Origin: Candidatus Methylomirabilota bacterium
Lineage (GTDB): Bacteria > Desulfobacterota > Binatia > Bin18
DNA: 64,000 nucleotides
Assembly (NCBI GenBank): GCA_035575235.1
Contig: DATLYA010000316.1
Span: forward strand, 32,245 to 96,244
Reading direction: 5' to 3'
Shown here: in pieces, positions 1-64,000 of the stretch
How positions within the stretch are numbered: the first letter of the stretch is position 1
Layout of the letters: the number at the start of each line of letters is the position of its first letter
Notes under the pieces: model-generated
Seen by the model: only the letters and a program-made list of their open reading frames with translations
Database searches by the model: none
What the model was told of the DNA's origin: nothing
Made by a program: the position numbers and the translations under genes

Positions 1-1563
1 TCAGGAGGCAGTTGGGGACCGGAGCTAAAGGCGGCGGGCTATGACATGCTCATCCTGGAAGGCCGCGCTTCTTCTCCTTGCTATCTGTGGATCTACAACG
101 ATCAGGTGGAAATTCGCGACGCCTCCCATCTGTGGGGCAAAACCGTCTGGGAAACTGAAGAACAGCTCAAGACGGAACTCGGCGTGCCGGACACTGTGAT
201 CGCCAGCATCGGTCCTGCCGGAGAAAAACTCGTGCGCTTTGCCTGTATCATGAATGACCTGCATCGCGCGGCTGGACGCTCTGGCGTTGGCGCAGTCATG
301 GGCTCCAAGAACCTCAAAGCTATCGCCGTACGCGGCACGGGCGGGGTCCGCCTCGCCGACCCCAAAGCCTACATGGAAGCGCAGTGGGCGATGAAGACGA
401 AACTGCGCGAGTCGCCAGTCACCTCGCAGGGCCTGCCGATTTACGGCACGGAAGTCTTAGTCAACGTTATTAACGAACACGGCGCGCTGCCGACGCGGAA
501 TCATCAACAAACCGTCTTCGAACAAGCGGAGAACATCAGCGGCGAGACGCTGACCGAGACCCGCCTGGTGTCGAATAAAGCATGCTTCGCCTGCACCATC
601 GCCTGTGGCCGCGTCGCCACACTGCCGGGAGACGCCGCCGGGAAATACATGGTCACCACGCATCCGCATAATTGGAAAATCGCCGGCGAAGGACCAGAGT
701 ACGAAGCGGCCTGGGCCATGGGCGCGGAGTGTGGTGTCGGCGACCTCGATGCGTTGATCAAAGCCAACTGGCTATGCAACGAGCTCGGCATGGACGCAAT
801 CAGCTTTGGCACCACCGTGGCGGCGGCTATGGAGCTTTATGAAAAAGGCGTCGTCTCGCAAACACAAACCGGCATACCGCTGAACTTCGGCAGCGGGGAG
901 GCGCTCATCGCCATGGCGGAGAAAGTCGCCTATCGTGAAGGTTTCGGCACGGAACTCGCCGAAGGTTCAAAGCGTATGACGGAAAAGTTCGGCAGACCGG
1001 AGCTCTTCATGGGCGTGCGGGGACAAGAATTCGCCGCCTACGAGGCCCGCGCGATTCAAGGCATGGGGCTCGGGTACGCCACCTCAAACCGCGGCGCCTG
1101 TCACCTGAAAGCTTATACGGTTGCGGCGGAAATTCTCGGTCTTCCTCGCCAGATGGACCCGCGCGCGACGGAAGGCAAGGCCGAAATTACCAAACTGTTT
1201 CAGGATGCAACCGCCACCGTAGACGCCACCGGACTGTGCCAGTTCTTAACATTCGGCGTCGGACTAGAGGAAATCCTGCCGCAGCTCTCGGCGGCGACAG
1301 GCGTTGCTTACACGATGGAAGACCTGCTGAAGATTGGTGAACGCATCTGGAACCTGGAGCGTTTGTGGAACGAACGTTCAGGCATGACTGGGAAAGAAGA
1401 TACGCTGCCAAAGCGCATTTTGGAAGAGCCGATTCCGTCTGGTCCAGCTAAGGGCCAGGTCAACCGCCTCGGCGAGATGCTGCCGGAATACTACCGACTA
1501 CGCGGCTGGACGGCGGACGGACGGATTACGCCGGAGAAGTTACAGGAATTGGGATTGGCGTAA
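1..1563 (+). CDS. aor: Tungsten-type aldehyde:ferredoxin oxidoreductase (AOR family), 5' end outside window
   Basis: ORF 46..1563, but the same frame is open from nt 1 (SGGSWGPELKAAGYDMLILEG). [4Fe-4S] motif C-x2-C-x3-C (NKACFACTIACG) plus a distal GLCQF Cys. EGPEYEA and SNRGACHLKAY are typical of the AOR C-domain. Confidence 0.85.
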   Translation, partial: SGGSWGPELKAAGYDMLILEGRASSPCYLWIYNDQVEIRDASHLWGKTVWETEEQLKTELGVPDTVIASIGPAGEKLVRFACIMNDLHRAAGRSGVGAVMGSKNLKAIAVRGTGGVRLADPKAYMEAQWAMKTKLRESPVTSQGLPIYGTEVLVNVINEHGALPTRNHQQTVFEQAENISGETLTETRLVSNKACFACTIACGRVATLPGDAAGKYMVTTHPHNWKIAGEGPEYEAAWAMGAECGVGDLDALIKANWLCNELGMDAISFGTTVAAAMELYEKGVVSQTQTGIPLNFGSGEALIAMAEKVAYREGFGTELAEGSKRMTEKFGRPELFMGVRGQEFAAYEARAIQGMGLGYATSNRGACHLKAYTVAAEILGLPRQMDPRATEGKAEITKLFQDATATVDATGLCQFLTFGVGLEEILPQLSAATGVAYTMEDLLKIGERIWNLERLWNERSGMTGKEDTLPKRILEEPIPSGPAKGQVNRLGEMLPEYYRLRGWTADGRITPEKLQELGLA

Positions 1564-1578
1564 GACATGAAACGGAGA

Positions 1579-1655
1579 ACGTGGTGCGTGAATCAGAAGA
1601 CGCGGCAGGACGCTCTTATATTAGGCATCACGTCATACGCATCACGCACCACGTT
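1579..1655. repeat. Intercistronic inverted repeat, ACGCA/TGCGT-rich family, copy 1
   Basis: Perfect 14-nt arms aacgtggtgcgtga (1579-1592) and tcacgcaccacgtt (1642-1655). Surrounded by catcacg/catacgc/tcacgc iterations, between the AOR stop and the next start. Confidence 0.6.
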
Positions 1656-1702
1656 TCACGCGCCACGCAGAAATTTTTCTCTCGTAGCAATGGAGCATAG
1701 TT

Positions 1703-3133
1703 ATGCCACGACATGTCATTATCGGTGGTGGACCGGCGGGGACGGCAGCGATTGAAGCAATCCGGGTGATCGATCACACTTCACCTATTACCCTGATCTC
1801 GGATGAGCCTGCCTACTCCCGTATGGTTCTTCCTTACTATCTTGCGCAAGAAATTCCCGAACCCCACGTCCTGATCGCCGATCAGACGTATTTCGACCGG
1901 CAAAAAGTCGAGGCCAGGCTCAGCGTTCGAGTGCAAAAAGTCAATGCGCAGGCTCGGACGCTCACGCTGAGTGACGGGACAAGCGCGCCGTTTGATACGC
2001 TCCTGATCGCCACCGGCTCCTCGGCGCAACGGCCGCCCATTCCTGGCGTCGATCTTGACGGAGTGTATACGTTCTGGACTTTAGATGACGCCCGTAAGAC
2101 TATCGCCAAAGGCAAAGGCCAACCTGAAGCCGTGCTGGTAGGCGCGGGGTTCATTGGTTTCATTGTGCTCAACGCCATGGCAAAACTTGGCTGGAAACTA
2201 TCGGTCGTCGAAGTCGCCGATCAGGTCTTGCCGCGCATGCTCGACAAACAAGGCGCAACCGCGGTCGAAGGCTGGTTGCGCGCGCGCGGCGTCGCCCTCC
2301 ACACCGGCGCACAAGTCACGGCAATCGAGAAGAACGCAAACGGAAAACTCATACTTTCGCTGAGTACTGGGGCGACACTCTCCACCGATCTTGTCATCCT
2401 CGCCACCGGCATTCAGGCGAACACTGGTTTTCTCGCCGGCTCTGGTATAACCGTAAACGATGGCGTAGTAGTAGACGATCGTATGCAGACCAACATTCCT
2501 GGCGTCTATGCTGCCGGCGATGTCGCCGCCGGACCAGACTTGCTGACTGGCGCGCCGGCCGTGCACGCCATTCAACCCACGGCGGTTGACCATGGCCGCA
2601 TTGCTGGCGTGAACATGGCGGGCAGAGAAACGCATTATCCCGGCAGCTTGCTGATTAACGTCCTTGACGTAGTGAAATTGCACTGCGCCAGTTTTGGCGC
2701 ATGGCGGGAAGATGGACGAGAGGTTACGGTGGTCTCCAATCCCACCCGGCCACTCTATCGCAAATATGTCTGGGAAGGCGATCGTATGGTCGGGGCCTTG
2801 TTCGTTGGTCCGATTGATGATGTCACCATGCTCAATGATGTAGGGATGGCGAAGGGATTCATCCAGACCAAGACGTCGCTCGGCGCATGGGCGAAGTATG
2901 TCCGGTCGCATCCGACAGATTTGCGCCGCGCCTATGTCGCCTGTGAAATAGCGAATACCCTTGTCAAGCAAACACTGCTGGGCGCGCCCGCGCGTGACCG
3001 TGATTACCGGGTCAACGGCTTGAAACCCGTGACCTGGAACAAAGAAACACATAGTTTGCTAGTCGGTTCACGACCGGCGAAGTACACAGAACTGAAGCCG
3101 ACGCCAACGCCGGGACTGGGGAAGAATTTGTAA
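1703..3133 (+). CDS. FAD/NAD(P)-dependent pyridine nucleotide-disulfide-type oxidoreductase (AorC-like partner of AOR)
   Basis: VIIGGGPAGTAA and VLVGAGFIGF dinucleotide-binding motifs, plus YAAGDVAA. Lies directly downstream of AOR. Confidence 0.85.
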   Translation: MPRHVIIGGGPAGTAAIEAIRVIDHTSPITLISDEPAYSRMVLPYYLAQEIPEPHVLIADQTYFDRQKVEARLSVRVQKVNAQARTLTLSDGTSAPFDTLLIATGSSAQRPPIPGVDLDGVYTFWTLDDARKTIAKGKGQPEAVLVGAGFIGFIVLNAMAKLGWKLSVVEVADQVLPRMLDKQGATAVEGWLRARGVALHTGAQVTAIEKNANGKLILSLSTGATLSTDLVILATGIQANTGFLAGSGITVNDGVVVDDRMQTNIPGVYAAGDVAAGPDLLTGAPAVHAIQPTAVDHGRIAGVNMAGRETHYPGSLLINVLDVVKLHCASFGAWREDGREVTVVSNPTRPLYRKYVWEGDRMVGALFVGPIDDVTMLNDVGMAKGFIQTKTSLGAWAKYVRSHPTDLRRAYVACEIANTLVKQTLLGAPARDRDYRVNGLKPVTWNKETHSLLVGSRPAKYTELKPTPTPGLGKNL

Positions 3134-3181
3134 AACGCCTTTCTTTTAATGCTCCTCTCACCTGCAGCCGCTCTACGTCTG

Positions 3182-3222
3182 CCTCCCTCTCCCCTAAGGC
3201 GAGGGGGACAGGGTGAGGGGAG
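3182..3222. repeat. G/C-run palindromic repeat (CCCTC..GAGGG family), copy 1
   Basis: cctccctctcccctaaggcgagggggacagggtgaggggag. Similar to 20779..20818, about 22/28 matches by eye in the core. Confidence 0.4.
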
Positions 3223-3256
3223 TCTTTTATATAAAACATCTTCTGATGAGTCTCCA

Positions 3257-3499
3257 ATGCACATCGAAGTCAAACTCTTCGCCAATCTGCGTAAAAACCT
3301 TCCGCCGGGCTCGTGGGGTGGTAAAGCGCAGCTAACCTTAGAGGACGGCGCCACCATCCAGACGCTTATCGATCAGCTCAAGATCCCCATCGAGCTCGCG
3401 CAAATGGTGCTGGTCAACGGCGAACAGACTCGTGAGTTCGACCGCCCGCTCGCCGACGGCGACACGGTCAGCATCTTCCCGCCGGTGGCGGGAGGGTAA
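3257..3499 (+). CDS. MoaD/ThiS-family ubiquitin-like sulfur-carrier protein
   Basis: 80 aa starting at the internal ATG (MHIEVKLFANLR...). Ends exactly in ...FPPVAGG-stop, the diglycine C-terminus typical of MoaD/ThiS. The upstream part of ORF 3149.. lies in the repeat. Confidence 0.75.
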   Translation: MHIEVKLFANLRKNLPPGSWGGKAQLTLEDGATIQTLIDQLKIPIELAQMVLVNGEQTREFDRPLADGDTVSIFPPVAGG

Positions 3500-3635
3500 T
3501 GGAAGATTTATGAGTGGCTTAGAGTGGTTCATGTTTGGCTGCGCCAGGACAGCACTCATAGCGCTACTTGTACTTTTCTGGAAAGCCACCAGCCACTGAC
3601 CGCCGCTTGATCTATGTTAAGCGGGTGCATGAAGA

Positions 3636-4154
3636 GTGGAGCTGGAGAGGCGTCTGGTTCGTCTAGATACGCGCTTGGAAGCTGAAGCGGCTGAGTTTCT
3701 CGTCCCTGGACATCTGCTGCTCGAACGGATTCCAGCCTACAAAACCTACACGAATATGCCTGGGTACGATCTCGTGGCAGTTAACCCAGACCGAAATCTC
3801 TCGGCAAAGATCCAAGTGAAGAGCCGATGGCGCACGGGGGCGAGTGGCTTTCCCATCCGCAACCTCGATTGTGACTTTGTGGTGTTCTGCCGGCTGAATC
3901 GAGGCACGAAGACAAACCGCGCCACGCTACGGCTGCCGGAGTACTACGTATTGCCGATAGCTGCGGTTCGTACAGCTTACCGCCCAGGCCCATTTAGCAA
4001 GCTGTACTTGCGCGAGATCCCGGAGGCAGAGCAGTTGCGAGAACGCTGGGACCTCATCCGTCAGTTCCTCGGGCTGCCGTCTCCGGAGCCACCGGCTGAA
4101 GAGGATGAGGGCGTCGCCTCAGCCTCGTTAGCCGCTGCGCTACCCTTTACGTAG
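3636..4154 (+). CDS. Hypothetical protein, possible PD-(D/E)XK / Hjc-like nuclease fold
   Basis: GTG start. Pattern E...(GYDLVAV)...(KIQVKSR) resembles the E / D / (E/Q)-x-K nuclease core. No further recognition. Confidence 0.4.
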   Translation: MELERRLVRLDTRLEAEAAEFLVPGHLLLERIPAYKTYTNMPGYDLVAVNPDRNLSAKIQVKSRWRTGASGFPIRNLDCDFVVFCRLNRGTKTNRATLRLPEYYVLPIAAVRTAYRPGPFSKLYLREIPEAEQLRERWDLIRQFLGLPSPEPPAEEDEGVASASLAAALPFT

Positions 4155-4201
4155 CGACGGACTTAGACGTACCCTCAACAGGGAGAAAGGAGGTGTCTCC
4201 A

Positions 4202-4513
4202 ATGCTGAGCGAGCCACGTTACGAGCACATCATGTTGGACGAGGCGCACGTGCCGCTGATCGCGGGGACGCGAGTGAAAGTCATTGAACTCGTGCTCGAT
4301 CATCTCGCCTATGGCTGGAGCCCGAAAGAGCTCCATTTCCAACATCCCCACCCGACGATGGGACAGCTCCACTCAGCGCTGGCCTACTATTGGGATCATA
4401 AAGCTGAGCTGGATCAAGATATAGAACGACGGCTTCAGCTCGTGGACCAATTGCAACAAACCGCACCTTCCTCCCCGCTGATAGAGCGGCTGAAGACCCA
4501 AAGGCTGAGCTGA
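4202..4513 (+). CDS. DUF433 domain protein (antitoxin-like HTH)
   Basis: ...GTRVKVIELVLDHLAYGWSPKELHFQHPHPTMGQLHSALAYYWDHKAELDQDI is the typical DUF433 core. ATG at 4202 is about 8 nt after AAGGAGG. Confidence 0.7.
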   Translation: MLSEPRYEHIMLDEAHVPLIAGTRVKVIELVLDHLAYGWSPKELHFQHPHPTMGQLHSALAYYWDHKAELDQDIERRLQLVDQLQQTAPSSPLIERLKTQRLS

Positions 4514-4533
4514 TGCCCCTTGCCCTCTATGAA

Positions 4534-4566
4534 GATTGCTTCGTCGCTGACGCTCCTCGCAATGAC
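4534..4566. repeat. Single arm of the GTCATTGCGAGG...GAAGCAA repeat family
   Basis: gattgcttcgtcgctgacgctcctcgcaatgac is the reverse complement of the left arm of the element at 29763..29837. Confidence 0.5.
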
Positions 4567-4609
4567 AGCCATCCTGTCTCTTCCGCCTCACGCCTCCTGC
4601 TTCTCGTGT

Positions 4610-5323
4610 TCACCCATCAACGACCGCAATCTCCAACCGCTTGTTGATCTTCCCCTTGCTTTTGTAGTCAGCAATCTTAATGCCGCCCACCTCGCGGGTA
4701 TTCGCCACATGCGTTCCGCCGTCGGCTTGTAAATCCAAGCCGACGATATCCACCACTCGCACCTGCTCAATTCCTTCCGGCAGAAGATTAATTTTCGTAC
4801 GAATCAAATCAGGAATAGCGAACGCTTCTGCGCGCGGCAGAATTTTCACGTGAATTGGTCGGGCGGCAGCCACCTCCTGGTTCACTTTCTGCTCAATCTC
4901 CTCGACTAATTCCCGGCGCATGCGCTCGAACTCAAAATCCATGCGGGCGCGCAGCGGCTCCATATTGCCGCCAGTGACTTGCGCGCCGTAGTCCCGCCAG
5001 ATCACGCCGGCCAGCATATGCAAAGCGGTATGCGTGCGCATCAAAGCGTAGCGCCGGTTCCAGTCAACCGCCCCGGTGACGACAGCGCCAACGGCTGGCG
5101 GCTCGCCTTCAACCTCGTGCCATATTTCCTCGCCGTCTTTGCGCACGTTCACCACAGCCCATTGCTGACTGCCAGCAGACAACAAGCCGTGATCGCAGGG
5201 CTGCCCTCCGCCAGTCGGATAAAACGCCGTCTGGTCGAGCGCGACGCGGTTTTCCTGCACGGCGGTGATGCGCGCGGTAAACTCACGCAGGTATGAGTCA
5301 GTTTGAAACAGCCACACCCTCAT
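4610..5323 (-). CDS. alaX: AlaX-type alanyl-tRNA editing protein (Ser/Gly-tRNA(Ala) deacylase)
   Basis: MRVWLFQTDSYLREF...FYPTGGGQPCDHG...HTALHML...ADGGTHV. This is the zinc-binding HxxxH / CxxxH editing-domain pattern. The internal ATG at 5323 was chosen, because the longer ORF has an Arg/Ala-rich non-homologous head. Confidence 0.8.
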   Translation of the reverse strand: MRVWLFQTDSYLREFTARITAVQENRVALDQTAFYPTGGGQPCDHGLLSAGSQQWAVVNVRKDGEEIWHEVEGEPPAVGAVVTGAVDWNRRYALMRTHTALHMLAGVIWRDYGAQVTGGNMEPLRARMDFEFERMRRELVEEIEQKVNQEVAAARPIHVKILPRAEAFAIPDLIRTKINLLPEGIEQVRVVDIVGLDLQADGGTHVANTREVGGIKIADYKSKGKINKRLEIAVVDG

Positions 5324-5608
5324 GCTTTTGCTCCTCTCCAAGATCCCGGCATTGTAGTCCGCGCACGACGTCACTGAAAGTGCGGCATGGCGTCTCTGGC
5401 GAAGATGGGCATCGCTTGGCGCACTCTCTCCAGAGCAAGCCCAGGCAAATGCATCCCCAAAGCCAGATCGGTGACCCATGTTTCCCGCCGATAGCTTTCA
5501 ATGACACAACGTCCCCTGCTGTTAAGGCAAGCATATCGTTTGCCTGTTCTCTTGCAGAGGATAGGGCGGGCAAGGTAAAGGAAGAACAGTCTCAAAAGGA
5601 GGTAGTAT

Positions 5609-6505
5609 ATGCGAGTTGGCTTTATTGGTTTGGGAAATATGGGCGGTCCCATGGCGTCGCACATTCTCGCTGCCGGACACGCCTTGACAGTCTACGACAC
5701 ACGTCGGGAAGCGGCGAAACCCCACTTAGAGAAGGGCGCGCAATGGGCGGACAGTCCCATGGCGGTCGCCGCCGCCAGCGAGATTGTCTTCACCTCACTG
5801 CCCGGGCCAAAGGAGGTAGAGGCAGTGGCGTTGGGCGAAGGCGGCCTCATGCAAGGCGCGAAGCCAGGGCTGATCTATATCGACTTGTCTACGAATTCAC
5901 CAACACTCATCCGCCGTATCCACGACGTCTATCGCCAACGCGGCCTGCAGGTATTGGACGCGCCGGTCAGCGGCGGTCCGATCGGCGCGCAACAAGCAAC
6001 GCTGGCAGTGATGGTCGGCGGCGACCGTGCGGTCTACGACCGCGTCAAACCTGTACTTGATGCTATTGGCAATAAAGTCTCCTATGTAGGCGGCATCGGC
6101 TGTGGCGCTATCGCCAAACTCGTCCACAATATGATCGGCATCTGCACGCAAGCCATCCTGGCGGAAGGGCTGACATTGGGAGTAAAGGCTGGGGTGGAGC
6201 CAGAAGCGCTGCGCAAAGCCATAGCAGACGGCGCCGTCGGTCAGGGACTGATGTTGAACTACATGGTGCCGAACGTGATCTTCAAAGGAGACTTTGACAC
6301 TGTGCGCTTCGCCTTGCGTCTCGCGCGCAAAGACATTGGCCTTGCCTCTGAGCTTGGCCGCGAATTTGAAGTGCCGTTGAAAGTCGCGAACCTTGTAGAA
6401 CAGGACCTCGTGGAAGCCATGGCGAAGGGATGGGGCGATCGGGATTCGACCGTGCCCTTTCAGATGCAGGAAGAACGCGCCGGAGTCAAAGTGCGCACGA
6501 AGTAA
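5609..6505 (+). CDS. NAD(P)-dependent oxidoreductase, 3-hydroxyisobutyrate / tartronate-semialdehyde reductase family
   Basis: [16 protein letters not shown] Rossmann N-terminus, with family-typical ...DAPVSGG... and ...KLVHNM... motifs. AAGGAGG RBS. Confidence 0.85.
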
Positions 6506-6706
6506 TCCGCGCAGTTGAGTTTGCCTTAGACGTCACCCTCACTGATCCTCTCTCTGCTCGCGCCGTCCCCTTCTCTCAGGAAGAGGAGAAAACGGGGGGT
6601 GCAGTTCCGAGCGAGAGCGAAAGGCAACGCTGGGGCCGGAGCGACTGAGGCGGGTTATTAGCCGTTTTCATTAAGCAAATCAACGCCGAATGGCAGGAAA
6701 TGAGGC

Positions 6707-7167
6707 ATGCCGATTCTTATTGTCGCGGAACGCCCAGATACTGTGGAGGCGACAACCCTGATCAGGGAGCTTGATGGGTATCCGGAACCGCTCTATCCCC
6801 AAGAAGGCCGCCACGGACTGAGCGTCGACCAGCTCTCCTGCGCGAGGCCGTCGCCTTTTTTGTTATGCGTCATGAGGAGATTCCAGCCGGGTGTGGAAGC
6901 GTCAAATTGTTTGGCGCAGCGTACGGAGCAATCAAGCGCAGGTACGTGCGGCCCCAGTTTCGCGGGTTAGGGTTGGGCAAGTTCATGCAGCAACATTTAG
7001 CCGCCTATGCCCGGCGCCAGAAAGTCATGGGCTTACGGTTAGAGACCGGGATTTATCAACCCGAGGCCATCGGGTTATATGAACGCTGGGGCTTTCGGCG
7101 CATTCCGCTGTTTAGGGCGTACACAGAAGACCCGCTCAGCGGGTTTTACGAGAAGCGCCTTACATAA
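6707..7167 (+). pseudogene. GNAT N-acetyltransferase interrupted by a 1-nt frameshift near 6836
   Basis: ORF 6707..6970 carries the N-terminal half (..LIRELDGYPEPLYPQEGRHGLSVDQL). ORF 6865..7167, whose frame is open back to about 6835, carries LLREAVAFFVMRHEEIPAGCG...RRYVRPQFRGLGLGK...LETGIYQPEAIGLYERWGF. Together they make one typical GNAT. Confidence 0.6.
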
Positions 7168-7184
7168 AGAAAGGACAACTCCCT

Positions 7185-7775
7185 ATGGCGCATGATCACC
7201 ATCATCACCATAGACGCTCGCCTCACTCTGTCCATGACAAGACCGAGCAGGCTCATCATGCCGGGCCGGATTTCCGCTTTTGTCCGCAGTGCGGCGGTAA
7301 GTTGAAACGGCAGCAGTTCAAACCTCATGAGCCGCACCGGCGAGTCTGTCAGGCCTGTTCATTTATCTTTTATGATGACCCGAAAGTCGCGGCGTGCACG
7401 ATCCCAGTGATCGACGGCAAGGTCGTGCTGCTCAAGCGCGGCATTGAACCGAGTTACGGCAAATGGGTCTTCCCGGGCGGCTTCCTTGATCGGGGAGAGA
7501 AAGTCGAAGCCGCAGCTATCCGCGAAACCTGGGAAGAGGTGAATCTCAAGGTTGAGATTTCGCGACTGCTCAACGTGTACTCTTATCCAGGCTACCCGGT
7601 GATCGTCATAGTGTACCTGGCCGACGTCATCGGAGGCGAGTTACAGCCCATGGATGAAACTCTGGAAGTTCGCACCTTTACCCCAGAGGAAATCCCTTGG
7701 GAAGAACTGGCGTTTATGAGCACGCGGGACGCCTTACGCGATTATCTTACTCAGCTCGGACTCCGGCTTGACTAA
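7185..7775 (+). CDS. NUDIX hydrolase with His-rich N-terminus and zinc-ribbon
   Basis: NUDIX box GGFLDRGEKVEAAAIRETWEEVNL. CPQCGG...CQAC zinc ribbon. N-terminus MAHDHHHHHRR. Confidence 0.85.
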   Translation: MAHDHHHHHRRSPHSVHDKTEQAHHAGPDFRFCPQCGGKLKRQQFKPHEPHRRVCQACSFIFYDDPKVAACTIPVIDGKVVLLKRGIEPSYGKWVFPGGFLDRGEKVEAAAIRETWEEVNLKVEISRLLNVYSYPGYPVIVIVYLADVIGGELQPMDETLEVRTFTPEEIPWEELAFMSTRDALRDYLTQLGLRLD

Positions 7776-7846
7776 GAAAGAACCCCAACTTTTTTTGCTG
7801 CGGCATTTCTGGTAGGGTAGCGCAAATTTTCTCTAGGAGGAACCGC

Positions 7847-8191
7847 ATGGCGGAAACAACGAAAGTCACCGAAGGTGAAGAGATTAGTAAAGCAGTCTGG
7901 CACTACGTCGGGGTTGGCGTCTTATGGCTCTCCCTGATCTTCACAGGCCTGGCATTGGAACGGCTCGGACTGACCTCGAACTACCTCACGAGCGTGATCC
8001 CTGGCGAGGTGAACAGTCTCAAGAGTCGAGTTGACAGCTTAGAAACCGAAAAACGCAAAGTAGCGGATGAAAATCAACGCCTTAAGGGCCTCATTGGTCG
8101 TGAGCAAGCTACCGCCGATGCGTTAAACATCTGCCAGGGCGAGAAGCAAAAGCTTGAGGCCGAACTTAAGCAACTCAAAGGCAGCCACTAA
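7847..8191 (+). CDS. Hypothetical membrane-anchored coiled-coil protein
   Basis: AGGAGG RBS, one hydrophobic segment (VGVGVLWLSLIFTGLAL), then a heptad-like charged C-terminus. Confidence 0.5.
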   Translation: MAETTKVTEGEEISKAVWHYVGVGVLWLSLIFTGLALERLGLTSNYLTSVIPGEVNSLKSRVDSLETEKRKVADENQRLKGLIGREQATADALNICQGEKQKLEAELKQLKGSH

Positions 8192-8301
8192 GCTACGAAC
8201 GTTCAGCCTTCAGCTTCCGACAAAAACATCCATGCAGAAAGAGCGACGATCCCTCACTCGTTCGTTATTGACCGTGTCTGGCTAACCGCTCGACGTTCTT
8301 C

Positions 8302-9114
8302 TTATATCCACTCCCGCCGGCGCCGGATAAATCCCTTTACAACTTCGGCCGTAGTTTCGGGCAGTTCGATATTGAACACATGACTGGCATTGGACAGGAT
8401 GAGTAAGTCTGCGTTGGGAATACGCTGAGCGAGCGTCAGCGAATTTTCCGGCGGCACTAAGCCGTCCTCCTTGCCAGTCACCACTAAAGTCGGCATCGTG
8501 AGCCGAGGTAAGCGATCGTACGTATCATGCCTCTGAATTGCCTGCATCTGCCGCACCATGCCATGTTTGGGCGTCGGATACTGCATGGAGAGTTGATTCA
8601 GCTGAAGCAATACGTCCATATGTTTCTGCATAAACCACGGCGTGACAGCCACCTTGGTCATAATGACCGCGGCTTGCTGGACATCGACGGATTCAATATC
8701 CGCCAGTATCTTCGCCACATCCGGATCTTTTGACAGGACAGCGTATTGTCCGCCACAGTGCGTGCACCCAAGAATAAGCGTCTTTACCCGTTGTGGGTAA
8801 CGTAGAGCAAACTCTTGCGCGATCATACCGCCCATAGAAATACCAAACACATGCGCCTGCTCGATGCCAAGGCTATCAAGCACGCCGGCGGTATCATCAG
8901 CAAACATTTGCATTGAGTATGGCGCATCAGGTTTATCGCTTCGCCCCACTCCTCGATTATCGAACACGATCGTGCGGAAATCGCGCGCAAAAGCCGGCAC
9001 GTTCCAGTGCCAGCCAACGGCGCTGACCGTAAATCCCATAATAAGAATCAAAGGCTCGCCGGCGCCGTGTTCTTCGTAGTACAGGGTAACGCCGTTGGCG
9101 GTAATGTGAGGCAT
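8302..9114 (-). CDS. Alpha/beta-fold hydrolase
   Basis: HG oxyanion region (LILIMGF), nucleophile elbow GISMGG, C-terminal SHVFN histidine. ATG at 9114 after AAAGGA. Confidence 0.8.
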   Translation of the reverse strand: MPHITANGVTLYYEEHGAGEPLILIMGFTVSAVGWHWNVPAFARDFRTIVFDNRGVGRSDKPDAPYSMQMFADDTAGVLDSLGIEQAHVFGISMGGMIAQEFALRYPQRVKTLILGCTHCGGQYAVLSKDPDVAKILADIESVDVQQAAVIMTKVAVTPWFMQKHMDVLLQLNQLSMQYPTPKHGMVRQMQAIQRHDTYDRLPRLTMPTLVVTGKEDGLVPPENSLTLAQRIPNADLLILSNASHVFNIELPETTAEVVKGFIRRRREWI

Positions 9115-9246
9115 GGGTAGTCCTTTCAAAGTGGCAAGTAGCAAGGCATGAGCGGCAAGTGGGAAAGTGACCAGTGAAAAGTTATGGATGAAAACTTAAA
9201 AACCCCGGCCTCTTCACTTGCCACTTTTCATTCCACTCTTCACTGC

Positions 9247-9594
9247 TTACGCTTTCGCCTGTTTTTTCTCCAGCAACTGCCGCTTCCAGTCGAGCATGCG
9301 GGCTTTAGCGGCGGCGGCCTCGGCTTCAGGCACCATATTGTTCTGCTGGTAAAAGCGAGAGAGGACAGTAAAACTCATCGGGTCTTCCGGCGTCAGTTCG
9401 GTCAGCCGCTGCGCAGTAGCGATCGCCTCATCAAGCCGGCCAGCATCAGCATAGGCATGAGCGAGGTCGTGCACAGCTTCAACGTAATTAGGCTCAGCTT
9501 CTAGAATCGCCTTATACGCCGCAATTGCTTCCTCCGTCCGCCCGTCACAGAGCAAATCATATGCTTGATCGTATAGTGCTTGAATATCCGACAT
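9247..9594 (-). CDS. Tetratricopeptide-repeat protein
   Basis: Three TPR-like 34-aa units (..AIAAYKAILEAEPNYVEAVHDLAHAYADAGRLDEAIA..). Confidence 0.75.
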   Translation of the reverse strand: MSDIQALYDQAYDLLCDGRTEEAIAAYKAILEAEPNYVEAVHDLAHAYADAGRLDEAIATAQRLTELTPEDPMSFTVLSRFYQQNNMVPEAEAAAAKARMLDWKRQLLEKKQAKA

Positions 9595-9667
9595 GAATCA
9601 GCCTCCAACACAGGAGAATACTGCTGATGAATTTTGACAACCAACTTCGGTACTGTACGCAACCCTC

Positions 9668-9760
9668 GTAGGGGCGTGGCGCACCCCTACGGCGCAGAGC
9701 GCTTGTGCTGCTAGAGTGTGAGCGCCGATTTTGATCGTCAAAGTTCATTAAAGTTCATTA
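9668..9760 (+). repeat. Hairpin + 57-nt repeat, copy A (upstream of luxE-like gene)
   Basis: gtaggggcgtggcgcacccctac hairpin (9668-9690), followed by gcagagcgcttgtgctgctagagtgtgagcgccgattttgatcgtcaaagttcatta (9694-9750). The last 10 nt are duplicated in tandem (9751-9760). Confidence 0.7.
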
Positions 9761-9893
9761 GCGAGAACTCTACCGTATTTCTTCCATAGGACCAACCCCG
9801 GAAAAAGACAGCAATAGAGATTGGAGACAGAGAAAGAAACAGGGGGCGGCTCGGTTTCAGTTATTTTTCTCTACTGTCCACTTGCTGCAGGTC

Positions 9894-10009
9894 TGTCATT
9901 CTGAGACTCCTTCGGCTCTGCTCAGGATAAACTCCAGCCGAAGAATCTCCTGACACGACCCTGCTTTGGGAGATTCTTCGCCGTCGCTGCGCTCCAGCTC
10001 AGAATGACA
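9894..10009. repeat. Nested-palindrome (MITE/REP-like) element
   Basis: Perfect 12-nt terminal inverted repeats tgtcattctgag / ctcagaatgaca. Internal inverted pair cgaagaatctcc / ggagattcttcg. Confidence 0.65.
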
Positions 10010-10071
10010 ACATTACCGAGACGCGGGGCAAGTTGCCGATCGCCAGGATGCTCCATTAGTATACGTTTTAG

Positions 10072-11136
10072 ATGAATACTCCGATACTCGATTTCATTCG
10101 CAACCCCGCAGGCCAGGACTTTAATGCCCTGGCGTTGCAAGTATTTGCCTACCAGTTTGAACATAATTTGCCCTACCAGCGGTTCTGTCTTGCCCGCCGG
10201 CAGACACCGGAGACCGTGTCACGTTGGCAAGACATTCCCGCCGTGCCTACCGTCGCCTTCAAAGAGCTGGATCTCACCTGTGGGCCGCCGGAAAAGATTT
10301 TTCGCACCAGCGGGACAACGCGCGGGCAAGAGAAACGCGGACGGCATCTTGTGCCGGATTTACAACTGTACCGTGAGTCGGCGCTCGCGCATTTCGCCGC
10401 GTGCGTGCTGCCGGATCACCGCCGCTCGCCGATGCTTGCGTTGATTCCTTCGCCGGAAGCGCGCCCCGATTCGTCCTTGACGCAAATGGCCACATGGGTC
10501 ATGCAAGCCTACGGCGAGACGGGAAGCGCCTATTTCATAGACCCGCACGGCATTCATCTCGACGCGTTTACCGAGGCCGTTTATCAGGCGCAACGCGAGG
10601 GCGTCCCGGTCTGTATTCTCGCGATTACTTCCGCATTAGTAGCGTTCTTCGATCAGTGCGAGGCAAAAGGACGGAGCTTCTCTCTCCCCGGCGGCAGCCG
10701 CATTATGGACACTGGCGGCAACAAAGGTGCAGGCCGTGTGATCTCCCGCAAGGGCTTTCTGCAGTCCTGCTGGAAATATCTTAAAATCGCCGGCTACTAC
10801 TGCGTCAACGAATACGGCATGACGGAAATGGCCTCACAGTTTTACGACAACGTGCTGTACAACCGCTCCCGCCGCAGCAACGAGCCGCGCTACAAGATTG
10901 GTCCGGCGTGGACCCGCACGGTCGTGGTTGATCCGGAAACGCTGCAAGAAGTTCCTCCTGGGCAAACAGGCATCCTGCGCCACTTCGACTTAGCGAACGC
11001 CGGCTCAGTTCTGGCGATTCAAACGGAAGACATAGGCTACGCGGTAGGCGACGGTTTTGAGATCACAGGCCGTGTGCTTGGCGCTGAGCCGCGCGGCTGC
11101 GCGCTTGCGCTGGATGAATTTTTAGCAGCGCAATAG
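10072..11136 (+). CDS. LuxE-family acyl-protein synthetase (adenylate-forming fatty-acid activating enzyme)
   Basis: WQDIPAVPTVAFKELDL...IFRTSGTT matches Vibrio LuxE IDDIPVFPTSVFKF...WFTSSGTN. C-terminus PRGCALALDEFL matches LuxE QKGCALSLTEAF. Confidence 0.85.
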   Translation: MNTPILDFIRNPAGQDFNALALQVFAYQFEHNLPYQRFCLARRQTPETVSRWQDIPAVPTVAFKELDLTCGPPEKIFRTSGTTRGQEKRGRHLVPDLQLYRESALAHFAACVLPDHRRSPMLALIPSPEARPDSSLTQMATWVMQAYGETGSAYFIDPHGIHLDAFTEAVYQAQREGVPVCILAITSALVAFFDQCEAKGRSFSLPGGSRIMDTGGNKGAGRVISRKGFLQSCWKYLKIAGYYCVNEYGMTEMASQFYDNVLYNRSRRSNEPRYKIGPAWTRTVVVDPETLQEVPPGQTGILRHFDLANAGSVLAIQTEDIGYAVGDGFEITGRVLGAEPRGCALALDEFLAAQ

Positions 11137-11346
11137 TCGCGGATTATCCCGCTCAGGATAAATATGACAGAAGATCAACGTAAGAGATCGAAGCACAAGA
11201 ACCGCTTTTTAAGGCTTTGGCGGAGGCTCTACCAGTTAGATAAATTTCTCAGGGTCAAGGACTCTCAATTGGGCGACGTGCCGGTGGATCGGATAACCGA
11301 TCCATCGGGCCAATAGCGCCTCTTACAGTGTCGCGGGGATAGTTTA

Positions 11347-11433
11347 GAGGGGCACGGCGCGCTGTGTCCCTCCAGTGCAGAGCGCTTGTTCTGCTGGAGT
11401 ATGAGCGCCGACTTTGATCGGCAAAGTTCATTA
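11347..11433 (+). repeat. Hairpin + 57-nt repeat, copy B (downstream of luxE-like gene)
   Basis: gaggggcac..gtgtccctc hairpin, then gcagagcgcttgttctgctggagtatgagcgccgactttgatcggcaaagttcatta (11377-11433). This is 52/57 identical to copy A, in the same orientation. Confidence 0.7.
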
Positions 11434-11549
11434 GAGGTCTTGCTGAAAGCGCGAAGCTGGGTCCTAACGCTGTCCGGCACACCGGTCCAGACTTTCACAG
11501 CTACGTTTCCCCTCCCCGACTTTACGTATCACGCCCGCTCTTCTATTTT

Positions 11550-12857
11550 TTGCTTGTGTCTCTGCTCTCGGTTGCTCACCTCAATGACATAGTGGATCGA
11601 CTGCTGGTCGCCCGCGAGCGGACGCTACTCACGCGCTCAGTCAAGAACATTGCGACGCGTATTGACCGCGTTGTTGCTCGCTTCCTTGATTCTGCCTCTG
11701 CCGCGTATCAAGAGGCCGTCGCAAGACTTCCAGAGGAAACCGGGCTCTCACCGGAGATGATTCGCCACACCCTACCGCTGATTTTTCAGGAGTACCGCAG
11801 CGCAAAGCTGATGGAGCTGCTTGATAATGAACTGGGAGCAGCAAGCACACTCGACAGATTCGAGCCGACATGGCGAGGCGAGCGCCGCGCCTGCGGCTTT
11901 CCGCTGATTACCCAAGTGCTGGCTGGCAACATTCCTGGCGCCGGGCTCGACGGCGTCATCTTCGCACTGCTGGTGAAATCGGCCACGCTGGTGAAGACGG
12001 CGTCTGCGGCGCCGTTTCTTCCGCTACAGTTTGCTCGCGTGCTCAATGAGGTTGATCCGGAGCTTGGCCAATGCCTTGCCATCGTCAGTTGGTCGGGAGG
12101 AAATACCGCCTTAGAAGAGGTCGCCTTTTCCCGCGCCGATATCGTGCTGGCCTCGGGATCAGACGAAAGCCTTGCGGCCATTCGTCGGCGCACGCGTGGG
12201 AGGTTTCTTGGCTATGGTCATAAGATCAGCTTTGCCGTAATTGACAAGAATTCGTTGCCCAACGCGCCGACGCTCGCACAGCGCGCTGCTTATGATGTCA
12301 CATTGTTTGATCAACAGGGGTGTCTCTCGCCGCAACTTATTTATGTGCAAGACGGAGGCGCGGCGACTCCTCCAGAGTTCGCAGCGCTGCTCGCGCAAGG
12401 GCTTGCTTACTGGCAACAGCAGCTGCCGCGCGGTGCAATTCCACCAGCAGCAAGTATGGCGATTCGACGCTTACGAGACCAGGCTGAGTGGCAAGCATTA
12501 GCAGGAAAAGACGTGATGCTCTATGCGAGTCCGCACGGCACTGAATGGACCGTTCTCTATGAAGCTGAGCCAACGTTTGCGCCTTCACCGTTGTATCGTA
12601 CTGTGCGCGTCAAACCCTTTTACTCTTTTACGCAACTGGCCGAACTGTTGACTCCTATGCGTCCTTTTCTCGAAGCTGCTGGGGTTGCCATCGCTGCGGA
12701 ACAGTTTGCCCAAGCCGTGGAGCTGCTCGGACAAGCCGGAGTCAGCCGGATATGTCCGATTGGCGCCATGCAACCGCCTCCTCTGAGCTGGCGGCATGGC
12801 GGGAGGCCGCGCCTTGCGGATTTGGTGCGGTGGACGGAAATAGAAAGGAAAGAGTAG
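11550..12857 (+). CDS. LuxC-family acyl-CoA/acyl-protein reductase (aldehyde-forming)
   Basis: ALDH-superfamily-like 435-aa ORF with LFDQQGCLSPQ, the LuxC catalytic-Cys context. Paired with the LuxE homologue. The TTG start is uncertain. Confidence 0.75.
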   Translation: MLVSLLSVAHLNDIVDRLLVARERTLLTRSVKNIATRIDRVVARFLDSASAAYQEAVARLPEETGLSPEMIRHTLPLIFQEYRSAKLMELLDNELGAASTLDRFEPTWRGERRACGFPLITQVLAGNIPGAGLDGVIFALLVKSATLVKTASAAPFLPLQFARVLNEVDPELGQCLAIVSWSGGNTALEEVAFSRADIVLASGSDESLAAIRRRTRGRFLGYGHKISFAVIDKNSLPNAPTLAQRAAYDVTLFDQQGCLSPQLIYVQDGGAATPPEFAALLAQGLAYWQQQLPRGAIPPAASMAIRRLRDQAEWQALAGKDVMLYASPHGTEWTVLYEAEPTFAPSPLYRTVRVKPFYSFTQLAELLTPMRPFLEAAGVAIAAEQFAQAVELLGQAGVSRICPIGAMQPPPLSWRHGGRPRLADLVRWTEIERKE

Positions 12858-12888
12858 CCGGCAGCCAGTAGCCAACATGAAAAAAAAG

Positions 12889-12971
12889 GAATCGGAGAAC
12901 CGGAGACGGGGAGAAGCGGCGAGAGGTCCCTTTTCCCTCACCGTTTCTCCGTTGCGCCGATTCTCCGGTTC
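12889..12971. repeat. Long imperfect intercistronic hairpin (GGAGAA/TTCTCC-rich)
   Basis: Left arm is ggaatcggagaaccggagacggggagaagcggcgagagg. Right arm is ccctcaccgtttctccgttgcgccgattctccggttc. Confidence 0.5.
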
Positions 12972-13016
12972 GTTCTTCTTGCCGACCCTAGAGCGCTCAC
13001 GTATGTTGCTATACGT

Positions 13017-14219
13017 ATGAGCGCCCTTCGGGATGATTTTTTCCGCTTCGTTGCGCAGACCTCGCCCGAGCCGATTGGCATCGAAGTCGAGCGAGCGCAC
13101 GGGTGCATCATTGTAGACAAAAGAGGTCAGGAATACCTCGACCTGCTGTCGGGTATCGGCGTGGCGAGTCTTGGCCATGCGCATCCAGAGGTCGTACAAG
13201 CCATCAAAGACCAGGCGGACCGTTACCTTCATACGATGGTGTACGGCGAATACATTCAAGAACCACAGGTGCGTTTAGCCGCAAAACTTGCCGAAATTGT
13301 TCCTCATCCGTTGTCGATGACGTATTTCACTAACAGTGGCGCGGAAGCGATCGAAGGCGCGTTAAAGACAGCGCGCAAATATACTGGCCGGTCGCGTTTT
13401 GTCAGTTTCCACGGCAGCTTTCACGGTGATACGTTTGGCGCGTTATCGGTAGGCGGGAATCCGTTGTATCGGGCCCCGTTTGAACCGTTGCTTCCCTTGG
13501 TCTCCTTCTTGCCGTTTGGCGATTTCGATGCGATAGCTGCTATAGACGCCACGGTCGCGGCTGTGCTCATCGAACCGATTCAAGGAGAAGGCGGCGTCCG
13601 CATCCCTAACAGCGGCTATCTGGCAAGCCTACAAGAACGTTGTAAAGAAGTTGGCGCGCTGCTGATTTTTGACGAAGTCATCACCGGCCTCGGCAGAACC
13701 GGGCGGCTCTTTGCCGGCGCACACTGGAGCATCACCCCGGACATTCTCGTGCTCGCCAAGGCCCTGGGCGGCGGCATGCCGCTTGGCGCGTTTATCAGCA
13801 CGCCGGATATTATGGCGACTCTTGCTCACGACCCGCCGCTGGCGCATGTGACTACCTTTGGTGGGCATCCGGTGTGCTGTGCGGCGGGGCTTGCTTCTCT
13901 GGAGGTTATCCTGCGCGACCGATTGGCCCAACAGGCGCAAGCCGGCGGCGAAGAGTTTCTGCGGCGCTTGCGTGGACTCATCGGCACGGGCGGTCTCACC
14001 GGAGTGCGCGGCCGCGGCCTATTGATCGGGATGGACTTCGCCTCGCCGGAGGCAACAAAAAGTTTTGTCCGACGCTGTTTTGCCAGAGGCGTCATATTGG
14101 GTTGGACGTTACATCAAGATACCGTCGTGCGTCTGGCCCCGCCCCTGATTATTTCCTCTGAGGAAATCGCCCACGCCGTTGCCGTTATGCGCGAAGCGTT
14201 ACAGACGGGTGAGGCGTGA
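13017..14219 (+). CDS. Class-III (omega / acetylornithine-type) PLP aminotransferase
   Basis: LDLLSGIGVASLGHAHPEVV, TNSGAEAIEGALKTARKYTGR, LIFDEVITGLGRTG and VLAKALGGGMPLGA (PLP-Lys context). Confidence 0.85.
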   Translation: MSALRDDFFRFVAQTSPEPIGIEVERAHGCIIVDKRGQEYLDLLSGIGVASLGHAHPEVVQAIKDQADRYLHTMVYGEYIQEPQVRLAAKLAEIVPHPLSMTYFTNSGAEAIEGALKTARKYTGRSRFVSFHGSFHGDTFGALSVGGNPLYRAPFEPLLPLVSFLPFGDFDAIAAIDATVAAVLIEPIQGEGGVRIPNSGYLASLQERCKEVGALLIFDEVITGLGRTGRLFAGAHWSITPDILVLAKALGGGMPLGAFISTPDIMATLAHDPPLAHVTTFGGHPVCCAAGLASLEVILRDRLAQQAQAGGEEFLRRLRGLIGTGGLTGVRGRGLLIGMDFASPEATKSFVRRCFARGVILGWTLHQDTVVRLAPPLIISSEEIAHAVAVMREALQTGEA

Positions 14220-14295
14220 AACGTGTTGCGTGATGCGTACTGCGTATTCGCTTTACTCGTCTTTCGGCTCATGTCATAAACTTACGTCATACGTT
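14209..14295. repeat. ACGCA/TGCGT-rich repeat family, copy 2
   Basis: gaggcgtgaaacgtgttgcgtgatgcgtactgcgtattcgc ... cttacgtcatacg. Close to the reverse complement of the right arm at 22380-22420. Confidence 0.45.
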
Positions 14296-14311
14296 TTTGC
14301 AGGAGATGATC

Positions 14312-14944
14312 ATGCCGAAGGATACTGTTTCGACTCAGCAATCCCTCTCCCCCGAAACCTTCTTCAAAGAAAAAGTCGCTCCGCAGTTTAGCCGCCGCAT
14401 TGAGGACCTGCGACGGCAGATCATGACGCTGGAACAGCAGGTGCAGGAGCGCCTCACTGCCCAAGGAACAGTGCGTATTGTCGTAGAAGGCGACGGCGGC
14501 GGCGCGTGGTATTTGAACATCAACAAAGGTGAAATGACAGTCACGATGGAACCAGCGTTTCCGCCAGTCATGACCGTGTATCAGCCGCGTGGCTATTTCG
14601 ATTGGGCGGTGTCGATGACCTCTGACGCGGGACTGTTTGGCCCTGGCGCGCGGAGTACTCAAGGCGAGCTGACCAGATCACGCCTGGAGCGCTTGAAGAT
14701 GCTCAAAGGCCTGTTGCAATTTACCTTTACTCATCTCCCGGATGGCGGCGAGCACAGTTTTTGGATTTATTTCGGCGATGGCGAGCGCCCTGCTGTAGCA
14801 CAGACTGTCCTCTCCATCAAAGCGGAAGACGCACAGAGGCTTGCGCGCGGAGAATTGAACCCGCAAGTGGCGTTCATGAGCGGCATTATTAAGGTGACCG
14901 GCGATATGGCGCTCGCTATGCAGTTCGGCGCGGCGATGATGTAG
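14312..14944 (+). CDS. SCP2 sterol/lipid-carrier domain protein
   Basis: C-terminal ...LARGELNPQVAFMSGIIKVTGDMALAMQFG is the canonical SCP2 tail. ATG at 14312 is 6 nt after AGGAG. Confidence 0.7.
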   Translation: MPKDTVSTQQSLSPETFFKEKVAPQFSRRIEDLRRQIMTLEQQVQERLTAQGTVRIVVEGDGGGAWYLNINKGEMTVTMEPAFPPVMTVYQPRGYFDWAVSMTSDAGLFGPGARSTQGELTRSRLERLKMLKGLLQFTFTHLPDGGEHSFWIYFGDGERPAVAQTVLSIKAEDAQRLARGELNPQVAFMSGIIKVTGDMALAMQFGAAMM

Positions 14945-15024
14945 CTATGAACGGCCAGTATACCGGGGTTTCCGCTTTTCGCTAAACGCCCGTGGCCCTT
15001 CCTTTTTCGTACAACAGCCCAGGT

Positions 15025-16233
15025 TCAGTCACGGCAGCTTCCCTCCCGACGGCGTTGAGCTCTCTGAAGGAATACCCATAATAATCCTCCAGCAAAGACA
15101 TATGTTCCGATCGCCGTTGCCCACAGGAACCATGAGAGTCGGTCAAAGAGCGCGAGCAGGAACAGCATATAGGCGAAATCTCTTCCGGTGATGCGCTCGT
15201 ACAGTTCCATCAGTGGCGTTCTCTTTCCGTCTTTTTCCGTCAGGCCTGCAGAGGAACGGAAAATCGCGACATACGCGACAGCCATTGCACAGAGCACTCC
15301 CAGCAAGGTAACGAACGCCAAGGTTATATACAGCGGCAATTGGGTCTCACGATACAGGCTCACTGCAATGCCGGGAAACAACAGCAGGTGGACAATATTG
15401 TCGGCGATCAGATCAAATTTCGCGCCGAAGTCGGACTCTAAAAACTTGAGGCGGGCCAGCTCCCCGTCACAACCGTCAATTGTTGTGGAGACCAGTAATA
15501 CCACCGCCCCGCACACGCGTGGCCAATAGTGCGGCTGTATGAGCAGCCAGACACTCAACAGCCCAAGGGCAAACGAGAACGCGGTAATCTGGTTCGGCGT
15601 GATGCGTGTATGAGCAAGTCGGCGAGTGACGGCGCGCGAGACTTTGCGATCGAGCGCCCGCGCCAGAAAGCCGTCCGTGTCGCGCCCCAAGCTCGCGAAC
15701 AAACGCCGCTCGACCTCTTGCTGTCCAAGCGTGAGCGGCGCCCATAACCCCTTATGAATGGTTACAGGGGACAGGGAACAGGGAACAGGGAACGGTGTAG
15801 GAGGTGTTCGGAGTTTCGTCCGCAATAGCGTCCACAAGCATGGTGCTGCCCCGCGATAGACGTCCGTCTCCTGGCCGGAGCCAGTCAAGAACGTTACCGG
15901 CGTTGGCGCTGGGAGTGGAGAGGTCAGCGCCTGACGGATGAATGCCGAGGTGAAAACGGCCGTACACGACAGCAGAAGGGCTTCGGCGTCTCCGATCCAG
16001 TTGCTCAGCAGCTTTTCGCTTGCTTCAATCTGATCGATGAGGGCATAGGATATCCTTTGTAACCGCGGCTCCGATGTCAAGAGCTGCTGGATTGGGAAAA
16101 TCTCAATCTGCGAGATGATCAGCCACTCGGTCACGCCACCCCTGTGGCCGGCGCAGAGTGCGCGAGCGAGCAGCGGCAGTCCCGCGACAACCATCAACGC
16201 CGCTTGATCGTGCACCAGTAAAATGGCCTTCAT
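15025..16233 (-). CDS. CDP-alcohol phosphotransferase (DIPPS-like membrane domain) fused to a degenerate nucleotidyltransferase-like N-domain
   Basis: Signature DGCDGELARLKFLESDFGAKFDLIAD (D-G-x2-A-R-x8-G-x3-D-x3-D). Preceded by DGFLARALDRKVSRAVTRRLAHTRITPNQIT, as in IPCT/DIPPS enzymes. Multiple TM helices. The N-terminal 150 aa starts MKAILLVHDQAALMVVAGLPLL. Confidence 0.75.
   Translation of the reverse strand: MKAILLVHDQAALMVVAGLPLLARALCAGHRGGVTEWLIISQIEIFPIQQLLTSEPRLQRISYALIDQIEASEKLLSNWIGDAEALLLSCTAVFTSAFIRQALTSPLPAPTPVTFLTGSGQETDVYRGAAPCLWTLLRTKLRTPPTPFPVPCSLSPVTIHKGLWAPLTLGQQEVERRLFASLGRDTDGFLARALDRKVSRAVTRRLAHTRITPNQITAFSFALGLLSVWLLIQPHYWPRVCGAVVLLVSTTIDGCDGELARLKFLESDFGAKFDLIADNIVHLLLFPGIAVSLYRETQLPLYITLAFVTLLGVLCAMAVAYVAIFRSSAGLTEKDGKRTPLMELYERITGRDFAYMLFLLALFDRLSWFLWATAIGTYVFAGGLLWVFLQRAQRRREGSCRD
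15765..15792. repeat. 4 x tandem heptamer CAGGGRA inside the CDS linker
   Basis: cagggga cagggaa cagggaa cagggaa. Encodes FPVPCSLSPV on the minus strand. Confidence 0.8.
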
Positions 16234-16239
16234 AGTTGA

Positions 16240-17253
16240 TCACAAGGGAAGACGCACGCCTCCCTGCCGATGCGACGCATATCCTTGCTGTAAAAGCGCC
16301 AGACACGTCGCGGCGGCGCGAAGATTTGCTTCACCAGAAGATGGCTCTTCCAGGGCCTGGTAAAAATCATCGAGCAGCGGCGCGAACCATTCAGGGTGAT
16401 AAGAGGAGGCGATTATCGACTCGGGAAATCGTTGCGCGCATCCGGGCTCGTCAGGGCGCTCAAGGAGTAAGGAGACGGCGTCGAAATAAATCGTTCCTTT
16501 CGTTCCGCGTACGTATCCCTCATTGGCCCGGCGGTCGGCTCTCCAGGTGAGGTAAAATTGGACGCTTGCACTCCCGCAGCTTATGGTTCCCGCCGCTGTC
16601 TCTTCAATATCAACGGCGCCGCAGCCTGGAGGTTCGAGCCGCGCGGCGATTGCAGTTGGCGCTTTTTGCAAAAGAAAAGGCGCGAGATAAAACAGATGCC
16701 ACCCATGATCTACCAGAATGCCGCCGCCGGCTATGCGCCGATCTGTTCGCCATGACCCCGAGCCATGCGATGCGCCGGCTGGGTGGGCGCGCAGGACCTT
16801 CCACGCCAAACACTCAGGCGCGCCAATCGTCTCAGCTGCGATGGTTGCCCGTAGAGTTTGCAAAAGCGGCGCGTATTGCCAATTGTGCACGGTAAAAACA
16901 GCACGGTCGCGTTCAACGGCGTACCGTTGCAGTTGTCGCATGAGTGCGGCAGAGAGCGTCAGCGGCTTCTCACATAAAATGTGCACACTCTGTTCACACG
17001 CGCGCAGCAAGACGGTGTCGTGCAGCATCGGAGGCGTACAAATATCAACGAAGTCAATCTGCTCACGCGCCAGGCAGGCTTCGATGCTACCATAACACGC
17101 CGCGTCCGGCAGGAGGGTGCGCGCCAGCTGTAACCGCTCAGGCAACGGGTCGACAACAGCTATGAGCTCGAAACGCGTGTCCTGCAGCCAGGCTGAAAGA
17201 TGGCCATGGACCGCAACATTGCCAAAGCCAATGATCGCTCCTCGATAGCTCAC
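16240..17253 (-). CDS. Gfo/Idh/MocA-family NAD(P)-dependent dehydrogenase
   Basis: GAIIGFGNVAVHGH Rossmann N-terminus and ...ILCEKPL... motif. Confidence 0.8.
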   Translation of the reverse strand: MSYRGAIIGFGNVAVHGHLSAWLQDTRFELIAVVDPLPERLQLARTLLPDAACYGSIEACLAREQIDFVDICTPPMLHDTVLLRACEQSVHILCEKPLTLSAALMRQLQRYAVERDRAVFTVHNWQYAPLLQTLRATIAAETIGAPECLAWKVLRAHPAGASHGSGSWRTDRRIAGGGILVDHGWHLFYLAPFLLQKAPTAIAARLEPPGCGAVDIEETAAGTISCGSASVQFYLTWRADRRANEGYVRGTKGTIYFDAVSLLLERPDEPGCAQRFPESIIASSYHPEWFAPLLDDFYQALEEPSSGEANLRAAATCLALLQQGYASHRQGGVRLPL

Positions 17254-18599
17254 GCCTGGTAATCCACCTTATCAGCCACGAAGTCAAAGACCTCGTCAAG
17301 AATGGCGAGGCCCGTCTCCGCCAGCTCCAAAGAAATCGTCAGCGGCGGATTGAGCCGCACACGCGGCATGTAGCCCATCATGAGTAGTCCGCGCTTCAAT
17401 GCCTCTTGAAAAATCAGCTCCGTCACTTCGCGACGCAGCCCGATTTTGGACTGACGATCCTTCACCAGATCGAGGCCGATCAACAACCCTGCCCCACGCA
17501 CATCGCCGAGAAACTCGTACTTCTCTTGCATGGCGCGCAACCGCTCAAGCATGAAGGCGCCAACCCGCCGGGCGTTGTCTACTACTCCCTCGTCTTCGAT
17601 CGTCTCTATCGTACTCAACGCAGCAGCGGCCGCCAGCGGGTTTCCCCCATAACTCGACGAGGATGCACTGGGCTGAGAAAATGGCTTCGCCGCCATTATC
17701 TCATCACTGGAGATGACCCCAGTAACGGGAAATCCATTACCCATCCCTTTACCAACAGTCATGATGTCTGGCGTCACGCCGCTTAGCGCACAGCCAAACA
17801 GGTTTCCCGTGCGGCCAAAGCCGGTGATCATCTCGTCAACAATGAACAGGGCGTCATGCTCCCGGGCGACCTCTTTCATTACGGGAAGAAACTCAGGCGG
17901 AGGAACGATATTCCCCGCCGTGCCCTGCACCGGCTCGATGAGAAACGCCGCGATGGCGCCGCCGCTCGTGTGCTTCAGGCTCGTGCGAATGAAATCGGCG
18001 CAGGCGAGCCCGCATCCTGGGTAGCGCAGGTTGAGCGGACAACGATAGCAATCGGCATAGGGCACAAGATGAGTTCCACCAGGCAAGGGCCCCCAGCCCT
18101 GCTTAAAATTGTCGCCAACGAGGCCGAGCACCCCACCCGTCTTGCCATGAAATCCGCCCCAAAAGCCGACAACCTCATATTTTTTCGTGTATGCTTTCGC
18201 CAGCCGCAGCGCCGCCTCCACCGCCTCGGCGCCGCCGCTGAACAATTGAATCCGGTTGAGGTTGCCAGGCGTCAGCGCCGCAATTTTTTGCACAAGCCGT
18301 ACGCGCGCCTCCGAGGTGAAACTCCCGACAGTCACCCGGCGTAACTGTTCTTCAAGGGCGGCAACGTAGCGGGGATGGCTGTGCCCCAGGCTCGCCACAG
18401 TTACCCCGGCAAAAAAGTCGATAAAGGTGTTGCCGTCAACGTCCGTCAGAGTTGCGCCCTCGCCGTGGTCAAAGACCACGCCAGAGAGCAGAGAGATGCG
18501 CTGAATGCCTGGCGCCAAAAACGCCTGCTCAGTCTTCACTAACTGTTGCGAGCGCGGACCAGGAACACTCGTTCTTACAACCGGAAGCTTGCCACTCAC
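17250..18599 (-). CDS. Class-III PLP aminotransferase (GabT-like)
   Basis: FIDFFAGVTVASLGHSHP, SGGAEAVEAALRLAK, LFIVDEMITGFGRTG, MTVGKGMGNGFP. 4-nt overlaps with both neighbours. Confidence 0.85.
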   Translation of the reverse strand: MSGKLPVVRTSVPGPRSQQLVKTEQAFLAPGIQRISLLSGVVFDHGEGATLTDVDGNTFIDFFAGVTVASLGHSHPRYVAALEEQLRRVTVGSFTSEARVRLVQKIAALTPGNLNRIQLFSGGAEAVEAALRLAKAYTKKYEVVGFWGGFHGKTGGVLGLVGDNFKQGWGPLPGGTHLVPYADCYRCPLNLRYPGCGLACADFIRTSLKHTSGGAIAAFLIEPVQGTAGNIVPPPEFLPVMKEVAREHDALFIVDEMITGFGRTGNLFGCALSGVTPDIMTVGKGMGNGFPVTGVISSDEIMAAKPFSQPSASSSSYGGNPLAAAAALSTIETIEDEGVVDNARRVGAFMLERLRAMQEKYEFLGDVRGAGLLIGLDLVKDRQSKIGLRREVTELIFQEALKRGLLMMGYMPRVRLNPPLTISLELAETGLAILDEVFDFVADKVDYQA

Positions 18600-19459
18600 A
18601 GCGCTTGTTGTATCCGGCCCAGCAGGTGGTCAGCAATCGCCTGCGCCGCCGCATGGCGGCAGCGAGCAAAGCTTGGCCAATCGTTTAAGTCGATCAGCAC
18701 GAGAGTTCCCTCCGCTGAGAGGATACAATCTCCGCCAAAGACTTCAAGTCCAACCGCAGACGCTGCCCGGGTCGCCAAGGCGCCGACCTGCCGGCGCGTG
18801 TGCGCTTCAACCTCGGGGCAATCAAAGAAGCAACCAGGACCAACTCCATAAAACTTGATGACCGGCCCAGGGCAATGCCTTTGCAGCAGCGCTTGGACAA
18901 TGCCGCGACGAGCAAATGCCGCGAGCGCGGCATGATATGCGGCTGCTTCTTGCACAAAGACGACATCATCCGGCTGCGTGGCGTGCACGTCGGCGCGTTT
19001 AAGCCAGAAGCCGCCTGAAAAATCTGTAGGCCCAGGCTCCCGTGCCTGCCCATCTCTAGGACGCCTCTGGCAGGTTGCCCCTACGAAAGGTAGGAAAGAG
19101 AGTGCGTGAGAAGCGTCTGCAGTATTCACCGCCCAACTTTCCGGCATCAATACTCCCGCCGCGCGGCACAGCTCAACAGTCCGCGCCCGGCGGCAATTCC
19201 AGACCGCTGTGGGACTGTTAATCACCAGTGAACCGTGAGCCTGCCAGTGTTGAAGCTTGTGCAAATTCGCTCCTCCCTGCGCCATGGAAAACACTAGCCC
19301 TGGAGGCTTGGCGTCGCTCTGCAGCTCCTCCGTGCTCCAAAGCCGGACACGAACGCCACGCCGCCCAACCTCAGCAGCGACGGCTTCAAGGATGAGCGCA
19401 TCGTCACCGGTCCGTCCGGGAGAGAACATCGCTTCCCGGTACACGCCAACCACCTCCAT
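18596..19459 (-). CDS. ATP-grasp fold protein (ligase or ITPK1-like kinase type)
   Basis: ...FWLKRADVHATQPDDVVFV...VIKFYGVG...GLEVFGGDCILSAEGTLVLIDLNDWPSF resembles the ATP-grasp C-terminal Mg/ATP site. Start taken at ATG 19459, after GAGGAGG. The ORF-track start 19588 is the alternative. Confidence 0.55.
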   Translation of the reverse strand: MEVVGVYREAMFSPGRTGDDALILEAVAAEVGRRGVRVRLWSTEELQSDAKPPGLVFSMAQGGANLHKLQHWQAHGSLVINSPTAVWNCRRARTVELCRAAGVLMPESWAVNTADASHALSFLPFVGATCQRRPRDGQAREPGPTDFSGGFWLKRADVHATQPDDVVFVQEAAAYHAALAAFARRGIVQALLQRHCPGPVIKFYGVGPGCFFDCPEVEAHTRRQVGALATRAASAVGLEVFGGDCILSAEGTLVLIDLNDWPSFARCRHAAAQAIADHLLGRIQQAL

Positions 19460-19595
19460 TGCTTCCGCCTCCTCGCTCTGCCCCGGATTGTATTTCAGGC
19501 CACAGGGTTGGTCATGAGAAAAGCCGGGAGAGAATAGCCATGGCCTGTGTACGATGTATGGAGCGCCAACTATGTTTGCGCACTCCACAGTGCGC

Positions 19596-20315
19596 TTAGA
19601 GCGGGGTTAGACATTTCTCCTCTTCAGCAAGAAACGCCTCCGCCACAGCGATATCAGAGGGACGGTCTACATCAATTACTTTAGAAATATGATGTCCATA
19701 GAGCACATAACCGCTCGCAACGAGATAGCCGAAGAACTGACGCAAGGCGGTAAAATTCCTGTGCTGCGCTGTCTCTGCCTCCCGGAACACGCTCGGTGAG
19801 AACCAATACACCCCAGCAGTCACCAGTCCACCGGTGCGCGCCGATGGACCAAGCTGAACAACGCGATAGTCTTCGGCAAGCATCGCCCATAATGGTTTTT
19901 CATCATCAACGAATGACGTAACGCCGAGCACGCCATCGGCGTCAGGATGCCGCCGCGCCGTTGCTACCAATGCCGGAATTGTCGAGGAAGGAAACACCGC
20001 ATCGACCGTACAAAGCAGAAACGAATCTGCGTCAAGATACGGCTGCAGCGTCAGAAAACTCTCCAAGGAATGCGCTGTGCTTTTGCTCAACAGCGTGACG
20101 GGCATTCCCCATTCATGCTCCCGGCAATATTGAATGACCTCGGAAAATTTCTGGTTGACGATAACAACAGCTGCTTCGATTCCAGCTTGCTGAAGCCCGC
20201 GCAGGAGACGGGCGATGAGCGGTTGTCCGGCCAGCAGCGTCAGCGGTTTTGGCGTTGTCACACCGTGCGCTCGTAAACGCTGTCCTTCGCCAGCCGCAAG
20301 GATTGCCGCTCTCAT
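19596..20315 (-). CDS. Nucleotidyltransferase (LicC / IPCT-like cytidylyltransferase type)
   Basis: MRAAILAAGEGQRLR....PKPL is the intact G-x-G-x-R signature. About 240 aa with a ...GVYWFS... and ...VIDVDRPSDIAVAE tail, as in LicC-like enzymes. Confidence 0.8.
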   Translation of the reverse strand: MRAAILAAGEGQRLRAHGVTTPKPLTLLAGQPLIARLLRGLQQAGIEAAVVIVNQKFSEVIQYCREHEWGMPVTLLSKSTAHSLESFLTLQPYLDADSFLLCTVDAVFPSSTIPALVATARRHPDADGVLGVTSFVDDEKPLWAMLAEDYRVVQLGPSARTGGLVTAGVYWFSPSVFREAETAQHRNFTALRQFFGYLVASGYVLYGHHISKVIDVDRPSDIAVAEAFLAEEEKCLTPL

Positions 20316-20752
20316 CCCTCAATCTTCCCCCACGCAATGATTTTTTGCGGCGTGATGCGCACCACAGCATTGCCAGGAAAAATGAGGTTCATCACGCGGT
20401 ACTGCGGATAACGCTCTCTCAGCAACGCAAGCGCGGCGGCGTGTTCCGTTTCAGCCTCGACGATGTGGGCGGAACCTCTGACCATCACATACGCCAACTG
20501 CGTCCAATCGTCACTGTAATCATCAATGACAAGCGCGACTTGAGGATTTTCCAGAATATTGCGAATGCGTTTCAGCGGTTTGCCAGTCTGCTTCTTAGGT
20601 TTCTCATCAACAATAAAATAGAAACGAGCCCCATCGAACGCGTAGCAGAACGGAATAACATGAGGTTGCCCATGTGCGTCGGCAGTCGCTAAGCGCGCCA
20701 CGGCGTGGGACAGAATGAAGCGGCGGATAGGTTCAGTAATTGCTATGGGCAT
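20312..20752 (-). CDS. Pyridoxamine-5'-phosphate-oxidase-fold protein (PPOX class, possibly F420/FMN dependent)
   Basis: About 146 aa split-barrel pattern: ...ARLATADAHGQPHVIPFCYAFDG..FYFIVDEKPK... Confidence 0.7.
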   Translation of the reverse strand: MPIAITEPIRRFILSHAVARLATADAHGQPHVIPFCYAFDGARFYFIVDEKPKKQTGKPLKRIRNILENPQVALVIDDYSDDWTQLAYVMVRGSAHIVEAETEHAAALALLRERYPQYRVMNLIFPGNAVVRITPQKIIAWGKIEG

Positions 20753-20778
20753 AAACTGCAGATCATGCGGTGAGGAAA

Positions 20779-20818
20779 CACCCTCACATTCCCCTCAGGA
20801 GAGAGGGACAAGGTGAAG
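20779..20818. repeat. G/C-run palindromic repeat (CCCTC..GAGGG family), copy 2
   Basis: caccctcacattcccctcaggagagagggacaaggtgaag. Overlaps the last codons of the MBL gene. Confidence 0.4.
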
Positions 20819-21844
20819 CGAATCGACCTCCTCAGCCGATCCTTCTCCGCGAAACGCCTCTTGCGCCTCGCGATAGATCCGCTCAGCTTGCCCCGCGTAC
20901 CGCGGAGAGAAATGAAACACCACTAATTTTTTCACTCCTGCCGCACGCGCCAACAGGCCGGCCTGACGGGCGGTCAAATGGTAGCGCTTCGTGGCCTGAT
21001 CCTCGTCCTCAGTAAGAAATGGCGACTCACAGAAAAAGAGGTCTGCGTCGCGGGCCAATGTCGCAATGCGCGCGGCGTTGGCCGGGCTATACAACGTATC
21101 GACCACGTACGCGATCTTTTGTCCGCGCGTTTCTTTTATCAAGTGGCCGCGCACTTCGTGGAGGGGAAAATCACGAGCGTGTTCCACACCGTTTTTCTCC
21201 CGCCAACGTGCAGTCACAATATAATCGTCCGGCTCGTTCCGTCGCAGGGCGTGCTTCAGTTGCGAAAGCCACGGGCCAGTGGGCACGCCAAGCCGGGTCA
21301 GCATGTCCTTATCAACGTTCAGATGACTTTTTTCTTCCAGGGCAAAACCAAGGGAGTAAATCCGGTGATCCAAATGCGCCGCTCGCACGAGAAAAGCAGG
21401 TTCATCGAGCACTACGCCATCCACCAACGGCGCCTCAGTGAGCGCCTCGGGACGAAAGGCGCTGGCCGCGGGAAACAGGACACGGCGAATGCGTTCAGGC
21501 GCGATTTCGGCAGCCTCGATCACAAAGCCGTAGTTATCTACCAGATTCCAGGTGTACCCGCGCAGCTTTCCGTCCACACAGTCGAGAATCCCCGGCGGAC
21601 CATACACCACGAGTTTTTTGTCGCGCGCCAGGAACAACCGCAACAGCCGATCGAACCCAATGAAGTGATCTATGTGACAGTGCGACACAAACACATGGGT
21701 CGCGCGGAGCAGTTCCGCAGCGGGAAGGGTGTCATTTTGTCCTAAATCGAACAACAACGCTCGCCCTTCCCAACGCAGATGAATATATAAGCCCGGATCA
21801 CCAAAGGGGTTGTTCACCAGGCGAGCAGTAAATGCAGGATTCAT
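20795..21844 (-). CDS. MBL-fold metallo-hydrolase (RNase Z / RNase BN-like)
   Basis: HVFVSHCHIDHFIGF (HxHxDH), later ...FCESPF... and ...VFHFSPRY... motifs. Confidence 0.8.
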   Translation of the reverse strand: MNPAFTARLVNNPFGDPGLYIHLRWEGRALLFDLGQNDTLPAAELLRATHVFVSHCHIDHFIGFDRLLRLFLARDKKLVVYGPPGILDCVDGKLRGYTWNLVDNYGFVIEAAEIAPERIRRVLFPAASAFRPEALTEAPLVDGVVLDEPAFLVRAAHLDHRIYSLGFALEEKSHLNVDKDMLTRLGVPTGPWLSQLKHALRRNEPDDYIVTARWREKNGVEHARDFPLHEVRGHLIKETRGQKIAYVVDTLYSPANAARIATLARDADLFFCESPFLTEDEDQATKRYHLTARQAGLLARAAGVKKLVVFHFSPRYAGQAERIYREAQEAFRGEGSAEEVDSLHLVPLS

Positions 21845-21939
21845 GCATATAGGAGACGACGAGAATACACGCTCGTCAACTCCAGGGAACCGGAGTCACG
21901 ACCAGCGCCGACAGAGCCATGGTCTGAAGCAAATGAGAG

Positions 21940-22221
21940 TTACTGCCGTTTCAAAATAACAAATTGTTCCTTCATTTTGCTGACCTGATCTTGAATCGAC
22001 GGCAGATGGCGACTCTCCTTCAAGACCTGAAACACGTCGATATCCGACGCTTCGCGACGTCCTTCGGCAATTTCCCGGACGGCGTCGATGATCTCGTGGA
22101 TGACACGAGGGATTTCCCGTTGCGGAATCACTAAGTCGCCACGCCCTAGCGTCCCGCCCCAATGCGCGGCATAGGGACGGAGCACATTAAGGATTTTTTC
22201 CGTCACGCTTTTTTCAGCCAT
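21940..22221 (-). CDS. Hypothetical protein (93 aa)
   Basis: ATG at 22221 is preceded by a GGAAGGAGGAA RBS. No family recognised. Confidence 0.5.
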   Translation of the reverse strand: MAEKSVTEKILNVLRPYAAHWGGTLGRGDLVIPQREIPRVIHEIIDAVREIAEGRREASDIDVFQVLKESRHLPSIQDQVSKMKEQFVILKRQ

Positions 22222-22297
22222 TGGTATTCCTCCTTCCCCCCAGCGCCTTCCTTGCGGTTGAGCATTATCACTGTTGCCGCATGGCATTGCAAGAGAT

Positions 22298-22420
22298 GTG
22301 GAACGTGGGGTGTGGTGCGTACGGCGTGGTGCGTGTGACGTGTTGCGTAATTCGCAACATGGGATGTTGATGCTTCACGCACTACGCTTCACGTATCACG
22401 TTTCACCACCACGCCTCACG
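22298..22420. repeat. ACGCA/TGCGT-rich inverted repeat family, copy 3 (largest)
   Basis: The left half is GTGCGT-type (gtggtgcgtacggcgtggtgcgtgtgacgtgttgcgtaattcg). The right half is ACGCAC-type (cttcacgcactacgcttcacgtatcacgtttcaccaccacgcctcacg). Confidence 0.6.
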
Positions 22421-23267
22421 TTTTTTCTCCCTCGCCGCCGTATTTCTTCCCTAACTCCAGCGCTTCAGGCACGCCGAGCAGCGTGGTGATTTCACCAAAG
22501 GCGCCGGGCTCTGTGCTGTGCGTTATGGCGCCGGTGCGTTTGAGTTCTCGCATAGCGTCGCGCATCCGCAGGTAGAACACCGTCAAAGTCGCGGAGTTGA
22601 TCATGAGTTTGAAGCCCATCTTCGCGGTGTCCTGTACGGACAGCAGTTGCCCATTATACAGCAGCGGTAGCCCGCTCAGTTCTTGCACATATCGCTTCAT
22701 GTCCTCGAGCGTACGGATACCGTCAACAAAAATCAGATCAGCGCCCGCCTCGCGATAGGCATATGCCCGATTTTTGACGTCTTCCCATCCTGTCACGGCC
22801 AGCGCATCCGTGCGGGCAATAATGATCATATCCTTGCGCGCATCACAGGCGGCGCGCACCTTTGGCGCCATTTCCGCCAACGGAATGACTTGTTTCCCAG
22901 CCAGGAAACCACACCGCTTTGGCCAGACTTGATCTTCTATATGCAGCGCGGCGGCGCCTGCGGCCTCATACTCACGCACAGTGCGATAGACATTGACCGG
23001 ATTGCCGTAGCCGGTATCCGCATCGCAGATGAGAGGGATATCAACAGCGTTGGCGATGTAGCGCACGTTTTCGACCATCTCGGCCATCGTCAGCAAACCA
23101 ACATCAGGAAACCCGCGCGCCGCCGCCGTGCCGAAGCCCGTCATGTACACGGCCTCGAACCCGGCTGCTTGCGCGATTTTGGCCTGGAAGGCGTCAAACA
23201 CAAATGGAGCGACGACCATGTCCGCGCCCTGCAGCATCTGACGTAAACGTTGTCCTGCCTGTGACAT
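22416..23267 (-). CDS. Isocitrate lyase / PEP mutase superfamily enzyme (methylisocitrate lyase / oxaloacetate decarboxylase-like)
   Basis: ...VVAPFVFDAFQAKIAQAAGFEAVYMTGFG...ICDADTGYGN...ALHIEDQVWPKRCG. ATG at 23267 after AAGGAGG. Confidence 0.85.
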   Translation of the reverse strand: MSQAGQRLRQMLQGADMVVAPFVFDAFQAKIAQAAGFEAVYMTGFGTAAARGFPDVGLLTMAEMVENVRYIANAVDIPLICDADTGYGNPVNVYRTVREYEAAGAAALHIEDQVWPKRCGFLAGKQVIPLAEMAPKVRAACDARKDMIIIARTDALAVTGWEDVKNRAYAYREAGADLIFVDGIRTLEDMKRYVQELSGLPLLYNGQLLSVQDTAKMGFKLMINSATLTVFYLRMRDAMRELKRTGAITHSTEPGAFGEITTLLGVPEALELGKKYGGEGEKT

Positions 23268-23454
23268 ACGCTTCTCCTCCTTTTTGTCGAACACAGCGAC
23301 GCCGTGCTTTTACGACCAGAGATCGGCAATCGCGACAGACACGTCCGGCAGGAGAGCAAGCGCCGGCCGCTTATCTGGCGCTGAACGGATAGTCTGCCTA
23401 TAGCCGTCAGCGCCAGGTTGCCGATACACTTCTACTTCTTCTTGCGACACTGGG

Positions 23455-24273
23455 TTACTGCAGAGACTGTATGAATGACAGCAGCGCGTCAATACACGCC
23501 TGCGCGCCATCGAGGTAAATCTCGTGTCCATGGGCGTTGATGACCGCAATGCGCGCGCCAGGAATAGAATCGCGGATCATCACTTGTTCGGTCAGTGGGG
23601 TCAGTGGACTGCGTTCTGGAGCGAGCACCAGGGTTGGCACTTTTACGTGCGGCAACAAGGGCGCAACATCGACACTGGGCACGAGACGGCAAAGTCCTTG
23701 CAGCACGTGGGTGCGCGTTTTTCCCCATTCCTGCAGAATCCAGTCAATTTTCGCCGGATTGGCGCCGCCCAGGCCGCCGCCTTGTTCCATGAGCGCCTTG
23801 ACCCAGCCTGCCGGGCCGAGCTTCCCAAGAGCGGTATACCAGTCTTCGTGGCCGACCGCAAACAAGCGTTGAATGTGCGGACGAATTGCCGTGGGCGTAG
23901 CGCACAGGGTCAAACTTTTGAACCGCTCCGGCCACTGTGTCGCGAACGCGATGCCGAGAATGCCCCCGACTGACTCACCGACGTAATGCACCTGGTCAAG
24001 CCCGAGCGCATCGAGGAAGCCTTTCATATCATTGAGGAGATCATCGACCGACCACTGGTAATCCACTCCTGGATCAGCGGACTGGCCATGGCCGCGCATA
24101 TCACGGCGCAGCACTCGATACTTCCCAGCCAACGGGGGAACCCAGTGATACCAAAAGCGCGAACTACGGCCGAAACCGTGTTGAATCCAGATGGTCTCGG
24201 CCGGTTTCCACGGGTCGGTAAAATCATCGACCTCGTAGTACATTTCGTAATTGTTCGCTTTGACGGTGGGCAT
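23455..24273 (-). CDS. Alpha/beta-fold hydrolase
   Basis: IQHGFG, nucleophile elbow GESVGG, C-terminal HGHE. Confidence 0.8.
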   Translation of the reverse strand: MPTVKANNYEMYYEVDDFTDPWKPAETIWIQHGFGRSSRFWYHWVPPLAGKYRVLRRDMRGHGQSADPGVDYQWSVDDLLNDMKGFLDALGLDQVHYVGESVGGILGIAFATQWPERFKSLTLCATPTAIRPHIQRLFAVGHEDWYTALGKLGPAGWVKALMEQGGGLGGANPAKIDWILQEWGKTRTHVLQGLCRLVPSVDVAPLLPHVKVPTLVLAPERSPLTPLTEQVMIRDSIPGARIAVINAHGHEIYLDGAQACIDALLSFIQSLQ

Positions 24274-24451
24274 TGTCCGATCCCTCCTTTCGCTTTTCCC
24301 TCACTTGCGCAGCCTCATTCTCGTGAAGCTGCCGCAATGGGACCCCGTCACGAGATCAGCGAGCGGCTGTGCTCAAGAAGAGCATCCAGAGTAAGGCTAC
24401 CGCAAGCGGGGAAATGGTGTGTAGGCGTATGCCGATCACTAAACACGGAAT

Positions 24452-25036
24452 TCACCATTCCGTGCGGGCTGGAGCCACCACATTGGAACGCGGCGCGTGG
24501 AGGAATTGTTCCTCCTCCACGAGATTCTTTTCAAGGTAAAGCTGGAGTAAGTGAGAAGCCTGGTGCAGAAGCTGATGTTTATCTTTAAACACTTCTTCTC
24601 GCACCCACTCACCACGGATCCAACAGTCGAAGGACGCTTCGTCTATGAAATTAAATTCCAGAATGCGCTCGTTAAGCGGCGTACCAGTAACGATAGCCCG
24701 GAGGGATTTTCCCGAATCTACCAGCACACCACGCGCAGCCGGCGGCAAAGGCAGCGCTCGCTTAATGCGGTCGATCTCTTTCTGAGGGGACTGTTCTTCC
24801 ACTAACGAAAGATAGGCCCATTCTCCCGGAGTAGGATTTGCCTGGGTGAGCAACCTCACATTGAGGTCAGTCAGGTTCTCACGCGCTTGTTCTTGGTCGT
24901 AGCCTTCAACGCTCCGGAAGAACTGCGCCCCGGCTGGCGCCTGCCGTTCCTCCGGTCTGGCGCGTTCACGGTTCTTTCCCTGATCGACCCACCAACGGTT
25001 CTCGTTGCCAGGCGGTTTCTTGTCGTAACTCGACAT
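24452..25036 (-). CDS. Hypothetical protein (194 aa)
   Basis: ATG at 25036 is preceded by GGTGGAGGAATC. No family recognised. Confidence 0.55.
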   Translation of the reverse strand: MSSYDKKPPGNENRWWVDQGKNRERARPEERQAPAGAQFFRSVEGYDQEQARENLTDLNVRLLTQANPTPGEWAYLSLVEEQSPQKEIDRIKRALPLPPAARGVLVDSGKSLRAIVTGTPLNERILEFNFIDEASFDCWIRGEWVREEVFKDKHQLLHQASHLLQLYLEKNLVEEEQFLHAPRSNVVAPARTEW

Positions 25037-25473
25037 GATTCCTCCACCCGAATACTGGTTGACGCCCTTGCTGCGGATACGACTCGTGAGATCTTCTCAC
25101 GTCTCAGAGCGAGCCCGCGCACCATCTTGAACGCAAACGTATCAGCTTTCCGTTCAGCGTCCGCCCAGTAAATATAATGTCCCATCTCATGATAGACGAC
25201 ATTAATCCACTGCCGTTCAGAATTGTATTTCCGTCCGCGTTTCCAGTTCTCGGGATGTACGAGATGAATGCATCCGTTTTCGTACGTTTTCCCAGCAGTT
25301 TTTCCCCAATCGAGATACTCATACCATTCGATGCGCGGTTGCCTCAGGCGATAGAATTTACACATGAGCGACACGGCGCGGCGAAAATCCAGCACACGAT
25401 ACTCATGGAAAAACAGTGAGAGATACCGATCTATGGTGCGACGTTCTTGCAGAGGAGGAAGCAGCATGCGCAT
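24871..25473 (-). CDS. SprT-like zinc metallopeptidase-domain protein; 3' end doubtful
   Basis: ...YENGCIHLVHP...NVVYHEMGHYIYW (HExxH). The last 55 codons overlap the next gene out of frame and are Arg/Ser/Thr-rich. Confidence 0.55.
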   Translation of the reverse strand: MRMLLPPLQERRTIDRYLSLFFHEYRVLDFRRAVSLMCKFYRLRQPRIEWYEYLDWGKTAGKTYENGCIHLVHPENWKRGRKYNSERQWINVVYHEMGHYIYWADAERKADTFAFKMVRGLALRREKISRVVSAARASTSIRVEESCRVTTRNRLATRTVGGSIRERTVNAPDRRNGRRQPGRSSSGALKATTKNKRVRT

Positions 25474-25479
25474 ACAAAC

Positions 25480-26088
25480 TCACTGATTGGGAAGATAGTA
25501 AGAAAATCCTGCCAGGAAAATACTGGAATTCAAGCCGGCATTTTCCTTATAAATATTAGCGTTTGACATATGACGAAAACGCCACTCCGCGCTTAACGCT
25601 ACGCTATCACTGAGAAAATACGACAGCCCGAGACCAGCCGTCTCCATGAAGGTAAATTTCCCGCCGAGGTTATAACCGCGGAGATCTTTGTACATGACCC
25701 CCAGTCCTCCAATAACATAGGGGTATACATTCGTTCCCAAATTGAAGTAATAGGTGAGAACTGGCAGGGCAAGCCCGTATTCTGTCGAACCACTTGCCGT
25801 ATTCTTTTTCAATGAGACGATCCCCGACCCAAAGGGCTCAACGCCAATTTCAAAAGACCCGGCTGGAAAGACCCACGGTTGCCCCTTAAAGAGGGTATAG
25901 CCGATATGCACGTGGCCGTGGACCATATCTACCCCTTTATTGTCAAGGCTTTCACTATAACCGAAGCGTGGTCCAAAAGACCACGTCCCAGGAGTCGGCA
26001 AGAGGTCCGCCGCATTTGCCGGAGCACACGCCCAGAGCACGAATCCCCCAACTATCGCTCCCCAAAACCGCCAATGCCATATCGCCAT
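25480..26088 (-). CDS. Outer-membrane beta-barrel, PagL-like lipid A deacylase / acyloxyacyl hydrolase family
   Basis: Signal peptide (..WACAPANA). Alternating beta-strand pattern. WRFRHMSNANIYKENAGLN (H-x-S-N catalytic context). Terminal aromatic-rich strand. Confidence 0.65.
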   Translation of the reverse strand: MAIWHWRFWGAIVGGFVLWACAPANAADLLPTPGTWSFGPRFGYSESLDNKGVDMVHGHVHIGYTLFKGQPWVFPAGSFEIGVEPFGSGIVSLKKNTASGSTEYGLALPVLTYYFNLGTNVYPYVIGGLGVMYKDLRGYNLGGKFTFMETAGLGLSYFLSDSVALSAEWRFRHMSNANIYKENAGLNSSIFLAGFSYYLPNQ

Positions 26089-26156
26089 AACGACCCTCCT
26101 CTCACACCATCGGGAACCGCTCCTATCTCACTGCGAGGCATTTGGCAACGGGGCGT

Positions 26157-26621
26157 TCACACCTCCGTGCTCAAAGGAGTTTCGCAAAAGTCTTTATGTT
26201 CTTTATCCCAAACATAGGCTTTGATCGCCTTGACCTCTCGCTCATAAATGGAAATCACCAGATACGACGTCTCTGGATATGAGGGCTCATCACCAAACAT
26301 TGCTCGCGTTCTATCTTCGGCAGAAAAGTACGCCTCGTGATTAGGATGGGAATGATAAAACGCTTTCAGCTCAGCTCGCCCACTATCAACTTCTTTGAGC
26401 ACCGCTAGCAGCTCTTGTGGGTCCATAAAGTATGCGATCCGCGCGTCGCGCGGATAGCCTTGGGGATCTTTTGTGTGCATGGCGTTCTGAATGTTGGTAA
26501 TGCGACGCACTTCTTCGAGGCCGCCATGACTGAGGATGACGCCGCAACACTCATCGGGGAATGTGTCTTGAGCGTGGTGACAGATCGCGTCCCACGTCTG
26601 AGCGGAGAGATGCACCATCAT
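26157..26621 (-). CDS. JAMM/MPN+ metalloprotease-domain protein (Mov34 family)
   Basis: PDECCGVIL (Glu) and FYHSHPNHEAYFSAED (H-x-H-x7-S-x2-D). Confidence 0.75.
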   Translation of the reverse strand: MMVHLSAQTWDAICHHAQDTFPDECCGVILSHGGLEEVRRITNIQNAMHTKDPQGYPRDARIAYFMDPQELLAVLKEVDSGRAELKAFYHSHPNHEAYFSAEDRTRAMFGDEPSYPETSYLVISIYEREVKAIKAYVWDKEHKDFCETPLSTEV

Positions 26622-26721
26622 ATCAGCTCCTTCGTCCAGGTCAGAGTTCCATAGCCAGCAGCGCAGAAGACAGATAGATTAGGCGAACAACGCCGTCTTG
26701 GAAATAGCAGAAGGAGGAGCC

Positions 26722-27606
26722 ATGAAAGAATTCACCGATCGCGTAGCGGTCGTTACCGGAGGCGCTAGCGGCATTGGCCGGGCGATGGCGGACCGTTTTG
26801 CCGCTGCCGGCATGAGGATCGTACTGGCTGATATTGAAGAGAGCGCCTTACGGCAAGCGGAAGAAGAGATGCGCGCAAAGGGCGCAACCGTCCTCGGAGT
26901 TGTCACGGATGTGGCGAAAGCTGAATCAATTGAAGCGCTCGCCAAGAAGACGCTTGATACGTTTGGCGCCGTGCATATCGTCTGCAACAACGCAGGCGTA
27001 GGCGGAGGGTTTGGTCCGTCGTGGTCTCAACCCTTGCAAAATTGGCAATGGGGCTTTGGCGTGAACCTCTGGGGCGTCATTCACGGCATTCGCACCTTCG
27101 TGCCGCTCATGCTCAAGCAAGACACCGAAGGACACATTGTCAACACGGCATCCATGGCGGGACTGATCTCCGCGCCGTTCATGTCGGTGTACGACGCAAC
27201 GAAGTTTGCGGTAGTCACTATCTCGGAATCGCTCCACTTAGAATTAGCTCTGCAGAAGGCGAAAGTAAAAGTTTCTGTCTTGTGCCCCGGATTCGTCAAC
27301 ACCAACATCGCGACTTCGGAGCGCAACCGTCCAGCGCATTTGCAAGTCGACATGCCCCAGTTTTCTGAGACGGAGATGTCTTTCGCCGCCATGATGTTCG
27401 CCGGCATTGCCTCGGGAACGCCGCCGGCGGACGTGGCGGAGAAAGTCTTTACGGCGATTCAAAACGAACAGTTCTATATCCTGCCGCATCCAGAATTGTT
27501 GCCGGTCGTGCGCATGCGCATGGAGGCGATTTTAGAGCAACGGAATCCGCCATCGGTGTTTGACGGCTCATCGACGCCGTTTGCATTACCGGAGAATAAA
27601 GGATAG
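26722..27606 (+). CDS. Short-chain dehydrogenase/reductase (SDR)
   Basis: VTGGASGIGRA, NNAG, and Y-x3-K (YDATKFAV). ATG after AGGAGG. Confidence 0.85.
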   Translation: MKEFTDRVAVVTGGASGIGRAMADRFAAAGMRIVLADIEESALRQAEEEMRAKGATVLGVVTDVAKAESIEALAKKTLDTFGAVHIVCNNAGVGGGFGPSWSQPLQNWQWGFGVNLWGVIHGIRTFVPLMLKQDTEGHIVNTASMAGLISAPFMSVYDATKFAVVTISESLHLELALQKAKVKVSVLCPGFVNTNIATSERNRPAHLQVDMPQFSETEMSFAAMMFAGIASGTPPADVAEKVFTAIQNEQFYILPHPELLPVVRMRMEAILEQRNPPSVFDGSSTPFALPENKG

Positions 27607-27653
27607 ACGATGCCCTTGATCCTCATCCTGCATATCGTTCCAAAGGAGGCGTT

Positions 27654-28499
27654 ATGAAACTTGGTGTGACAATGTTCGCGACGGATTACGCCATGCGCCC
27701 GGACGACCTGGGGCGGGAATGCGAAGCGCGGGGGTTTGAATCGCTCTGGTTTCCGGAACACACGCACATCCCCGCCAGCCGCAAAAGCCCTTGGCCGGGG
27801 GGCGGCGAATTGCCCAAGGAATACTGGCATACGCATGATCTATTCGTGGCGTTGATGGCGGCCGCCGCCGTCACGAAGAAGATCAAGATCGGCAGCGGCA
27901 TTTGTTTAGTCATCGAACGCGACCCAATTCTCATGGCGAAGGAAGTCGCCTCGGTGGATGCGCTCTCGAATGGCCGTTTGCTCTTCGGCATTGGCGGCGG
28001 CTGGAACGCTGAGGAAATGGAACATCACGGCACGCCATTCAGGAAACGCTGGAAAGTGTTGCGTGAGCGCATCGAAGCGATGAAAGAGATCTGGGCCAAA
28101 GAAGAGGCCGAGTATCACGGAGAGTTTGTCAACTTCGATAAAATCTGGAGTTATCCCAAACCGGTGCAGAAGCCGAATCCGCCTATTCTGTTGGGCACCC
28201 TGACTCCCAAAGGCATCGATCGCGTGGTGCGTTATTGCGATGGGTGGATTCCGGTCGGCATTACGCCCAAGACCTTACCTGACGCCCAGAAAGAACTCAA
28301 AACTCGTGCGGAGCAAGCGGGACGGAAACTGTCAGACTTCCCTATCTCGATCTTCGGCGCTCCGGGCAAGGAAGACACGCTCAAACAATTCCAGGATCTC
28401 GGCGTCGATCGCGTGGTGCTGTGGTTGCCCTCGGCCGGTCCAGAGAAGATTCTGCCGATGCTTGATCAGTACGCCGCGCTCATTCCAAAGTTTGCGTGA
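27654..28499 (+). CDS. Luciferase-like monooxygenase (LLM) class oxidoreductase, probably F420-dependent
   Basis: MKLGVTMFATDYAMRPDDLGRECEARGFESLWFPEHTHIP is typical of the F420-type LLM subgroup. Confidence 0.8.
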   Translation: MKLGVTMFATDYAMRPDDLGRECEARGFESLWFPEHTHIPASRKSPWPGGGELPKEYWHTHDLFVALMAAAAVTKKIKIGSGICLVIERDPILMAKEVASVDALSNGRLLFGIGGGWNAEEMEHHGTPFRKRWKVLRERIEAMKEIWAKEEAEYHGEFVNFDKIWSYPKPVQKPNPPILLGTLTPKGIDRVVRYCDGWIPVGITPKTLPDAQKELKTRAEQAGRKLSDFPISIFGAPGKEDTLKQFQDLGVDRVVLWLPSAGPEKILPMLDQYAALIPKFA

Positions 28500-28505
28500 T
28501 CTTTT

Positions 28506-28534
28506 CGTAGGGGCGAGGCGACCTCGCCCCTACG
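28506..28534. repeat. Perfect palindrome CGTAGGGGCGAGG-CGA-CCTCGCCCCTACG
   Basis: 13-bp stem with a 3-nt loop, 7 nt after the LLM stop and with no T-tract. Same GTAGGGGCG..CCCCTAC family as 9668-9690. Confidence 0.7.
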
Positions 28535-28582
28535 ATTCATCGCCTCTGCTCCACACCAGGCACGACCAAAGGAGGGCTTGTC

Positions 28583-29737
28583 ATGCTGGACTACAAAATT
28601 ATCTCTGGCGATAGCCATATCGTCGAACCACCAGATCTTTATTCCAGCCGCATGGACTCGAAGATGAGAGAACGCGCGCCGCGCATCAAACGGCAGAAGA
28701 ATGATCAGGGTGTAGAATTCGATGCGTGGTTTATCGGAGACCAACAAGTGGTGACTTTAGGCGCGGTGACCCAGGCAGGGCGGCGGTTCGACGATCCAGA
28801 AAAAATCGACTTCGTGGGCGTGTGGGAAGACGTGCGCGAAGGCGCGTATCAGCCGGACGCCATGCTCAAGGAGTTGGAAATCGACGGCGTATGGGGAGCG
28901 ATTGTCCAGCCGAGCCAGGGACTCTTCTGGTACCATCTCGAAGATAGTGAACTCCTATCGGCGATCTGTCGGGCGTACAATGACTGGATTGCCGATTTCA
29001 GTCGTCCCCATCCGAATCGACTCAAAGGCATCGGCATGCTGAATGTCGATAATGTGCCCGAAGCCTGCGCTGAACTCGAACGGTGCGCCAAGCTAGGTCT
29101 TGCAGGGATGTTCATCCCTGTCACGCCGCTGCCGGAACAACCTTATCGCCATCCCATGTACGAACGACTGTGGGCGACGGCGCAAGACCTACAAACGCCG
29201 CTGCTGATGCACCTCGCCACGCAGCGCGCCAATGTCCCAGGTTGTGAAATTTCTATGGACTTCAAAACCTTCACCGCCGCTGGTCTGCGTCCGACGCAAG
29301 ACTATTGGGTGCGCTACTCGATGACCGCTATGATTTTTGCTGGCGTGTTTGAACGCTACCCGAAGTTGCGCGTCGGCTCCGTCGAACACGAGGCGTCGTG
29401 GGCCCCACACTGGTTACGGCAAATGGACTACACGTACAGAGAGCGGCCCGTGTATCGCGGTTATCAATCCAAGGAGGGCTTCTTGCCAAGCGACTACTGG
29501 CGGCGCAACCTGTTTGCCGTTTTTCAGGAGGACGACGTCAGCGTTGAATTGCGACATCGCATTGGCGTGGACAATTTGATTTGGGGCAACGACTTTCCTC
29601 ATTCCGAATCGACCTGGCCGCGCTCCCAGCAATTTCTGGAGAATATGTTCAAAGAGGTTCCGGAGCACGAATTTCGCAAGATGACGTGTGACAACGCCGC
29701 GCGGCTCTTTCACTTCGACCTGACGCAATTGTCATAA
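28583..29737 (+). CDS. Amidohydrolase-2 family protein (ACMSD-like metal-dependent hydrolase/decarboxylase)
   Basis: IISGDSHIVEP N-terminal metal motif and ...NLIWGNDFPHSEST C-terminal motif. Confidence 0.8.
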   Translation: MLDYKIISGDSHIVEPPDLYSSRMDSKMRERAPRIKRQKNDQGVEFDAWFIGDQQVVTLGAVTQAGRRFDDPEKIDFVGVWEDVREGAYQPDAMLKELEIDGVWGAIVQPSQGLFWYHLEDSELLSAICRAYNDWIADFSRPHPNRLKGIGMLNVDNVPEACAELERCAKLGLAGMFIPVTPLPEQPYRHPMYERLWATAQDLQTPLLMHLATQRANVPGCEISMDFKTFTAAGLRPTQDYWVRYSMTAMIFAGVFERYPKLRVGSVEHEASWAPHWLRQMDYTYRERPVYRGYQSKEGFLPSDYWRRNLFAVFQEDDVSVELRHRIGVDNLIWGNDFPHSESTWPRSQQFLENMFKEVPEHEFRKMTCDNAARLFHFDLTQLS

Positions 29738-29762
29738 AGCATTTTCGAATGAGGACGGATAA

Positions 29763-29837
29763 GTCATTGCGAGGAGTCGCAGACGACGAAGCAAGCTTTG
29801 TCTTTCCTTGAAATTGCTTCGCGACGCTGGCAATGAC
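29763..29837. repeat. Inverted repeat GTCATTGCGAGG..GAAGCAA / TTGCTTC..GCAATGAC
   Basis: The left arm is gtcattgcgaggagtcgcagacgacgaagcaa. The right arm is ttgcttcgcgacgctggcaatgac. Confidence 0.55.
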
Positions 29838-29864
29838 ATCTGACTCTCACGACACCCCCTTGCC

Positions 29865-30803
29865 CTATCGCACCTTATGCAACAACTCCTCCCCTTTCAC
29901 ATACCGCCGCAAATTCTCCAGCCATAACTCAGCCACACGCGGGACATACAGGGGAGACGACCAGGCGTTGTGCGGTGTGATAAACACTCGCGGCGTGTCC
30001 CAGAGGTCATCCTCAGCCGGCCAGGGTTCTTGCGGCAAGACGTCCAGACAGGCTTGCCGAATCTGCTTCTGTGCTAGCGCCTCCCGCAAGGCGGCGAGAT
30101 CGACAACGGAGCCGCGCGCCACGTTAATCAGTGTCGCCGTCGGCTTCATCAACGCCAGTTCGTTTCGTCCAATCAGATTAGCGGTCGCGGCGTTAGCAGG
30201 AACAGCTAAGATAACGAAATCCGCCTCCGGCAAGAAGCGGGGAAGATCACGAAGTGTTCCTTGCTCGTCAACGTCGGCAATCCGGGCTGTGGATGAGCGA
30301 ACGCCAAGCACGCGCATGCCAAACGCTTTCGCCAAAGCGGCAACGCGCGCGCCGATCGCGCCAAGGCCGACAACGAGTATGGTCTTATCGCTGAGACTTT
30401 CAAGCCTCAGCAGCCGCCACTGGTGAGCGCGCTGTTGTGTGTGCAACTCGCCGAGTCGTTTCGCGGACCACAATACCAGGGCCAAGGCGAATTCGGCAAC
30501 TTCAACCGCATTGGCCCCAGGACTGTGCGTCACGGTGACGCCGCGGGCGCGCATCGTGTCGTAAAAGAAACCATCCGTGCCCGCGTCTTCCGTATGCGCC
30601 CAGCGGAGTTGCGGGAGGTTCACAACTTGTTTGACTAGCGCGCCGGTGTACGCATCACCTGCCAGAACCAGCAAATCACACTCATCTGGCGCTTCGGACC
30701 AGGAGCCGCTTGTGTCAACGAACGCCCACCTGAGGTCAGGCGCAAGCGCTTGTACGCGGGCTCTCACTAATTCGTAGAAACTATGACCGGCAGCAACCTT
30801 CAT
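29865..30803 (-). CDS. D-isomer-specific 2-hydroxyacid dehydrogenase family protein
   Basis: GLGAIGARVA NAD motif and ...NVARG..VD... motif. The start at 30803 makes an ATGA overlap with the upstream gene. Confidence 0.8.
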   Translation of the reverse strand: MKVAAGHSFYELVRARVQALAPDLRWAFVDTSGSWSEAPDECDLLVLAGDAYTGALVKQVVNLPQLRWAHTEDAGTDGFFYDTMRARGVTVTHSPGANAVEVAEFALALVLWSAKRLGELHTQQRAHQWRLLRLESLSDKTILVVGLGAIGARVAALAKAFGMRVLGVRSSTARIADVDEQGTLRDLPRFLPEADFVILAVPANAATANLIGRNELALMKPTATLINVARGSVVDLAALREALAQKQIRQACLDVLPQEPWPAEDDLWDTPRVFITPHNAWSSPLYVPRVAELWLENLRRYVKGEELLHKVR

Positions 30804-31348
30804 AACGTGAAAAACAGCTCTTTCCCTGGATTCGCCAACCCAACCGATTCGCCCAAGCGAATGATCCGCGCTGCAAGTTTCCCTGGCGCAAGGTCGAGGA
30901 GTCCCACGGTTCCTAACCGTGTGGACCACAGATGTGGATGCGTCGGACTGCCGGAGTTCATTTGCAGGACGCCATCGCGATAATCCAAGCGCTCAAAATG
31001 CGTGTGGCCGGTAATGAAGATATCCGCGTGCCGGCCCTTTAGATGATACCGCTTTAATTCTTCAATTGGGCGCTCTTCCGGCTCCATGTCATGAAGCATG
31101 ACGAGACGCCAGCCTTCGAGATTCAACCAGTGAATGTCTTGAACACGCGGATCATCCCAGCCGCAATCGTTATTGCCGCGCGCCGCCAACACGGGAGCAA
31201 TCTGCTCCAGCCAGTCCAGCACACGCGGTGAGACGATATCGCCGCCGTGAAGAATCAAGTCTACGCCAGTAAATACATCTCGCACTTCATCCCACAGCTC
31301 GCGGATGGCGCCGGGAAGGTGAGTGTCGGTTAAGAGACCGATGCGCAT
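30800..31348 (-). CDS. Metallophosphoesterase (YfcE/MJ0936-like)
   Basis: MRIGLLTDTHL, HGGDIV, GNND, GHTH motifs. Confidence 0.8.
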   Translation of the reverse strand: MRIGLLTDTHLPGAIRELWDEVRDVFTGVDLILHGGDIVSPRVLDWLEQIAPVLAARGNNDCGWDDPRVQDIHWLNLEGWRLVMLHDMEPEERPIEELKRYHLKGRHADIFITGHTHFERLDYRDGVLQMNSGSPTHPHLWSTRLGTVGLLDLAPGKLAARIIRLGESVGLANPGKELFFTL

Positions 31349-31367
31349 AAGAGGCCGTCCAAGCCAG

Positions 31368-31420
31368 GATCACGCACCACGCATCACGCATCACGTAGTA
31401 CGTGAAACGTGGTGCGCGAG
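31368..31420. repeat. ACGCA/TGCGT-rich inverted repeat family, copy 4
   Basis: gatcacgcaccacgcatcacgcatcacgta-g-tacgtgaaacgtggtgcgcgag. cgcaccacg pairs with cgtggtgcg. Confidence 0.55.
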
Positions 31421-31444
31421 AATGCGCGTTTCCGGCATGTTTTG

Positions 31445-32611
31445 TCAGTTGAGGTTATAACACTCTCTTACATTCTTCCCCAGAATCTTGGGGCGGGCGG
31501 ATTCCGGCAGCAAACTGACAAGCCGTTGCAGGTTGGGAATGTACTCCGGCGGATGATCGCTATGCGGAAAATCGCTCGCCCAGAAGAAACGGTCTTCTCC
31601 GACAAACGGAATCACTCCGGCCAGAGCACGCTCATCCGGATCGCCTGAGATCCAACATTGCCGGCGGAAGTATTCGCTGGGTTTGTGCTTGAGCGGCACG
31701 CTCTTGCCGATCGGCGATTCGTACACGGCGTCCATGCGCTCCAGCCAGTAGCCGATCCACCCTGCGCCGATCTCCAGAATCACCACGCGCAATTCTGGAA
31801 ATTTGTCAAACACGCCATACTGAAAGAGCGAGGTGAAACCTTCGCGAATCACGTTGCCGAGCACAACGTTTTGAAAAAACGCGGTGTCGCGCCCGGTCAT
31901 CTTCCCGAAGCGCGTCGGCGCGGCCCAGTGCGGCTCGAAGGAGGGATGAATGCCGAACGGCAATCCCAGCTCCTGCGCAGCGGCAAAGACGCGGTCATGA
32001 TCAGGATGACCATGCGCCTTGCGGCTCCAAATGAACGGCGGCGTGAAAAACCCCTTGACTCCATCACGCGCCGCGCGGCGCAATTCTTGTTCCGCCAGTT
32101 CTGGCGCTCCTAAAGGAATATGCGCGATGGGAATGAGCCGCCCGTTTGACTCGGAGCAGAGATCCACGATCCACCGGTTGTACGCCCGCGCATAGGCCAT
32201 CGAGAGTTCGAGATCCTCACATTCAGGCTCCCACAACAACCCGAGCGTAGGATAGAGCAACGCGCACTCAATATTCTCGATATCCAATCGCTTGAGGCGT
32301 TCTCTCGCGTCCATCGAACCAAACGAGGCATTATCGACATAGCCTGAACCGGTAGGCTCGCGTTTGTACTCGATACCGCCAAGTTGATCCATCACGCCGA
32401 GAAACGACGGCGCACCGCCCCGTGTCATCTTGGCGGGTTTGCCGTCCACTTCAAGATATTCGAGCCCACGTTCGTCTTTGCGAATCCGCACCGCCCGATC
32501 GCGGTGCTTCGGCTCAAGGTATTTCTCCCACAGATCCGGCGCTTCGAGGATATGGCCGTCAGCATCAACCACGCCGGAGTAGGGAATGCGAGGCAAATTT
32601 TCCGGTGTCAT
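31445..32611 (-). CDS. Amidohydrolase-2 family protein
   Basis: VVDADGHILE N-terminal motif and ...FFWASDFPHSDH C-terminal motif. Paralogous in type to 28583..29737. Confidence 0.8.
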   Translation of the reverse strand: MTPENLPRIPYSGVVDADGHILEAPDLWEKYLEPKHRDRAVRIRKDERGLEYLEVDGKPAKMTRGGAPSFLGVMDQLGGIEYKREPTGSGYVDNASFGSMDARERLKRLDIENIECALLYPTLGLLWEPECEDLELSMAYARAYNRWIVDLCSESNGRLIPIAHIPLGAPELAEQELRRAARDGVKGFFTPPFIWSRKAHGHPDHDRVFAAAQELGLPFGIHPSFEPHWAAPTRFGKMTGRDTAFFQNVVLGNVIREGFTSLFQYGVFDKFPELRVVILEIGAGWIGYWLERMDAVYESPIGKSVPLKHKPSEYFRRQCWISGDPDERALAGVIPFVGEDRFFWASDFPHSDHPPEYIPNLQRLVSLLPESARPKILGKNVRECYNLN

Positions 32612-32680
32612 CGTTCAGGTCCTCCCTTCGCGATCGGATTCGATCTTACCAGGGGGCGTTGAACGTGCAAGCGGGAATTC

Positions 32681-33823
32681 TTATTCCCGCTGTTCCACTC
32701 TTCGTAAATTCTGTAGCGCGACCTCATCCCCCTGCGCCGCCGCCTGGCGATACCACCGCACGGCCTCTGTAAGGTCTTTCCCCACACCCTGGCCGGTTTC
32801 GTAGAGCGCGCCAAGATTATTCTGCGCTCCAGCATGCCCCTGCTCAGCGGCGCGGCGATACCACCGCGCCGCTTCAGCATAGTCTTGCTTCACGCCGTAA
32901 CCATTTTGATACATCACTCCCAGATTATGCTGCGCCATGACATACCCTTGCTCGGCCGCCCGGCGATACCACTTGACCGCCTCGCCATAGTCTTGCGCAA
33001 CGCCTGCGCCTTCCTCGTACAATGCGCCGAGCAGATCTTGCGCTTCAGCATGTCCCTGCTCAGCCGCTTTGCGATACCAGCGTGCAGCTTCTATCAGGTT
33101 TTTCTCGACCCCGCGGCCATTCTGATATAACACCCCCAAGTTGTATTGGGCTGTCAGTTCTTGTTGGTTTGCAGCCTGACGATACCATTTCACGGCCTCT
33201 GTTAAATCCTGAGCGACGCCCAAACCATTTTCATACATATAACCGAGCCCATTCTGCGCCATCGCCAGCCCCTGCGCCGCCGCCTTCCGATACCACTGCA
33301 CGGCTTCGGCAAAGTCCTGCTCGACTCCCCACCCATTCTGATACATGACTCCGAGGTTAAACTGCGCCACCGCAGAATTCTGCGCCGCCGCTCTTCGATA
33401 CCACTGCACGGCTTCAGCATAATCTTGTTGAACCCCACGGCCCTTGCCGTACATCACACCGAGATAGTTCTGCGCCTCGACATATCCCCGATCGGCGGCT
33501 CTGCGGAACCAGCGCACGGCTTCGGCGTCATCTTGCGGAACCCCATCGCCTTGGAAATATTGCCTTCCCTTCTTGTACGCCGCATCAGCGTCGCCTAGGA
33601 TGTTTGAGGCAGACGGAGGGAGCGATTGCTCGTTAGAGCGCCCTTCTTCTCTTTCTTCTTCAAATTGTGAAACACCCTGCTCTTCATCTTCTTCTGGGGG
33701 GGCAAGCGTTGGCCGACGTTCTTCCTCCGCTCTCCTCCGTTCCCGCCGGGACACATCGCTCCAGAGAAGCAGGAGGGCGACACCGACAAGAGCAAGTATT
33801 TTGTGTTTCCGCTGCAAAGCCAT
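32681..33823 (-). CDS. Sel1-repeat (SLR/TPR-like) protein with N-terminal membrane anchor
   Basis: About 8 consecutive 36-aa units of the form AEAVxWYRRAAEQGxxxAQxNLGVMYxNGxGVxQDx. Confidence 0.85.
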   Translation of the reverse strand: MALQRKHKILALVGVALLLLWSDVSRRERRRAEEERRPTLAPPEEDEEQGVSQFEEEREEGRSNEQSLPPSASNILGDADAAYKKGRQYFQGDGVPQDDAEAVRWFRRAADRGYVEAQNYLGVMYGKGRGVQQDYAEAVQWYRRAAAQNSAVAQFNLGVMYQNGWGVEQDFAEAVQWYRKAAAQGLAMAQNGLGYMYENGLGVAQDLTEAVKWYRQAANQQELTAQYNLGVLYQNGRGVEKNLIEAARWYRKAAEQGHAEAQDLLGALYEEGAGVAQDYGEAVKWYRRAAEQGYVMAQHNLGVMYQNGYGVKQDYAEAARWYRRAAEQGHAGAQNNLGALYETGQGVGKDLTEAVRWYRQAAAQGDEVALQNLRRVEQRE

Positions 33824-33846
33824 AGGGCGCAGCCTCGGTTTCGTAC

Positions 33847-34566
33847 TTAGCAGCTCAACCGCTCTACTGCGACGGCTAGAGGCTCTTCTTGCACCTCTCC
33901 ATTGACGACTCTCACCTGATATGCTCCGGCTTTTTCGCGCGGCGTCACCATGCGATACGGCCCCGTCCCACGAAAATGCACGCCCACGCCGTCATCAATA
34001 GCAACACCAGGCAGAATTTCGTTTTCAAAGATAAGGCGGTGGTACGAGGGGCGGCGGTCAACTTCCCCGTCGTAGTGGGGACAACAACTGCCGGGCAGAA
34101 AACCAAGACAATCAAGCGGCAAGAGTACGTCAGCCACGGAATCCGTCACTCCCTGGGCAAACCAACAAATCGCCCCGGCGCTGCGACCGGCGAGAACGAT
34201 ACCCGACTCCCACGCTTCTCGTAAAATCTCCGGCAACCCCCACTCGCGCCATACGGCCAGCATGCTGCGGGTGTTGCCGCCGCCGACGTAGATGACGTCT
34301 TGGCTCAAGAGCAATGAGCGCAAGTCTTGCGGCGTGCGGCGAAAGAAGACCAAGTGCGACAGCCTGCACGGCAACTGCGAAAAGATAGTGTAGAAGCGCA
34401 GCAGCGAGGCGTCCGAATCGCCGTTGGCAGTGGGGATGAAACACACCGCCGGTTCTTTCGCGCGCGCCTGGCTAACGACGTACCGATCCAGTGCGCGTGT
34501 TTGCGCATCGGTTAAAAATCCACTGCCGCCAATGGCAATAATGTGTCGTTGATCGCGGGCGTTCAT
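33847..34566 (-). CDS. Peptidase S51 family (dipeptidase E / cyanophycinase-like)
   Basis: ...IIAIGGSGF..., ...IYVGGGNTRSMLAVW..., ...LAGRSAGAICW (nucleophile Ser context). ATG at 34566. Confidence 0.7.
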   Translation of the reverse strand: MNARDQRHIIAIGGSGFLTDAQTRALDRYVVSQARAKEPAVCFIPTANGDSDASLLRFYTIFSQLPCRLSHLVFFRRTPQDLRSLLLSQDVIYVGGGNTRSMLAVWREWGLPEILREAWESGIVLAGRSAGAICWFAQGVTDSVADVLLPLDCLGFLPGSCCPHYDGEVDRRPSYHRLIFENEILPGVAIDDGVGVHFRGTGPYRMVTPREKAGAYQVRVVNGEVQEEPLAVAVERLSC

Positions 34567-34589
34567 ATTTTGAGAGGCAGCTTTTTTCT

Positions 34590-35081
34590 TTACACAACAC
34601 AATGACAACCACACTCCAATACAACGTCCACGGGAGATATTTTGCGGGAGGTCCCGTCTTTACGGACATGGAGAACGAGCAACGTATAGGGATCAAAAAC
34701 CACAACGTCTTTCACTCCCTGAGACAAATAAAAATGCGGGCCGATTTCCAGATCCTTTGCCTCATAGCCCTTGCTCACGATCTCGATCACCGCCTCCGGG
34801 ACAATCTTGATCGCTTCATCCTCCTCCGCCGGCTCTTGACAAAAGATAGCGATATCAGGCCGTTTCAACGAACCATCGGGGAAGTTGACGTACACATCAG
34901 AGATATGAACACACTGACACTCTGAATGCTGCCGGAGGGAAGAGCCCTTCTGAATCGTCGCGCGAATGCGGTCTATGGCCTTTTGATGCCGATAGAGCGG
35001 GTGCGGCTCCCAGATCGGTAAACCAGCCACAATCTCCAGGCGGATGCCAAGTTCATCGGCGCGGAGGAATTTTGCGTCCAT
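34590..35081 (-). CDS. Uma2-family (DUF820) endonuclease-like protein
   Basis: ...KRPDIAIF....VPEAVIEIVSKGYEAKDLEIGPHFYLSQGVKDVVVFDP has the PD..(E)xK-type core typical of Uma2. Confidence 0.7.
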   Translation of the reverse strand: MDAKFLRADELGIRLEIVAGLPIWEPHPLYRHQKAIDRIRATIQKGSSLRQHSECQCVHISDVYVNFPDGSLKRPDIAIFCQEPAEEDEAIKIVPEAVIEIVSKGYEAKDLEIGPHFYLSQGVKDVVVFDPYTLLVLHVRKDGTSRKISPVDVVLECGCHCVV

Positions 35082-35179
35082 ACCAATTGCTCTGTTATGG
35101 GCGGAACCTGCTCTGTTTTATTTGCTGCGGTTTTTCTATTGCTCTCTCTCTGGAAAGGAGACCTATAGCCGAACAGACG

Positions 35180-36049
35180 CTATCTCTCTTTTTTCTCCAA
35201 TCTTACGCCCAACGCTCTCTGCGTTTCTGGCGGCAGGCCTGTGGGGTCCAACAACATGCCGTACAGCTTCAACCAATGGGTGTGCGCAAGCTGATGCAGG
35301 GCAAAGGACGTCTGCATGGCTTGCGCGCGGCCCTGAACATCCTGCGCCACGTTTACCGCTTCCTTCGTTAATTTGAGTGCAAATAACGATTTCTTGGCGA
35401 TCTTCCGCGCCATCTCTAGAGCAAATTCTTGCAACTGCTCGCGCGGGACGATCTGATTCACCATGCCCAGCTGTTGCGCCTCCTGTGCTGAAATCCAGTC
35501 CGACGTAAAGAGCAACTCTTTTGCCTTTCGCACGCCGAGCTCCCAGGGGTGTTGAAAGAATTCCACTCCCCCAATGCCGAAACTCACCACCGGATCGCAA
35601 AACTGCGCATCGTCGCTGGCGATGATAATATCACAGGGCCAGATGAGCATGAGGCCGCCCGCCACCACCTTGCCCTGCACCGCGGCAATCGTCGGCTTGG
35701 GCACATTGCGCCAGCGCTCACTGAAACCAATGTAGATCTCCTTTTCGCGCGCCATTTGCGCCTCGGCGCCCTCGCAGGTAAATCCACACCAGGTGCCAAC
35801 CGTACGAAACTCCGACATCTTTTGGTAGGGATTCTGTTCGCGTAAATCATGTCCAGAGGAAAAATGCGGACCATTGGCGGCCAGAATAATCACCTTTACA
35901 TTGTCATCTTGCGCGGCAGTGTCAAACGCATCGTTTAATTCGTAGAGCATGCGCGTATCTTGCGAGTTGCGCGTCTCCGGTCGGTTTAACACAATGCGCG
36001 CGACATGCTCGGCTGGGGTTTCATACAGAATCGTTTCGAACTCTTTCAT
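35180..36049 (-). CDS. Enoyl-CoA hydratase/isomerase (crotonase) family protein
   Basis: ...ARIVLNRPETRNSQD..., ...AAVQGKVVAGGLML..., ...GGVEFF... oxyanion-hole motifs. ATG at 36049 after GGAGGG. Confidence 0.85.
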   Translation of the reverse strand: MKEFETILYETPAEHVARIVLNRPETRNSQDTRMLYELNDAFDTAAQDDNVKVIILAANGPHFSSGHDLREQNPYQKMSEFRTVGTWCGFTCEGAEAQMAREKEIYIGFSERWRNVPKPTIAAVQGKVVAGGLMLIWPCDIIIASDDAQFCDPVVSFGIGGVEFFQHPWELGVRKAKELLFTSDWISAQEAQQLGMVNQIVPREQLQEFALEMARKIAKKSLFALKLTKEAVNVAQDVQGRAQAMQTSFALHQLAHTHWLKLYGMLLDPTGLPPETQRALGVRLEKKER

Positions 36050-36064
36050 ATGCCCTCCTGTATA

Positions 36065-36120
36065 AATCCCCCCCGCGCTTTGCGCTTTCCCCTTTTGCAA
36101 CGGGGGGATCAGGGGGGATT
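36065..36120. repeat. Palindromic G/C-run element AATCCCCCC...GGGGGGATT
   Basis: aatcccccccgcgctttgcgctttccccttttgcaacggggggatcaggggggatt, with an inner cccc-ttttgcaa-cgggg pair. Confidence 0.6.
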
Positions 36121-36149
36121 TTTCTTCTCCGCTGTATTCCTAGCGGCCA

Positions 36150-36797
36150 TTACTTCGGCTTAAACATCGCTTCTTCTTCGTCAATCACCGCTTTGAATGA
36201 AGGACGCGCGTGAACGTTAGCAATGTACTTCGCCAGCTTGGGCCAGCGGCTGGCGTCCACCGTCAACCTGGCGTGACGCAGGTTCACAAAATGAGTAGCA
36301 ACGCCGATATCGCCGATGGAGAATTTCCCGCCAACGAGCGCTGTGGCGTTCTCACTTAGTTGGCTTTCCAGGTAATCAAAGACTGGCGGCACATCTTTCT
36401 CGATGCAGGCCTGTACCGCTGCTTCATCCGTTTGTTGCTTGAAGAGCAGCGGCATCACCACACGCTGACGGAAAATAACCCCGGTGAGCGCAGAAATCCC
36501 CCCATCTCCGTATTCCTCAAACCACAGCGCCCGCCCATATTCCACCGGATCCGCCGGAAAGAGTATGGGCTGAGGATGTTTCTTTTCCAGGTAGGCGCAG
36601 ATAACGGAGGAGTCCGCCAGCGTGACATTGCCGTCCTGCATGGCTGGAATCTTTCCCAGAGGGCTGATTTTGCGATACTCTGGCCCGGCGGTAAACGGAT
36701 TCACCGGCTCCAGTTCATACGGAATGTTTTTCTCGGCCAGGTATACTCGCACCTTTCTCACGAATGGAGAAAGATTCGCTCCTAAAATCTTCAGCAT
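36150..36797 (-). CDS. Glutathione S-transferase
   Basis: MLKILGANLSPFVRKVRVYLAEKNIPYE...GKIPAMQDG is the thioredoxin-like GST N-domain. ATG at 36797 after AAGGAG. Confidence 0.8.
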   Translation of the reverse strand: MLKILGANLSPFVRKVRVYLAEKNIPYELEPVNPFTAGPEYRKISPLGKIPAMQDGNVTLADSSVICAYLEKKHPQPILFPADPVEYGRALWFEEYGDGGISALTGVIFRQRVVMPLLFKQQTDEAAVQACIEKDVPPVFDYLESQLSENATALVGGKFSIGDIGVATHFVNLRHARLTVDASRWPKLAKYIANVHARPSFKAVIDEEEAMFKPK

Positions 36798-36948
36798 CAC
36801 ACAACTCCTTTCTACCTGCCTTGCGGCGTTTCTGTACTCGTTTAGCGTTTTGCGTCGCCCACCCTGTTTTACTCGTTCAGAAGCCCGGGGACTAGCCCAT
36901 ACTGCCCGTCCCGCATACACTAACGACATTCCACATCAGGAGGGAACA

Positions 36949-37557
36949 ATGAAGATCTACGACAGCAACACCGCGCCAAACCCTCGCCGCGTTCGCATTT
37001 TTCTTGCTGAAAAAGGCGTCCAGGTTCCCTATGAGCAGGTCGATATCGTTAATGCCGTCAATCGCGGCCCGCAATTTCGCCAAAAGAATCCCTTGGGCAC
37101 TTTACCCGTATTAGAGCTAGACGACGGCACGTGCATTGCCGAAAGCGTAGCGATCTGCCGCTATTTTGAAGAGCTGCACCCACAGCCGCCACTCATGGGA
37201 GTCGACGCCAAAGATAAAGCCCTCGTCGAAATGTGGCAGCGGCGCATGGAGCTTGGTCTTCTCATCCCCATTGCTGACGCTTTCCGACAGCGACACGAGT
37301 TTTTCAAAGGGCGGATTCTTCAGGTTCCAGAATATGCGGAAGTGCAAAAGAAAAATGCCGAGAGCTGCCTGGCGTGGCTGGACGGCGTGCTGGCCGATCG
37401 TCCATTCATCGCCGGCGAGCGCTACACCATCGCCGACATCACTGCTTTGTGCGCCATCGACTTTGGACGTGTGTCGAAGATTAAAATTGCGCCTGAACAG
37501 AAGAACCTGGCGCGCTGGCATGAGGCGGTGTCGAGCAGGCCAAGTGCAAAAGCATAA
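36949..37557 (+). CDS. Glutathione S-transferase
   Basis: MKIYDSNTAPNPRRVRIFLAEKGV...LGTLPVLELDDG...ESVAICRYFEE. ATG after GGAGGG. The upstream part of ORF 36622.. is antisense to the other GST. Confidence 0.85.
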   Translation: MKIYDSNTAPNPRRVRIFLAEKGVQVPYEQVDIVNAVNRGPQFRQKNPLGTLPVLELDDGTCIAESVAICRYFEELHPQPPLMGVDAKDKALVEMWQRRMELGLLIPIADAFRQRHEFFKGRILQVPEYAEVQKKNAESCLAWLDGVLADRPFIAGERYTIADITALCAIDFGRVSKIKIAPEQKNLARWHEAVSSRPSAKA

Positions 37558-37628
37558 GAAAGTCCCGAGTGCCGGTGCTGAGTGGAAAGTGAAAAGTAGG
37601 AAACGAGAGGCTTGGAGGAACAGCCAAG

Positions 37629-39263
37629 GTGGCCGCGAAAGACACCGTGCTTGACGAGCTGCTCACCCTTATCCAGGAGGGAACAGTTGAACGCCGCTGC
37701 GCCGCGTTGCTCGTGCTCGGCGCGTTGAAACGGCAAGACGACCGCGTCGTCGAGATCGCCGGGAGCCTGTTGGCGCAGCCCAATCCCGTGCTCAAAGACT
37801 ATGCCTTGCGTTACTTCGAGGACGCACGCCCCAAAGCCGGGCTATCCGTTCTGCCATCGCTCTTGGACGATCCAGACAAAGAGATCCAGGAGCGGGCGAT
37901 TCGCTTGCTCGTAGGATTTGGTTCGGCGGCGGTGCGCCCGGTGCTGCATGGTGCGTCAGACGGCAGCCGCGTACGGCAGATCAACAGCGCACGTGTTCTC
38001 AACGCCGTTGGCGGACAAGCAGCCTGGAAGGGCATTTTTCAAATCCTGACGCGCAATGACGTCGAGTGTAACCGCACTGTCTGTGATCTGTTGACGCCCA
38101 CCCTCCGCGAGTTGAACGAGCAGGAGCAAGACCTCTTCTATAATGAGTGTGTTTCGTTCGCGGAGTCGCTCGATGAGCACACGCAACGCTCTGCGGTGAT
38201 CTCTGCTATTCGCTTGTTCGGCCAACTCGGGCGGCCACAGGCGCGCAAATGGCTGTTCGACTTCGTCACCCCAGAACATCATCCCAGTGTGCGCTTCCAC
38301 GCCATCGTGGCTCTGCTGCACTGCCTACGCGAGCAAAAACTGCAAAAATCCGAACTCAATAAACTGCTGCCGATTTTGGAAGAGAAGGAGTATTCCGATG
38401 TTGTGCGGCTCACGCTCGAGTTGCTCGACGCGCACCCCCTGCCGGACGAGGTGCAGTCCCAGCTTTCCCGCCTCGTTGAGAGCGCGCATATTCCGGTACA
38501 AAAGTTCGCCTTGCGCAAGCTCGGCGAGTTTGAATCGCCCACTGTGGTGAAAACCTTGCTCCAACAACTCAGCGATCCTGATGTGGCGCGCCGCGACACA
38601 GCGGCCCGCACCTTACGCAAGATTCCAGCGGCGCGTCCAGCACTTATCAAGGAGTTGCTGAGCTGTGCAGACACGCGCAAAGCCTGGGCCATTGCCGAAA
38701 TCCTGCCTACGTATGAGGGCAAGTGGCGGAAAGAGCAACTGGAAAACTTGTGGGAGCGCTTGCGCAGCGCCATCGAAGAAGAAGATCGCATTCGCGACGC
38801 CTTTCTTCACGTCCTGAAGAGCGCCGACGCCGATTATACCTATGAACAACTCGCCGCTCGCGCGGCGCAACTGGTCAAAGGGAAGAAGTACAGAGAAGCC
38901 GTGCGGTTCTTCGCGCTGCTGCGAGATTTTCCCCAGTGCACGCCGGAAGACCGCTTTCGCTTCGCGCTTACACAGTTTAAGCTTCATACGCATACACTGG
39001 GACCGAACGCGCACCGGCAAGATCCCACGCTGGACGCCTTTGCCGAATTGTACCGCTCGTCCGCGTTCCCGCTGCTGGAGTCTTTGAAAAAAGAGAAAAC
39101 GCTGGAGCCTGACGATTTGTTCTATCTGGGATTTTGCTTTGCGGAACGCGCGGGTGACGAACGCGCCCTGGGTGAAGGGCTCTTGGAGTTCCTCGCCGAC
39201 AAACATGGCCGCACGAAAATCGGTAAGAGCGCGAAGAACAAATTAAAATTGTTAGAAGCTTAG
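37629..39263 (+). CDS. HEAT/armadillo-like repeat protein
   Basis: 544 aa, all-helical repeat pattern (RRCAALLVLGALK, EIQERAIRLLVGFG, VRFHAIVALL ...). GTG start. Confidence 0.6.
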   Translation: MAAKDTVLDELLTLIQEGTVERRCAALLVLGALKRQDDRVVEIAGSLLAQPNPVLKDYALRYFEDARPKAGLSVLPSLLDDPDKEIQERAIRLLVGFGSAAVRPVLHGASDGSRVRQINSARVLNAVGGQAAWKGIFQILTRNDVECNRTVCDLLTPTLRELNEQEQDLFYNECVSFAESLDEHTQRSAVISAIRLFGQLGRPQARKWLFDFVTPEHHPSVRFHAIVALLHCLREQKLQKSELNKLLPILEEKEYSDVVRLTLELLDAHPLPDEVQSQLSRLVESAHIPVQKFALRKLGEFESPTVVKTLLQQLSDPDVARRDTAARTLRKIPAARPALIKELLSCADTRKAWAIAEILPTYEGKWRKEQLENLWERLRSAIEEEDRIRDAFLHVLKSADADYTYEQLAARAAQLVKGKKYREAVRFFALLRDFPQCTPEDRFRFALTQFKLHTHTLGPNAHRQDPTLDAFAELYRSSAFPLLESLKKEKTLEPDDLFYLGFCFAERAGDERALGEGLLEFLADKHGRTKIGKSAKNKLKLLEA

Positions 39264-39281
39264 CAGCTTACGGAGGACTCA

Positions 39282-40475
39282 ATGGAACGTCCCTTACGCT
39301 TTGGCATTTTCATGGCGCCCTTTCATCCCGCCGGGCAGAACCCGACCCTGGCCTTAGAGCGTGATCTGGAATTACTGGTGCGCCTGGACGAGCTGGGATA
39401 CGACGAGGCGTGGATTGGCGAGCATCACTCCGCCGGCCTGGAGATTATTGCCTCGCCGGAAGTGTTCATCGCCGCCGCTGCGCAACGGACGCGTCACATT
39501 CGCCTGGGCACTGGAGTGTGCTCCCTCCCCTATCATCACCCGCTCATGCTGGCCGATCGCATGGTGCTGCTTGACCACCTCACGCGCGGGCGAGCCATGT
39601 TCGGCGTAGGTCCTGGCGCGTTGCCGTCCGACGCTTACATGATGGGCATCGATCCCGCCACGCAGCGTGAGCGTATGGAGGAATCACTGGGGGCGATCAT
39701 GGCGTTGCTCACCTCTGAGGAGCCGGTTTCGCTGCAGACCGATTGGTTCACCTTACGTGAGGCTCGGCTGCAACTGCGCCCGTACACCTATCCTCATTTT
39801 GAGGTCGCCGTGGCCGCCACGGTGTCGCCAGCTGGGCCGCGCACGGCGGGTCGTTATGGCGTCGGACTGCTCTCGCTTGGCGCCACCAGCATGGGCGGGT
39901 TCGCCGTGTTAGGCGATCACTGGAAGATTTGGAATGACCAGGCGCAGAAATTTGGCCATCAGATTGACCGCTCAACCTGGCGCCTGGTGGGTCCGATGCA
40001 CGTGGCCCCGACACGCAAGCAGGCTTTTGAAGAAGTAGAATACGGCATTCACGAGTGGATTGATTACTTCCGCAATGTCGTCGCGCTGCCGCTAGCGCCC
40101 GAGGAGCCGGATCCCCGCAAATGGCCGCAAGCCTTCGTAGAGTCCGGCACAGCGGTCATCGGCACGCCGGATGATGCAGCAGCTCAGATTGAGCGGTTGC
40201 AAAAGCAGTCTGGCGGCTTTGGCTGCTTCCTCATCATGGCTAATGACTGGGTCGAGCCGCGGGCGGCGCTCGCCTCCTATGAATTGATCGCCAGGGAAGT
40301 CTTCCCGCGCTTTCAAGGCTCGGCTGACTGGACTGTGAGGTCTAGAGAGTGGTGCCGCAGGGATCACGATAGTCTCATCGGCGGCGCACTGAATGCCGTG
40401 GTGAAAGAAATCGACCGCTACGAGAAAGAAACGGGCTACCGAATTACCGTGGCCAGCCCGCCGCAGGAACGATAG
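39282..40475 (+). CDS. LLM-class flavin-dependent oxidoreductase
   Basis: LRFGIFMAPFHP...LDELGYDEAWIGEHHS... Confidence 0.8.
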   Translation: MERPLRFGIFMAPFHPAGQNPTLALERDLELLVRLDELGYDEAWIGEHHSAGLEIIASPEVFIAAAAQRTRHIRLGTGVCSLPYHHPLMLADRMVLLDHLTRGRAMFGVGPGALPSDAYMMGIDPATQRERMEESLGAIMALLTSEEPVSLQTDWFTLREARLQLRPYTYPHFEVAVAATVSPAGPRTAGRYGVGLLSLGATSMGGFAVLGDHWKIWNDQAQKFGHQIDRSTWRLVGPMHVAPTRKQAFEEVEYGIHEWIDYFRNVVALPLAPEEPDPRKWPQAFVESGTAVIGTPDDAAAQIERLQKQSGGFGCFLIMANDWVEPRAALASYELIAREVFPRFQGSADWTVRSREWCRRDHDSLIGGALNAVVKEIDRYEKETGYRITVASPPQER

Positions 40476-40550
40476 GAGGCAATCTGGGAGTCCTCGCCCG
40501 GCGATCAATCGCCGGGCTGACTGCACCAAGCCTGGTTCACCAGGCTCCCA

Positions 40551-40572
40551 GGCGGCTTCAGCCGCCTTTGTT
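40551..40572 (+). terminator. Candidate intrinsic terminator
   Basis: GGCGGC-TTCA-GCCGCC followed by TTTGTTC. One of four consecutive hairpins between convergent genes. Confidence 0.5.
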
Positions 40573-40624
40573 CATTGAGCCCGGAGCTGAAGCGCCGGGC
40601 GGGGCTCATCGTTATTAATATCCA

Positions 40625-41446
40625 TCAATGCATCTCGATCCCACCATCGACATTGATCGCCTGGCCAGTGACGTTCTCTGCGGTCGCAAGATAGACGGCT
40701 AATTGACCAATATCATCTGGCGTCTGCGGACGGCCTAGCGGGATCATGCCTCTGATGTACCGCTGCCAGGCGTCCTCTTTGGATTCATTGGGTCGTTTTA
40801 AGGTCTCAGCTAAATACTCCCACATCTGGGTGCGCAAGATGCCGGGGCAAATAGCGTTCACGCGAATGTTGGCGGCAGCCAATTCCTTGGCCAGCGAATT
40901 GGTAAACCCCACGACTGCGAATTTGGACGCGCAGTAATGGGCCAGCCCCGCTGCGCCATTTTTACCCGCAATCGAGGCGATATTGATAATGCACCCTTTA
41001 CCTTGAGTTTTCAGCGCCGGAATAGCAGCCTGGCAGGAGAGAAAGACCCCTTTGACGTTGACGGCAAAAGTTAAATCCCAGGTCTCCTCGGTCATTGATT
41101 CTACAGGAGCAACGCTTACGACACCGGCGTTGCAGACAAGAACGTTGAGCGCGCCTAACTGACTGAGCGTTTCTTCGACCATGCGCACATTATCGCTTTT
41201 CTTTGTGACATCCGCCTGAATCGCCAGCGACCGGCGACCGAGCGCGGTGATTTCGGCGGCGGTTTTCTGCGCCTCGGTAAAGCCGCCGATGTTAGTGTTG
41301 CTGTACTGCTGGGCTGTGCTCGTCATTTGTTCAAGATCGGCAATCGCCACATCGGCCCCGGCCCGAGCCAGAGCGAGTGCAATGCCTCGCCCAATCCCTC
41401 GCGCGCCGCCGGTTACCAGCGCTACCTGGTCATTCAGTAATGTCAT
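40625..41446 (-). CDS. Short-chain dehydrogenase/reductase (SDR, FabG-like)
   Basis: VTGGARGIGRGIA, NAGV, YCASKFAV. ATG at 41446 after AAGGAGAG. Confidence 0.85.
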   Translation of the reverse strand: MTLLNDQVALVTGGARGIGRGIALALARAGADVAIADLEQMTSTAQQYSNTNIGGFTEAQKTAAEITALGRRSLAIQADVTKKSDNVRMVEETLSQLGALNVLVCNAGVVSVAPVESMTEETWDLTFAVNVKGVFLSCQAAIPALKTQGKGCIINIASIAGKNGAAGLAHYCASKFAVVGFTNSLAKELAAANIRVNAICPGILRTQMWEYLAETLKRPNESKEDAWQRYIRGMIPLGRPQTPDDIGQLAVYLATAENVTGQAINVDGGIEMH

Positions 41447-42453
41447 ATCTCTCTCCTTGAAGTGTGATACGGCAATAGTCAGGTGAACGAACGTCACACG
41501 CAGCGACCTTGTTATCAGCCGGGTTCCGCTCGCGCTTAGAGCAGACTCCGTCACGTTCGATGAATATTGTTTCTCTATTTAAGCGCACGCCGTGTGTCTT
41601 GAGAGTGTATATGGAATGCCATAAGATATTAATCGTTCCCAGGCGCTATGGAGGTCAGCTGCGGTTGCCTGCTCGCATGAGGGAATGGCCCGGCGCTGAT
41701 CACATATACATATATAGGAAGATCCAGGATGCCAAGGTTGGCGCTATCTCAGCTTGTGTGTCCTCGCTGCATTTGGAGCGGGGTTGGGACCATTGTGCTC
41801 AAAGTGGTGGTCGTCTTGATGCTCGTGAATTGTTTTCCGGTTGTTGATCATGCTCCATCCGTCACCCAAGCCTATGCTGGGATCGGCGGCTCCCCTCTCG
41901 AGGAAGCCTCGCGGCACGCGCAGGACCTCAGTGAGCAGTGCGCACAGCAAATTTTTGGATTCTTCTTCCCCGTAGTCCTCAATCCATCTTTCTCTCCAGG
42001 ATTATACCGTCTTTTCCTTTTTTGGTCTCTCTTAAGTTGGACTATCCTCTTCATTGCGCTGTTTTTTCCCCGTCGGTTTTTATTCATTCGTCCTTCCGCT
42101 GACGACGACCCACCCCTCAATTACGCCTCTTTGTAGCGCGTCCCGGCGCAGGGTCTGAGCTGCGTCTCTGCCGTATAGCGTCTGCACGGTAACATCGACG
42201 TGACAGGCAGTCGCAGGTTTGCCCCCTAGACCAAAGACGGGTCACACTGCGTCAAGGCGCGTCCTCCGCGACGCCGCTCCTCCAGAGCGCCACTGTCAGA
42301 ACCCCCTTGTGCCTGATGGTCGCGCTGAGCAGCGCACGCTTCACAATCAACGTCAGTTTTCTTCGCAAACGAAGGACTTATGCCTATGTCAGCACCACGT
42401 GTCTTTTCGGAATCTCCAACAGCCGGTCCTCTATCTCCGTCAAAAAAGAAAAG

Positions 42454-42479
42454 GGAACTTTTGCCTCGTGTCTTTCGTC
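42454..42479 (+). promoter_or_regulatory. Candidate ECF-type autoregulated promoter
   Basis: GGAAC - 17 nt - CGTC, about 30 nt upstream of the sigma-factor ATG. Confidence 0.35.
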
Positions 42480-42508
42480 TCTCTAGTAAAGAGCGACCCT
42501 CGTGGCCC

Positions 42509-43081
42509 ATGCGATATCAGGAATTCTGCGCGTTGGCCGCCAGTTACATGGCTCCACTGTACAATACCGCCCGACGGATCACCGGAGACCCGCATGAGGC
42601 GGAAGATTTAGTGCAGGATACGTATGAACGAGCATTACACGCGTATCACCAACTCAAGAGTCCGGCCCACTGCCGCGCGTGGCTGTACCAGATTCTCCGG
42701 AACCTGTTTATCGATGCTCATCGGCGTAAACGGTCTCTACCCGAACTCGTCGTCTTCGACAGGACGCGGGATATCGACCAGACGGTGTCTGCTCTCTGCG
42801 CCGCCAGCCCTGAAGAGGAAGTCTTACGCCGCCTCTCACATGAAGAAGTGCATCGCGCCTTGGCGACGTTGCCCGAGGAGCTGCGCACGGCGCTTATGCT
42901 CTGCGATGTTGAAGGGTTTACGTATCAGGAGATCGCCAACATTCTTGAGTGCCCTGTGGGAACGGTCCGCTCACGGATCGCCCGAGCGCGTCGCGCGTTA
43001 TTGATAAAGTTCCGCACCCAACACACTGCAACCGATGAAGAAACGAGAGTTCACCATGGCGCGTTGCACGAAAACGACTGA
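42509..43081 (+). CDS. ECF (group IV) RNA polymerase sigma-70 factor
   Basis: Region 2 is DLVQDTYERALHAY...WLYQILRNLFIDAHRR. Region 4 is FTYQEIANILECPVGTVRSRIARAR. Confidence 0.85.
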   Translation: MRYQEFCALAASYMAPLYNTARRITGDPHEAEDLVQDTYERALHAYHQLKSPAHCRAWLYQILRNLFIDAHRRKRSLPELVVFDRTRDIDQTVSALCAASPEEEVLRRLSHEEVHRALATLPEELRTALMLCDVEGFTYQEIANILECPVGTVRSRIARARRALLIKFRTQHTATDEETRVHHGALHEND

Positions 43082-43847
43082 GGAACTCAGCGCCTACATC
43101 GATGGCGAAGTCTCCCCTGAGGAAGAACTCCTGCTACGACGTCACCTTGACGGGTGCCCCACATGTCAACAGACGCTCACCATATTCTCTGCGCTGAAAG
43201 ACACGGTAGCGAGCGCTGTGGAGGTCTATCCGCTTCCTCACGCCCTGCGGGTGGTTCTCAAAGAACGCCCCCAGTCCCTCCGTTGGCCCTTGTTCTCGTG
43301 GACGCCGTTCTTGAAAGGCGGACTCATTGCCGCGTTGCTTTTGCTCGCTTTTATCGCTGGTGCAGGATTGGTCAGGCAAAGGCGCTCACCGCAGCCGGAA
43401 GATCTGCTTGCTTCCACCCTCGTCGCGCAGCATCAGTCTGTGAGTCCGGAGGCCGATGAGCTAGGGATTTCGTCAGAGGATCCGGACGTTGTTGCGGCAT
43501 GGTTCCAGACCCAACTGTCGTTTCCTGTCCGCGTGCCCCACCTCGCCGAAGCCCGTCTGTTAGGGGGACGGATCAAGTCTCTAGGCGGCGCTCCGATTGC
43601 ACTTGTCTCATACGAGCAAGAGGGCGCCCGACTGTCGCTGTTTACGCTGCCGCCGCGTGTCTCTCTACGCGAAATGAGCGGCAGGTCGCCTTCCGACGCG
43701 TCCTCTCCGCAGTGTTCCATCGTGTTGGGCGCCTACGCCCTCTGTCTTCAAGAATCGGAAGAGGCCCTACAGGCTGTCGTGACCGAAGGGGCGACAAAAG
43801 GAGAGGAGTTCGCGCGCCGCCTGTTGTTTCCTTCAGCCAATGAATAA
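43056..43847 (+). CDS. Anti-sigma factor (zf-HC2, single-pass membrane)
   Basis: HLDGCPTCQQ zinc-finger motif, then a TM segment (GGLIAALLLLAFIAGAGLV). Overlaps the sigma gene's 3' end. Confidence 0.7.
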   Translation: MARCTKTTEELSAYIDGEVSPEEELLLRRHLDGCPTCQQTLTIFSALKDTVASAVEVYPLPHALRVVLKERPQSLRWPLFSWTPFLKGGLIAALLLLAFIAGAGLVRQRRSPQPEDLLASTLVAQHQSVSPEADELGISSEDPDVVAAWFQTQLSFPVRVPHLAEARLLGGRIKSLGGAPIALVSYEQEGARLSLFTLPPRVSLREMSGRSPSDASSPQCSIVLGAYALCLQESEEALQAVVTEGATKGEEFARRLLFPSANE

Positions 43848-43898
43848 AAGGGCTGACGGCGTTTAACCCGGTTGTCGGTTCGTTTTGAGGAGGTTTCT

Positions 43899-44384
43899 AT
43901 GATGAAGGCTGGATATGCCACGATAGTCACCGCGCTGTGGGGGATTGGCGTCTTGACTATATCTATCGTGGGATGTGCAGAGCCGACACAGGTGCGGTGG
44001 AGCGATCAGATGGCGGTCATTGAACCGACGGCGCCCCCGCCGCAGGGAGAGCTGGATGTCTACAGTGAACGGTTTGTCGCGTGGCAGGAAGACGTGCCGC
44101 GGGTGACCCATCGTCCCGTGAATGTCTATAGCGTGGACGGGCAGTTAGTCGCGCACGCGGGGGCGCACGATGGGGAAAGTCCCCTTCACTTCACGCTGAG
44201 CCCCGGCCGCTACATCGTGACCTCAGAGGATCAGATGCAGTGGCGCAAACTGGAAGTCGAGGTCAAAGATGGACAGGACACCGTCGTTGCAGAGTCGCAA
44301 TGGGATTCCGCTCCACTGTTGGCCTCTTCGGACACAGAGCATGCCCCACAGATGGCGGCCCATCAGTCCACCACCCTGAAGTGA
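43899..44384 (+). CDS. Hypothetical lipoprotein
   Basis: GAGGAGG RBS. Signal peptide with lipobox ISIVGC. Confidence 0.55.
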   Translation: MMKAGYATIVTALWGIGVLTISIVGCAEPTQVRWSDQMAVIEPTAPPPQGELDVYSERFVAWQEDVPRVTHRPVNVYSVDGQLVAHAGAHDGESPLHFTLSPGRYIVTSEDQMQWRKLEVEVKDGQDTVVAESQWDSAPLLASSDTEHAPQMAAHQSTTLK

Positions 44385-44500
44385 GCTTCGCTCTCCGCAG
44401 CGGCGGTAGCAGAGGTGGCGGACTGCCATCAAGAGCAAACGAAAGAAGTTAACTTCTTCAAGGAAACTGGGAGTCGGCATGATGAAGGAAGAGGCGCGAC

Positions 44501-47500
44501 ATGACGCGTAGCGCACTGAAAAACCCGTATGCTATCGTCGCCATTAGTCTGATCATCATTATCCTTGGCGTGGTGTCCTACCAAAAAATGGTGGTGGACA
44601 TCTTCCCGGAGATCAACGTTCCGGTGGTGGCGGTCGCCACATTCTACAAGGGCATGGGACCGTCTGAAATCGAAGGGGCAATTACCCTTCGGCTGGAGCA
44701 GCTCTACCTGCAAGCCTCATATGTCGACCATATCGAATCGCGCTCTCTCCCGGGCATCAGCCTCATCAAAGTTTACTTTCACCCTGAGTACGACGTGAAC
44801 GCCGGCGTAGCCGAAATCACGAGTCTGACCTACTCGTCCTTGCGATATTTGCCTAAGGGCATGTTTCCGCCCACAATCATTAAGTTCGGCGCGTCGAGTC
44901 TGCCCATCGCGCAACTGACCGTCAGCAGTCCCACTCTCGATGAGAAAGACGTGCGCGACATTGCCTATTTTACGGTCAGACCGCAGCTGGGCACGGTGGC
45001 CGGCGCTGCTCCGCTCCCGCCTGTTGGCGGCACGATCCGGCAAATCACTGTCTTTCTCGATCAGCAGCGCATGCAGGCGCGCGGCGTGTCGGCTGGCGAC
45101 ATTGTCAAAGCTGTGAACGCCGAAAACGTATTGATTCCCGCCGGCGACGTGAATATCGGCGACTTCGACTACAACGTCTTCAGCAATAGCATGATCGGAG
45201 TGGTCAAGGATCTGAATAATATTCCGGTCAAAGTTGTCAACGGAGCGCCGGTGTTCCTGCGCGACGTCGCCACCGCCGCCGATTCCACCTCGGTGCAGAG
45301 TAACGCGGTACGGATCAATGGCCGCCGGGCTGTGTACATTCCCATCCTGAAACAAGCCGGCGCGAACACGATCGCGGTCATCGACGGCGTCAAAGAAGCG
45401 CTGCAGCACCTGACCGGCGTTCCCGAGGACGTGCAGGTGAAGCTCATCTTTGATCAATCCCTCTACATTCGTAATGCAATCCACACCTTGCAGCACGAGA
45501 TGCTCTTAGGAGGCGGGTTGGCGTGTCTGATGATCTTGCTGTTTCTCGGCAGCGTGCGCGCCATGGTGATCGTGGCGCTCGCCATTCCCTTATCCATTGT
45601 GAGCGCCGTGATCCTGCTCTCGTTTACCGGCCAGACCATTAATATTATGACGTTGGGCGGCTTGGCTCTCTCGGTCGGCACTCTGGTCGATAATTCTATT
45701 GTCGTCCTGGAAAATATCCATCGCCACCTGGAAATGGGCAAGCCGTTGCGTGAAGCCGTCGCCGTCGGCGCCTCGGAAGTCGCGCTACCCATGCTGGTGA
45801 TTACGATCAGCATTCTCATTGTGTATCTGCCCATTGCGTTTTTTACTGGCATCATCAAGTTTTTGTTCGTTCCCTTGGCGCTAGCCGTGGTGTACGCCAT
45901 GGGCGCTTCCTACGTCGCCTCATTGACGGTCGCGCCCGTCGCGATTGCGACGTTCGAGTCTGAGACGCCGCATGCCGAGACTACGCCTCCTCAGCGGCCA
46001 ACCGGCTGGGGATGGATCTATGCGATGTGGAATCGCATCAACCTGTTTGAACGGTTGGTTGAACGGTATGTCTTGGCGTTGCGTTGGGGGCTGCGACATC
46101 CCGTGTTCGTGACGCTGGCGATTCTGTTTGTGTGCATCGCTTCACTGTCAATGGCCCCGCAGCTACAGACCGAGTTTTTTCCCAAAGTCGACGCCGGGCA
46201 ATTCATCTTAACGGTGTCCGCGCCGGAAGGAACGCGATTAGAGAAAACCGAGGCGCTCATCGACCGGATCGAGCATGTCATTACCCAATGTATTCCGCCA
46301 GAAGACCTCGATCAAATTCTCTCAGACATGGGCATCCGACGCGGTTGGATCGCCCTCTATTCTCCAAATGCCGGAACGCATGCGGCGGTGATCATGGTCA
46401 ATCTCACTCGCGATCACAAGGAGAGCACGTGGACGTACATTGATCGCATCCGCGCCGATTTACAGCAACGTTTCCCCGGCGTCAAATTCGGATTCCAAAC
46501 CGGCGGGCTGGTCAGCGATGTGTTGAATTTCGGGCTGCCCGCACCCATTGATATCAAGGTCAGTGGGACAGAGATAGGGACCCTGTATCGAACCGCCAGG
46601 CATATTCAACAATTGCTAACCTCCGTTAACAACGTCGTCGATGTACGGGTGAATCAGGGGATGCACACCCCTGAGCTGCACGTCAACGTTGACCGGGCGA
46701 AAGCAGCCTACTTTGGCTTAACGCAGCAACAAGTCATGGCGGATGTGACGACGGCGCTAACGTCGAACCTCAGTTTAGAGCCCAGCTACTGGATCGATCC
46801 GCACAGTCGCAACGCTTACTTCGTGGTCGCCCAATATCCCCAACAGGCGCTCATGAAGATGGAGGATATGCTGAATACTCCGTTAGTCAGCGCAAAAGTC
46901 GGATTACCTGGAAGTATTGTGACGGGAGACGGCCAACTCAGGGGGTCTACATTAGCGCTCAGCAATACGCCGTACACCGGCGCTCCGATCTTACCGTCCG
47001 GTGGACATTTCGCGATCGACGGGCATGCTGGAAGTCCCACCATCCTCTTAAAAGATCTCGTCAGTATTGAGCGAAAAACCGGGCCTGAACAGATTACGCA
47101 TTTTAATTTGCAGCCGACGATTGATGTGCTCGCCAACGTCCAGGGCAATGATTTGGGGCGTGTCGCGCGCGCGATCGAAGAGCGCCTGGCCACTTTGTCG
47201 CTCCCCAAGGGAGTACAGATTTCCCTCCTTGGCGAGGTCAATAGTATGCGGCAGGCGCTGGTGAGTTTCGCCATGACGCTGCCGGTCGCCACGCTGTTAG
47301 TCTATCTTGTCATGGTCGGCCTCTTTCGCTCGTTCCTGGATCCAGTGATTATTCTGTGCGCTGTGCCGCTGGGATTTATTGGCGTCATCTGGATGCTGTT
47401 GTTGACGCACACTTCAGTCAACGTCGAGTCACAGATCGGCGCGCTCATGATGATCGGCATCGTCGTCTCCAACAGCGTGCTCCTCGTGGATTTCGCCAAT

Positions 47501-47776
47501 GGGCTGGTCCGCGACGGCCTGCCGCTGGAGGAAGCGGTCGTACAGGCCGGCCGGCTGCGGATTCGCCCCGTGCTGATGACGGCGCTGGCGACGATTTTGG
47601 GACTTACCCCCATGGCGCTCGGGTTTGGCGAAGGCAGCGAGAGCAATATCCCCTTAGCCCGCGCCGTCATTGGCGGCTTGGCGGTCTCCACATTTATGAC
47701 GCTTCTGTTCGTGCCGATTCTGCATACTTTGCTGCGGAAACGGACACTACGCTCGCAGGTCGCCGCCTCTGTTTAA
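44501..47776 (+). CDS. RND-family efflux transporter permease (AcrB/CzcA superfamily)
   Basis: 1091 aa, 12-TM/2-large-loop organisation. N-terminus ...NPYAIVAISLIIIILGVVSYQKMVVDIFPEINVP... Confidence 0.9.
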   Translation: MTRSALKNPYAIVAISLIIIILGVVSYQKMVVDIFPEINVPVVAVATFYKGMGPSEIEGAITLRLEQLYLQASYVDHIESRSLPGISLIKVYFHPEYDVNAGVAEITSLTYSSLRYLPKGMFPPTIIKFGASSLPIAQLTVSSPTLDEKDVRDIAYFTVRPQLGTVAGAAPLPPVGGTIRQITVFLDQQRMQARGVSAGDIVKAVNAENVLIPAGDVNIGDFDYNVFSNSMIGVVKDLNNIPVKVVNGAPVFLRDVATAADSTSVQSNAVRINGRRAVYIPILKQAGANTIAVIDGVKEALQHLTGVPEDVQVKLIFDQSLYIRNAIHTLQHEMLLGGGLACLMILLFLGSVRAMVIVALAIPLSIVSAVILLSFTGQTINIMTLGGLALSVGTLVDNSIVVLENIHRHLEMGKPLREAVAVGASEVALPMLVITISILIVYLPIAFFTGIIKFLFVPLALAVVYAMGASYVASLTVAPVAIATFESETPHAETTPPQRPTGWGWIYAMWNRINLFERLVERYVLALRWGLRHPVFVTLAILFVCIASLSMAPQLQTEFFPKVDAGQFILTVSAPEGTRLEKTEALIDRIEHVITQCIPPEDLDQILSDMGIRRGWIALYSPNAGTHAAVIMVNLTRDHKESTWTYIDRIRADLQQRFPGVKFGFQTGGLVSDVLNFGLPAPIDIKVSGTEIGTLYRTARHIQQLLTSVNNVVDVRVNQGMHTPELHVNVDRAKAAYFGLTQQQVMADVTTALTSNLSLEPSYWIDPHSRNAYFVVAQYPQQALMKMEDMLNTPLVSAKVGLPGSIVTGDGQLRGSTLALSNTPYTGAPILPSGGHFAIDGHAGSPTILLKDLVSIERKTGPEQITHFNLQPTIDVLANVQGNDLGRVARAIEERLATLSLPKGVQISLLGEVNSMRQALVSFAMTLPVATLLVYLVMVGLFRSFLDPVIILCAVPLGFIGVIWMLLLTHTSVNVESQIGALMMIGIVVSNSVLLVDFANGLVRDGLPLEEAVVQAGRLRIRPVLMTALATILGLTPMALGFGEGSESNIPLARAVIGGLAVSTFMTLLFVPILHTLLRKRTLRSQVAASV

Positions 47777-47805
47777 GCAATCTTATGAGATCGAAGGAGA
47801 CGCGG

Positions 47806-49002
47806 ATGAGAGTGACGAAATCGCTACGCGCGACGAGTGTGATTTTGAGCGCACTGCTCCTTGTGGCGGGCGGTGTGTACTATGTTCCCCCCGGACGGAC
47901 GAGTCAGGAGCCGACGCCGACGCCCTCAATCGCCGTTCACGATGAGCCCGCCCTCTCACCCTCTACCAGCACGGAAACGTCCGCCCACCAGGAACTCTCT
48001 CGCGTCACGGTGCAAGTGACCACGCCGCGACGGCAAACCGTGACGCGCACGACGCGGTTGCCCGGCACCATCGCCCCCTGGTATCAAACCACGCTCTACG
48101 CCAAAGTGCCCGGCTATTTGAAATGGATCGGCTTTGATAAAGGGGATGCAGTGAAAGCCAGGACCGTCCTGGCTACGATCGATGCGCCGGAAGTGCAACA
48201 ACAGTATGAACAGGCGAAAACTGACTACAATATTAAAAAACTCACCTTCGAGCGTCTTTCGCATGTCTGGCGGCGGAACCCCAATGTCATCGCCAAACAG
48301 GACGTCGATGTTGCCGAAGCCGCGGCGCGCGGCGCACAGCATGTGCTCGAACAGCGCGCCGCGTTAGTGGACTACACCAAAGTGCGCGCTCCCTTTTCTG
48401 GCGTCATTACCGCGCGGTTTGTCGATCCTGGCGCGATGATCCAGATTGCCACGAACTCCGAGACTCAGGCTTCGCCACTCTTCACTATCATGGATGTCGC
48501 CAAAGTGCGAGTGTATTGCAACGTGCCGCAAGAAGAGGCCGCGCTGGCGAAACCCGGACGCCCGGTGAACGTCAGACTGCGGCAATATCCGGAACGTGTG
48601 TTCACCGGTACGATCACGCGCACAACCGGCGTGCTTGACGCCGCCACCCGCACGATGTTGACCGAAGCGGACCTGCCAAACCCAGACCGCCTGCTGCAAC
48701 CAGGGTCGTTTGCTGAGGTCGAAATCACGCTTCAGCAACATCCTAACGCTGTAGTTATTCCGCCCGCCGCTCTCCTGACGGAACAGGCCGGACAGGCGGT
48801 GTTCATCGTCGAGGCGGGCCGTGCCAAGAGAGTCCCTGTCAAGACGGGATTGGATGATGGCGTGGGGATTGAAGTCACTCAAGGCTTACAAGGCGGCGAA
48901 CAGATTGTTGTGGTAGGTCAGCAGCACTTACAGGACGGCATGCCCGTCGCCGCCGTCGCCTACAATCTGCCCGAGGGGCAGCTGGCGAGCCAGCGATATT
49001 AA
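47806..49002 (+). CDS. RND efflux periplasmic adaptor (membrane fusion protein)
   Basis: ...VLATIDAPEVQQQYEQAK...VRAPFSGVITARFVDPGAMI... ATG after GAAGGAG. The upstream part of ORF 47356.. overlaps the RND gene. Confidence 0.85.
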   Translation: MRVTKSLRATSVILSALLLVAGGVYYVPPGRTSQEPTPTPSIAVHDEPALSPSTSTETSAHQELSRVTVQVTTPRRQTVTRTTRLPGTIAPWYQTTLYAKVPGYLKWIGFDKGDAVKARTVLATIDAPEVQQQYEQAKTDYNIKKLTFERLSHVWRRNPNVIAKQDVDVAEAAARGAQHVLEQRAALVDYTKVRAPFSGVITARFVDPGAMIQIATNSETQASPLFTIMDVAKVRVYCNVPQEEAALAKPGRPVNVRLRQYPERVFTGTITRTTGVLDAATRTMLTEADLPNPDRLLQPGSFAEVEITLQQHPNAVVIPPAALLTEQAGQAVFIVEAGRAKRVPVKTGLDDGVGIEVTQGLQGGEQIVVVGQQHLQDGMPVAAVAYNLPEGQLASQRY

Positions 49003-49168
49003 CGGCACGCATGCGGCTCAGCCGACAGAAACCCACGGCCAGGGAAGCGGCCGCCCTCATCCCTGGCGTCATGCGGCTGTCATGTTTTTGTTATTGGTGC
49101 GTAACAAACGATCCGTCTCCACCGTGGGAATCATAATCCACAAGTCGCAGAAAGGAGAAGGAGACGGT

Positions 49169-50632
49169 ATGCGTAGCATTTCCCTGCAGGCCACTCTGCT
49201 GGCTGGCATCATAGGCGCGTTTGGGTCGAGACCCGTGGGCGCGCAGGAGCAACACAATCTTCCTCCCGCTGGCGCTGTCCTAGCGCAATCGACAACCACC
49301 GACGCCACGACGCAAAGAGAGATCCGCGCACTCCGGGCGGAAATGGAGCGCTTACAACAGCGTATCGAGCAACTCGAACAGCGGCCATCGGTTGAATCTC
49401 ACGCGACGAGCGCGGCTTCCGCAACCCCCACGCTGGCGACTGCCGTTAGTGGGTGGCCTGATGCGCTCAAACATTTCACATTGTCAACGCTGATCTATGG
49501 TGACTGGAGCTATTATCCTAAAACAGGATGGGGTCCTCAGTTTCTTACGCAGCTCAACCCACCTGGTCCAGGGAACGACCATTTTAACTCATTTGACATC
49601 ACCCGGACGTATATTAATCTCTTGTGGACGCCGAGCGAGCGGTACACTATTCGGCTGACCCCCAATATCTTCCGCGAGGTCGGGACCGTAAGCGCCTTCA
49701 AAAACTCGAGCCGATCGAGTGTAGGGAGTAACATCAATGGAAACCTCACGTTCCGGCTCAAATATGGCTGGTTCCAAATCAATGACATATTGTATGAAGG
49801 GCAACACATCAGGGTCGGACAGCTCGAGAATCCACTGATTCCCTGGGAAGAAGATTTGTACGGCTTCCGCTTTGTGAATCTTGTCCCGCTCAACTTCTTC
49901 GCATATGCGTCCACCGATCTCGGGGTCGCCGCCCTGGGACCCATCAGGCTAGGTCAAACCAAGTACGGCAACTACTGGTTCGGGCTGTACAATGGTTCCT
50001 CGTTCCACGCGGCGGAGTTTAATGAGAAACGCTCCCCACAAGGCCGTGTTACTCTCTACCCCTTCGCCAGGGTTCCTGAGCTGGCTGGCTTCGGTCTGAC
50101 AAGTTTTGGGAGTTACGGCTACACCAATGTCGCCCCGGATACGCGAGAGCGGGTTATCCGGCGACTCGCGGCTTTGGTGCATTACAACAGCGAACATGGT
50201 GGTTTGGCGTTCGAGTTTGATGACACCCTGAATAACAACAACGTGGCGAACTTCTTTTCCGGGTCGGGGCCGCTTGATCAAATTCCAGACCCGGCGGCGC
50301 CAGGCAAGACCGTCCCTACTCCGACGTTGCAACTGTACACCAGCATTCTGAACCCCAAAGCGATCGCACGCGGCTACTCGCTATTCGGCCATTGGGATAT
50401 CCCCAAGACGCCGTTTACTCTCTTCGGCATGTGGACTCGGTGGTATCCCAATATCCATTTCCCCCACAATCCCCTGGATAGTGATCGGATCGTGTTTGGC
50501 GCAGCGTATCGCGCTAATTCGTGGCTGCGGGTTGCGCTCGATACGCAGAATTTTCTCTATTTGCATCATGGTCCAAGCAGACAGCAAGACATCCACGCTG
50601 TCTTTGCGAACTTTGAAATTAACTATCAGTGA
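49169..50632 (+). CDS. Outer-membrane porin-like beta-barrel with N-terminal coiled coil (OprO/OprP-like architecture)
   Basis: Signal peptide, REIRALRAEMERLQQRIEQLEQR coil, then aromatic-rich alternating strands ending FANFEINYQ. Confidence 0.55.
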   Translation: MRSISLQATLLAGIIGAFGSRPVGAQEQHNLPPAGAVLAQSTTTDATTQREIRALRAEMERLQQRIEQLEQRPSVESHATSAASATPTLATAVSGWPDALKHFTLSTLIYGDWSYYPKTGWGPQFLTQLNPPGPGNDHFNSFDITRTYINLLWTPSERYTIRLTPNIFREVGTVSAFKNSSRSSVGSNINGNLTFRLKYGWFQINDILYEGQHIRVGQLENPLIPWEEDLYGFRFVNLVPLNFFAYASTDLGVAALGPIRLGQTKYGNYWFGLYNGSSFHAAEFNEKRSPQGRVTLYPFARVPELAGFGLTSFGSYGYTNVAPDTRERVIRRLAALVHYNSEHGGLAFEFDDTLNNNNVANFFSGSGPLDQIPDPAAPGKTVPTPTLQLYTSILNPKAIARGYSLFGHWDIPKTPFTLFGMWTRWYPNIHFPHNPLDSDRIVFGAAYRANSWLRVALDTQNFLYLHHGPSRQQDIHAVFANFEINYQ

Positions 50633-50637
50633 AAAAC

Positions 50638-51057
50638 ATGATGAAGGTTCTTGTGGCGGTCGACGCCTCTGAGACCGCCCGGTACGCCGTGCAATTTCTC
50701 TCCCAGCTTCGTCCCGCATGGCAAGTTATTGTACTGCATGTCATCGATGTGGAGGCGCGTACACATCCTCACCTCTCGGGCGGCCTGTTGCAGGCCTATC
50801 ACACGCAGCTCACCCGGCAGCTCCATCAGGAAGCGAGCCGACTCCTCTCGCACGTGGAGCGGCAGCTCCGCGACAGCCTGCAACAGCTTGAAGTCGTGAT
50901 CCGGGAGGGAAGAGCGGCGGAGGTGATTCTAACGGAAGCACAGACGCGTCAGGTCGATCTCATCATACTTGGGAACCGCGGGCTCAGCACGATTCCAGCG
51001 CTCTTGTTAGGGAGCGTCTCGTATCGTGTGAGCCACCGTGCGCCGTGCTGCTCGTAA
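50638..51057 (+). CDS. Universal stress protein domain (first half of a probable tandem USP)
   Basis: MMKVLVAVDASE..., ...DLIILGNRG...LLGSVSYRVSHRAPC. Ends abruptly where the USP C-terminal PVLLV motif is expected. Confidence 0.65.
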   Translation: MMKVLVAVDASETARYAVQFLSQLRPAWQVIVLHVIDVEARTHPHLSGGLLQAYHTQLTRQLHQEASRLLSHVERQLRDSLQQLEVVIREGRAAEVILTEAQTRQVDLIILGNRGLSTIPALLLGSVSYRVSHRAPCCS

Positions 51058-51539
51058 AGCGCCCCTTGGAAACACTGCGCGCCATGCTCATCGGGGTAGA
51101 CCGTTCCATCGAAGCGCGGACGGCCGCCGCCTTTGCTGGGGACAGTGGATTGATCGGCCTGGCCGAGCGGACGATCATCGCGACGGTGACTCCTGCCGCC
51201 TCATTTCTGGATTTTGAAGACGTAGACGCTGACCGCCGAGGGCGGGATGACGCCGCATCCTTTGTCCGAGGGCTACAGCAAGCGCTCAGCCATCAGGGGA
51301 GTCGCATCGAAGGGCTTGTACTCCATGGAGAGCCCGCGGCTGCCTTACTTGCCCTGGCCCAACAAGAAACAGCTGATCTGATTATCGTCGGCGCCCGCGG
51401 ACGAACGAGAATGCAACGCCTGCTTTTGGGGAGCGTCTCGCAAAAAGTGATGATGCATGCGGCGTGCGCCGTGCTCACCGTCCGGTCTCCAGGGTGGAGA
51501 AATAAGAAAAACCACTTAGAGAATACGCCGATCTTCTAA
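51045..51539 (+). CDS. Universal stress protein domain (second half of a probable tandem USP)
   Basis: GTG start inside the previous ORF. VLLVKRP...MLIGVDRS..., ...DLIIVGARG...LLGSVSQKVMMHAACAVLTV. Confidence 0.65.
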   Translation: MLLVKRPLETLRAMLIGVDRSIEARTAAAFAGDSGLIGLAERTIIATVTPAASFLDFEDVDADRRGRDDAASFVRGLQQALSHQGSRIEGLVLHGEPAAALLALAQQETADLIIVGARGRTRMQRLLLGSVSQKVMMHAACAVLTVRSPGWRNKKNHLENTPIF

Positions 51540-51566
51540 TTCTTACGACACGAGAGGACTCGTCCC

Positions 51567-52904
51567 ATGCGATGGACATTCAGGGACACTCTAGTCATTA
51601 GCTGGCTGTTGTTTGCTGCTCCCGTATGGGCGCAAAGCCAAGGGACGCCAACCAATCCGGGCGCGACGCTCAGTCTGAAAGAGGCGATCACGCTCGCGCT
51701 GGCGAAACACCCAGTGATTGCCATGGCGACGCACGCCTTGCGCGCCGGCGAGGCGCGAGTCGGTCAAGCGCGCGCGCCGTACTATCCGCAGATCGGAGCC
51801 TCTTCCATTGAGACCTTCGGCTCGTTGCGCGCCAACGCCTATCTGCGTCCATCCGGTTCGCTCATTCAACCCAATCAGAGTGATTTTACGGCAGGACTCA
51901 CCGCGAGCCAGCTCATCACCGATTTTGGCCAAACGCGCTATCGCCTTGAAGCCGCCCGGTTGGCGGCGCAAGCACTGGGCGAGGATGTCCTTGTCCAGAA
52001 AGCGCTGGTCACCTTGAACGTGCAGAAAGCCTACTATGAAGCGCTGAAACGCCAGCGTCTGGTCGACATTGCCGAAAAAACCGTGCAGGAACGCGAGCTC
52101 ATCAAACAGCAAGTCGAGTCACTGTTTCGTCAGCAACTCAAAGCCAAACTCGATCTCGACCTGGTGCAGGTTGAGCTGTCCAATGCCGGCGTCTCCCTCA
52201 TCCAGGCGCGGAATAATCTTCAGGCGAGCTTCGCGGCGCTGCACAACGCCATCGGGTTGACCGGTCCCGCCGCCTATACCCTGCAAGAACCTCCGTCCAT
52301 CGGAGAAGAGCGCCGATCGCTTGATCGTCTGCTCGAGATCGGCGTGGAGAACCGCCCCGAGATGACGGCCATCCGCGAGCGCATCAGCGCCGCGGAGCAG
52401 CGCGTCAAGGCCGCCTACCGCCAGAACTTCCCAACGATTCAGGCGGTAGGAAGCGCGGGGGATACGGAACAGCTTGCCGGCCGCCCCAAGGTGCGGGAAG
52501 GCGGCTGGTGGGGAGCAGGGGTGGTGGTCAGTGTCCCACTGTTTACCGGGTTTCTCATTCAGCATCAGGTGGAAGAGGCCAATGCGCAACTCCAAGAAGC
52601 GCAAGCGAACGCCCGGAATCTCGCCCAAGCAGTCCAATTAGAGATTACTAACGCCTATCTGAATGTCCAGACGTTGGTGCAGCAGGCCAAGGCGTTGGAG
52701 GAAGTTGTCAACCAGACCAAGGAAGCCTTGCAATTAGCCCAAGAACGCTATCGCCTGGGCCTCAGCTCCGTCGTCGAAGTGACTCAAGGAGAGGTCGCCC
52801 TAACCACAGCCGAGACCAATCTTGCCGAGGCGCAATACAATTATAAGGCTGGTGAGGCGCTGTTGTCTTATGCGGTCGGGGAGGAAGCGTGGAGGTCCTT
52901 CTGA
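51567..52904 (+). CDS. TolC-family outer-membrane efflux protein
   Basis: Signal peptide, LSLKEAITLALAKHP start, and two-fold repeat coiled-coil/beta pattern. Confidence 0.85.
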   Translation: MRWTFRDTLVISWLLFAAPVWAQSQGTPTNPGATLSLKEAITLALAKHPVIAMATHALRAGEARVGQARAPYYPQIGASSIETFGSLRANAYLRPSGSLIQPNQSDFTAGLTASQLITDFGQTRYRLEAARLAAQALGEDVLVQKALVTLNVQKAYYEALKRQRLVDIAEKTVQERELIKQQVESLFRQQLKAKLDLDLVQVELSNAGVSLIQARNNLQASFAALHNAIGLTGPAAYTLQEPPSIGEERRSLDRLLEIGVENRPEMTAIRERISAAEQRVKAAYRQNFPTIQAVGSAGDTEQLAGRPKVREGGWWGAGVVVSVPLFTGFLIQHQVEEANAQLQEAQANARNLAQAVQLEITNAYLNVQTLVQQAKALEEVVNQTKEALQLAQERYRLGLSSVVEVTQGEVALTTAETNLAEAQYNYKAGEALLSYAVGEEAWRSF

Positions 52905-52953
52905 ACAAAACCTACGACAACTCGTGGAATGGGCCATCGCGCCTCGCCGTCCT

Positions 52954-52984
52954 CCATGCACCAGAGAAGCTCCCTGGTGCATGG
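52954..52984. terminator. Hairpin between convergent genes (candidate bidirectional terminator)
   Basis: ccatgcaccag-agaagctcc-ctggtgcatgg (11-bp stem), flanked by cctcc/ggagg. Confidence 0.45.
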
Positions 52985-53024
52985 CTGTGGAGGTCATCTC
53001 AAGACAGGGGCTGCTCCGACGCTA

Positions 53025-54515
53025 TCACAGTTTGAGCCACACACTCTTGACTTGCGTATACAGTTCCAGCGCGTGGACGCCCAGTTCGCGCCCAAAGCCG
53101 CTCTGCTTGTACCCGCCAAACGGTGAGATGGGATCAAGCTGATTGTAGCAGTTCACCCATACCGTGCCTGCGCGCAACGCACGGGCGAGGCGATGCGCCT
53201 TGGAGACATCGCGTGTCCACACTCCGGCGGCGAGACCATAGATGGTGTTATTCGCCTGGCGGATCACATCAGCCTCATCTTTGAACGGAATGGCCGCCAC
53301 GACCGGCCCAAAAATCTCTTCCTGCGCGACCCGCATTGAATTGTTGACGTTTGTCAATACGGTAGGCTTGACGAAATAGCCCCTCCCGAGCGCTCGATTC
53401 GCCTCCCCACCAACCTTGACCTGCGCGCCTTCCTGCTTGCCGATATCGATGTAGCCCAACACGCGCTCATATTGTTCCTGCGATACTAACGGACCAAGAC
53501 GGGAGTCTTTATCCAGCCCAGGCCCTTGCTTCAGTGAAGCTGCGGACGATGCGAGCGTATCGGTGAATTGATCGTAGATTTTCTGCTCGACAAACAAGCG
53601 CGAGCCGGCGCAGCACACTTGTCCCTGGTTAAAGAAGATGCCCATGAACGCGCCTGCGGCCGCGGCATCCTGATCCGCATCAAGAAACACGATGTTGGGA
53701 GACTTGCCGCCGAGTTCAAGGGAGACGCGTTTAAGGTTCCCGGCGGACGCCTTGAGAATTTCTTTTCCTACTTCCGTCGAGCCCGTAAACGCAATCTTAT
53801 CAACCTGCGGATGGTTGGCCAGCGCAGCGCCCGCCGTAGGGCCAAAGCCCGGCACGATATTGACCACGCCTGCAGGTACGCCAGCCTCCAGCAATAACTC
53901 CCCGAGCCGCAGTGCAGTGAGCGGCGTCTGTTCGGCGGGTTTGAGGATGACGGTATTCCCGCACGCCAAGGCCGGCGCGAGCTTCCACGCCGCCATCAGC
54001 AACGGGAAATTCCACGGAATAATTTGTCCACATACGCCCACCGGCTCCCGCAGCGTGTAGTTGAAGAAGGCCGGATCCGACGGGTTCGTCTCCCCGTAAA
54101 TCTTGGTCGGCCACCCGGCATAGTAGCGAAAAGTCTCTGCTGCACCGGGAATATCTACATGCCGCGATTCAAAGATAGTCTTGCCATTATCCAAGGTCTC
54201 CAACTGCGCTAACTCCTCGCTGTGTTGATCAATCAGATCAGCAATCCGTAACAACACTTTGGTGCGCTCGGAGGGCTTCATCTGTGGCCAGGGCCCTTCA
54301 TCAAATGCTTTGCGAGCAGCCTCGACCGCGCGGTTGATGTCTTCCGCATCACCTTCCGCCACGAGAGCCAGGGTTTCTGCCGTCGCGGGATTTACAGTCG
54401 CGAACGTTTTTCCCGAGGCGGCGTCTACCCACTTCCCGCCGATCAGCATCTTTTTACTGCTCGGCGTAATAAAATCGCGGACCGCTTCCGGTAGAGCTTG
54501 TGATACTTGACCCAT
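53025..54515 (-). CDS. NAD(P)+-dependent aldehyde dehydrogenase
   Basis: VSLELGGKSP and FFNQGQVCCAGSR (catalytic Cys). ATG at 54515 after GAGGAGG. Confidence 0.9.
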   Translation of the reverse strand: MGQVSQALPEAVRDFITPSSKKMLIGGKWVDAASGKTFATVNPATAETLALVAEGDAEDINRAVEAARKAFDEGPWPQMKPSERTKVLLRIADLIDQHSEELAQLETLDNGKTIFESRHVDIPGAAETFRYYAGWPTKIYGETNPSDPAFFNYTLREPVGVCGQIIPWNFPLLMAAWKLAPALACGNTVILKPAEQTPLTALRLGELLLEAGVPAGVVNIVPGFGPTAGAALANHPQVDKIAFTGSTEVGKEILKASAGNLKRVSLELGGKSPNIVFLDADQDAAAAGAFMGIFFNQGQVCCAGSRLFVEQKIYDQFTDTLASSAASLKQGPGLDKDSRLGPLVSQEQYERVLGYIDIGKQEGAQVKVGGEANRALGRGYFVKPTVLTNVNNSMRVAQEEIFGPVVAAIPFKDEADVIRQANNTIYGLAAGVWTRDVSKAHRLARALRAGTVWVNCYNQLDPISPFGGYKQSGFGRELGVHALELYTQVKSVWLKL

Positions 54516-54549
54516 ATGAATACCTCCTCTCAATATTCAGTCGCTAATG

Positions 54550-55491
54550 TTAAGATTGTTTTGTCGAGCCCTCTCGATTTTGCACAAATTGCCAGCCGAA
54601 GCGTCCTTTAATGCAGAGGTGCCCATGGCTCACGTCGTGATCAAGCGGCGACGTTGCTTTGACAATACGATTATCCTGCACATGGAGCGTGAGCGTACAA
54701 CCGACTCCACAATAGGGACAAATGGTGTCAGTCTGCGTCTGCTTACCCTCATCCCAGGTTCCGGCTTGCCGCATCTCGTACTCACTGCGAAACATCAGGG
54801 CGCCGGTGGGGCACACGCCGATACAGTTGCCGCAATACACACAGGCAGAATCAGGCAGAGGAACGGCAAACTCAGTAGAAATACGCGCGTCAAAGCCCCG
54901 CCCCGCCACCGCAATGGCGAAGGTGTTCTGCGCATCTGTCCCGCAGGCTTCCACACATTTGTAGCAGAGGATACAGCGGGAATAATCGCGAATGTAGAGA
55001 TTATTATCCATCTTCACCGGCTGGGCGACAGTGGCGGCAGTAACGCCATCCGGCGCAGGATGCTGGCCGGTGTGACGATGATCGCGCTCCCCGCCAGCGG
55101 CAGGCGGACCAAAACGTTCAGGATGGGCGCCATACTGTTGCAGATAGGCCTTCACCACCGGCGCGACGGAAAGATCGGCTGAAGACGCAAGAAACTCCAA
55201 AACGAGACGGCGGCTGAGCCGCACGCGTTCCGAATCCGTTCGCACGACCATGCCTTGTTCGACTTTCCGCGAGCAAGCAGGAACAAGGGTGCGCGAGCCT
55301 TCCACTTCCACCACGCACACCCGACACACGTTGACCGGGGTCAGATTTTCCAGGTAACACAGCATCGGTGTCGAAATATTCCGCGAACGACAGGCGTCCA
55401 GCAGCGTCGCACCTTCCGGAACACGGACAGGCTGTCCATCAATAGTTAACTCGACAATACGGTTGAGAGTGGTGGAGAATACGGCAGCCAT
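54550..55491 (-). CDS. NuoG/FdsA N-terminal-like Fe-S subunit ([2Fe-2S] + [4Fe-4S] clusters, including the molybdopterin-enzyme FS0 domain), detached from the catalytic domain
   Basis: TIDGQPVRVPEGATLLDAC...CRVCVVEV, CILCYKCVEAC, CVYCGNCIGVCPTGAL. Then ICPYCGVGCTLTLHV...HLCIKGRFGWQF, then stop. Confidence 0.85.
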   Translation of the reverse strand: MAAVFSTTLNRIVELTIDGQPVRVPEGATLLDACRSRNISTPMLCYLENLTPVNVCRVCVVEVEGSRTLVPACSRKVEQGMVVRTDSERVRLSRRLVLEFLASSADLSVAPVVKAYLQQYGAHPERFGPPAAGGERDHRHTGQHPAPDGVTAATVAQPVKMDNNLYIRDYSRCILCYKCVEACGTDAQNTFAIAVAGRGFDARISTEFAVPLPDSACVYCGNCIGVCPTGALMFRSEYEMRQAGTWDEGKQTQTDTICPYCGVGCTLTLHVQDNRIVKATSPLDHDVSHGHLCIKGRFGWQFVQNREGSTKQS

Positions 55492-55504
55492 AGGCTTCTC
55501 ATGA

Positions 55505-57349
55505 TCAGAAAATTTTCAACTTTGTGAGGGCAGATTCGATCGCGCTGGCGGCAGTCTGTCCCAGACCACAAATCGAGGCATCGCGCATGACCTGGCTAAT
55601 CTCCGCGCGGAGTGTCAATTCATTTTGGAGAGATCCGAGCAGATGTTGAGAGTGCATACGTTGCAGCCATTCCTCTTGCCGCACGGTCCCCACTCGACAG
55701 GGAACGCATTGACCGCAGGACTCGTCACGGAAAAAAGCGGCGATACGACGCAGTATTGCTTTGATATCGATGGCATCGTCAAACACCATGACCACGCCGG
55801 AACCGAGCGTTGCGCCGATCGCGCGCACCCCTTCAAACGTCAGCGGCGTATCGAGTTGATCGGGCGTCATAAACACCCCAGCCGCGCCGCCAAGCAGCAC
55901 GGTCTGTAGGGACCGTTGGTTCCGCACACCGCCCGCCAGCGCCAATAATTGGCGCAGAGTTATGCCAAACTCGACCTCGTACACGCCTGGATGCGTGACA
56001 CAGCCGGAGACACAAAAGAGTTTTGTGCCGGTAGAGCCTGACGTACCAGTAGCAGCAAAAGCAGGGCCGCCCTGCAATACGATATCGAGAACATTCACCA
56101 ACGTCTCGACGTTGTTAATCACCGTCGGTTTCCCAAACAGTCCATGCTGCACCGGGAACGGCGGTTTGTTGCGCGGCTCGCCTCGATACCCTTCAATGGA
56201 ATTGAGCAGCGCGGTTTCTTCTCCACAAATATACGCGCCTGCCCCACGGCGAAGTTCGATATCGAAACGAAACCCGCGCCCCATCACATTTTCACCCAGC
56301 AGACCACGAGCACGGGCTTGGGCAATAGCGTTTTGCAAGCGTCTAGCCGCCAAGGGATATTCACCGCGGATGTAGATGTAGCCGTGCTCACAATTTGTTG
56401 CGAATCCGGCGATCGTCATCGCTTCCAGCAGCGCGAACGGATCTCCCTCCATTACCACCCGGTCTTTAAACGTGCCAGGCTCCGATTCGTCCGCATTACA
56501 GACGAGATAATGGGGACGCGCGGCGGCGCGAGCGACGGCTTCCCATTTTCTCCCCATCGGGAAAGCTGCTCCGCCACGCCCTAAAAGCTTGGAGTCGTTG
56601 ACCTCGCGGATTACTCCTTCAGGGCCAAGCTCGATAGCGCGACGTAATGCCGCGTATCCACCATGGGAGCGATAAGAGTCCAGATTCGTCGGATCAGCAA
56701 CGCCAACCCGCCGGAGTAAATGCAGGCGCGGATCACCACCTTGAGGAATTGCTATTTGTCGAGCCTCGGGGTGAAACTTGTCTTGTACAGCATTGACAAT
56801 CTCTGCCGCCCTCGTCGGCGCAAGCGCCCGTCCTTCCGCCGTAGAGCCAGCCGTAAGGACAAGCGCCGCCGGCGCACGGTCACAGAGTCCTAAGCAGGGA
56901 CTGCGATGCCAAGCGGCTTGACCGTTCTTGTTGGCGGAGCCCGCGGGACCAAGTCTCTGCTCCAGTTCCACGCAGACCTGCGCTGCGCCGTTCGCCAGAC
57001 ACGCGATATCATCACAGACATGCACCGCGACTGGCGGCTGCGGCGTCAAAGAGAACAGCGCGTAGAAACTCGCCACGCCATATGCTTCGGCGGGAGGAAT
57101 ATCGAGCCGCTGGCAAATATAATTGAGCGCTTCAGGGCTAATCCATCCCATACGATCCTGCACCGCGTGGAGCGTGGGCAGCAGCAAATGGCGTTGTGCG
57201 CGGAGCGCATGACCACCCCGCGCCTTGCGCCCGTCTTTCGCGATGTCGCGTCTTCCGCCTGTCCAGCCAGACTCTGGAGGACCCAATACCGCATCGACTG
57301 CTGCTTGCTCTTCTGGTTTGGCTGGAATCTCACGTAACCGCAGGTCCAT
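55505..57349 (-). CDS. NuoE-NuoF-like fusion (NAD(P)H/FMN-binding diaphorase subunit, FdsG/FdsB type)
   Basis: NuoE part is LPTLHAVQDRMGWIS...HVCDDIAC...SPCLGLCDRAP. NuoF part is GRGGAAFPMGRKW, ...ESEPGTFKDR..., ...ESCGQCVPCRVGT. Confidence 0.85.
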   Translation of the reverse strand: MDLRLREIPAKPEEQAAVDAVLGPPESGWTGGRRDIAKDGRKARGGHALRAQRHLLLPTLHAVQDRMGWISPEALNYICQRLDIPPAEAYGVASFYALFSLTPQPPVAVHVCDDIACLANGAAQVCVELEQRLGPAGSANKNGQAAWHRSPCLGLCDRAPAALVLTAGSTAEGRALAPTRAAEIVNAVQDKFHPEARQIAIPQGGDPRLHLLRRVGVADPTNLDSYRSHGGYAALRRAIELGPEGVIREVNDSKLLGRGGAAFPMGRKWEAVARAAARPHYLVCNADESEPGTFKDRVVMEGDPFALLEAMTIAGFATNCEHGYIYIRGEYPLAARRLQNAIAQARARGLLGENVMGRGFRFDIELRRGAGAYICGEETALLNSIEGYRGEPRNKPPFPVQHGLFGKPTVINNVETLVNVLDIVLQGGPAFAATGTSGSTGTKLFCVSGCVTHPGVYEVEFGITLRQLLALAGGVRNQRSLQTVLLGGAAGVFMTPDQLDTPLTFEGVRAIGATLGSGVVMVFDDAIDIKAILRRIAAFFRDESCGQCVPCRVGTVRQEEWLQRMHSQHLLGSLQNELTLRAEISQVMRDASICGLGQTAASAIESALTKLKIF

Positions 57350-57379
57350 GTTGGTCTCTCATGACTTCTCTCTGGTTCC

Positions 57380-59332
57380 TTAATCAGGCTGACCCGTGCG
57401 CAACACACTCTCGCTGGACGAAGTCAGTCCCACACCGACACGTTCCAGCTTCTCAATGCGAATCGCCGTTGCTTTGAATTCCGCCGTTCCCGACTTCGGA
57501 TCGATTGCTTCAATGGTCAACTGATTCGTGTCTACTTCATCAGGGAAATGCAACGTCATGAACGCCAAACCGGGACGAAGGGAGGCATCATAGCGCACTG
57601 GGGCCACAATCGAGCCTCGACGCGAAGAGATACGCACTCGTTCTCCATCGCTGACTCCATACCGCAGTCCATCCTCGGGCGAGAGATCCAGCGTCTCACC
57701 GCGCCGTAGCGGTGAGCGATAGCCGCCGCTTTGGACGCCGGTATTGTACGAATCGAGCCGACGCCCTGTCGTCAGACGAATTGGGAAATCCTCATCCACT
57801 CGATCAACCGGCGGATCATGTTCAACAGCATGAAACGGCGCTCTTGGGCCTTTGACCGGCTCTTCCCATAAACGACCGTGGAGAAAGGGCGATCCCGGAT
57901 GCGTTTCGTCATAACATGGCCACTGCAGGCCGCCATGTTCCTCCAGCCGCGCATAGCTCATGCCGGCATGATTGGGACTGAGACGACGCACTTCATTCCA
58001 TACGGCTTCTGCTGTTGGTTGACCCCATGCATACCCGAGCCGATCGGCAAGAGCGCAAATGATGGCAATATCATCACGGGCTTGTCCCGGCGGGTTCAAC
58101 GCTTTCCGCACCCGCTGCACGCGGCGTTCACTATTCGTGACTGTTCCTTCGGCTTCGCACCAGCTAGCAGCTGCAGGGAGGACGACGTCTGCCAATTCCG
58201 CCGTGGCGGTCAGGAAAATGTCCTGCACGACCAGATGCTCAAGTCCTTTGAGGAGGTGCAGCGCGTGCGACACATCAGCCTCTGACTGCGCAGGGTTTTC
58301 ACCAATTACATATAAGGTGGTCAGCTCCTTCCGTTCCATCGCCTCGAACATGGCGCTCAGATGCCAGCCGCGTTTGGGAGGAATCTTCTTGCCCCATGCT
58401 GCTTCAAATTTGGCGCGCACCACACCATCTTCGACATGCTGGAATCCAGGAAGGCGGTCCGGGAGAGCACCCATATCACCGCCACCCTGCACATTGTTTT
58501 GGCCGCGTAAGGGATTGAGTCCAGAGCCATAGCGACCTACATGGCCAGTCAATAACGCCAGATTGATGAGCGCCAGCACGTTGTCCACGGCATTGTGATG
58601 TTCGGTAATGCCTAACGTCCAGCAGATCATCGCCCGGTCCGCACGAGCATACGCATGCGCCAGCTCGCGGATCAACGCGGCAGGCACGCCGGTTTCACGC
58701 TCCGCATAGTCGAGCGTGTACTTCTCCGCCGTCGAACGGTACTCTGCAAACCCCGTCGTAGCGCGTACGATGAACTCTTGGTTGGCCAATCCTGCGGCGA
58801 TGATTTCTCGCCCCATCGCATTGGCCAACACGATGTCTGTGCCGACATCAAGCCCAAGCCATCCATCCGCCCATTGCGCTGAACTCGTGCGCCGTGGATC
58901 AACGACATAGAGCCGCGCGCCCCGGTGGATGGCTTTCAGCACGTGGTGAAAAAAGATCGGATGCGCCTCTCGCGCGTTCGATCCCCACAAGATAATCAGG
59001 TCGGTCTCTTCCACCTCTTTATACGAGCTGGTGCCGCCCCCTGCGCCAAAGACTGTCGCCAGACCGGCGACGCTCGGCGCGTGTCAAGTGCGATTGCAAC
59101 TATCAATGTTATTGCTGCCAATCACCAGCCTGGCGAACTTTTGGGCCATGAAATTCGTCTCGTTCGAAGCTTTCGAACAGCTAAAGAGTCCAAACGTTCT
59201 CGGTCCATGCTTCTCTATGGCGCGTTGAAATCCTGTGGCAGCGCGCGTCAGCGCCTCATCCCACGAGACAGGACGGAGCTTACCGTTATTACGGACGAGC
59301 GGTTCGGTGAGACGAACATAAGAACGTTTCAT
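57380..59332 (-). CDS. fdhA: Formate dehydrogenase catalytic (Mo/W-bisPGD) subunit, selenocysteine-containing; in-frame UGA at 59084..59086
   Basis: ORFs 59084..59362 and 57380..59014 are in the same frame. Read-through gives NNIDSCNRT-U-HAPSVAGLATVFGAGGGTSSY, the FdhF-like RVUHGPSVA context. A SECIS lies downstream. Start is at ATG 59332 (MKRSYVRLTEPLVR) or 59362. Confidence 0.85.
59043..59083 (-). promoter_or_regulatory. Bacterial SECIS element
   Basis: On the mRNA: UGA-CAC-GCGCC-GAGC-GUCGCC-GGUCU-GGCGAC-AGUCUUU-GGCGC. The GGUC apical loop starts 18 nt after UGA, as in E. coli fdhF. Confidence 0.7.
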
Positions 59333-59345
59333 ATCAGAGCCTTTC

Positions 59346-60230
59346 TTACCTATCGCAAGCAATTCGTTCCGGATGTGTATACACGTTAAAAGAGGAGTTG
59401 CGCAGAAAACCGACCAGCGTCAGGCCCAAGCGCTGCGCAGTTTGCACGGCAAGGCTGGACGGGGCTGACACGGCGCACACCAGAGGCGCGCGCGCCATGG
59501 CGGCTTTTTGCACAATTTCAAAACTCAGCCGACCTGAGACCATCAGCACCTGGTTCGCCAGTGAGGGCGCGCCTGCCAACACTTGATGTCCCACGATTTT
59601 ATCGACCGCGTTGTGACGCCCCACATCTTCCCGCAACACCAGCAAACGGCCAGCGGCGTCAAAAAGGCCCGTCGCATGCAAACCGCCAGTTTGCGCAAAG
59701 AGCTGCTGCCTTTGCCGCAGGACATGCGGCAACTCTACGAGCAGCGAACGCGCGATGACCAGGCCAGAAGCAACCGGAGCGCAACGGACCGCGACTTGTT
59801 CGAGCGAGGCTTTCCCACAAACGCCGCAACTCGACGTCGCATAAAAATTGCGCCGCAATGGCGCGGGATCAAACGGATGTGTGAGGGTTACTGTCACGGT
59901 ATTACACGGCTGCCCATCCAGTCGTCGCGTATTCGCTTCGATATCGCGAATCTCCGCACGAGCCTGAATCAGGCCTTCGGTCAACAAAAATCCCAGAGCT
60001 AACTCGTCGTCATGTCCTGGAGTGCGCATCGTGACGGCAACGTTGCACGCGTCCTGGTCCGGCCCTTGCACGCGAATCTCCAAAGGCTCTTCCGCGGCAA
60101 GCCAATCCGTGCGGCCGCGAACCTCATCATCTCGAACCGAGAGGAGCTGTGTTTTTACCACGCCTCCGTACTGACGCAGCAGGTCATTTTTCTTGTGCGC
60201 TGGTAACAAGAGCTGCCCTTTCTCGTTCAT
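59346..60230 (-). CDS. fdhD: FdhD formate dehydrogenase sulfurtransferase/accessory protein
   Basis: ...YATSSCGVCGKASLEQV... (FdhD Cys pair) and ...REDVGRHNAVDK... The start is ATG 60230 or 60269. Confidence 0.8.
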   Translation of the reverse strand: MNEKGQLLLPAHKKNDLLRQYGGVVKTQLLSVRDDEVRGRTDWLAAEEPLEIRVQGPDQDACNVAVTMRTPGHDDELALGFLLTEGLIQARAEIRDIEANTRRLDGQPCNTVTVTLTHPFDPAPLRRNFYATSSCGVCGKASLEQVAVRCAPVASGLVIARSLLVELPHVLRQRQQLFAQTGGLHATGLFDAAGRLLVLREDVGRHNAVDKIVGHQVLAGAPSLANQVLMVSGRLSFEIVQKAAMARAPLVCAVSAPSSLAVQTAQRLGLTLVGFLRNSSFNVYTHPERIACDR

Positions 60231-60286
60231 GAGAGTGCAAAGCCCGCTATCGTTATGCCAAACCAGCATAACGATCAGTAAAAAAT

Positions 60287-60622
60287 TTATGTCTGTTGAA
60301 AGGCTTTCTTAAATTTCCTGTGTACTAATCCTTTCAAGCCTGCGGTAAACTTATGAAAATGCCGTACATACTCGCGTCCTTCCGGCGTCAGACAAGTTCC
60401 ACCGCCATGCTTCCCTCCCACTGCTCTTTGCGTAAGCTTCACGCCAAGACCTTCTTCCATTTCCTTCAGTTTCCGCCAGGCCACGCGAAAATGCACCCCG
60501 CGCTCGGCGGCAGCCGCATTGATGGACCCAGTGCGCTCCACTGCTTCCAAGAGCGCGATCCGCCACTCACTCAAGACAACTTTTCCATCTTTCTCTAGCC
60601 AAAAGTTGGAACGCGGCTCCAT
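60287..60622 (-). CDS. ModE-N-terminal-like winged-helix regulator (no Mop/TOBE domain)
   Basis: ...WRIALLEAVERTGSINAAAAERGVHFRVAWRKLKEMEEGLGVKLTQRAVGGKHGGGTCLTPEG matches the ModE N-domain pattern (GSIs.AA...SY+.AW..i...n......GG..GGga.LT..G). Confidence 0.65.
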   Translation of the reverse strand: MEPRSNFWLEKDGKVVLSEWRIALLEAVERTGSINAAAAERGVHFRVAWRKLKEMEEGLGVKLTQRAVGGKHGGGTCLTPEGREYVRHFHKFTAGLKGLVHRKFKKAFQQT

Positions 60623-60720
60623 AGGGTTTGCATCTTTCAATATTCTCTATAAGTCATTACAATGGAACATTAAAAGACACAAGCCTTATGCATAGAAATC
60701 ACATTGTGTTTATTCCCTCC

Positions 60721-62268
60721 CTAGAACGCGAACAGTGCATCAAGTTGCATGCGATTTACGGCAGAATTCGGTTGATTATGCGGACGGTCGATGAAGTTCA
60801 CAAAGTATCCCTTGGCCGTCAAAGTGAGGCGCGGGAGCAGCATGTAATCGAATTTGACGATGGGACCTTGCACGTTCGTTCCGCCGCGCCGACCGAAGTC
60901 GCTGAGCGTGAACATGGAAATGACGGAGTCGGTCTCCACACGCGTCCAGGCCGCCGAGAGGGCCACGTCGCCAGGATCACGCGTCTGGCCAATGCCCGCT
61001 CCAATGATATAGGCGTCATCCATGCCGAAGGCCGCTTCAGTGTTGTGCGCATAATCCACCATGAGCGTGAACGGCCACTTGGCATAGCCGGTGTCCAACG
61101 CCAATTGTGCGCCGGCATTCACGATATTAAACCCGCCAGCAAAACGTTGAATGGGATTAGTCGTGCTCGGCGTAATCAGATCTCCGCCACGCACCACTTG
61201 GCCATTTCTCAGTTTGACGGAATTGGTCAACACCAACGCACTATTGCGGTTACGCTCCTGCGCCACCGCATCGGAACGAAAGAAATAGTAATCCCCGGCC
61301 GCTAGCGTCAGTTGCGTCTTCGGCGTCGGGGCAACGGTGGCCTGCAGTTGCTCACCGATCATGTAGGAGTCCCGCTCCGCCGCGAACTCCTTAATCGCCC
61401 ACTGCCCTGCCGCCAGTTTTATGCTTCTGAGCCAATCTTTTCCTTCAAAGACCGTAACTTCTTCCGCCGCCCCTTCCGGCGTCAGATCTTCATCAAACAC
61501 TAACTCCGAGCTCATAATAGCGCGCGGGCGGAAGAAGTTGACGCTAAACTTACCGCCGGTAACCGAAAAGAATGACTTCTCAAGGCCAATGCTCCTGCCC
61601 GGCCTAAGAGTGATATACGCATTGTCAATGTTGATCGGCTTGCGAGTGAAGACATCAGTCAGCGTCTGGTTATTGGCGGCGATCTCATTGGGATCACCGC
61701 TGACCAATCGCAGGCCGCCTTCAATCTCGTCATTCACCGCAATACGTGCGCCCACTCGTAAGCGCAATCGTTGACGATTGCGCGCGTGAACATCTTCCTG
61801 ATAGAATCCCTCATGTCGCACACGGATATCGCCAAAGAAGGTAAAGCGGTTGAGCCAGTCAATGTTCTTCTTGACATCGGCCACGGCGGTCCTCCTCAGC
61901 TCTGCCATCGCTTGATTCTGCTTCTCAGCCTGCGCTTGAGCTTGCTGCTGCAAGGCGTGTTGTTGTGACTCCAGGCGCGATAAGCGCTCGCTCACCTCTG
62001 GCGCCACGGGAGCGGCGAGCACCGCAGAGGTTGAGGGTGCTTTGAGTTGCGCTAAGTCCTTCTCACTCAAGATGCCTTTTGCTTGGAGCAATTGAATCAG
62101 TGCATCATGTTCGGCTTTCGGCATCGTCGTTCTGCTTTTCTTTAGTCGCTGCGCTTCTTTCTTGCTCAACACTCCCTTCGATTGCAAAATATCTATAAGT
62201 GACCCCTCCTGTGCCTGTACTGCCCCCGCCATCATTAAGGTCAACACCACCGCCACTATCCGTGCCAT
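60721..62268 (-). CDS. Outer-membrane porin-like beta-barrel with duplicated N-terminal helical motif
   Basis: Signal peptide (..AGAVQAQ). LQSKGVLSKKEAQRLKK and LQAKGILSEKDLAQLK repeats. Coiled coil, then long alternating-strand region ending ...MQLDALFAF. Confidence 0.6.
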   Translation of the reverse strand: MARIVAVVLTLMMAGAVQAQEGSLIDILQSKGVLSKKEAQRLKKSRTTMPKAEHDALIQLLQAKGILSEKDLAQLKAPSTSAVLAAPVAPEVSERLSRLESQQHALQQQAQAQAEKQNQAMAELRRTAVADVKKNIDWLNRFTFFGDIRVRHEGFYQEDVHARNRQRLRLRVGARIAVNDEIEGGLRLVSGDPNEIAANNQTLTDVFTRKPINIDNAYITLRPGRSIGLEKSFFSVTGGKFSVNFFRPRAIMSSELVFDEDLTPEGAAEEVTVFEGKDWLRSIKLAAGQWAIKEFAAERDSYMIGEQLQATVAPTPKTQLTLAAGDYYFFRSDAVAQERNRNSALVLTNSVKLRNGQVVRGGDLITPSTTNPIQRFAGGFNIVNAGAQLALDTGYAKWPFTLMVDYAHNTEAAFGMDDAYIIGAGIGQTRDPGDVALSAAWTRVETDSVISMFTLSDFGRRGGTNVQGPIVKFDYMLLPRLTLTAKGYFVNFIDRPHNQPNSAVNRMQLDALFAF

Positions 62269-62804
62269 CGTTCCTCCTCTATCGCCAGCTCCACCGTGGT
62301 AAATAATTGTTCAAACTCTTGCCGTGCTTGCTCGAAATCGGGGTCAAATGCGCTGGTGGATTTGTCACCGACAAACGATGCGTCGATTTGTTCAATTAAC
62401 TGGCGCACCTGCATGCGCTGCGCGGGAGGCCACACAATCTGCCCGTCTTCCGCCTCTTCTAGATCCGCACTGAGAAACAGAAACCGGACGGACTCCTCCA
62501 TGGCGAATCGTTGCATCATGGCGTAGTCAGCGGCGCGGCGCGGATTCAAACACGGCCTACCCTGGATACGAAAACGCCCTGGCGCGTCCAGACAAAAGGG
62601 AATGGCGGTCACCCAGGTTCCCTGCGCATTCCGCCAGGTGCAGAATCCCACCCGGGCGCGGTATGCATGCTGAAAAGGAGTAAGGTCCTGCACCCGCATG
62701 GTCAACACCGGCTCGCGCCATTCCCGCATGACAATGAGCACGGAGGTATAAAGTGGGGCCTGAAGCATAAACGAATGAAAGGAAGGCAGTAACTCGGCTT
62801 TCAT
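62256..62804 (-). CDS. Hypothetical protein (182 aa)
   Basis: 4-nt overlap with the tupA-like stop and 13-nt overlap with the porin start. No family recognised. Confidence 0.5.
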   Translation of the reverse strand: MKAELLPSFHSFMLQAPLYTSVLIVMREWREPVLTMRVQDLTPFQHAYRARVGFCTWRNAQGTWVTAIPFCLDAPGRFRIQGRPCLNPRRAADYAMMQRFAMEESVRFLFLSADLEEAEDGQIVWPPAQRMQVRQLIEQIDASFVGDKSTSAFDPDFEQARQEFEQLFTTVELAIEEERWHG

Positions 62805-63649
62805 TTGCTCACCTCTCGGATGACGGCGTCTTCCGTCTTTCCCGCGTCTGGAGTGAATAACGGCTCGCCAAATTTCTCTTTGCCGAACGTCTTCAACAAG
62901 TCTTGCACGGTAGGAGACAACAAAAAATCGGCGAACGCCTTCCCGCCTTTGGCGTTCACCTTGGGAAACTTTTCCGGGTTCACTTCCATGACATGATAGA
63001 CGTTGAGAAACGCAGGGTCGCCTTCAAGCAACACGCTCAAGCCCGTAGTTTTCTGAAACGCCAGAAACGTCGCCCGGTCGGAGAGCACATACCCTTGCTT
63101 CTCGCCGGCAATGCTAAGGGTCTTGCCCATGCCCTGCCCAGCCTCTAAATACCAGTCGCCAGCCGGTTTGATCCCCGCCTGTTCCCATAGCTTCTTTTCG
63201 AGTTTATGCGTGCCGGAATCGTCCCCCCGTGAGACAAAGACCGCCTTTGCCTCGGCGATTTTTTTGAATGCATCAACAGCTTTGACTGTTCCTTTCACGT
63301 GCGCGGGATCAGCCGCCGGGCCGGCCAACAGAAACCAGTTATGCATCATCAGACGGCGGTTTATCAGCCCGCCATCAGCGACATATTTTTTCTCCGCCTC
63401 GGGCGCGTGCGCGAGCACGACATCCGCCTCACCTCTCCCCGCTAAGGCTAGCGCTTGCCCCGTGCCTACAGCCACCGCCTTGACGTGATAACCACTTTGT
63501 TTCTCAAAGATCGGCACGATGACATCGAGCAGTCCCGTGTCCTGCACGCTCGTCGTCGTGGCAAAGATTAATTCTTCCTGAGCAGCCGCGGCGCCAGCAC
63601 AGGCGAGCACAACGCCTACCAGCAGAGTAAGAAAGTGGCCCCTCCTCAT
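62801..63649 (-). CDS. tupA: Tungstate/molybdate ABC-transporter periplasmic binding protein (TupA-like)
   Basis: Signal peptide, then LIFATTTSVQDTGLLDVIVPIFEKQSGYHVKAVAVGTGQALALAGRGEADVVLAHAPEAE, the TupA TTTS..D(S/T)GLLD signature. GGGAGG RBS. Confidence 0.75.
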   Translation of the reverse strand: MRRGHFLTLLVGVVLACAGAAAAQEELIFATTTSVQDTGLLDVIVPIFEKQSGYHVKAVAVGTGQALALAGRGEADVVLAHAPEAEKKYVADGGLINRRLMMHNWFLLAGPAADPAHVKGTVKAVDAFKKIAEAKAVFVSRGDDSGTHKLEKKLWEQAGIKPAGDWYLEAGQGMGKTLSIAGEKQGYVLSDRATFLAFQKTTGLSVLLEGDPAFLNVYHVMEVNPEKFPKVNAKGGKAFADFLLSPTVQDLLKTFGKEKFGEPLFTPDAGKTEDAVIREVSK

Positions 63650-63726
63650 AATGCCTCCCGTCGCCCGCCGTGGTTACCATGCAGAACCGGAAGAGTCAAC
63701 GAGCAAGTCTATTTTCTTCCTATTTA

Positions 63727-63755
63727 AGTTATTCTAAGATATTTAGAGTTATTCT
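63727..63755. promoter_or_regulatory. Candidate operator: 9-nt direct repeat AGTTATTCT x2 at 20-nt spacing
   Basis: Both copies sit in the AT-rich divergent spacer between tupA and the HTH gene. Confidence 0.3.
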
Positions 63756-63770
63756 TTTCTCAGAAAAAAT

Positions 63771-64000
63771 ATGCCGGAAACACTGCTCAACACACGGGAG
63801 GTGGCGGAGTATCTGCAAGTCAATGAGAAGCAGGTGTATCGGCTCATCCGGAACGGTGGACTGCCGTGCACGCGCGTCACCGGCAAGTGGCTGTTTCCCA
63901 AAAGCCTGGTGGAAGAGTGGGTACAGCGCAGTGCCCGCTCCAAGGCGCTGGAGTCCACCCGCAACCTGGCGGTAACCGAACGGTTTGGGCTCGACCGCGG
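63771..64000 (+). CDS. Excisionase/MerR-like HTH DNA-binding protein, 3' end outside window (possibly TunR-type regulator)
   Basis: Not in the ORF track because it runs off the window. My translation is MPETLLNTREVAEYLQVNEKQVYRLIRNGGLPCTRVTGKWLFPKSLVEEWV..., an HTH_17/excisionase-type motif. Confidence 0.65.
   Translation, partial: MPETLLNTREVAEYLQVNEKQVYRLIRNGGLPCTRVTGKWLFPKSLVEEWVQRSARSKALESTRNLAVTERFGLDR

Follow-up and report, generated by a model that had tools for sequence, protein, structure and literature searches.

A predicted selenocysteine-containing formate dehydrogenase with its proximal Fe–S domain and catalytic domains encoded by separate genes

The formate dehydrogenase locus and its selenocysteine codon

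The window, the whole 64,000-nucleotide stretch of DNA that was analysed, carries on its minus strand a compact cluster in which fdhD is followed by genes for a catalytic subunit, a NuoE/NuoF fusion, a NuoG/HoxU-like Fe–S protein and an aldehyde dehydrogenase (ALDH; Table 1). The spacers in this order are 13, 30, 13 and 16–34 nt, and a search for an internal terminator within the operon gave none that was convincing. A preliminary description of this DNA had proposed the same gene order, and each of its ORFs does lie where it had been placed. The 117-aa regulator at the head of the cluster matches the ModE repressor domain model TIGR00637 at 73 bits, which is below the cut-off, and a ModE-like regulator is also present upstream of fdhD in one related locus (L002). 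The fdhD product itself scores 295.7 bits against NF001943, above the cut-off of 269, and an SCGVCG motif is seen in its translation. The TupA-like protein encoded further upstream is possibly a link to metal supply. At the distal end of the cluster, translation of the ALDH gene likely starts at the ATG at 54515, which is preceded by GAGGAGG. Among the related loci surveyed, ALDH lies 3′ of the Fe–S gene only in the window and in L002, and this gene is no conserved part of the formate dehydrogenase (FDH) system.

Table 1. Genes and sequence features of the cluster, listed in the direction of transcription
Feature	Coordinates	Strand	Remarks
TupA-like tungstate/molybdate-binding protein	62801..63649	-	Upstream; NF041772 202 bits, below the cut-off of 400
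ModE-like HTH regulator, 117 aa	60287..60640	-	First gene upstream of fdhD; Pfam HTH_1
fdhD, formate dehydrogenase accessory sulfurtransferase, 307 aa	59346..60269	-	PF02634, E 1.8e-71
Catalytic subunit (FdhA-type), 650 aa including Sec83	57380..59332	-	Mo/W-bisPGD domains II–IV only, without FS0
Selenocysteine codon, in-frame UGA (NNIDSCNRT-U-HAPSV)	59084..59086	-	Inside the catalytic gene
SECIS hairpin	59043..59080	-	Begins 4 nt past the UGA; apical part GUCGCC-GGUCU-GGCGAC
NuoE/NuoF fusion (FdhB-type diaphorase), 614 aa	55505..57349	-	PF01257, PF01512, PF10531, PF10589
NuoG/HoxU-like Fe–S subunit (FdhC-type), 313 aa	54550..55491	-	Fer2_4, two ferredoxin-type 4Fe–4S motifs, FS0
FS0 domain of the Fe–S subunit, residues 253–305	54577..54735	-	PF04879 (Molybdop_Fe4S4), E 1.2e-20
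NAD-type aldehyde dehydrogenase	53025..54533	-	Last cluster gene; PF00171, E 4e-192

Under translation table 11 the catalytic frame is closed by an in-frame TGA (59086..59084), which is the Sec codon; the preliminary description, although correct in its ORF coordinates, makes no mention of it. TGA occupies this position in all 67 of the related loci that cover the active site, and the unsplit paralogue in the same genome has Cys at the corresponding position. With respect to the decoding signal, an Rfam search of positions 53000–61000 at E ≤ 1 returned no SECIS family; the hairpin is supported by pair counts instead. Specifically, the proportion of paired cells over 61 distinct sequences is 89.5%, and the pair at 20–28 is UA in 29 sequences, UG in 17 and CG in 15, with none unpaired. 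The helix also displays compensatory changes that require amino-acid changes; its folding energy by itself is unexceptional (z = −1.0). The genome carries selA (593 bits) with tRNA-Sec(tca) adjoining, selD (385 bits), and selB as two fragments that lie at the ends of contigs (238 and 183 bits). To judge from these features, the catalytic subunit is a selenoprotein.

Domain content and breakpoint of the divided alpha subunit

The catalytic protein starts just past the position of FS0 and matches only the Molybdopterin (PF00384, E 1.4e-73) and Molydop_binding (PF01568, E 7.3e-24) domains. PF04879, the FS0 domain, was sought on this protein and is absent; it sits instead on the 313-aa Fe–S protein, which ends there and has no molybdopterin domain. 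Against TIGR01591 (Fdh-alpha) the catalytic protein scores 657 bits (cut-off 666.25), with the match beginning at model position 41. Its translation contains the active-site motifs CNRT-U-HAPSV and PLRGQNNVQG, which supply the U-H and RGQ elements of the metal-ligand motif classes (U/C-H ... RGQ) that we took from PMC8808070. A sulfurtransferase partner for this subunit, FdhD, is encoded directly upstream. FwdB is also found among the structural matches of the catalytic protein.

Alignment to Rhodobacter FdsA (6tg9_A) places the break right after FS0. Residues 13–306 of the Fe–S protein align to FdsA residues 25–306, and residues 17–636 of the catalytic protein to residues 308–931, such that the two pieces tile the alpha subunit with neither gap nor overlap. 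The same picture is obtained with the unsplit 965-aa paralogue of the same genome. Together with the gene order in related loci (see below), the domain content and these alignments bear out what the preliminary description had put forward, namely fission of an FdsA-type alpha with a permuted gene order that is not a simple frameshift.

The Fe–S subunit retains ligands for four clusters: C45, C56, C59 and C73 for a [2Fe–2S] cluster, C173, C176, C179, C183 and C217, C220, C223, C227 for two [4Fe–4S] clusters, and C258, C261, C265 and C293 for FS0, the last accompanied by Lys295. Each of the 16 Cys residues is conserved throughout a set of 119 homologues (100%), and C293 and K295 of FS0 are invariant. 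An N5-type His/Cys3 cluster (NADH-G_4Fe-4S_3) was looked for as well; there is no PF10588 match and the region holds no Cys in the 119 homologues. An AlphaFold2 model of this subunit alone, built on a 41-row alignment, was poor (mean pLDDT 54). An unusual inter-subunit electron path had been proposed for the cluster. The placement of FS0 on a separate chain holds; the path itself, however, probably follows the usual chain of FdsA-type clusters minus one covalent link. All 16 cluster Cys residues and the FS0 Lys are kept.

In terms of the diaphorase, the NuoE/NuoF fusion combines a thioredoxin-like [2Fe–2S] module, an FMN/NAD(H) site, an SLBB module and an N3-type [4Fe–4S] module. Among solved structures it scores highest with HydB-like subunits of Bfu-type enzymes (7t2r_B, 394 bits; 9bov_B; 8oh5_B), slightly ahead of C. 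necator FdsB (6vw7_B, 364 bits); the score against the MeFDH1 beta subunit (7e5z_B) is 331 bits. This ranking would suit an electron-bifurcating, ferredoxin-linked or mainly CO2-reducing complex in place of a simple NAD+-linked FDH. The fusion ends, however, with the PF10589 N3-type cluster domain at residues 532–610 of 614, with no Fer4 match after residue 610 and thus without the C-terminal 2x[4Fe–4S] domain of HydB. Moreover, no HydC-like or ferredoxin gene is present within the cluster, and an Actinomycetospora enzyme of similar make-up is induced during aerobic formate-producing growth (PMC7176365). We consequently consider a bifurcating, ferredoxin-linked or mainly CO2-reducing function unlikely and prefer a simple NAD+-linked FDH.

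Distribution and origin of the split layout

The order catalytic > NuoEF > Fe–S was found in 72 of 80 related loci, the other eight of which end at contig ends. Thus the survey of related genomes that the preliminary description had called for yields the same split order in 72 of the 72 loci long enough to display it. These loci span about ten phyla, including Acidobacteriota, Actinomycetota, Chloroflexota/Thermomicrobiota, Gemmatimonadota and Binatota. Within the host lineage of the window the operon is patchy in its occurrence, being present in 6 of 41 relatives and in 1 of the 121 genomes that were sampled from the phylum as a whole. The split layout is a fixed design of a widespread family, represented in many phyla of soil bacteria, and no peculiarity of the window genome.

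These observations also bear on whether the split is an artefact, with an ordinary fused alpha gene disguised by a chimeric assembly, by a frameshift that made it a pseudogene or by a wrongly called start. The genome, a draft in 418 contigs, has 5.6% contamination, which leaves some room for such an artefact. Against it, 72 independent assemblies share both the three-gene order and the catalytic start, and over 100 clusters of proteins about 313 aa long share both ends with the Fe–S protein. Within the window, the frame 5′ of the catalytic ATG is open only to 59362, a stretch of 10 codons devoid of Cys, and the end of fdhD lies at 59346; no FS0 Cys motif is thus hidden upstream of the catalytic start. 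The conserved Sec UGA is the sole in-frame stop. An artefact is accordingly hardly credible. Two further loci features were considered and set aside. P0131 (661 aa), which resembled another catalytic protein without FS0, has PF04879 and lies at the start of a contig, so that it is no split. In some Acidobacteriota loci (e.g. L017) a gap of about 1.5 kb separates the catalytic gene from NuoEF; it contains an unrelated 488-aa ORF and no relic of a duplicated Fe–S module.

In a FastTree phylogeny with midpoint rooting, the split proteins form a clade (support 100) that is nested within a 99-supported clade consisting mostly of fused, NuoG-type FdhA proteins of about 900 aa. Three Actinomycetota loci (L030, L049 and L064) fall within the split clade. 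The nearest full-length relatives are P0125 (911 aa, 47%) and P0130 (904 aa, 45%). In the P0125 locus the gene for the diaphorase is located upstream of the one for the fused alpha, an arrangement that we take as a pointer to the ancestral gene order. The nesting of the split clade among fused proteins points to a single old fission followed by horizontal spread among phyla; given the midpoint-rooted FastTree, it is parsimony over the superfamily as a whole that gives this event its polarity as a fission and not a fusion.

A chimeric origin has also to be weighed, in which an FdhF/FdhH-type catalytic subunit lost its FS0 and an unrelated HoxU-like Fe–S protein gained one. The solved structures lend themselves to this scenario, as the catalytic protein scores highest with small FdhF types (7qv7_S, 524 bits; 7bkb_D, 494; 1aa6_A, 457), with FdsA behind at 414 bits and the catalytic part of the MeFDH1 alpha subunit at 408, whereas the best solved match of the Fe–S protein is FdsA. 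The first of these structures (7QV7) is the FdhF of the HDCR, which thus ranks first among the solved matches of the catalytic protein. Denser sampling nonetheless nests the catalytic domain among the fused proteins of about 900 aa, the fused P0130 and P0125 likewise rank with the top matches of the Fe–S protein, and the exact tiling described above accounts for both pieces of a fused alpha. A chimeric origin is for these reasons quite improbable. Under the favoured reading, a fused alpha gene encoding about 900 aa would have been split once, with a change in gene order, and then passed on horizontally. A plausible route would be tandem duplication of a diaphorase–alpha unit followed by complementary deletions.

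Proposed enzyme and relation to known formate dehydrogenases

Taken together, the sequence features make it very probable that the cluster encodes a soluble, three-subunit, Sec-containing Mo- or W-dependent FDH of the type termed FDH3, with a layout produced by one fission. Subunit A, the catalytic chain, would hold the bis-PGD cofactor and Sec83/His84 and have no Fe–S cluster of its own, and subunit C, the 313-aa protein, would correspond to the N-terminal module of an alpha of the FdsA/FdhA type, detached from its chain. FS0 at the C-terminus of C would dock on A at the site that domain I takes up in the fused enzymes, thereby placing the proximal [4Fe–4S] cluster and Lys295 beside the pterin. 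Electrons could then pass from FS0 to the two ferredoxin-type [4Fe–4S] clusters (and the [2Fe–2S] cluster) of C and on to the [4Fe–4S] cluster and FMN of subunit B, the NuoE/NuoF fusion, which would reduce NAD+. The cofactor would be sulfurated by FdhD, and the UGA would be decoded via the SECIS hairpin by SelB and tRNA-Sec. We infer the NAD+ specificity of the complex purely from domain homology, and the choice of metal and the direction of catalysis are likewise presumptive.

Metal-dependent FDHs are intensively studied as CO2-reduction catalysts, and in all solved structures known to us the proximal [4Fe–4S] cluster resides on the chain that carries the metal site. The split family departs from this rule, and it always uses Sec. 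A functional design, as opposed to a neutral rearrangement, might lie behind the departure, such that the Sec/pterin body is made first, matured via FdhD and cofactor insertion, and only then capped by the Fe–S subunit; the family would in that case represent an NAD-linked FDH that is widespread in aerobic soil phyla, invariably contains Sec and is cut at the UGA by present annotation pipelines. We offer this reading tentatively and consider it doubtful as a whole, and if it is true we know of no other Mo/W-bisPGD family that receives its proximal cluster in trans. In public protein sets the catalytic subunit mostly appears as a fragment starting past the UGA, so the capacity for formate oxidation in soil metagenomes is probably under-called.

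Among characterized enzymes, the NAD+-dependent Mo-FDH FdsABG(D) of Rhodobacter capsulatus and Cupriavidus necator (6TGA, 6TG9, 6VW7) has the same modules and presumed cluster chain. It differs from the window in having a single alpha of about 958 aa in place of two genes parted by the NuoEF gene, an active-site Cys in place of Sec, an additional His/Cys3 [4Fe–4S] cluster on alpha that the window Fe–S protein lacks, and separate NuoE (FdsG) and NuoF (FdsB) subunits in place of the 614-aa fusion. MeFDH1 (Fdh1AB), the tungsten NAD+-dependent FDH of Methylorubrum extorquens AM1 (7E5Z, 7VW6), shares the NuoE+NuoF fusion as its beta subunit, but its alpha is unsplit, a single Cys-containing polypeptide of about 990 aa. 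Division of a MopB chain over two polypeptides is also found in formylmethanofuran dehydrogenase FwdB/FwdD (5T5I), a Mo/W-bisPGD enzyme in which the split removes the C-terminal cap domain (IV) and not FS0. In HylABC–FdhF2 of Clostridium acidurici and in HDCR FdhF (7QV7), the NuoG-like Fe–S module is separate from the catalytic subunit, as in the window; there, however, the break falls before FS0 and the catalytic subunit keeps its proximal cluster, whereas in the window it falls after FS0 (see also PMC5736913).

With respect to the split layout itself, literature searches and a reading of PMC8808070, PMC13397495, PMC13449736 and PMC5736913 yielded no account of it; only PMC7176365 describes it, as FDH3 (FdhA3/FdhB3/FdhC3) of Actinomycetospora chiangmaiensis DSM 45062 (Rohwerder et al. 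2020, Front Microbiol 11:691, Table 1 and Suppl. Fig. S4; WP_084681743.1, WP_018332443.1 and WP_018332444.1). In that account, alpha is homologous only to the metallopterin part, beta is a NuoE+NuoF fusion, and gamma is a "separate but homologous" version of the N-terminal Fe–S domain of other alphas. The enzyme was predicted to be cytoplasmic and NAD+-linked, all three subunits were detected by proteomics, and formate removal was selenium-dependent (PMC7176365). The same paper is silent on the residence of FS0 on gamma and did not survey the distribution of the layout. The window proteins, at 650, 614 and 313 aa with U83, closely resemble the FDH3 subunits, at 640 (U80), 614 and 316 aa, a match that we judged by sizes, domains and Sec position. 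The split Sec-FDH of the window is thus a further example of a known, barely studied three-subunit type and represents no new kind or mechanism. It differs from FDH3 in its host phylum, by which it adds another lineage to the type, and in its flanking fdhD and ALDH genes.

A divided alpha subunit within a compact gene cluster

The formate dehydrogenase (FDH) genes of the window belong to a tightly packed cluster of six genes on the minus strand (60640..53025), in which the intergenic spacers from fdhD through the aldehyde dehydrogenase (ALDH) gene measure 13, 30, 13 and 16-34 nt and consensus scans revealed neither a convincing promoter nor a convincing terminator inside the cluster. With respect to domain content, Pfam assigns Fer2_4, ferredoxin-type 4Fe-4S motifs and Molybdop_Fe4S4 (FS0, residues 253-305) to the Fe-S protein, and only Molybdopterin and Molydop_binding to the catalytic protein. 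Specifically, in comparison with solved structures, residues 13-306 of the Fe-S protein correspond to 25-306 of Rhodobacter capsulatus FdsA, and residues 17-636 of the catalytic protein to 308-931, so the two pieces tile the fused alpha subunit without gap or overlap. The division lies in the short linker that joins ...GRFGWQFVQN to RLTEPLVR.... Ahead of the catalytic ATG, only ten codons, none of them for Cys, stay open before the end of fdhD is reached; a hidden FS0 ahead of a mis-called start is therefore absent. The preliminary description, which placed the break directly behind FS0 and the genes in the permuted order catalytic, NuoEF, Fe-S, is confirmed as an observation, and its interpretation as a gene fission is supported; what it missed is an in-frame selenocysteine (Sec) UGA in the catalytic gene.

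Features of the split-FDH region and of related loci (G000, contigs of the window's own genome; L, fetched loci)
Feature	Location	Strand	Length or remark
TupA-like tungstate/molybdate-binding protein	62801..63649	-	202 bits, under cut-off
ModE-like regulator	60640..60287	-	117 aa
fdhD	60269..59346	-	307 aa
Catalytic subunit	59332..57380	-	650 aa
In-frame TGA of catalytic gene	59086..59084	-	...NNIDSCNRT-U-HAPSV...
NuoE/NuoF fusion (NuoEF)	57349..55505	-	614 aa
Fe-S protein	55491..54550	-	313 aa
His-rich stretch of Fe-S protein	55110..55040	-	residues about 128-151
ALDH	54533 (or ATG 54515)..53025	-	502 aa counted from TTG 54533
selD with adjoining C-terminal selB part	G000:C7:9986-12488
N-terminal selB part	G000:C316:3-593		start of window's own contig
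Second, unsplit alpha subunit (L085)	G000:C296:3000-15000		965 aa
P0204 locus	L092:6001-9827		620 aa
Catalytic-NuoEF gap	L017:4559-6025		about 1.5 kb; 488-aa ORF

Upstream of the cluster (60721..63649, minus strand), the TupA-like gene and two ORFs lacking a family match, one of 182 aa and one of 515 aa with an apparent signal peptide, precede the ModE-like regulator. These genes may jointly serve the FDH as a unit for metal uptake and regulation.

Selenocysteine and predicted catalytic competence

Read with table 11, the catalytic gene is interrupted by a TGA at the metal-ligand position, which is a Cys in the unsplit paralogue of the same genome and a TGA in all 67 related loci that include the site. 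A hairpin with GUCGCC-GGUCU-GGCGAC as its apical part begins 4 nt 3' of the UGA and resembles the E. coli fdhF SECIS. Across 61 distinct sequences, 89.5% of its cells are paired, versus 21-63% in slid controls; pair 20-28 is UA in 29, UG in 17 and CG in 15, is never unpaired, and changes the encoded residue (Ala/Val, Ala/Thr) as it varies. The hairpin has no Rfam match. The genome carries a full Sec machinery: selA (593 bits, adjoined by tRNA-Sec(tca)), selD (385 bits) and selB, the last in two pieces, each at a contig end, so that the two contigs probably join there. As selD itself contains one in-frame TGA, SelD is probably also a selenoprotein.

In an HMMER search of the catalytic protein against 1.84 billion representatives, the predicted public proteins of the family were mostly fragments beginning just after the UGA; in P0122 (550 aa), for example, residue 1 aligns with query residue 104, and P0124 and some 40 further matches are mostly fragments of this kind. 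Annotation pipelines truncate or break the catalytic gene at the Sec UGA.

In terms of function, the catalytic subunit keeps U-H and RGQ in its active site, and the sixteen cluster Cys of the Fe-S subunit (four for [2Fe-2S], eight for two [4Fe-4S] and four for FS0) are conserved in 119 of 119 homologues. Lys295, two residues past the last FS0 Cys, is kept as well and occupies the position of Lys44 of FdhH. Judged by sequence, the split FDH retains everything that a working enzyme needs. Like some fused relatives, the Fe-S protein lacks the His/Cys3 cluster of FdsA and NuoG; in place of that region stands a His-rich stretch (...GERDHRHTGQHPAP...), in which R136, D137 and H144 reach 90% conservation or more across the family. 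By Pfam, the NuoEF subunit ends with its N3-type cluster domain, which follows the [2Fe-2S] and FMN/NAD(H) domains. Given this domain set and the kept active site and clusters, we read the enzyme as a putative FdsABG-like formate:NAD+ oxidoreductase, in which FS0 would dock onto the catalytic subunit in trans. The slightly higher scores of NuoEF against HydB-type subunits of bifurcating enzymes leave a small probability for a ferredoxin-linked variant, a minor alternative to the simple NAD+-linked FDH. The structure predicted for the Fe-S subunit alone was of too low quality to be used.

Distribution and origin of the split

Of at least 8000 similarly long proteins returned by a search with the Fe-S protein, the best 120 all measure 290-392 aa, share its domain set and are 73-87% identical. 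Scanning species-representative genomes confirmed 146 relatives; 80 loci were retrieved and their gene order read by tblastn with the window's proteins. In 72 the order is catalytic, NuoEF, Fe-S, the remaining 8 are truncated at contig ends, and none of the 80 has the three genes arranged differently. The split FDH is neither an artefact nor special to the window's genome. By NCBI label, the loci belong to Acidobacteriota (50), Actinomycetota (5), Thermomicrobiota (5), Chloroflexota (4), Pseudomonadota (3), Binatota (3), Gemmatimonadota (3), Myxococcota (2), Planctomycetota (1), Verrucomicrobiota (1) and Spirochaetota (1). Since fdhD varies in position (upstream in 5, downstream in 10, outside the flank in 65) and ALDH follows the Fe-S gene only in the window and L002, the conserved core is the three genes. 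Within the window's lineage the operon is patchy and accessory, being carried by 6 of 41 relatives, all of one family, and by 1 of 121 genomes sampled across the phylum.

Several Acidobacteriota loci show a gap of about 1.5 kb between the catalytic and NuoEF genes, as in L017, where it contains a 488-aa ORF with a signal-peptide-like N-terminus; comparable gaps occur in L024, L038, L057, L062, L066 and L069. In the MAG loci L027, L029, L052 and L073, catalytic or NuoEF matches are split over several frames, and these breaks look like single-base assembly errors, not biology.

The nearest full-length relatives of the catalytic protein are fused proteins of about 900 aa, such as P0125 (911 aa, 47% identity, match 272-903) and P0130 (904 aa, 45%), both also among the best Fe-S subunit matches (about 36%). 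A FastTree analysis of 114 catalytic domains places all 17 split sequences in a single clade (support 100, stem 0.66), itself nested in a group of 37 with support 99; of the 20 remaining members of that group, 15 are NuoG-fused. Phyla are intermixed in the split clade, Planctomycetia grouping with Verrucomicrobiia and Thermomicrobiaceae, and Woeseiaceae with Vicinamibacterales. Because FS0 and the catalytic body share one chain throughout the superfamily, the economical reading of these sequences is a single fission with subsequent horizontal transfer. For the permuted order, a plausible route is a duplication with complementary losses. At the P0125 locus a diaphorase gene (B) precedes the fused alpha gene (A); were such a pair duplicated in tandem to (B-A)(B-A), A(cat)-B-A(FeS) would be exactly what remains once the first B, the Fe-S half of the first A and the catalytic half of the second A are lost.

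Relation to known systems

HylABC-FdhF2 and HDCR have a separate NuoG-like protein, yet FS0 stays on the catalytic chain, and FwdB/FwdD are split at the cap domain instead. The unsplit, Cys-type alpha subunit of the window's own genome (L085) carries an NADH-G_4Fe-4S_3 domain, and its gene lies directly 3' of genes for a tungsten-type aldehyde:ferredoxin oxidoreductase (598 aa), a MobA-like protein and a 559-aa NuoE/F fusion. P0204, an FDH-like MopB protein with no recorded Molybdop_Fe4S4 match, is encoded ahead of a Fer4_22 protein and a FAD/NAD-binding DHODB-type protein; it may be an independent instance of a catalytic subunit without FS0.

The split is a fixed design of a widespread enzyme type already noted in the literature, and its interest lies in the FS0-in-trans architecture and in systematic mis-annotation at the UGA. 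Outside Rohwerder et al. 2020 (PMC7176365), the same split was not found in the literature searched. That study detected all three FDH3 subunits in the Actinomycetospora chiangmaiensis proteome, at 2-3-fold higher levels on 2-hydroxyisobutyrate, and found selenite to be required for formate removal; it neither places FS0 on FdhC3 explicitly nor describes how widely the enzyme is distributed. Compared by description, FDH3 has the same architecture as the split FDH of the window, which is an additional member of this known type and not its first case.

Follow-up and report, generated by a model that had tools for sequence, protein, structure and literature searches.

An in-frame TGA in the 64-kb stretch of DNA analysed here (the window) is very probably decoded as selenocysteine (Sec) at codon 83 of a single formate dehydrogenase gene, by means of a hairpin lying 3' of the TGA, and the product would take part in a three-subunit, NAD-linked assembly. 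To judge from its sequence, the gene product is almost certainly a Sec-containing formate dehydrogenase catalytic subunit of the FdhA/FdhF type, for which formate oxidation is predicted. A Sec-type FdhA with a classic fdhF-type SECIS is an ordinary, biologically expected finding; FdhA occurs more widely than any other bacterial selenoprotein (PMC1794560, PMC13188914). Less ordinary is that the enzyme, though related to the Cys-type NAD-dependent Fds enzymes, is of the Sec type and has its alpha subunit split; this may interest researchers working on CO2 reductases.

Reading frame and active site of the catalytic subunit

57380..59332, minus strand: predicted gene for the catalytic subunit of a formate dehydrogenase (Mo/W-bisPGD), 650 aa, with Sec as residue 83
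59084..59086, minus strand: UGA predicted to be read as selenocysteine, codon 83, motif U-H-A-P

On the minus strand, positions 59332..57380 form one 651-codon frame whose sole in-frame TGA is at 59086-59084 (codon 83). A stretch of 82 codons runs from the ATG at 59332 to this TGA, and the 544-aa ORF 57380..59014 (minus strand) opens 72 nt, i.e., 24 codons, beyond it (59086-59014). The original prediction had placed the TGA in frame with this ORF, as both the translation and the 72-nt spacing confirm. Re-translation of the minus strand across the TGA gives ...GSNNIDSCNRT*HAPSVAGLATVFGAGGGTSSYKEVEETDLIILWGSN..., reproducing the peptide GSNNIDSCNRT-U-HAPSVAGLATVFGAGGGTSSYKEVEETDLIILWGSN that had been proposed; the peptide context predicted with Sec at the TGA is ...CNRT-U-HAPSVAGLATVFGAGGGTSSYK. 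The ATG at 59332 is supported as the start because homologue alignments begin at residue 1 of the protein that starts there. Gene callers divide 57380..59332 into a 92-aa ORF and a 544-aa ORF, and the public assembly likewise has two called ORFs. In an exact look-up, the full-length protein with X at the Sec position was absent from the protein collection searched; the missing number HXG21535 suggests that GenBank may already hold a Sec-annotated CDS.

In a phmmer search of the PDB, the frame matches formate dehydrogenases of known structure over its full length (7qv7, E 6e-156; 7bkb, E 8e-147; 1aa6, E 1e-135), and it contains the Pfam domains PF00384 (Molybdopterin) and PF01568 (Molydop_binding). 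It scores 654.3 bits over positions 53-672 of TIGR01591, just under the cut-off of 666.25, because the catalytic polypeptide lacks the Fe4S4 domain: the protein begins at position 53 of this profile, and no N-terminal Fe4S4 domain was found on it. In the alignment with E. coli FdhH, the codon-83 TGA falls on Sec140, an experimentally proven Sec, and His84 and Arg276 fall on His141 and Arg333, which we take to be the catalytic His beside Sec and the catalytic Arg, respectively. The alignment of all three residues agrees with the initial recognition of a Sec/Cys formate dehydrogenase active-site context around the TGA. UHxP is the Sec motif of FdhA (PMC13188914, Table 1).

Comparison was extended to 80 related genome loci, and all of them have TGA at codon 83. 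Counted over distinct loci, which come from Chloroflexota, Acidobacteriota, Methylomirabilota/Rokubacteria, Gaiellales, Planctomycetota, Spirochaetia and Dormibacterota MAGs, TGA is present in 81 of 81, with the peptide conserved on both sides. Six independent assemblies of this organism agree in the sequence. If the true codon were TGC or TGT (Cys) and the TGA an error of sequencing or assembly, one base change would suffice, and Cys-type orthologues do exist; this explanation is nonetheless exceedingly improbable, as the same TGA occurs in the six independent assemblies and in 80 other genomes, and is accompanied by a hairpin that the Cys-type genes do not have.

The TGA could instead be a true stop, leaving a pseudogene or separately translated polypeptides of 82 aa and ~544 aa. 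The two ORFs from the gene callers, a GTG at 59014, 72 nt downstream, and one alpha-subunit split already tolerated by this family, that of its Fe-S half, would fit such a stop. However, the invariant HAPSVAGLATVFGAGGGTSSY, to which the catalytic His belongs, is encoded by the 24 codons that separate the TGA from the GTG and would stay untranslated. The called downstream ORFs of the relatives range from 510 to 565 aa and thus share no common start, and the Cys orthologues are continuous. Occurrence of the TGA together with the hairpin in 81 of 81 loci across phyla is not expected of a pseudogene, and close orthologues do not show a genuine stop followed by an independently initiated ORF. A true stop is therefore highly unlikely.

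Since the TGA is read here as a Sec codon with a recoding hairpin just 3' of it, the two called ORFs are almost certainly one selenocysteine formate dehydrogenase gene that has been mis-split. The original prediction had joined them in the same way, and full-length homology and the TGA in 80 of the 80 related loci bear it out. Prodigal-type calls in public collections cut this gene and dozens of its orthologues into two fragments. A functional formate dehydrogenase can then go missing or be mislabelled in metabolic reconstructions, and selenium dependence in MAGs of Methylomirabilota, Chloroflexota and Acidobacteriota can likewise be overlooked.

The hairpin downstream of the TGA

59055..59071, minus strand: core SECIS (predicted), a 6-bp apical hairpin GUCGCC-GGUCU-GGCGAC whose loop starts 18 nt after the UGA
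59043..59080, minus strand: extended stem, seen in this sequence only, with lower arms GCGCCGA/UUGGCGC plus two middle pairs (MFE structure)

The predicted hairpin lies immediately 3' of the UGA, within the coding region, and consists of GTCGCC (59071-59066), the loop GGTCT (59065-59061) and GGCGAC (59060-59055). Its stem starts 12 nt after the UGA and its loop after 18 nt; the stem had first been described as beginning exactly 18 nt after the UGA, a distance that belongs to the loop. Bacterial SECIS elements have been defined by an apical loop of 3-9 nt with G in its first two positions, an upper stem of 4-16 bp, 16-37 nt from the UGA to the apical loop, and an MFE <= -7.5 kcal/mol (PMC13188914, Fig. 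2). The present hairpin lies within all four published ranges, having a 5-nt loop that starts with GG, a 6-bp Watson-Crick stem, 18-nt spacing and an MFE of -9.5 kcal/mol for its 17 nt (-22.0 kcal/mol for the 38-nt extended form). The general SECIS pattern is a stem of 6-8 bp with a conserved G ~20 nt from the UGA (PMC4605307).

Watson-Crick hairpins with SECIS geometry and a stem of 6 bp or more follow 52 of the 2077 TGA triplets in the window (2.5%), and this is the only one of the 52 with a GGUC loop. The single-sequence folding energy is no better than that of shuffled sequences (z = -0.82). In such G+C-rich coding sequence folding energy is uninformative, so comparative tests were used in its place. 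An Rfam search of the whole 64-kb window at gathering thresholds gave no match. A permissive search gave, as no more than a lead, a weak full-length alignment to SECIS_3 at 59030-59089 (15.3 bits, E 0.71; gathering score 63), which runs end to end and starts at the UGA in the correct register. SECIS_3 (RF01989) is the family used to find the SECIS of mycobacterial fdhA (bioRxiv 10.64898/2026.03.03.709296). The comparison with SECIS covariance models that had been proposed at the outset thus has a divided outcome: the hairpin forms and the SECIS_3 alignment is in register, but at 15.3 against 63 bits the hairpin is not a SECIS_3 member by Rfam's own threshold.

In the 81 loci, synonymous entropy at the hairpin codons (+5 to +9 after the TGA) is 0 at four codons and 0.32 bit at the fifth, as against 1.2-2.0 bits at nearby four- and six-fold codons. 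Usage at these codons is GTC 100%, GCC 100% of Ala codons, GGT 95%, CTG 100% and GCG 100%. Where Ala/Val and Ala/Thr changes fall in the hairpin, the pair remains C-G, U-G or U-A and is never C.A; among 76 relatives, the pair 26-34 is CG in 42, UG in 28, UA in 6 and unpaired in 0. These patterns show that the hairpin is under selection at the RNA level beyond what the peptide requires. As evidence that the hairpin exceeds chance, the comparative data are decisive.

The original prediction also extended the hairpin by a lower stem, GCGCC/GGCGC. These arms (GCGCC, 59080-59076; GGCGC, 59047-59043) do pair in the present sequence, but they are not conserved in relatives: two lower-stem pairs at wobble positions are unpaired in 39 and 50 of the 76 relatives, and RNAalifold retains the 6-bp apical hairpin alone. 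The total covariation score of the 15-pair extended stem beats that of shuffles (1/500), and one apical pair accounts for it. Because the wobble-position pairs are mostly unpaired and the covariation comes down to this one pair, the lower stem was dropped as a conserved part and is not claimed as such.

During translation, GUCGCC-GGUCU-GGCGAC would fold in the mRNA, beginning 12 nt past the UGA, and display the GGUCU loop ~18-20 nt downstream of the A-site codon, so that the UGA would be decoded as Sec and termination avoided. From the sequence we infer both Sec insertion at codon 83 and binding of SelB to the hairpin.

Selenocysteine genes and the formate dehydrogenase operon

Searches of the 64-kb window with ARAGORN, with Pfam on ~59 ORFs and by tblastn with SelD and SelB revealed no selA, selB, selD or tRNA-Sec. 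In related Chloroflexota-type loci, Sec genes adjoin the orthologous gene: tRNA-Sec in 9 loci, selD in 16 and a selB-like gene in 5; selD of locus L081 scores 335 bits on TIGR00476 (cut-off 125). Reassignment of TGA across the genome was considered and ruled out because TGA terminates 19 of the 49 Pfam-supported ORFs in the window. The remaining frames there that a TGA interrupts are just ordinary gene ends and antisense frames.

The lack of sel genes in the window would suit read-through of the UGA without Sec, in which a near-cognate or suppressor tRNA inserts Trp, Cys or Arg, the Sec machinery has been lost and the enzyme is weak or inactive. One relative (L090) has CGA (Arg) at the codon-83 position with an intact hairpin, so that this position can drift. 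There is little probability in such read-through, however, given that a perfect SECIS is kept, that the sequence is identical in six assemblies and that the gene and the entire operon are intact. TGA is, in addition, an ordinary stop elsewhere in the window, and relatives have selC, selD and a selB-like gene beside the orthologue.

The neighbouring genes are as follows:

54550..55491, minus strand: separate Fe-S subunit, resembling the N-terminal half of NuoG/FdsA; Pfam Fer2_4, Fer4 and Molybdop_Fe4S4 (residues 253-305)
55505..57349, minus strand: NuoE-NuoF fusion, presumed NAD(H)/FMN diaphorase subunit; Pfam 2Fe-2S_thioredx, Complex1_51K, SLBB and NADH_4Fe-4S
59346..60269, minus strand: fdhD, accessory sulfurtransferase, directly upstream of the catalytic gene; PF02634 (E 2e-71), NF001943 (295.7 bits, cut-off 269)
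60287..60640, minus strand: ModE-like HTH regulator, upstream of fdhD; PF00126, TIGR00637 ModE_repress (73 bits, below the cut-off of 98.5)
60721-62804: 182-aa ORF and porin, after the TupA-like gene
62801..63649, minus strand: TupA-like periplasmic tungstate/molybdate-binding protein; PF12849, NF041772 TupA (202 bits, below the cut-off of 400)

The NuoE-NuoF gene comes after the catalytic gene in 68 of 84 related loci. The fusion scores 460 bits against TIGR01959, below the cut-off of 558.65, and its PDB matches include the formate dehydrogenase beta subunits 6vw7_B and 7e5z_B. The alpha subunit is encoded in two parts, with its Fe-S half, Fe4S4 domain included, on a gene of its own that follows the NuoE-NuoF fusion. 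TIGR01591 positions 1-52 match the C-terminus of this Fe-S subunit (54550..55491), and its residues 256-307 align to residues 6-56 of E. coli FdhH. The Fe4S4 domain absent from the catalytic subunit is therefore encoded within the operon, on the Fe-S subunit.

The catalytic subunit encoded by 59332..57380 (minus strand) as one gene would carry a Mo- or W-pterin with Sec83 as metal ligand, and FdhD would insert the sulfido ligand. The finished subunit probably assembles with the NuoE-NuoF fusion, which would bring FMN and the NAD+/NADH site, and with the separate Fe-S subunit, which would contribute the missing Fe4S4 domain. The assembled product would be a soluble NAD-linked enzyme resembling FdsABG or FoDH1. 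NAD+ is the presumed electron acceptor, and either W or Mo would be the metal. The TupA-like protein may supply metal to the formate dehydrogenase; JGI gives a cluster mate of this protein the name 'tungstate transport system substrate-binding protein'.

Comparison with known formate dehydrogenases

The catalytic subunit is 38% identical to E. coli FdhH over residues 7-629, with the active-site Sec, His and Arg aligned. At the nucleotide level, a blastn search of E. coli genomes with the gene gave no match. E. coli FdhH has its own N-terminal Fe4S4 domain (residues 6-56), whereas here this domain is on another protein. The partner of E. coli FdhH is hydrogenase 3; the partner module here is instead of the NuoEF type. 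In MG1655, the GGUCU loop of the fdhF SECIS occupies nt 19-23 past the UGA, as it does here, and is encoded by the same A-G-L codons, as the original prediction had noted for the loop and its distance. The stem is GUUGCA/UGCACC in E. coli fdhF and a perfect 6-bp G+C-rich helix here, and the same 48-nt stretch folds with -14.9 kcal/mol in E. coli fdhF and -23.5 kcal/mol here.

Actinobacterial Cys-type orthologues (Streptomyces, Saccharopolyspora, Thermopolyspora) are 67-70% identical, are split in the same way and likewise have their genes in the order Mo subunit, NuoEF, Fe-S subunit; fdhD is downstream there and upstream here. Their frame is uninterrupted, with TGC or TGT in place of the TGA, and although they share the SVAGL peptide, it is encoded by other codons, with the hairpin absent. 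The alignment with Sec- and Cys-type FdhA that had been called for thus agrees with the first reading on both sides, with Sec140 aligned and the Cys-type orthologues continuous.

FdsABG(D) of R. capsulatus and Cupriavidus necator and FoDH1/MeFDH1 of Methylorubrum extorquens share NuoE- and NuoF-like modules and an adjacent fdhD with the present operon. In M. extorquens Fdh1B, the NuoE- and NuoF-like modules are fused. No FdsD was identified here, unlike in FdsABG(D), and the order of Mo subunit, NuoEF and Fe-S subunit differs from that of FdsABG/FoDH1. The alpha subunit of FdsABG/FoDH1 is one polypeptide, whereas here it is encoded by two genes: in R. capsulatus FdsA, residues 25-306 are matched by the Fe-S subunit and residues 308-931 by the Sec subunit, placing the break between residues 306 and 308. 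Characterised enzymes of the FdsABG/FoDH1 type have a Cys ligand, not Sec (table in PMC13397495).

We tentatively place the gene in a large clade of soluble Sec formate dehydrogenases that is biochemically uncharacterised; its enzymes would probably be linked to NAD and possibly depend on tungsten, and its hosts would be soil and sediment bacteria (Chloroflexota, Acidobacteriota, Methylomirabilota, Gaiellales and others). The clade may have in common an alpha subunit split exactly at the boundary between the Fe4S4 and Mo domains, with the Fe-S half after NuoE-NuoF, equivalent to a rotated fdsGBA operon. A literature search for such a split-alpha architecture found no description, which does not in itself prove novelty. 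As the characterised Fds-type enzymes are all single-chain and Cys-type, the clade, if true, would constitute a new variant in both architecture and cofactor.

The predicted selenocysteine codon and its gene

The predicted catalytic subunit of formate dehydrogenase (FDH), here called the Sec subunit, is encoded on the minus strand at 59332..57380, a single frame of 651 codons whose translation has one internal stop, the TGA at 59086-59084 (codon 83), in the peptide ...GSNNIDSCNRT*HAPSVAGLATVFGAGGGTSSYKEVEETDLIILWGSN... A mechanical ORF list breaks this frame into two pieces:

59084..59362, minus strand: upstream ORF piece, 92 aa, TTG start
57380..59014, minus strand: downstream ORF piece, 544 aa, GTG start

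The same two ORFs are called in the public assembly GCA_037024555.1 (contig JBAIGL010000058.1), of identical sequence. As 59086 and 59014 are 72 nt apart, the pieces lie in one frame. The original prediction, that both belong to one selenocysteine (Sec) FDH gene, is borne out by this shared frame, by homology and by the TGA in relatives. The TGA-containing sequence does not differ among six independent assemblies. TGA terminates 19 of the 49 Pfam-supported ORFs in the window, indicating a standard genetic code. Termination at codon 83 is very unlikely, as it would remove the 24 codons from this TGA to the next possible start, where the catalytic His and an invariant segment rich in Gly are encoded.

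With Cys substituted for the stop, the Sec subunit matches solved FDH catalytic subunits along its entire length:

7qv7, Thermoanaerobacter kivui HDCR FdhF: E 6e-156
7bkb: E 8e-147
1aa6, E. coli FdhH: E 1e-135
6tg9, R. capsulatus FdsA: E 1e-122

Alignment to the actual E. coli fdhF gene pairs U83 with Sec140, H84 with His141 and R276 with Arg333, and U-H-A-P from residue 83 onward agrees with UHxP, the Sec motif of FdhA (PMC13188914, Table 1). A scan with one genome per species found 80 relatives (70-78% identity) in Chloroflexota, Acidobacteriota, Methylomirabilota/Rokubacteria, Gaiellales and other Actinomycetota, Planctomycetota, Spirochaetia and Dormibacterota MAGs; all 80 have TGA at codon 83, preceded by ...DSCNRT and followed by HAPSV... 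The closest protein-database relatives (77-100% identity) are all shortened calls of 510-565 aa covering ~80-84% of the query, and actinobacterial proteins at 67-70% identity are full length with Cys at the Sec position. The alignment with Sec- and Cys-type FdhA proposed earlier thus gives Sec140 in E. coli and Cys in the actinobacterial orthologues.

The neighbouring proteins in NCBI nr are HXG21530-HXG21540, from a Methylomirabilota bacterium MAG. HXG21534 is the NuoEF protein and HXG21536 is FdhD; HXG21535, between them, is matched by neither FDH fragment, so the NCBI pipeline may already hold a single Sec-containing CDS, and we infer that HXG21535 may be this Sec-annotated FDH entry in GenBank. 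The Sec FDH finding helps annotation and is no surprise biologically.

The hairpin downstream of the UGA

The elements of the hairpin are as follows:

59080-59076 / 59047-59043, minus strand: lower arms, GCGCC / GGCGC
59071-59066, minus strand: 5' arm, GTCGCC
59065-59061, minus strand: loop, GGTCT
59060-59055, minus strand: 3' arm, GGCGAC

The distance of 18 nt from the UGA, originally assigned to the start of the stem-loop, applies to the loop; the stem starts after 12 nt. Single-sequence evidence for the hairpin is weak: its folding energy is not better than that of shuffles (z = -0.82), and a search of the whole window against Rfam gave no hit at gathering level. In the proposed comparison with SECIS models, SECIS_3 aligns over its full length, correctly in register from the UGA, but its 15.3 bits fall far short of the gathering score (63). 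Hairpins of at least 6 Watson-Crick bp in SECIS geometry follow 2.5% of the window's TGA triplets, and among these only the hairpin at 59071-59055 has a GGUC loop.

Comparative evidence for the hairpin is strong. Across 81 distinct loci, its codons (+5 to +9 from the UGA) are nearly without synonymous variation (GTC 100%, GCC 100% of Ala codons, GGT 95%, CTG 100%, GCG 100%), against 1.2-2.0 bits at flanking four- and six-fold degenerate codons. Amino-acid changes at the hairpin are Ala/Val at +6 and Ala/Thr at +9, and the pair at these varying codons is C-G in 42, U-G in 28, U-A in 6 and unpaired in none. The RNAalifold consensus is exactly the 6-bp core hairpin, with no other structure. The lower stem, proposed as an extension, does form in the window sequence (-22.0 kcal/mol for the extended form), but is not conserved, its two wobble-position pairs being unpaired in 39/76 and 50/76 relatives, and is treated as unselected. 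The original observation and its interpretation are both right, save that the stem begins closer to the UGA and that its lower part is not conserved.

As a control, the Cys-type actinobacterial orthologues (L087-L089) use GTG, GCG/GCC, GGC/GGG and CTC/CTG codons for the shared peptide S-V-A-G-L and have no SECIS-like hairpin. At one locus on a 2.2-kb farmland metagenome contig (L090:413-460, protein P0016), CGA (Arg) replaces the Sec TGA and the hairpin is still perfect (GUCGUC-GGUCU-GACGAC); a sequencing error, a recent mutation or an allele without activity could each account for the CGA. The third loop base is G (GGGCU) in the three Rokubacteria/Methylomirabilota loci (L014, L017, L034) and A (GGACU) in one Planctomycetia locus (L074), with the stem unchanged. 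We take this base to be the counterpart of the U required for SelB binding in E. coli, and its variation may reflect lineage-specific SelB recognition.

As in E. coli fdhF, the GGUCU loop occupies nt 19-23 after the UGA, in keeping with the likeness originally noted. [quoted passage not shown] It also fits the general pattern (PMC4605307), in which the stem has 6-8 bp and a conserved G stands ~20 nt away from the UGA. The gene is almost certainly a new member of the commonest family of bacterial selenoproteins, and its SECIS is of the classic fdhF type.

Selenocysteine genes and the surrounding window

The window contains no tRNA genes; neither Pfam analysis of ~59 ORFs (SelA, SelB, SelD) nor tblastn (SelD, SelB) gave a match in it. 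In related loci, Sec genes are directly linked with the orthologous FDH gene. ARAGORN finds tRNA-Sec 1.5-5.4 kb upstream of it in nine Chloroflexota loci (L011, L012, L018, L025, L028, L033, L060, L071, L081), SelD adjoins it at L081:3145-4212 (335 bits on TIGR00476, cut-off 125), and selD occurs in 16 related loci (tblastn) and a SelB-like gene in 5. With selC, selD and in some cases a selB-like gene within that distance upstream, the Chloroflexota-type relatives seem to have a compact island of selenium-utilisation and FDH genes. The selB-like ORF of L025 extends into a MobA-like domain, perhaps only because ORFs were listed mechanically.

Upstream of fdhD (60287-63649, minus strand) lie a TupA-like protein (202 bits, under the cut-off of 400), a 182-aa ORF without family, a Porin_5 porin and a ModE-like regulator. 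Other window genes include:

46-1563, plus strand: aldehyde:ferredoxin oxidoreductase, cut by the window start
3149-3499, plus strand: MoaD/ThiS-like protein, at the same end of the window
22416-23294, minus strand: PEP phosphomutase
19596-20315, minus strand: nucleotidyltransferase
17250-18599, minus strand: class-III aminotransferase
16240-17253, minus strand: GFO/IDH/MocA oxidoreductase
15025-16233, minus strand: CDP-alcohol phosphatidyltransferase

The TupA-like protein, the ModE-like regulator and the aldehyde:ferredoxin oxidoreductase hint at tungsten, a possible theme to which the 182-aa ORF, the porin and the MoaD/ThiS-like protein may also belong. The last five genes form a phosphonate-type cluster (15025-23294, minus strand), suggesting a phosphonolipid or phosphonoglycan pathway. 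At 10072-12857 (plus strand), a LuxE-like acyl-protein synthetase adjoins a LuxC-like acyl-CoA reductase; an aminotransferase and an SCP2-domain protein come next.

The operon and its split alpha subunit

The minus-strand order is TupA-like binding protein, 182-aa ORF, porin, ModE-like regulator, fdhD, Sec subunit, NuoE-NuoF fusion, 313-aa Fe-S protein and aldehyde dehydrogenase. An N-terminal Fe4S4 domain is missing from the Sec subunit, which begins at about residue 61 of E. coli FdhH and whose match to R. capsulatus FdsA, the alpha subunit, begins at residue 308. The 313-aa Fe-S protein (54550-55491, minus strand) aligns with FdsA residues 25-306, and its last 52 residues correspond to FdhH residues 6-56, Cys ligand pattern included. 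TIGR01591 is likewise divided, with positions 1-52 in the Fe-S protein and 53-672 in the Sec subunit. These complementary matches show that alpha is cleanly divided at the Fe4S4/Mo domain boundary, the missing Fe4S4 part being carried by the Fe-S protein.

The split arrangement (window 54550-55491 and 57380-59332, minus strand) is also seen in L087-L089 and most of L007-L086, and the order Mo subunit, NuoEF, Fe-S subunit is kept in 68/84 related loci of Sec and Cys forms, Cys-type actinobacteria included. A literature search of incomplete coverage found no published description of a split-alpha form. A tentative reading, to which we give slightly less than an even chance, is that the clade as a whole represents an uncharacterised variant of NAD-linked FDHs, Sec-type and with a split alpha. 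In the characterised NAD+-dependent enzymes of Fds type, alpha is one chain with Cys (PMC13397495); the window FDH has alpha encoded by two genes, with a predicted Sec.
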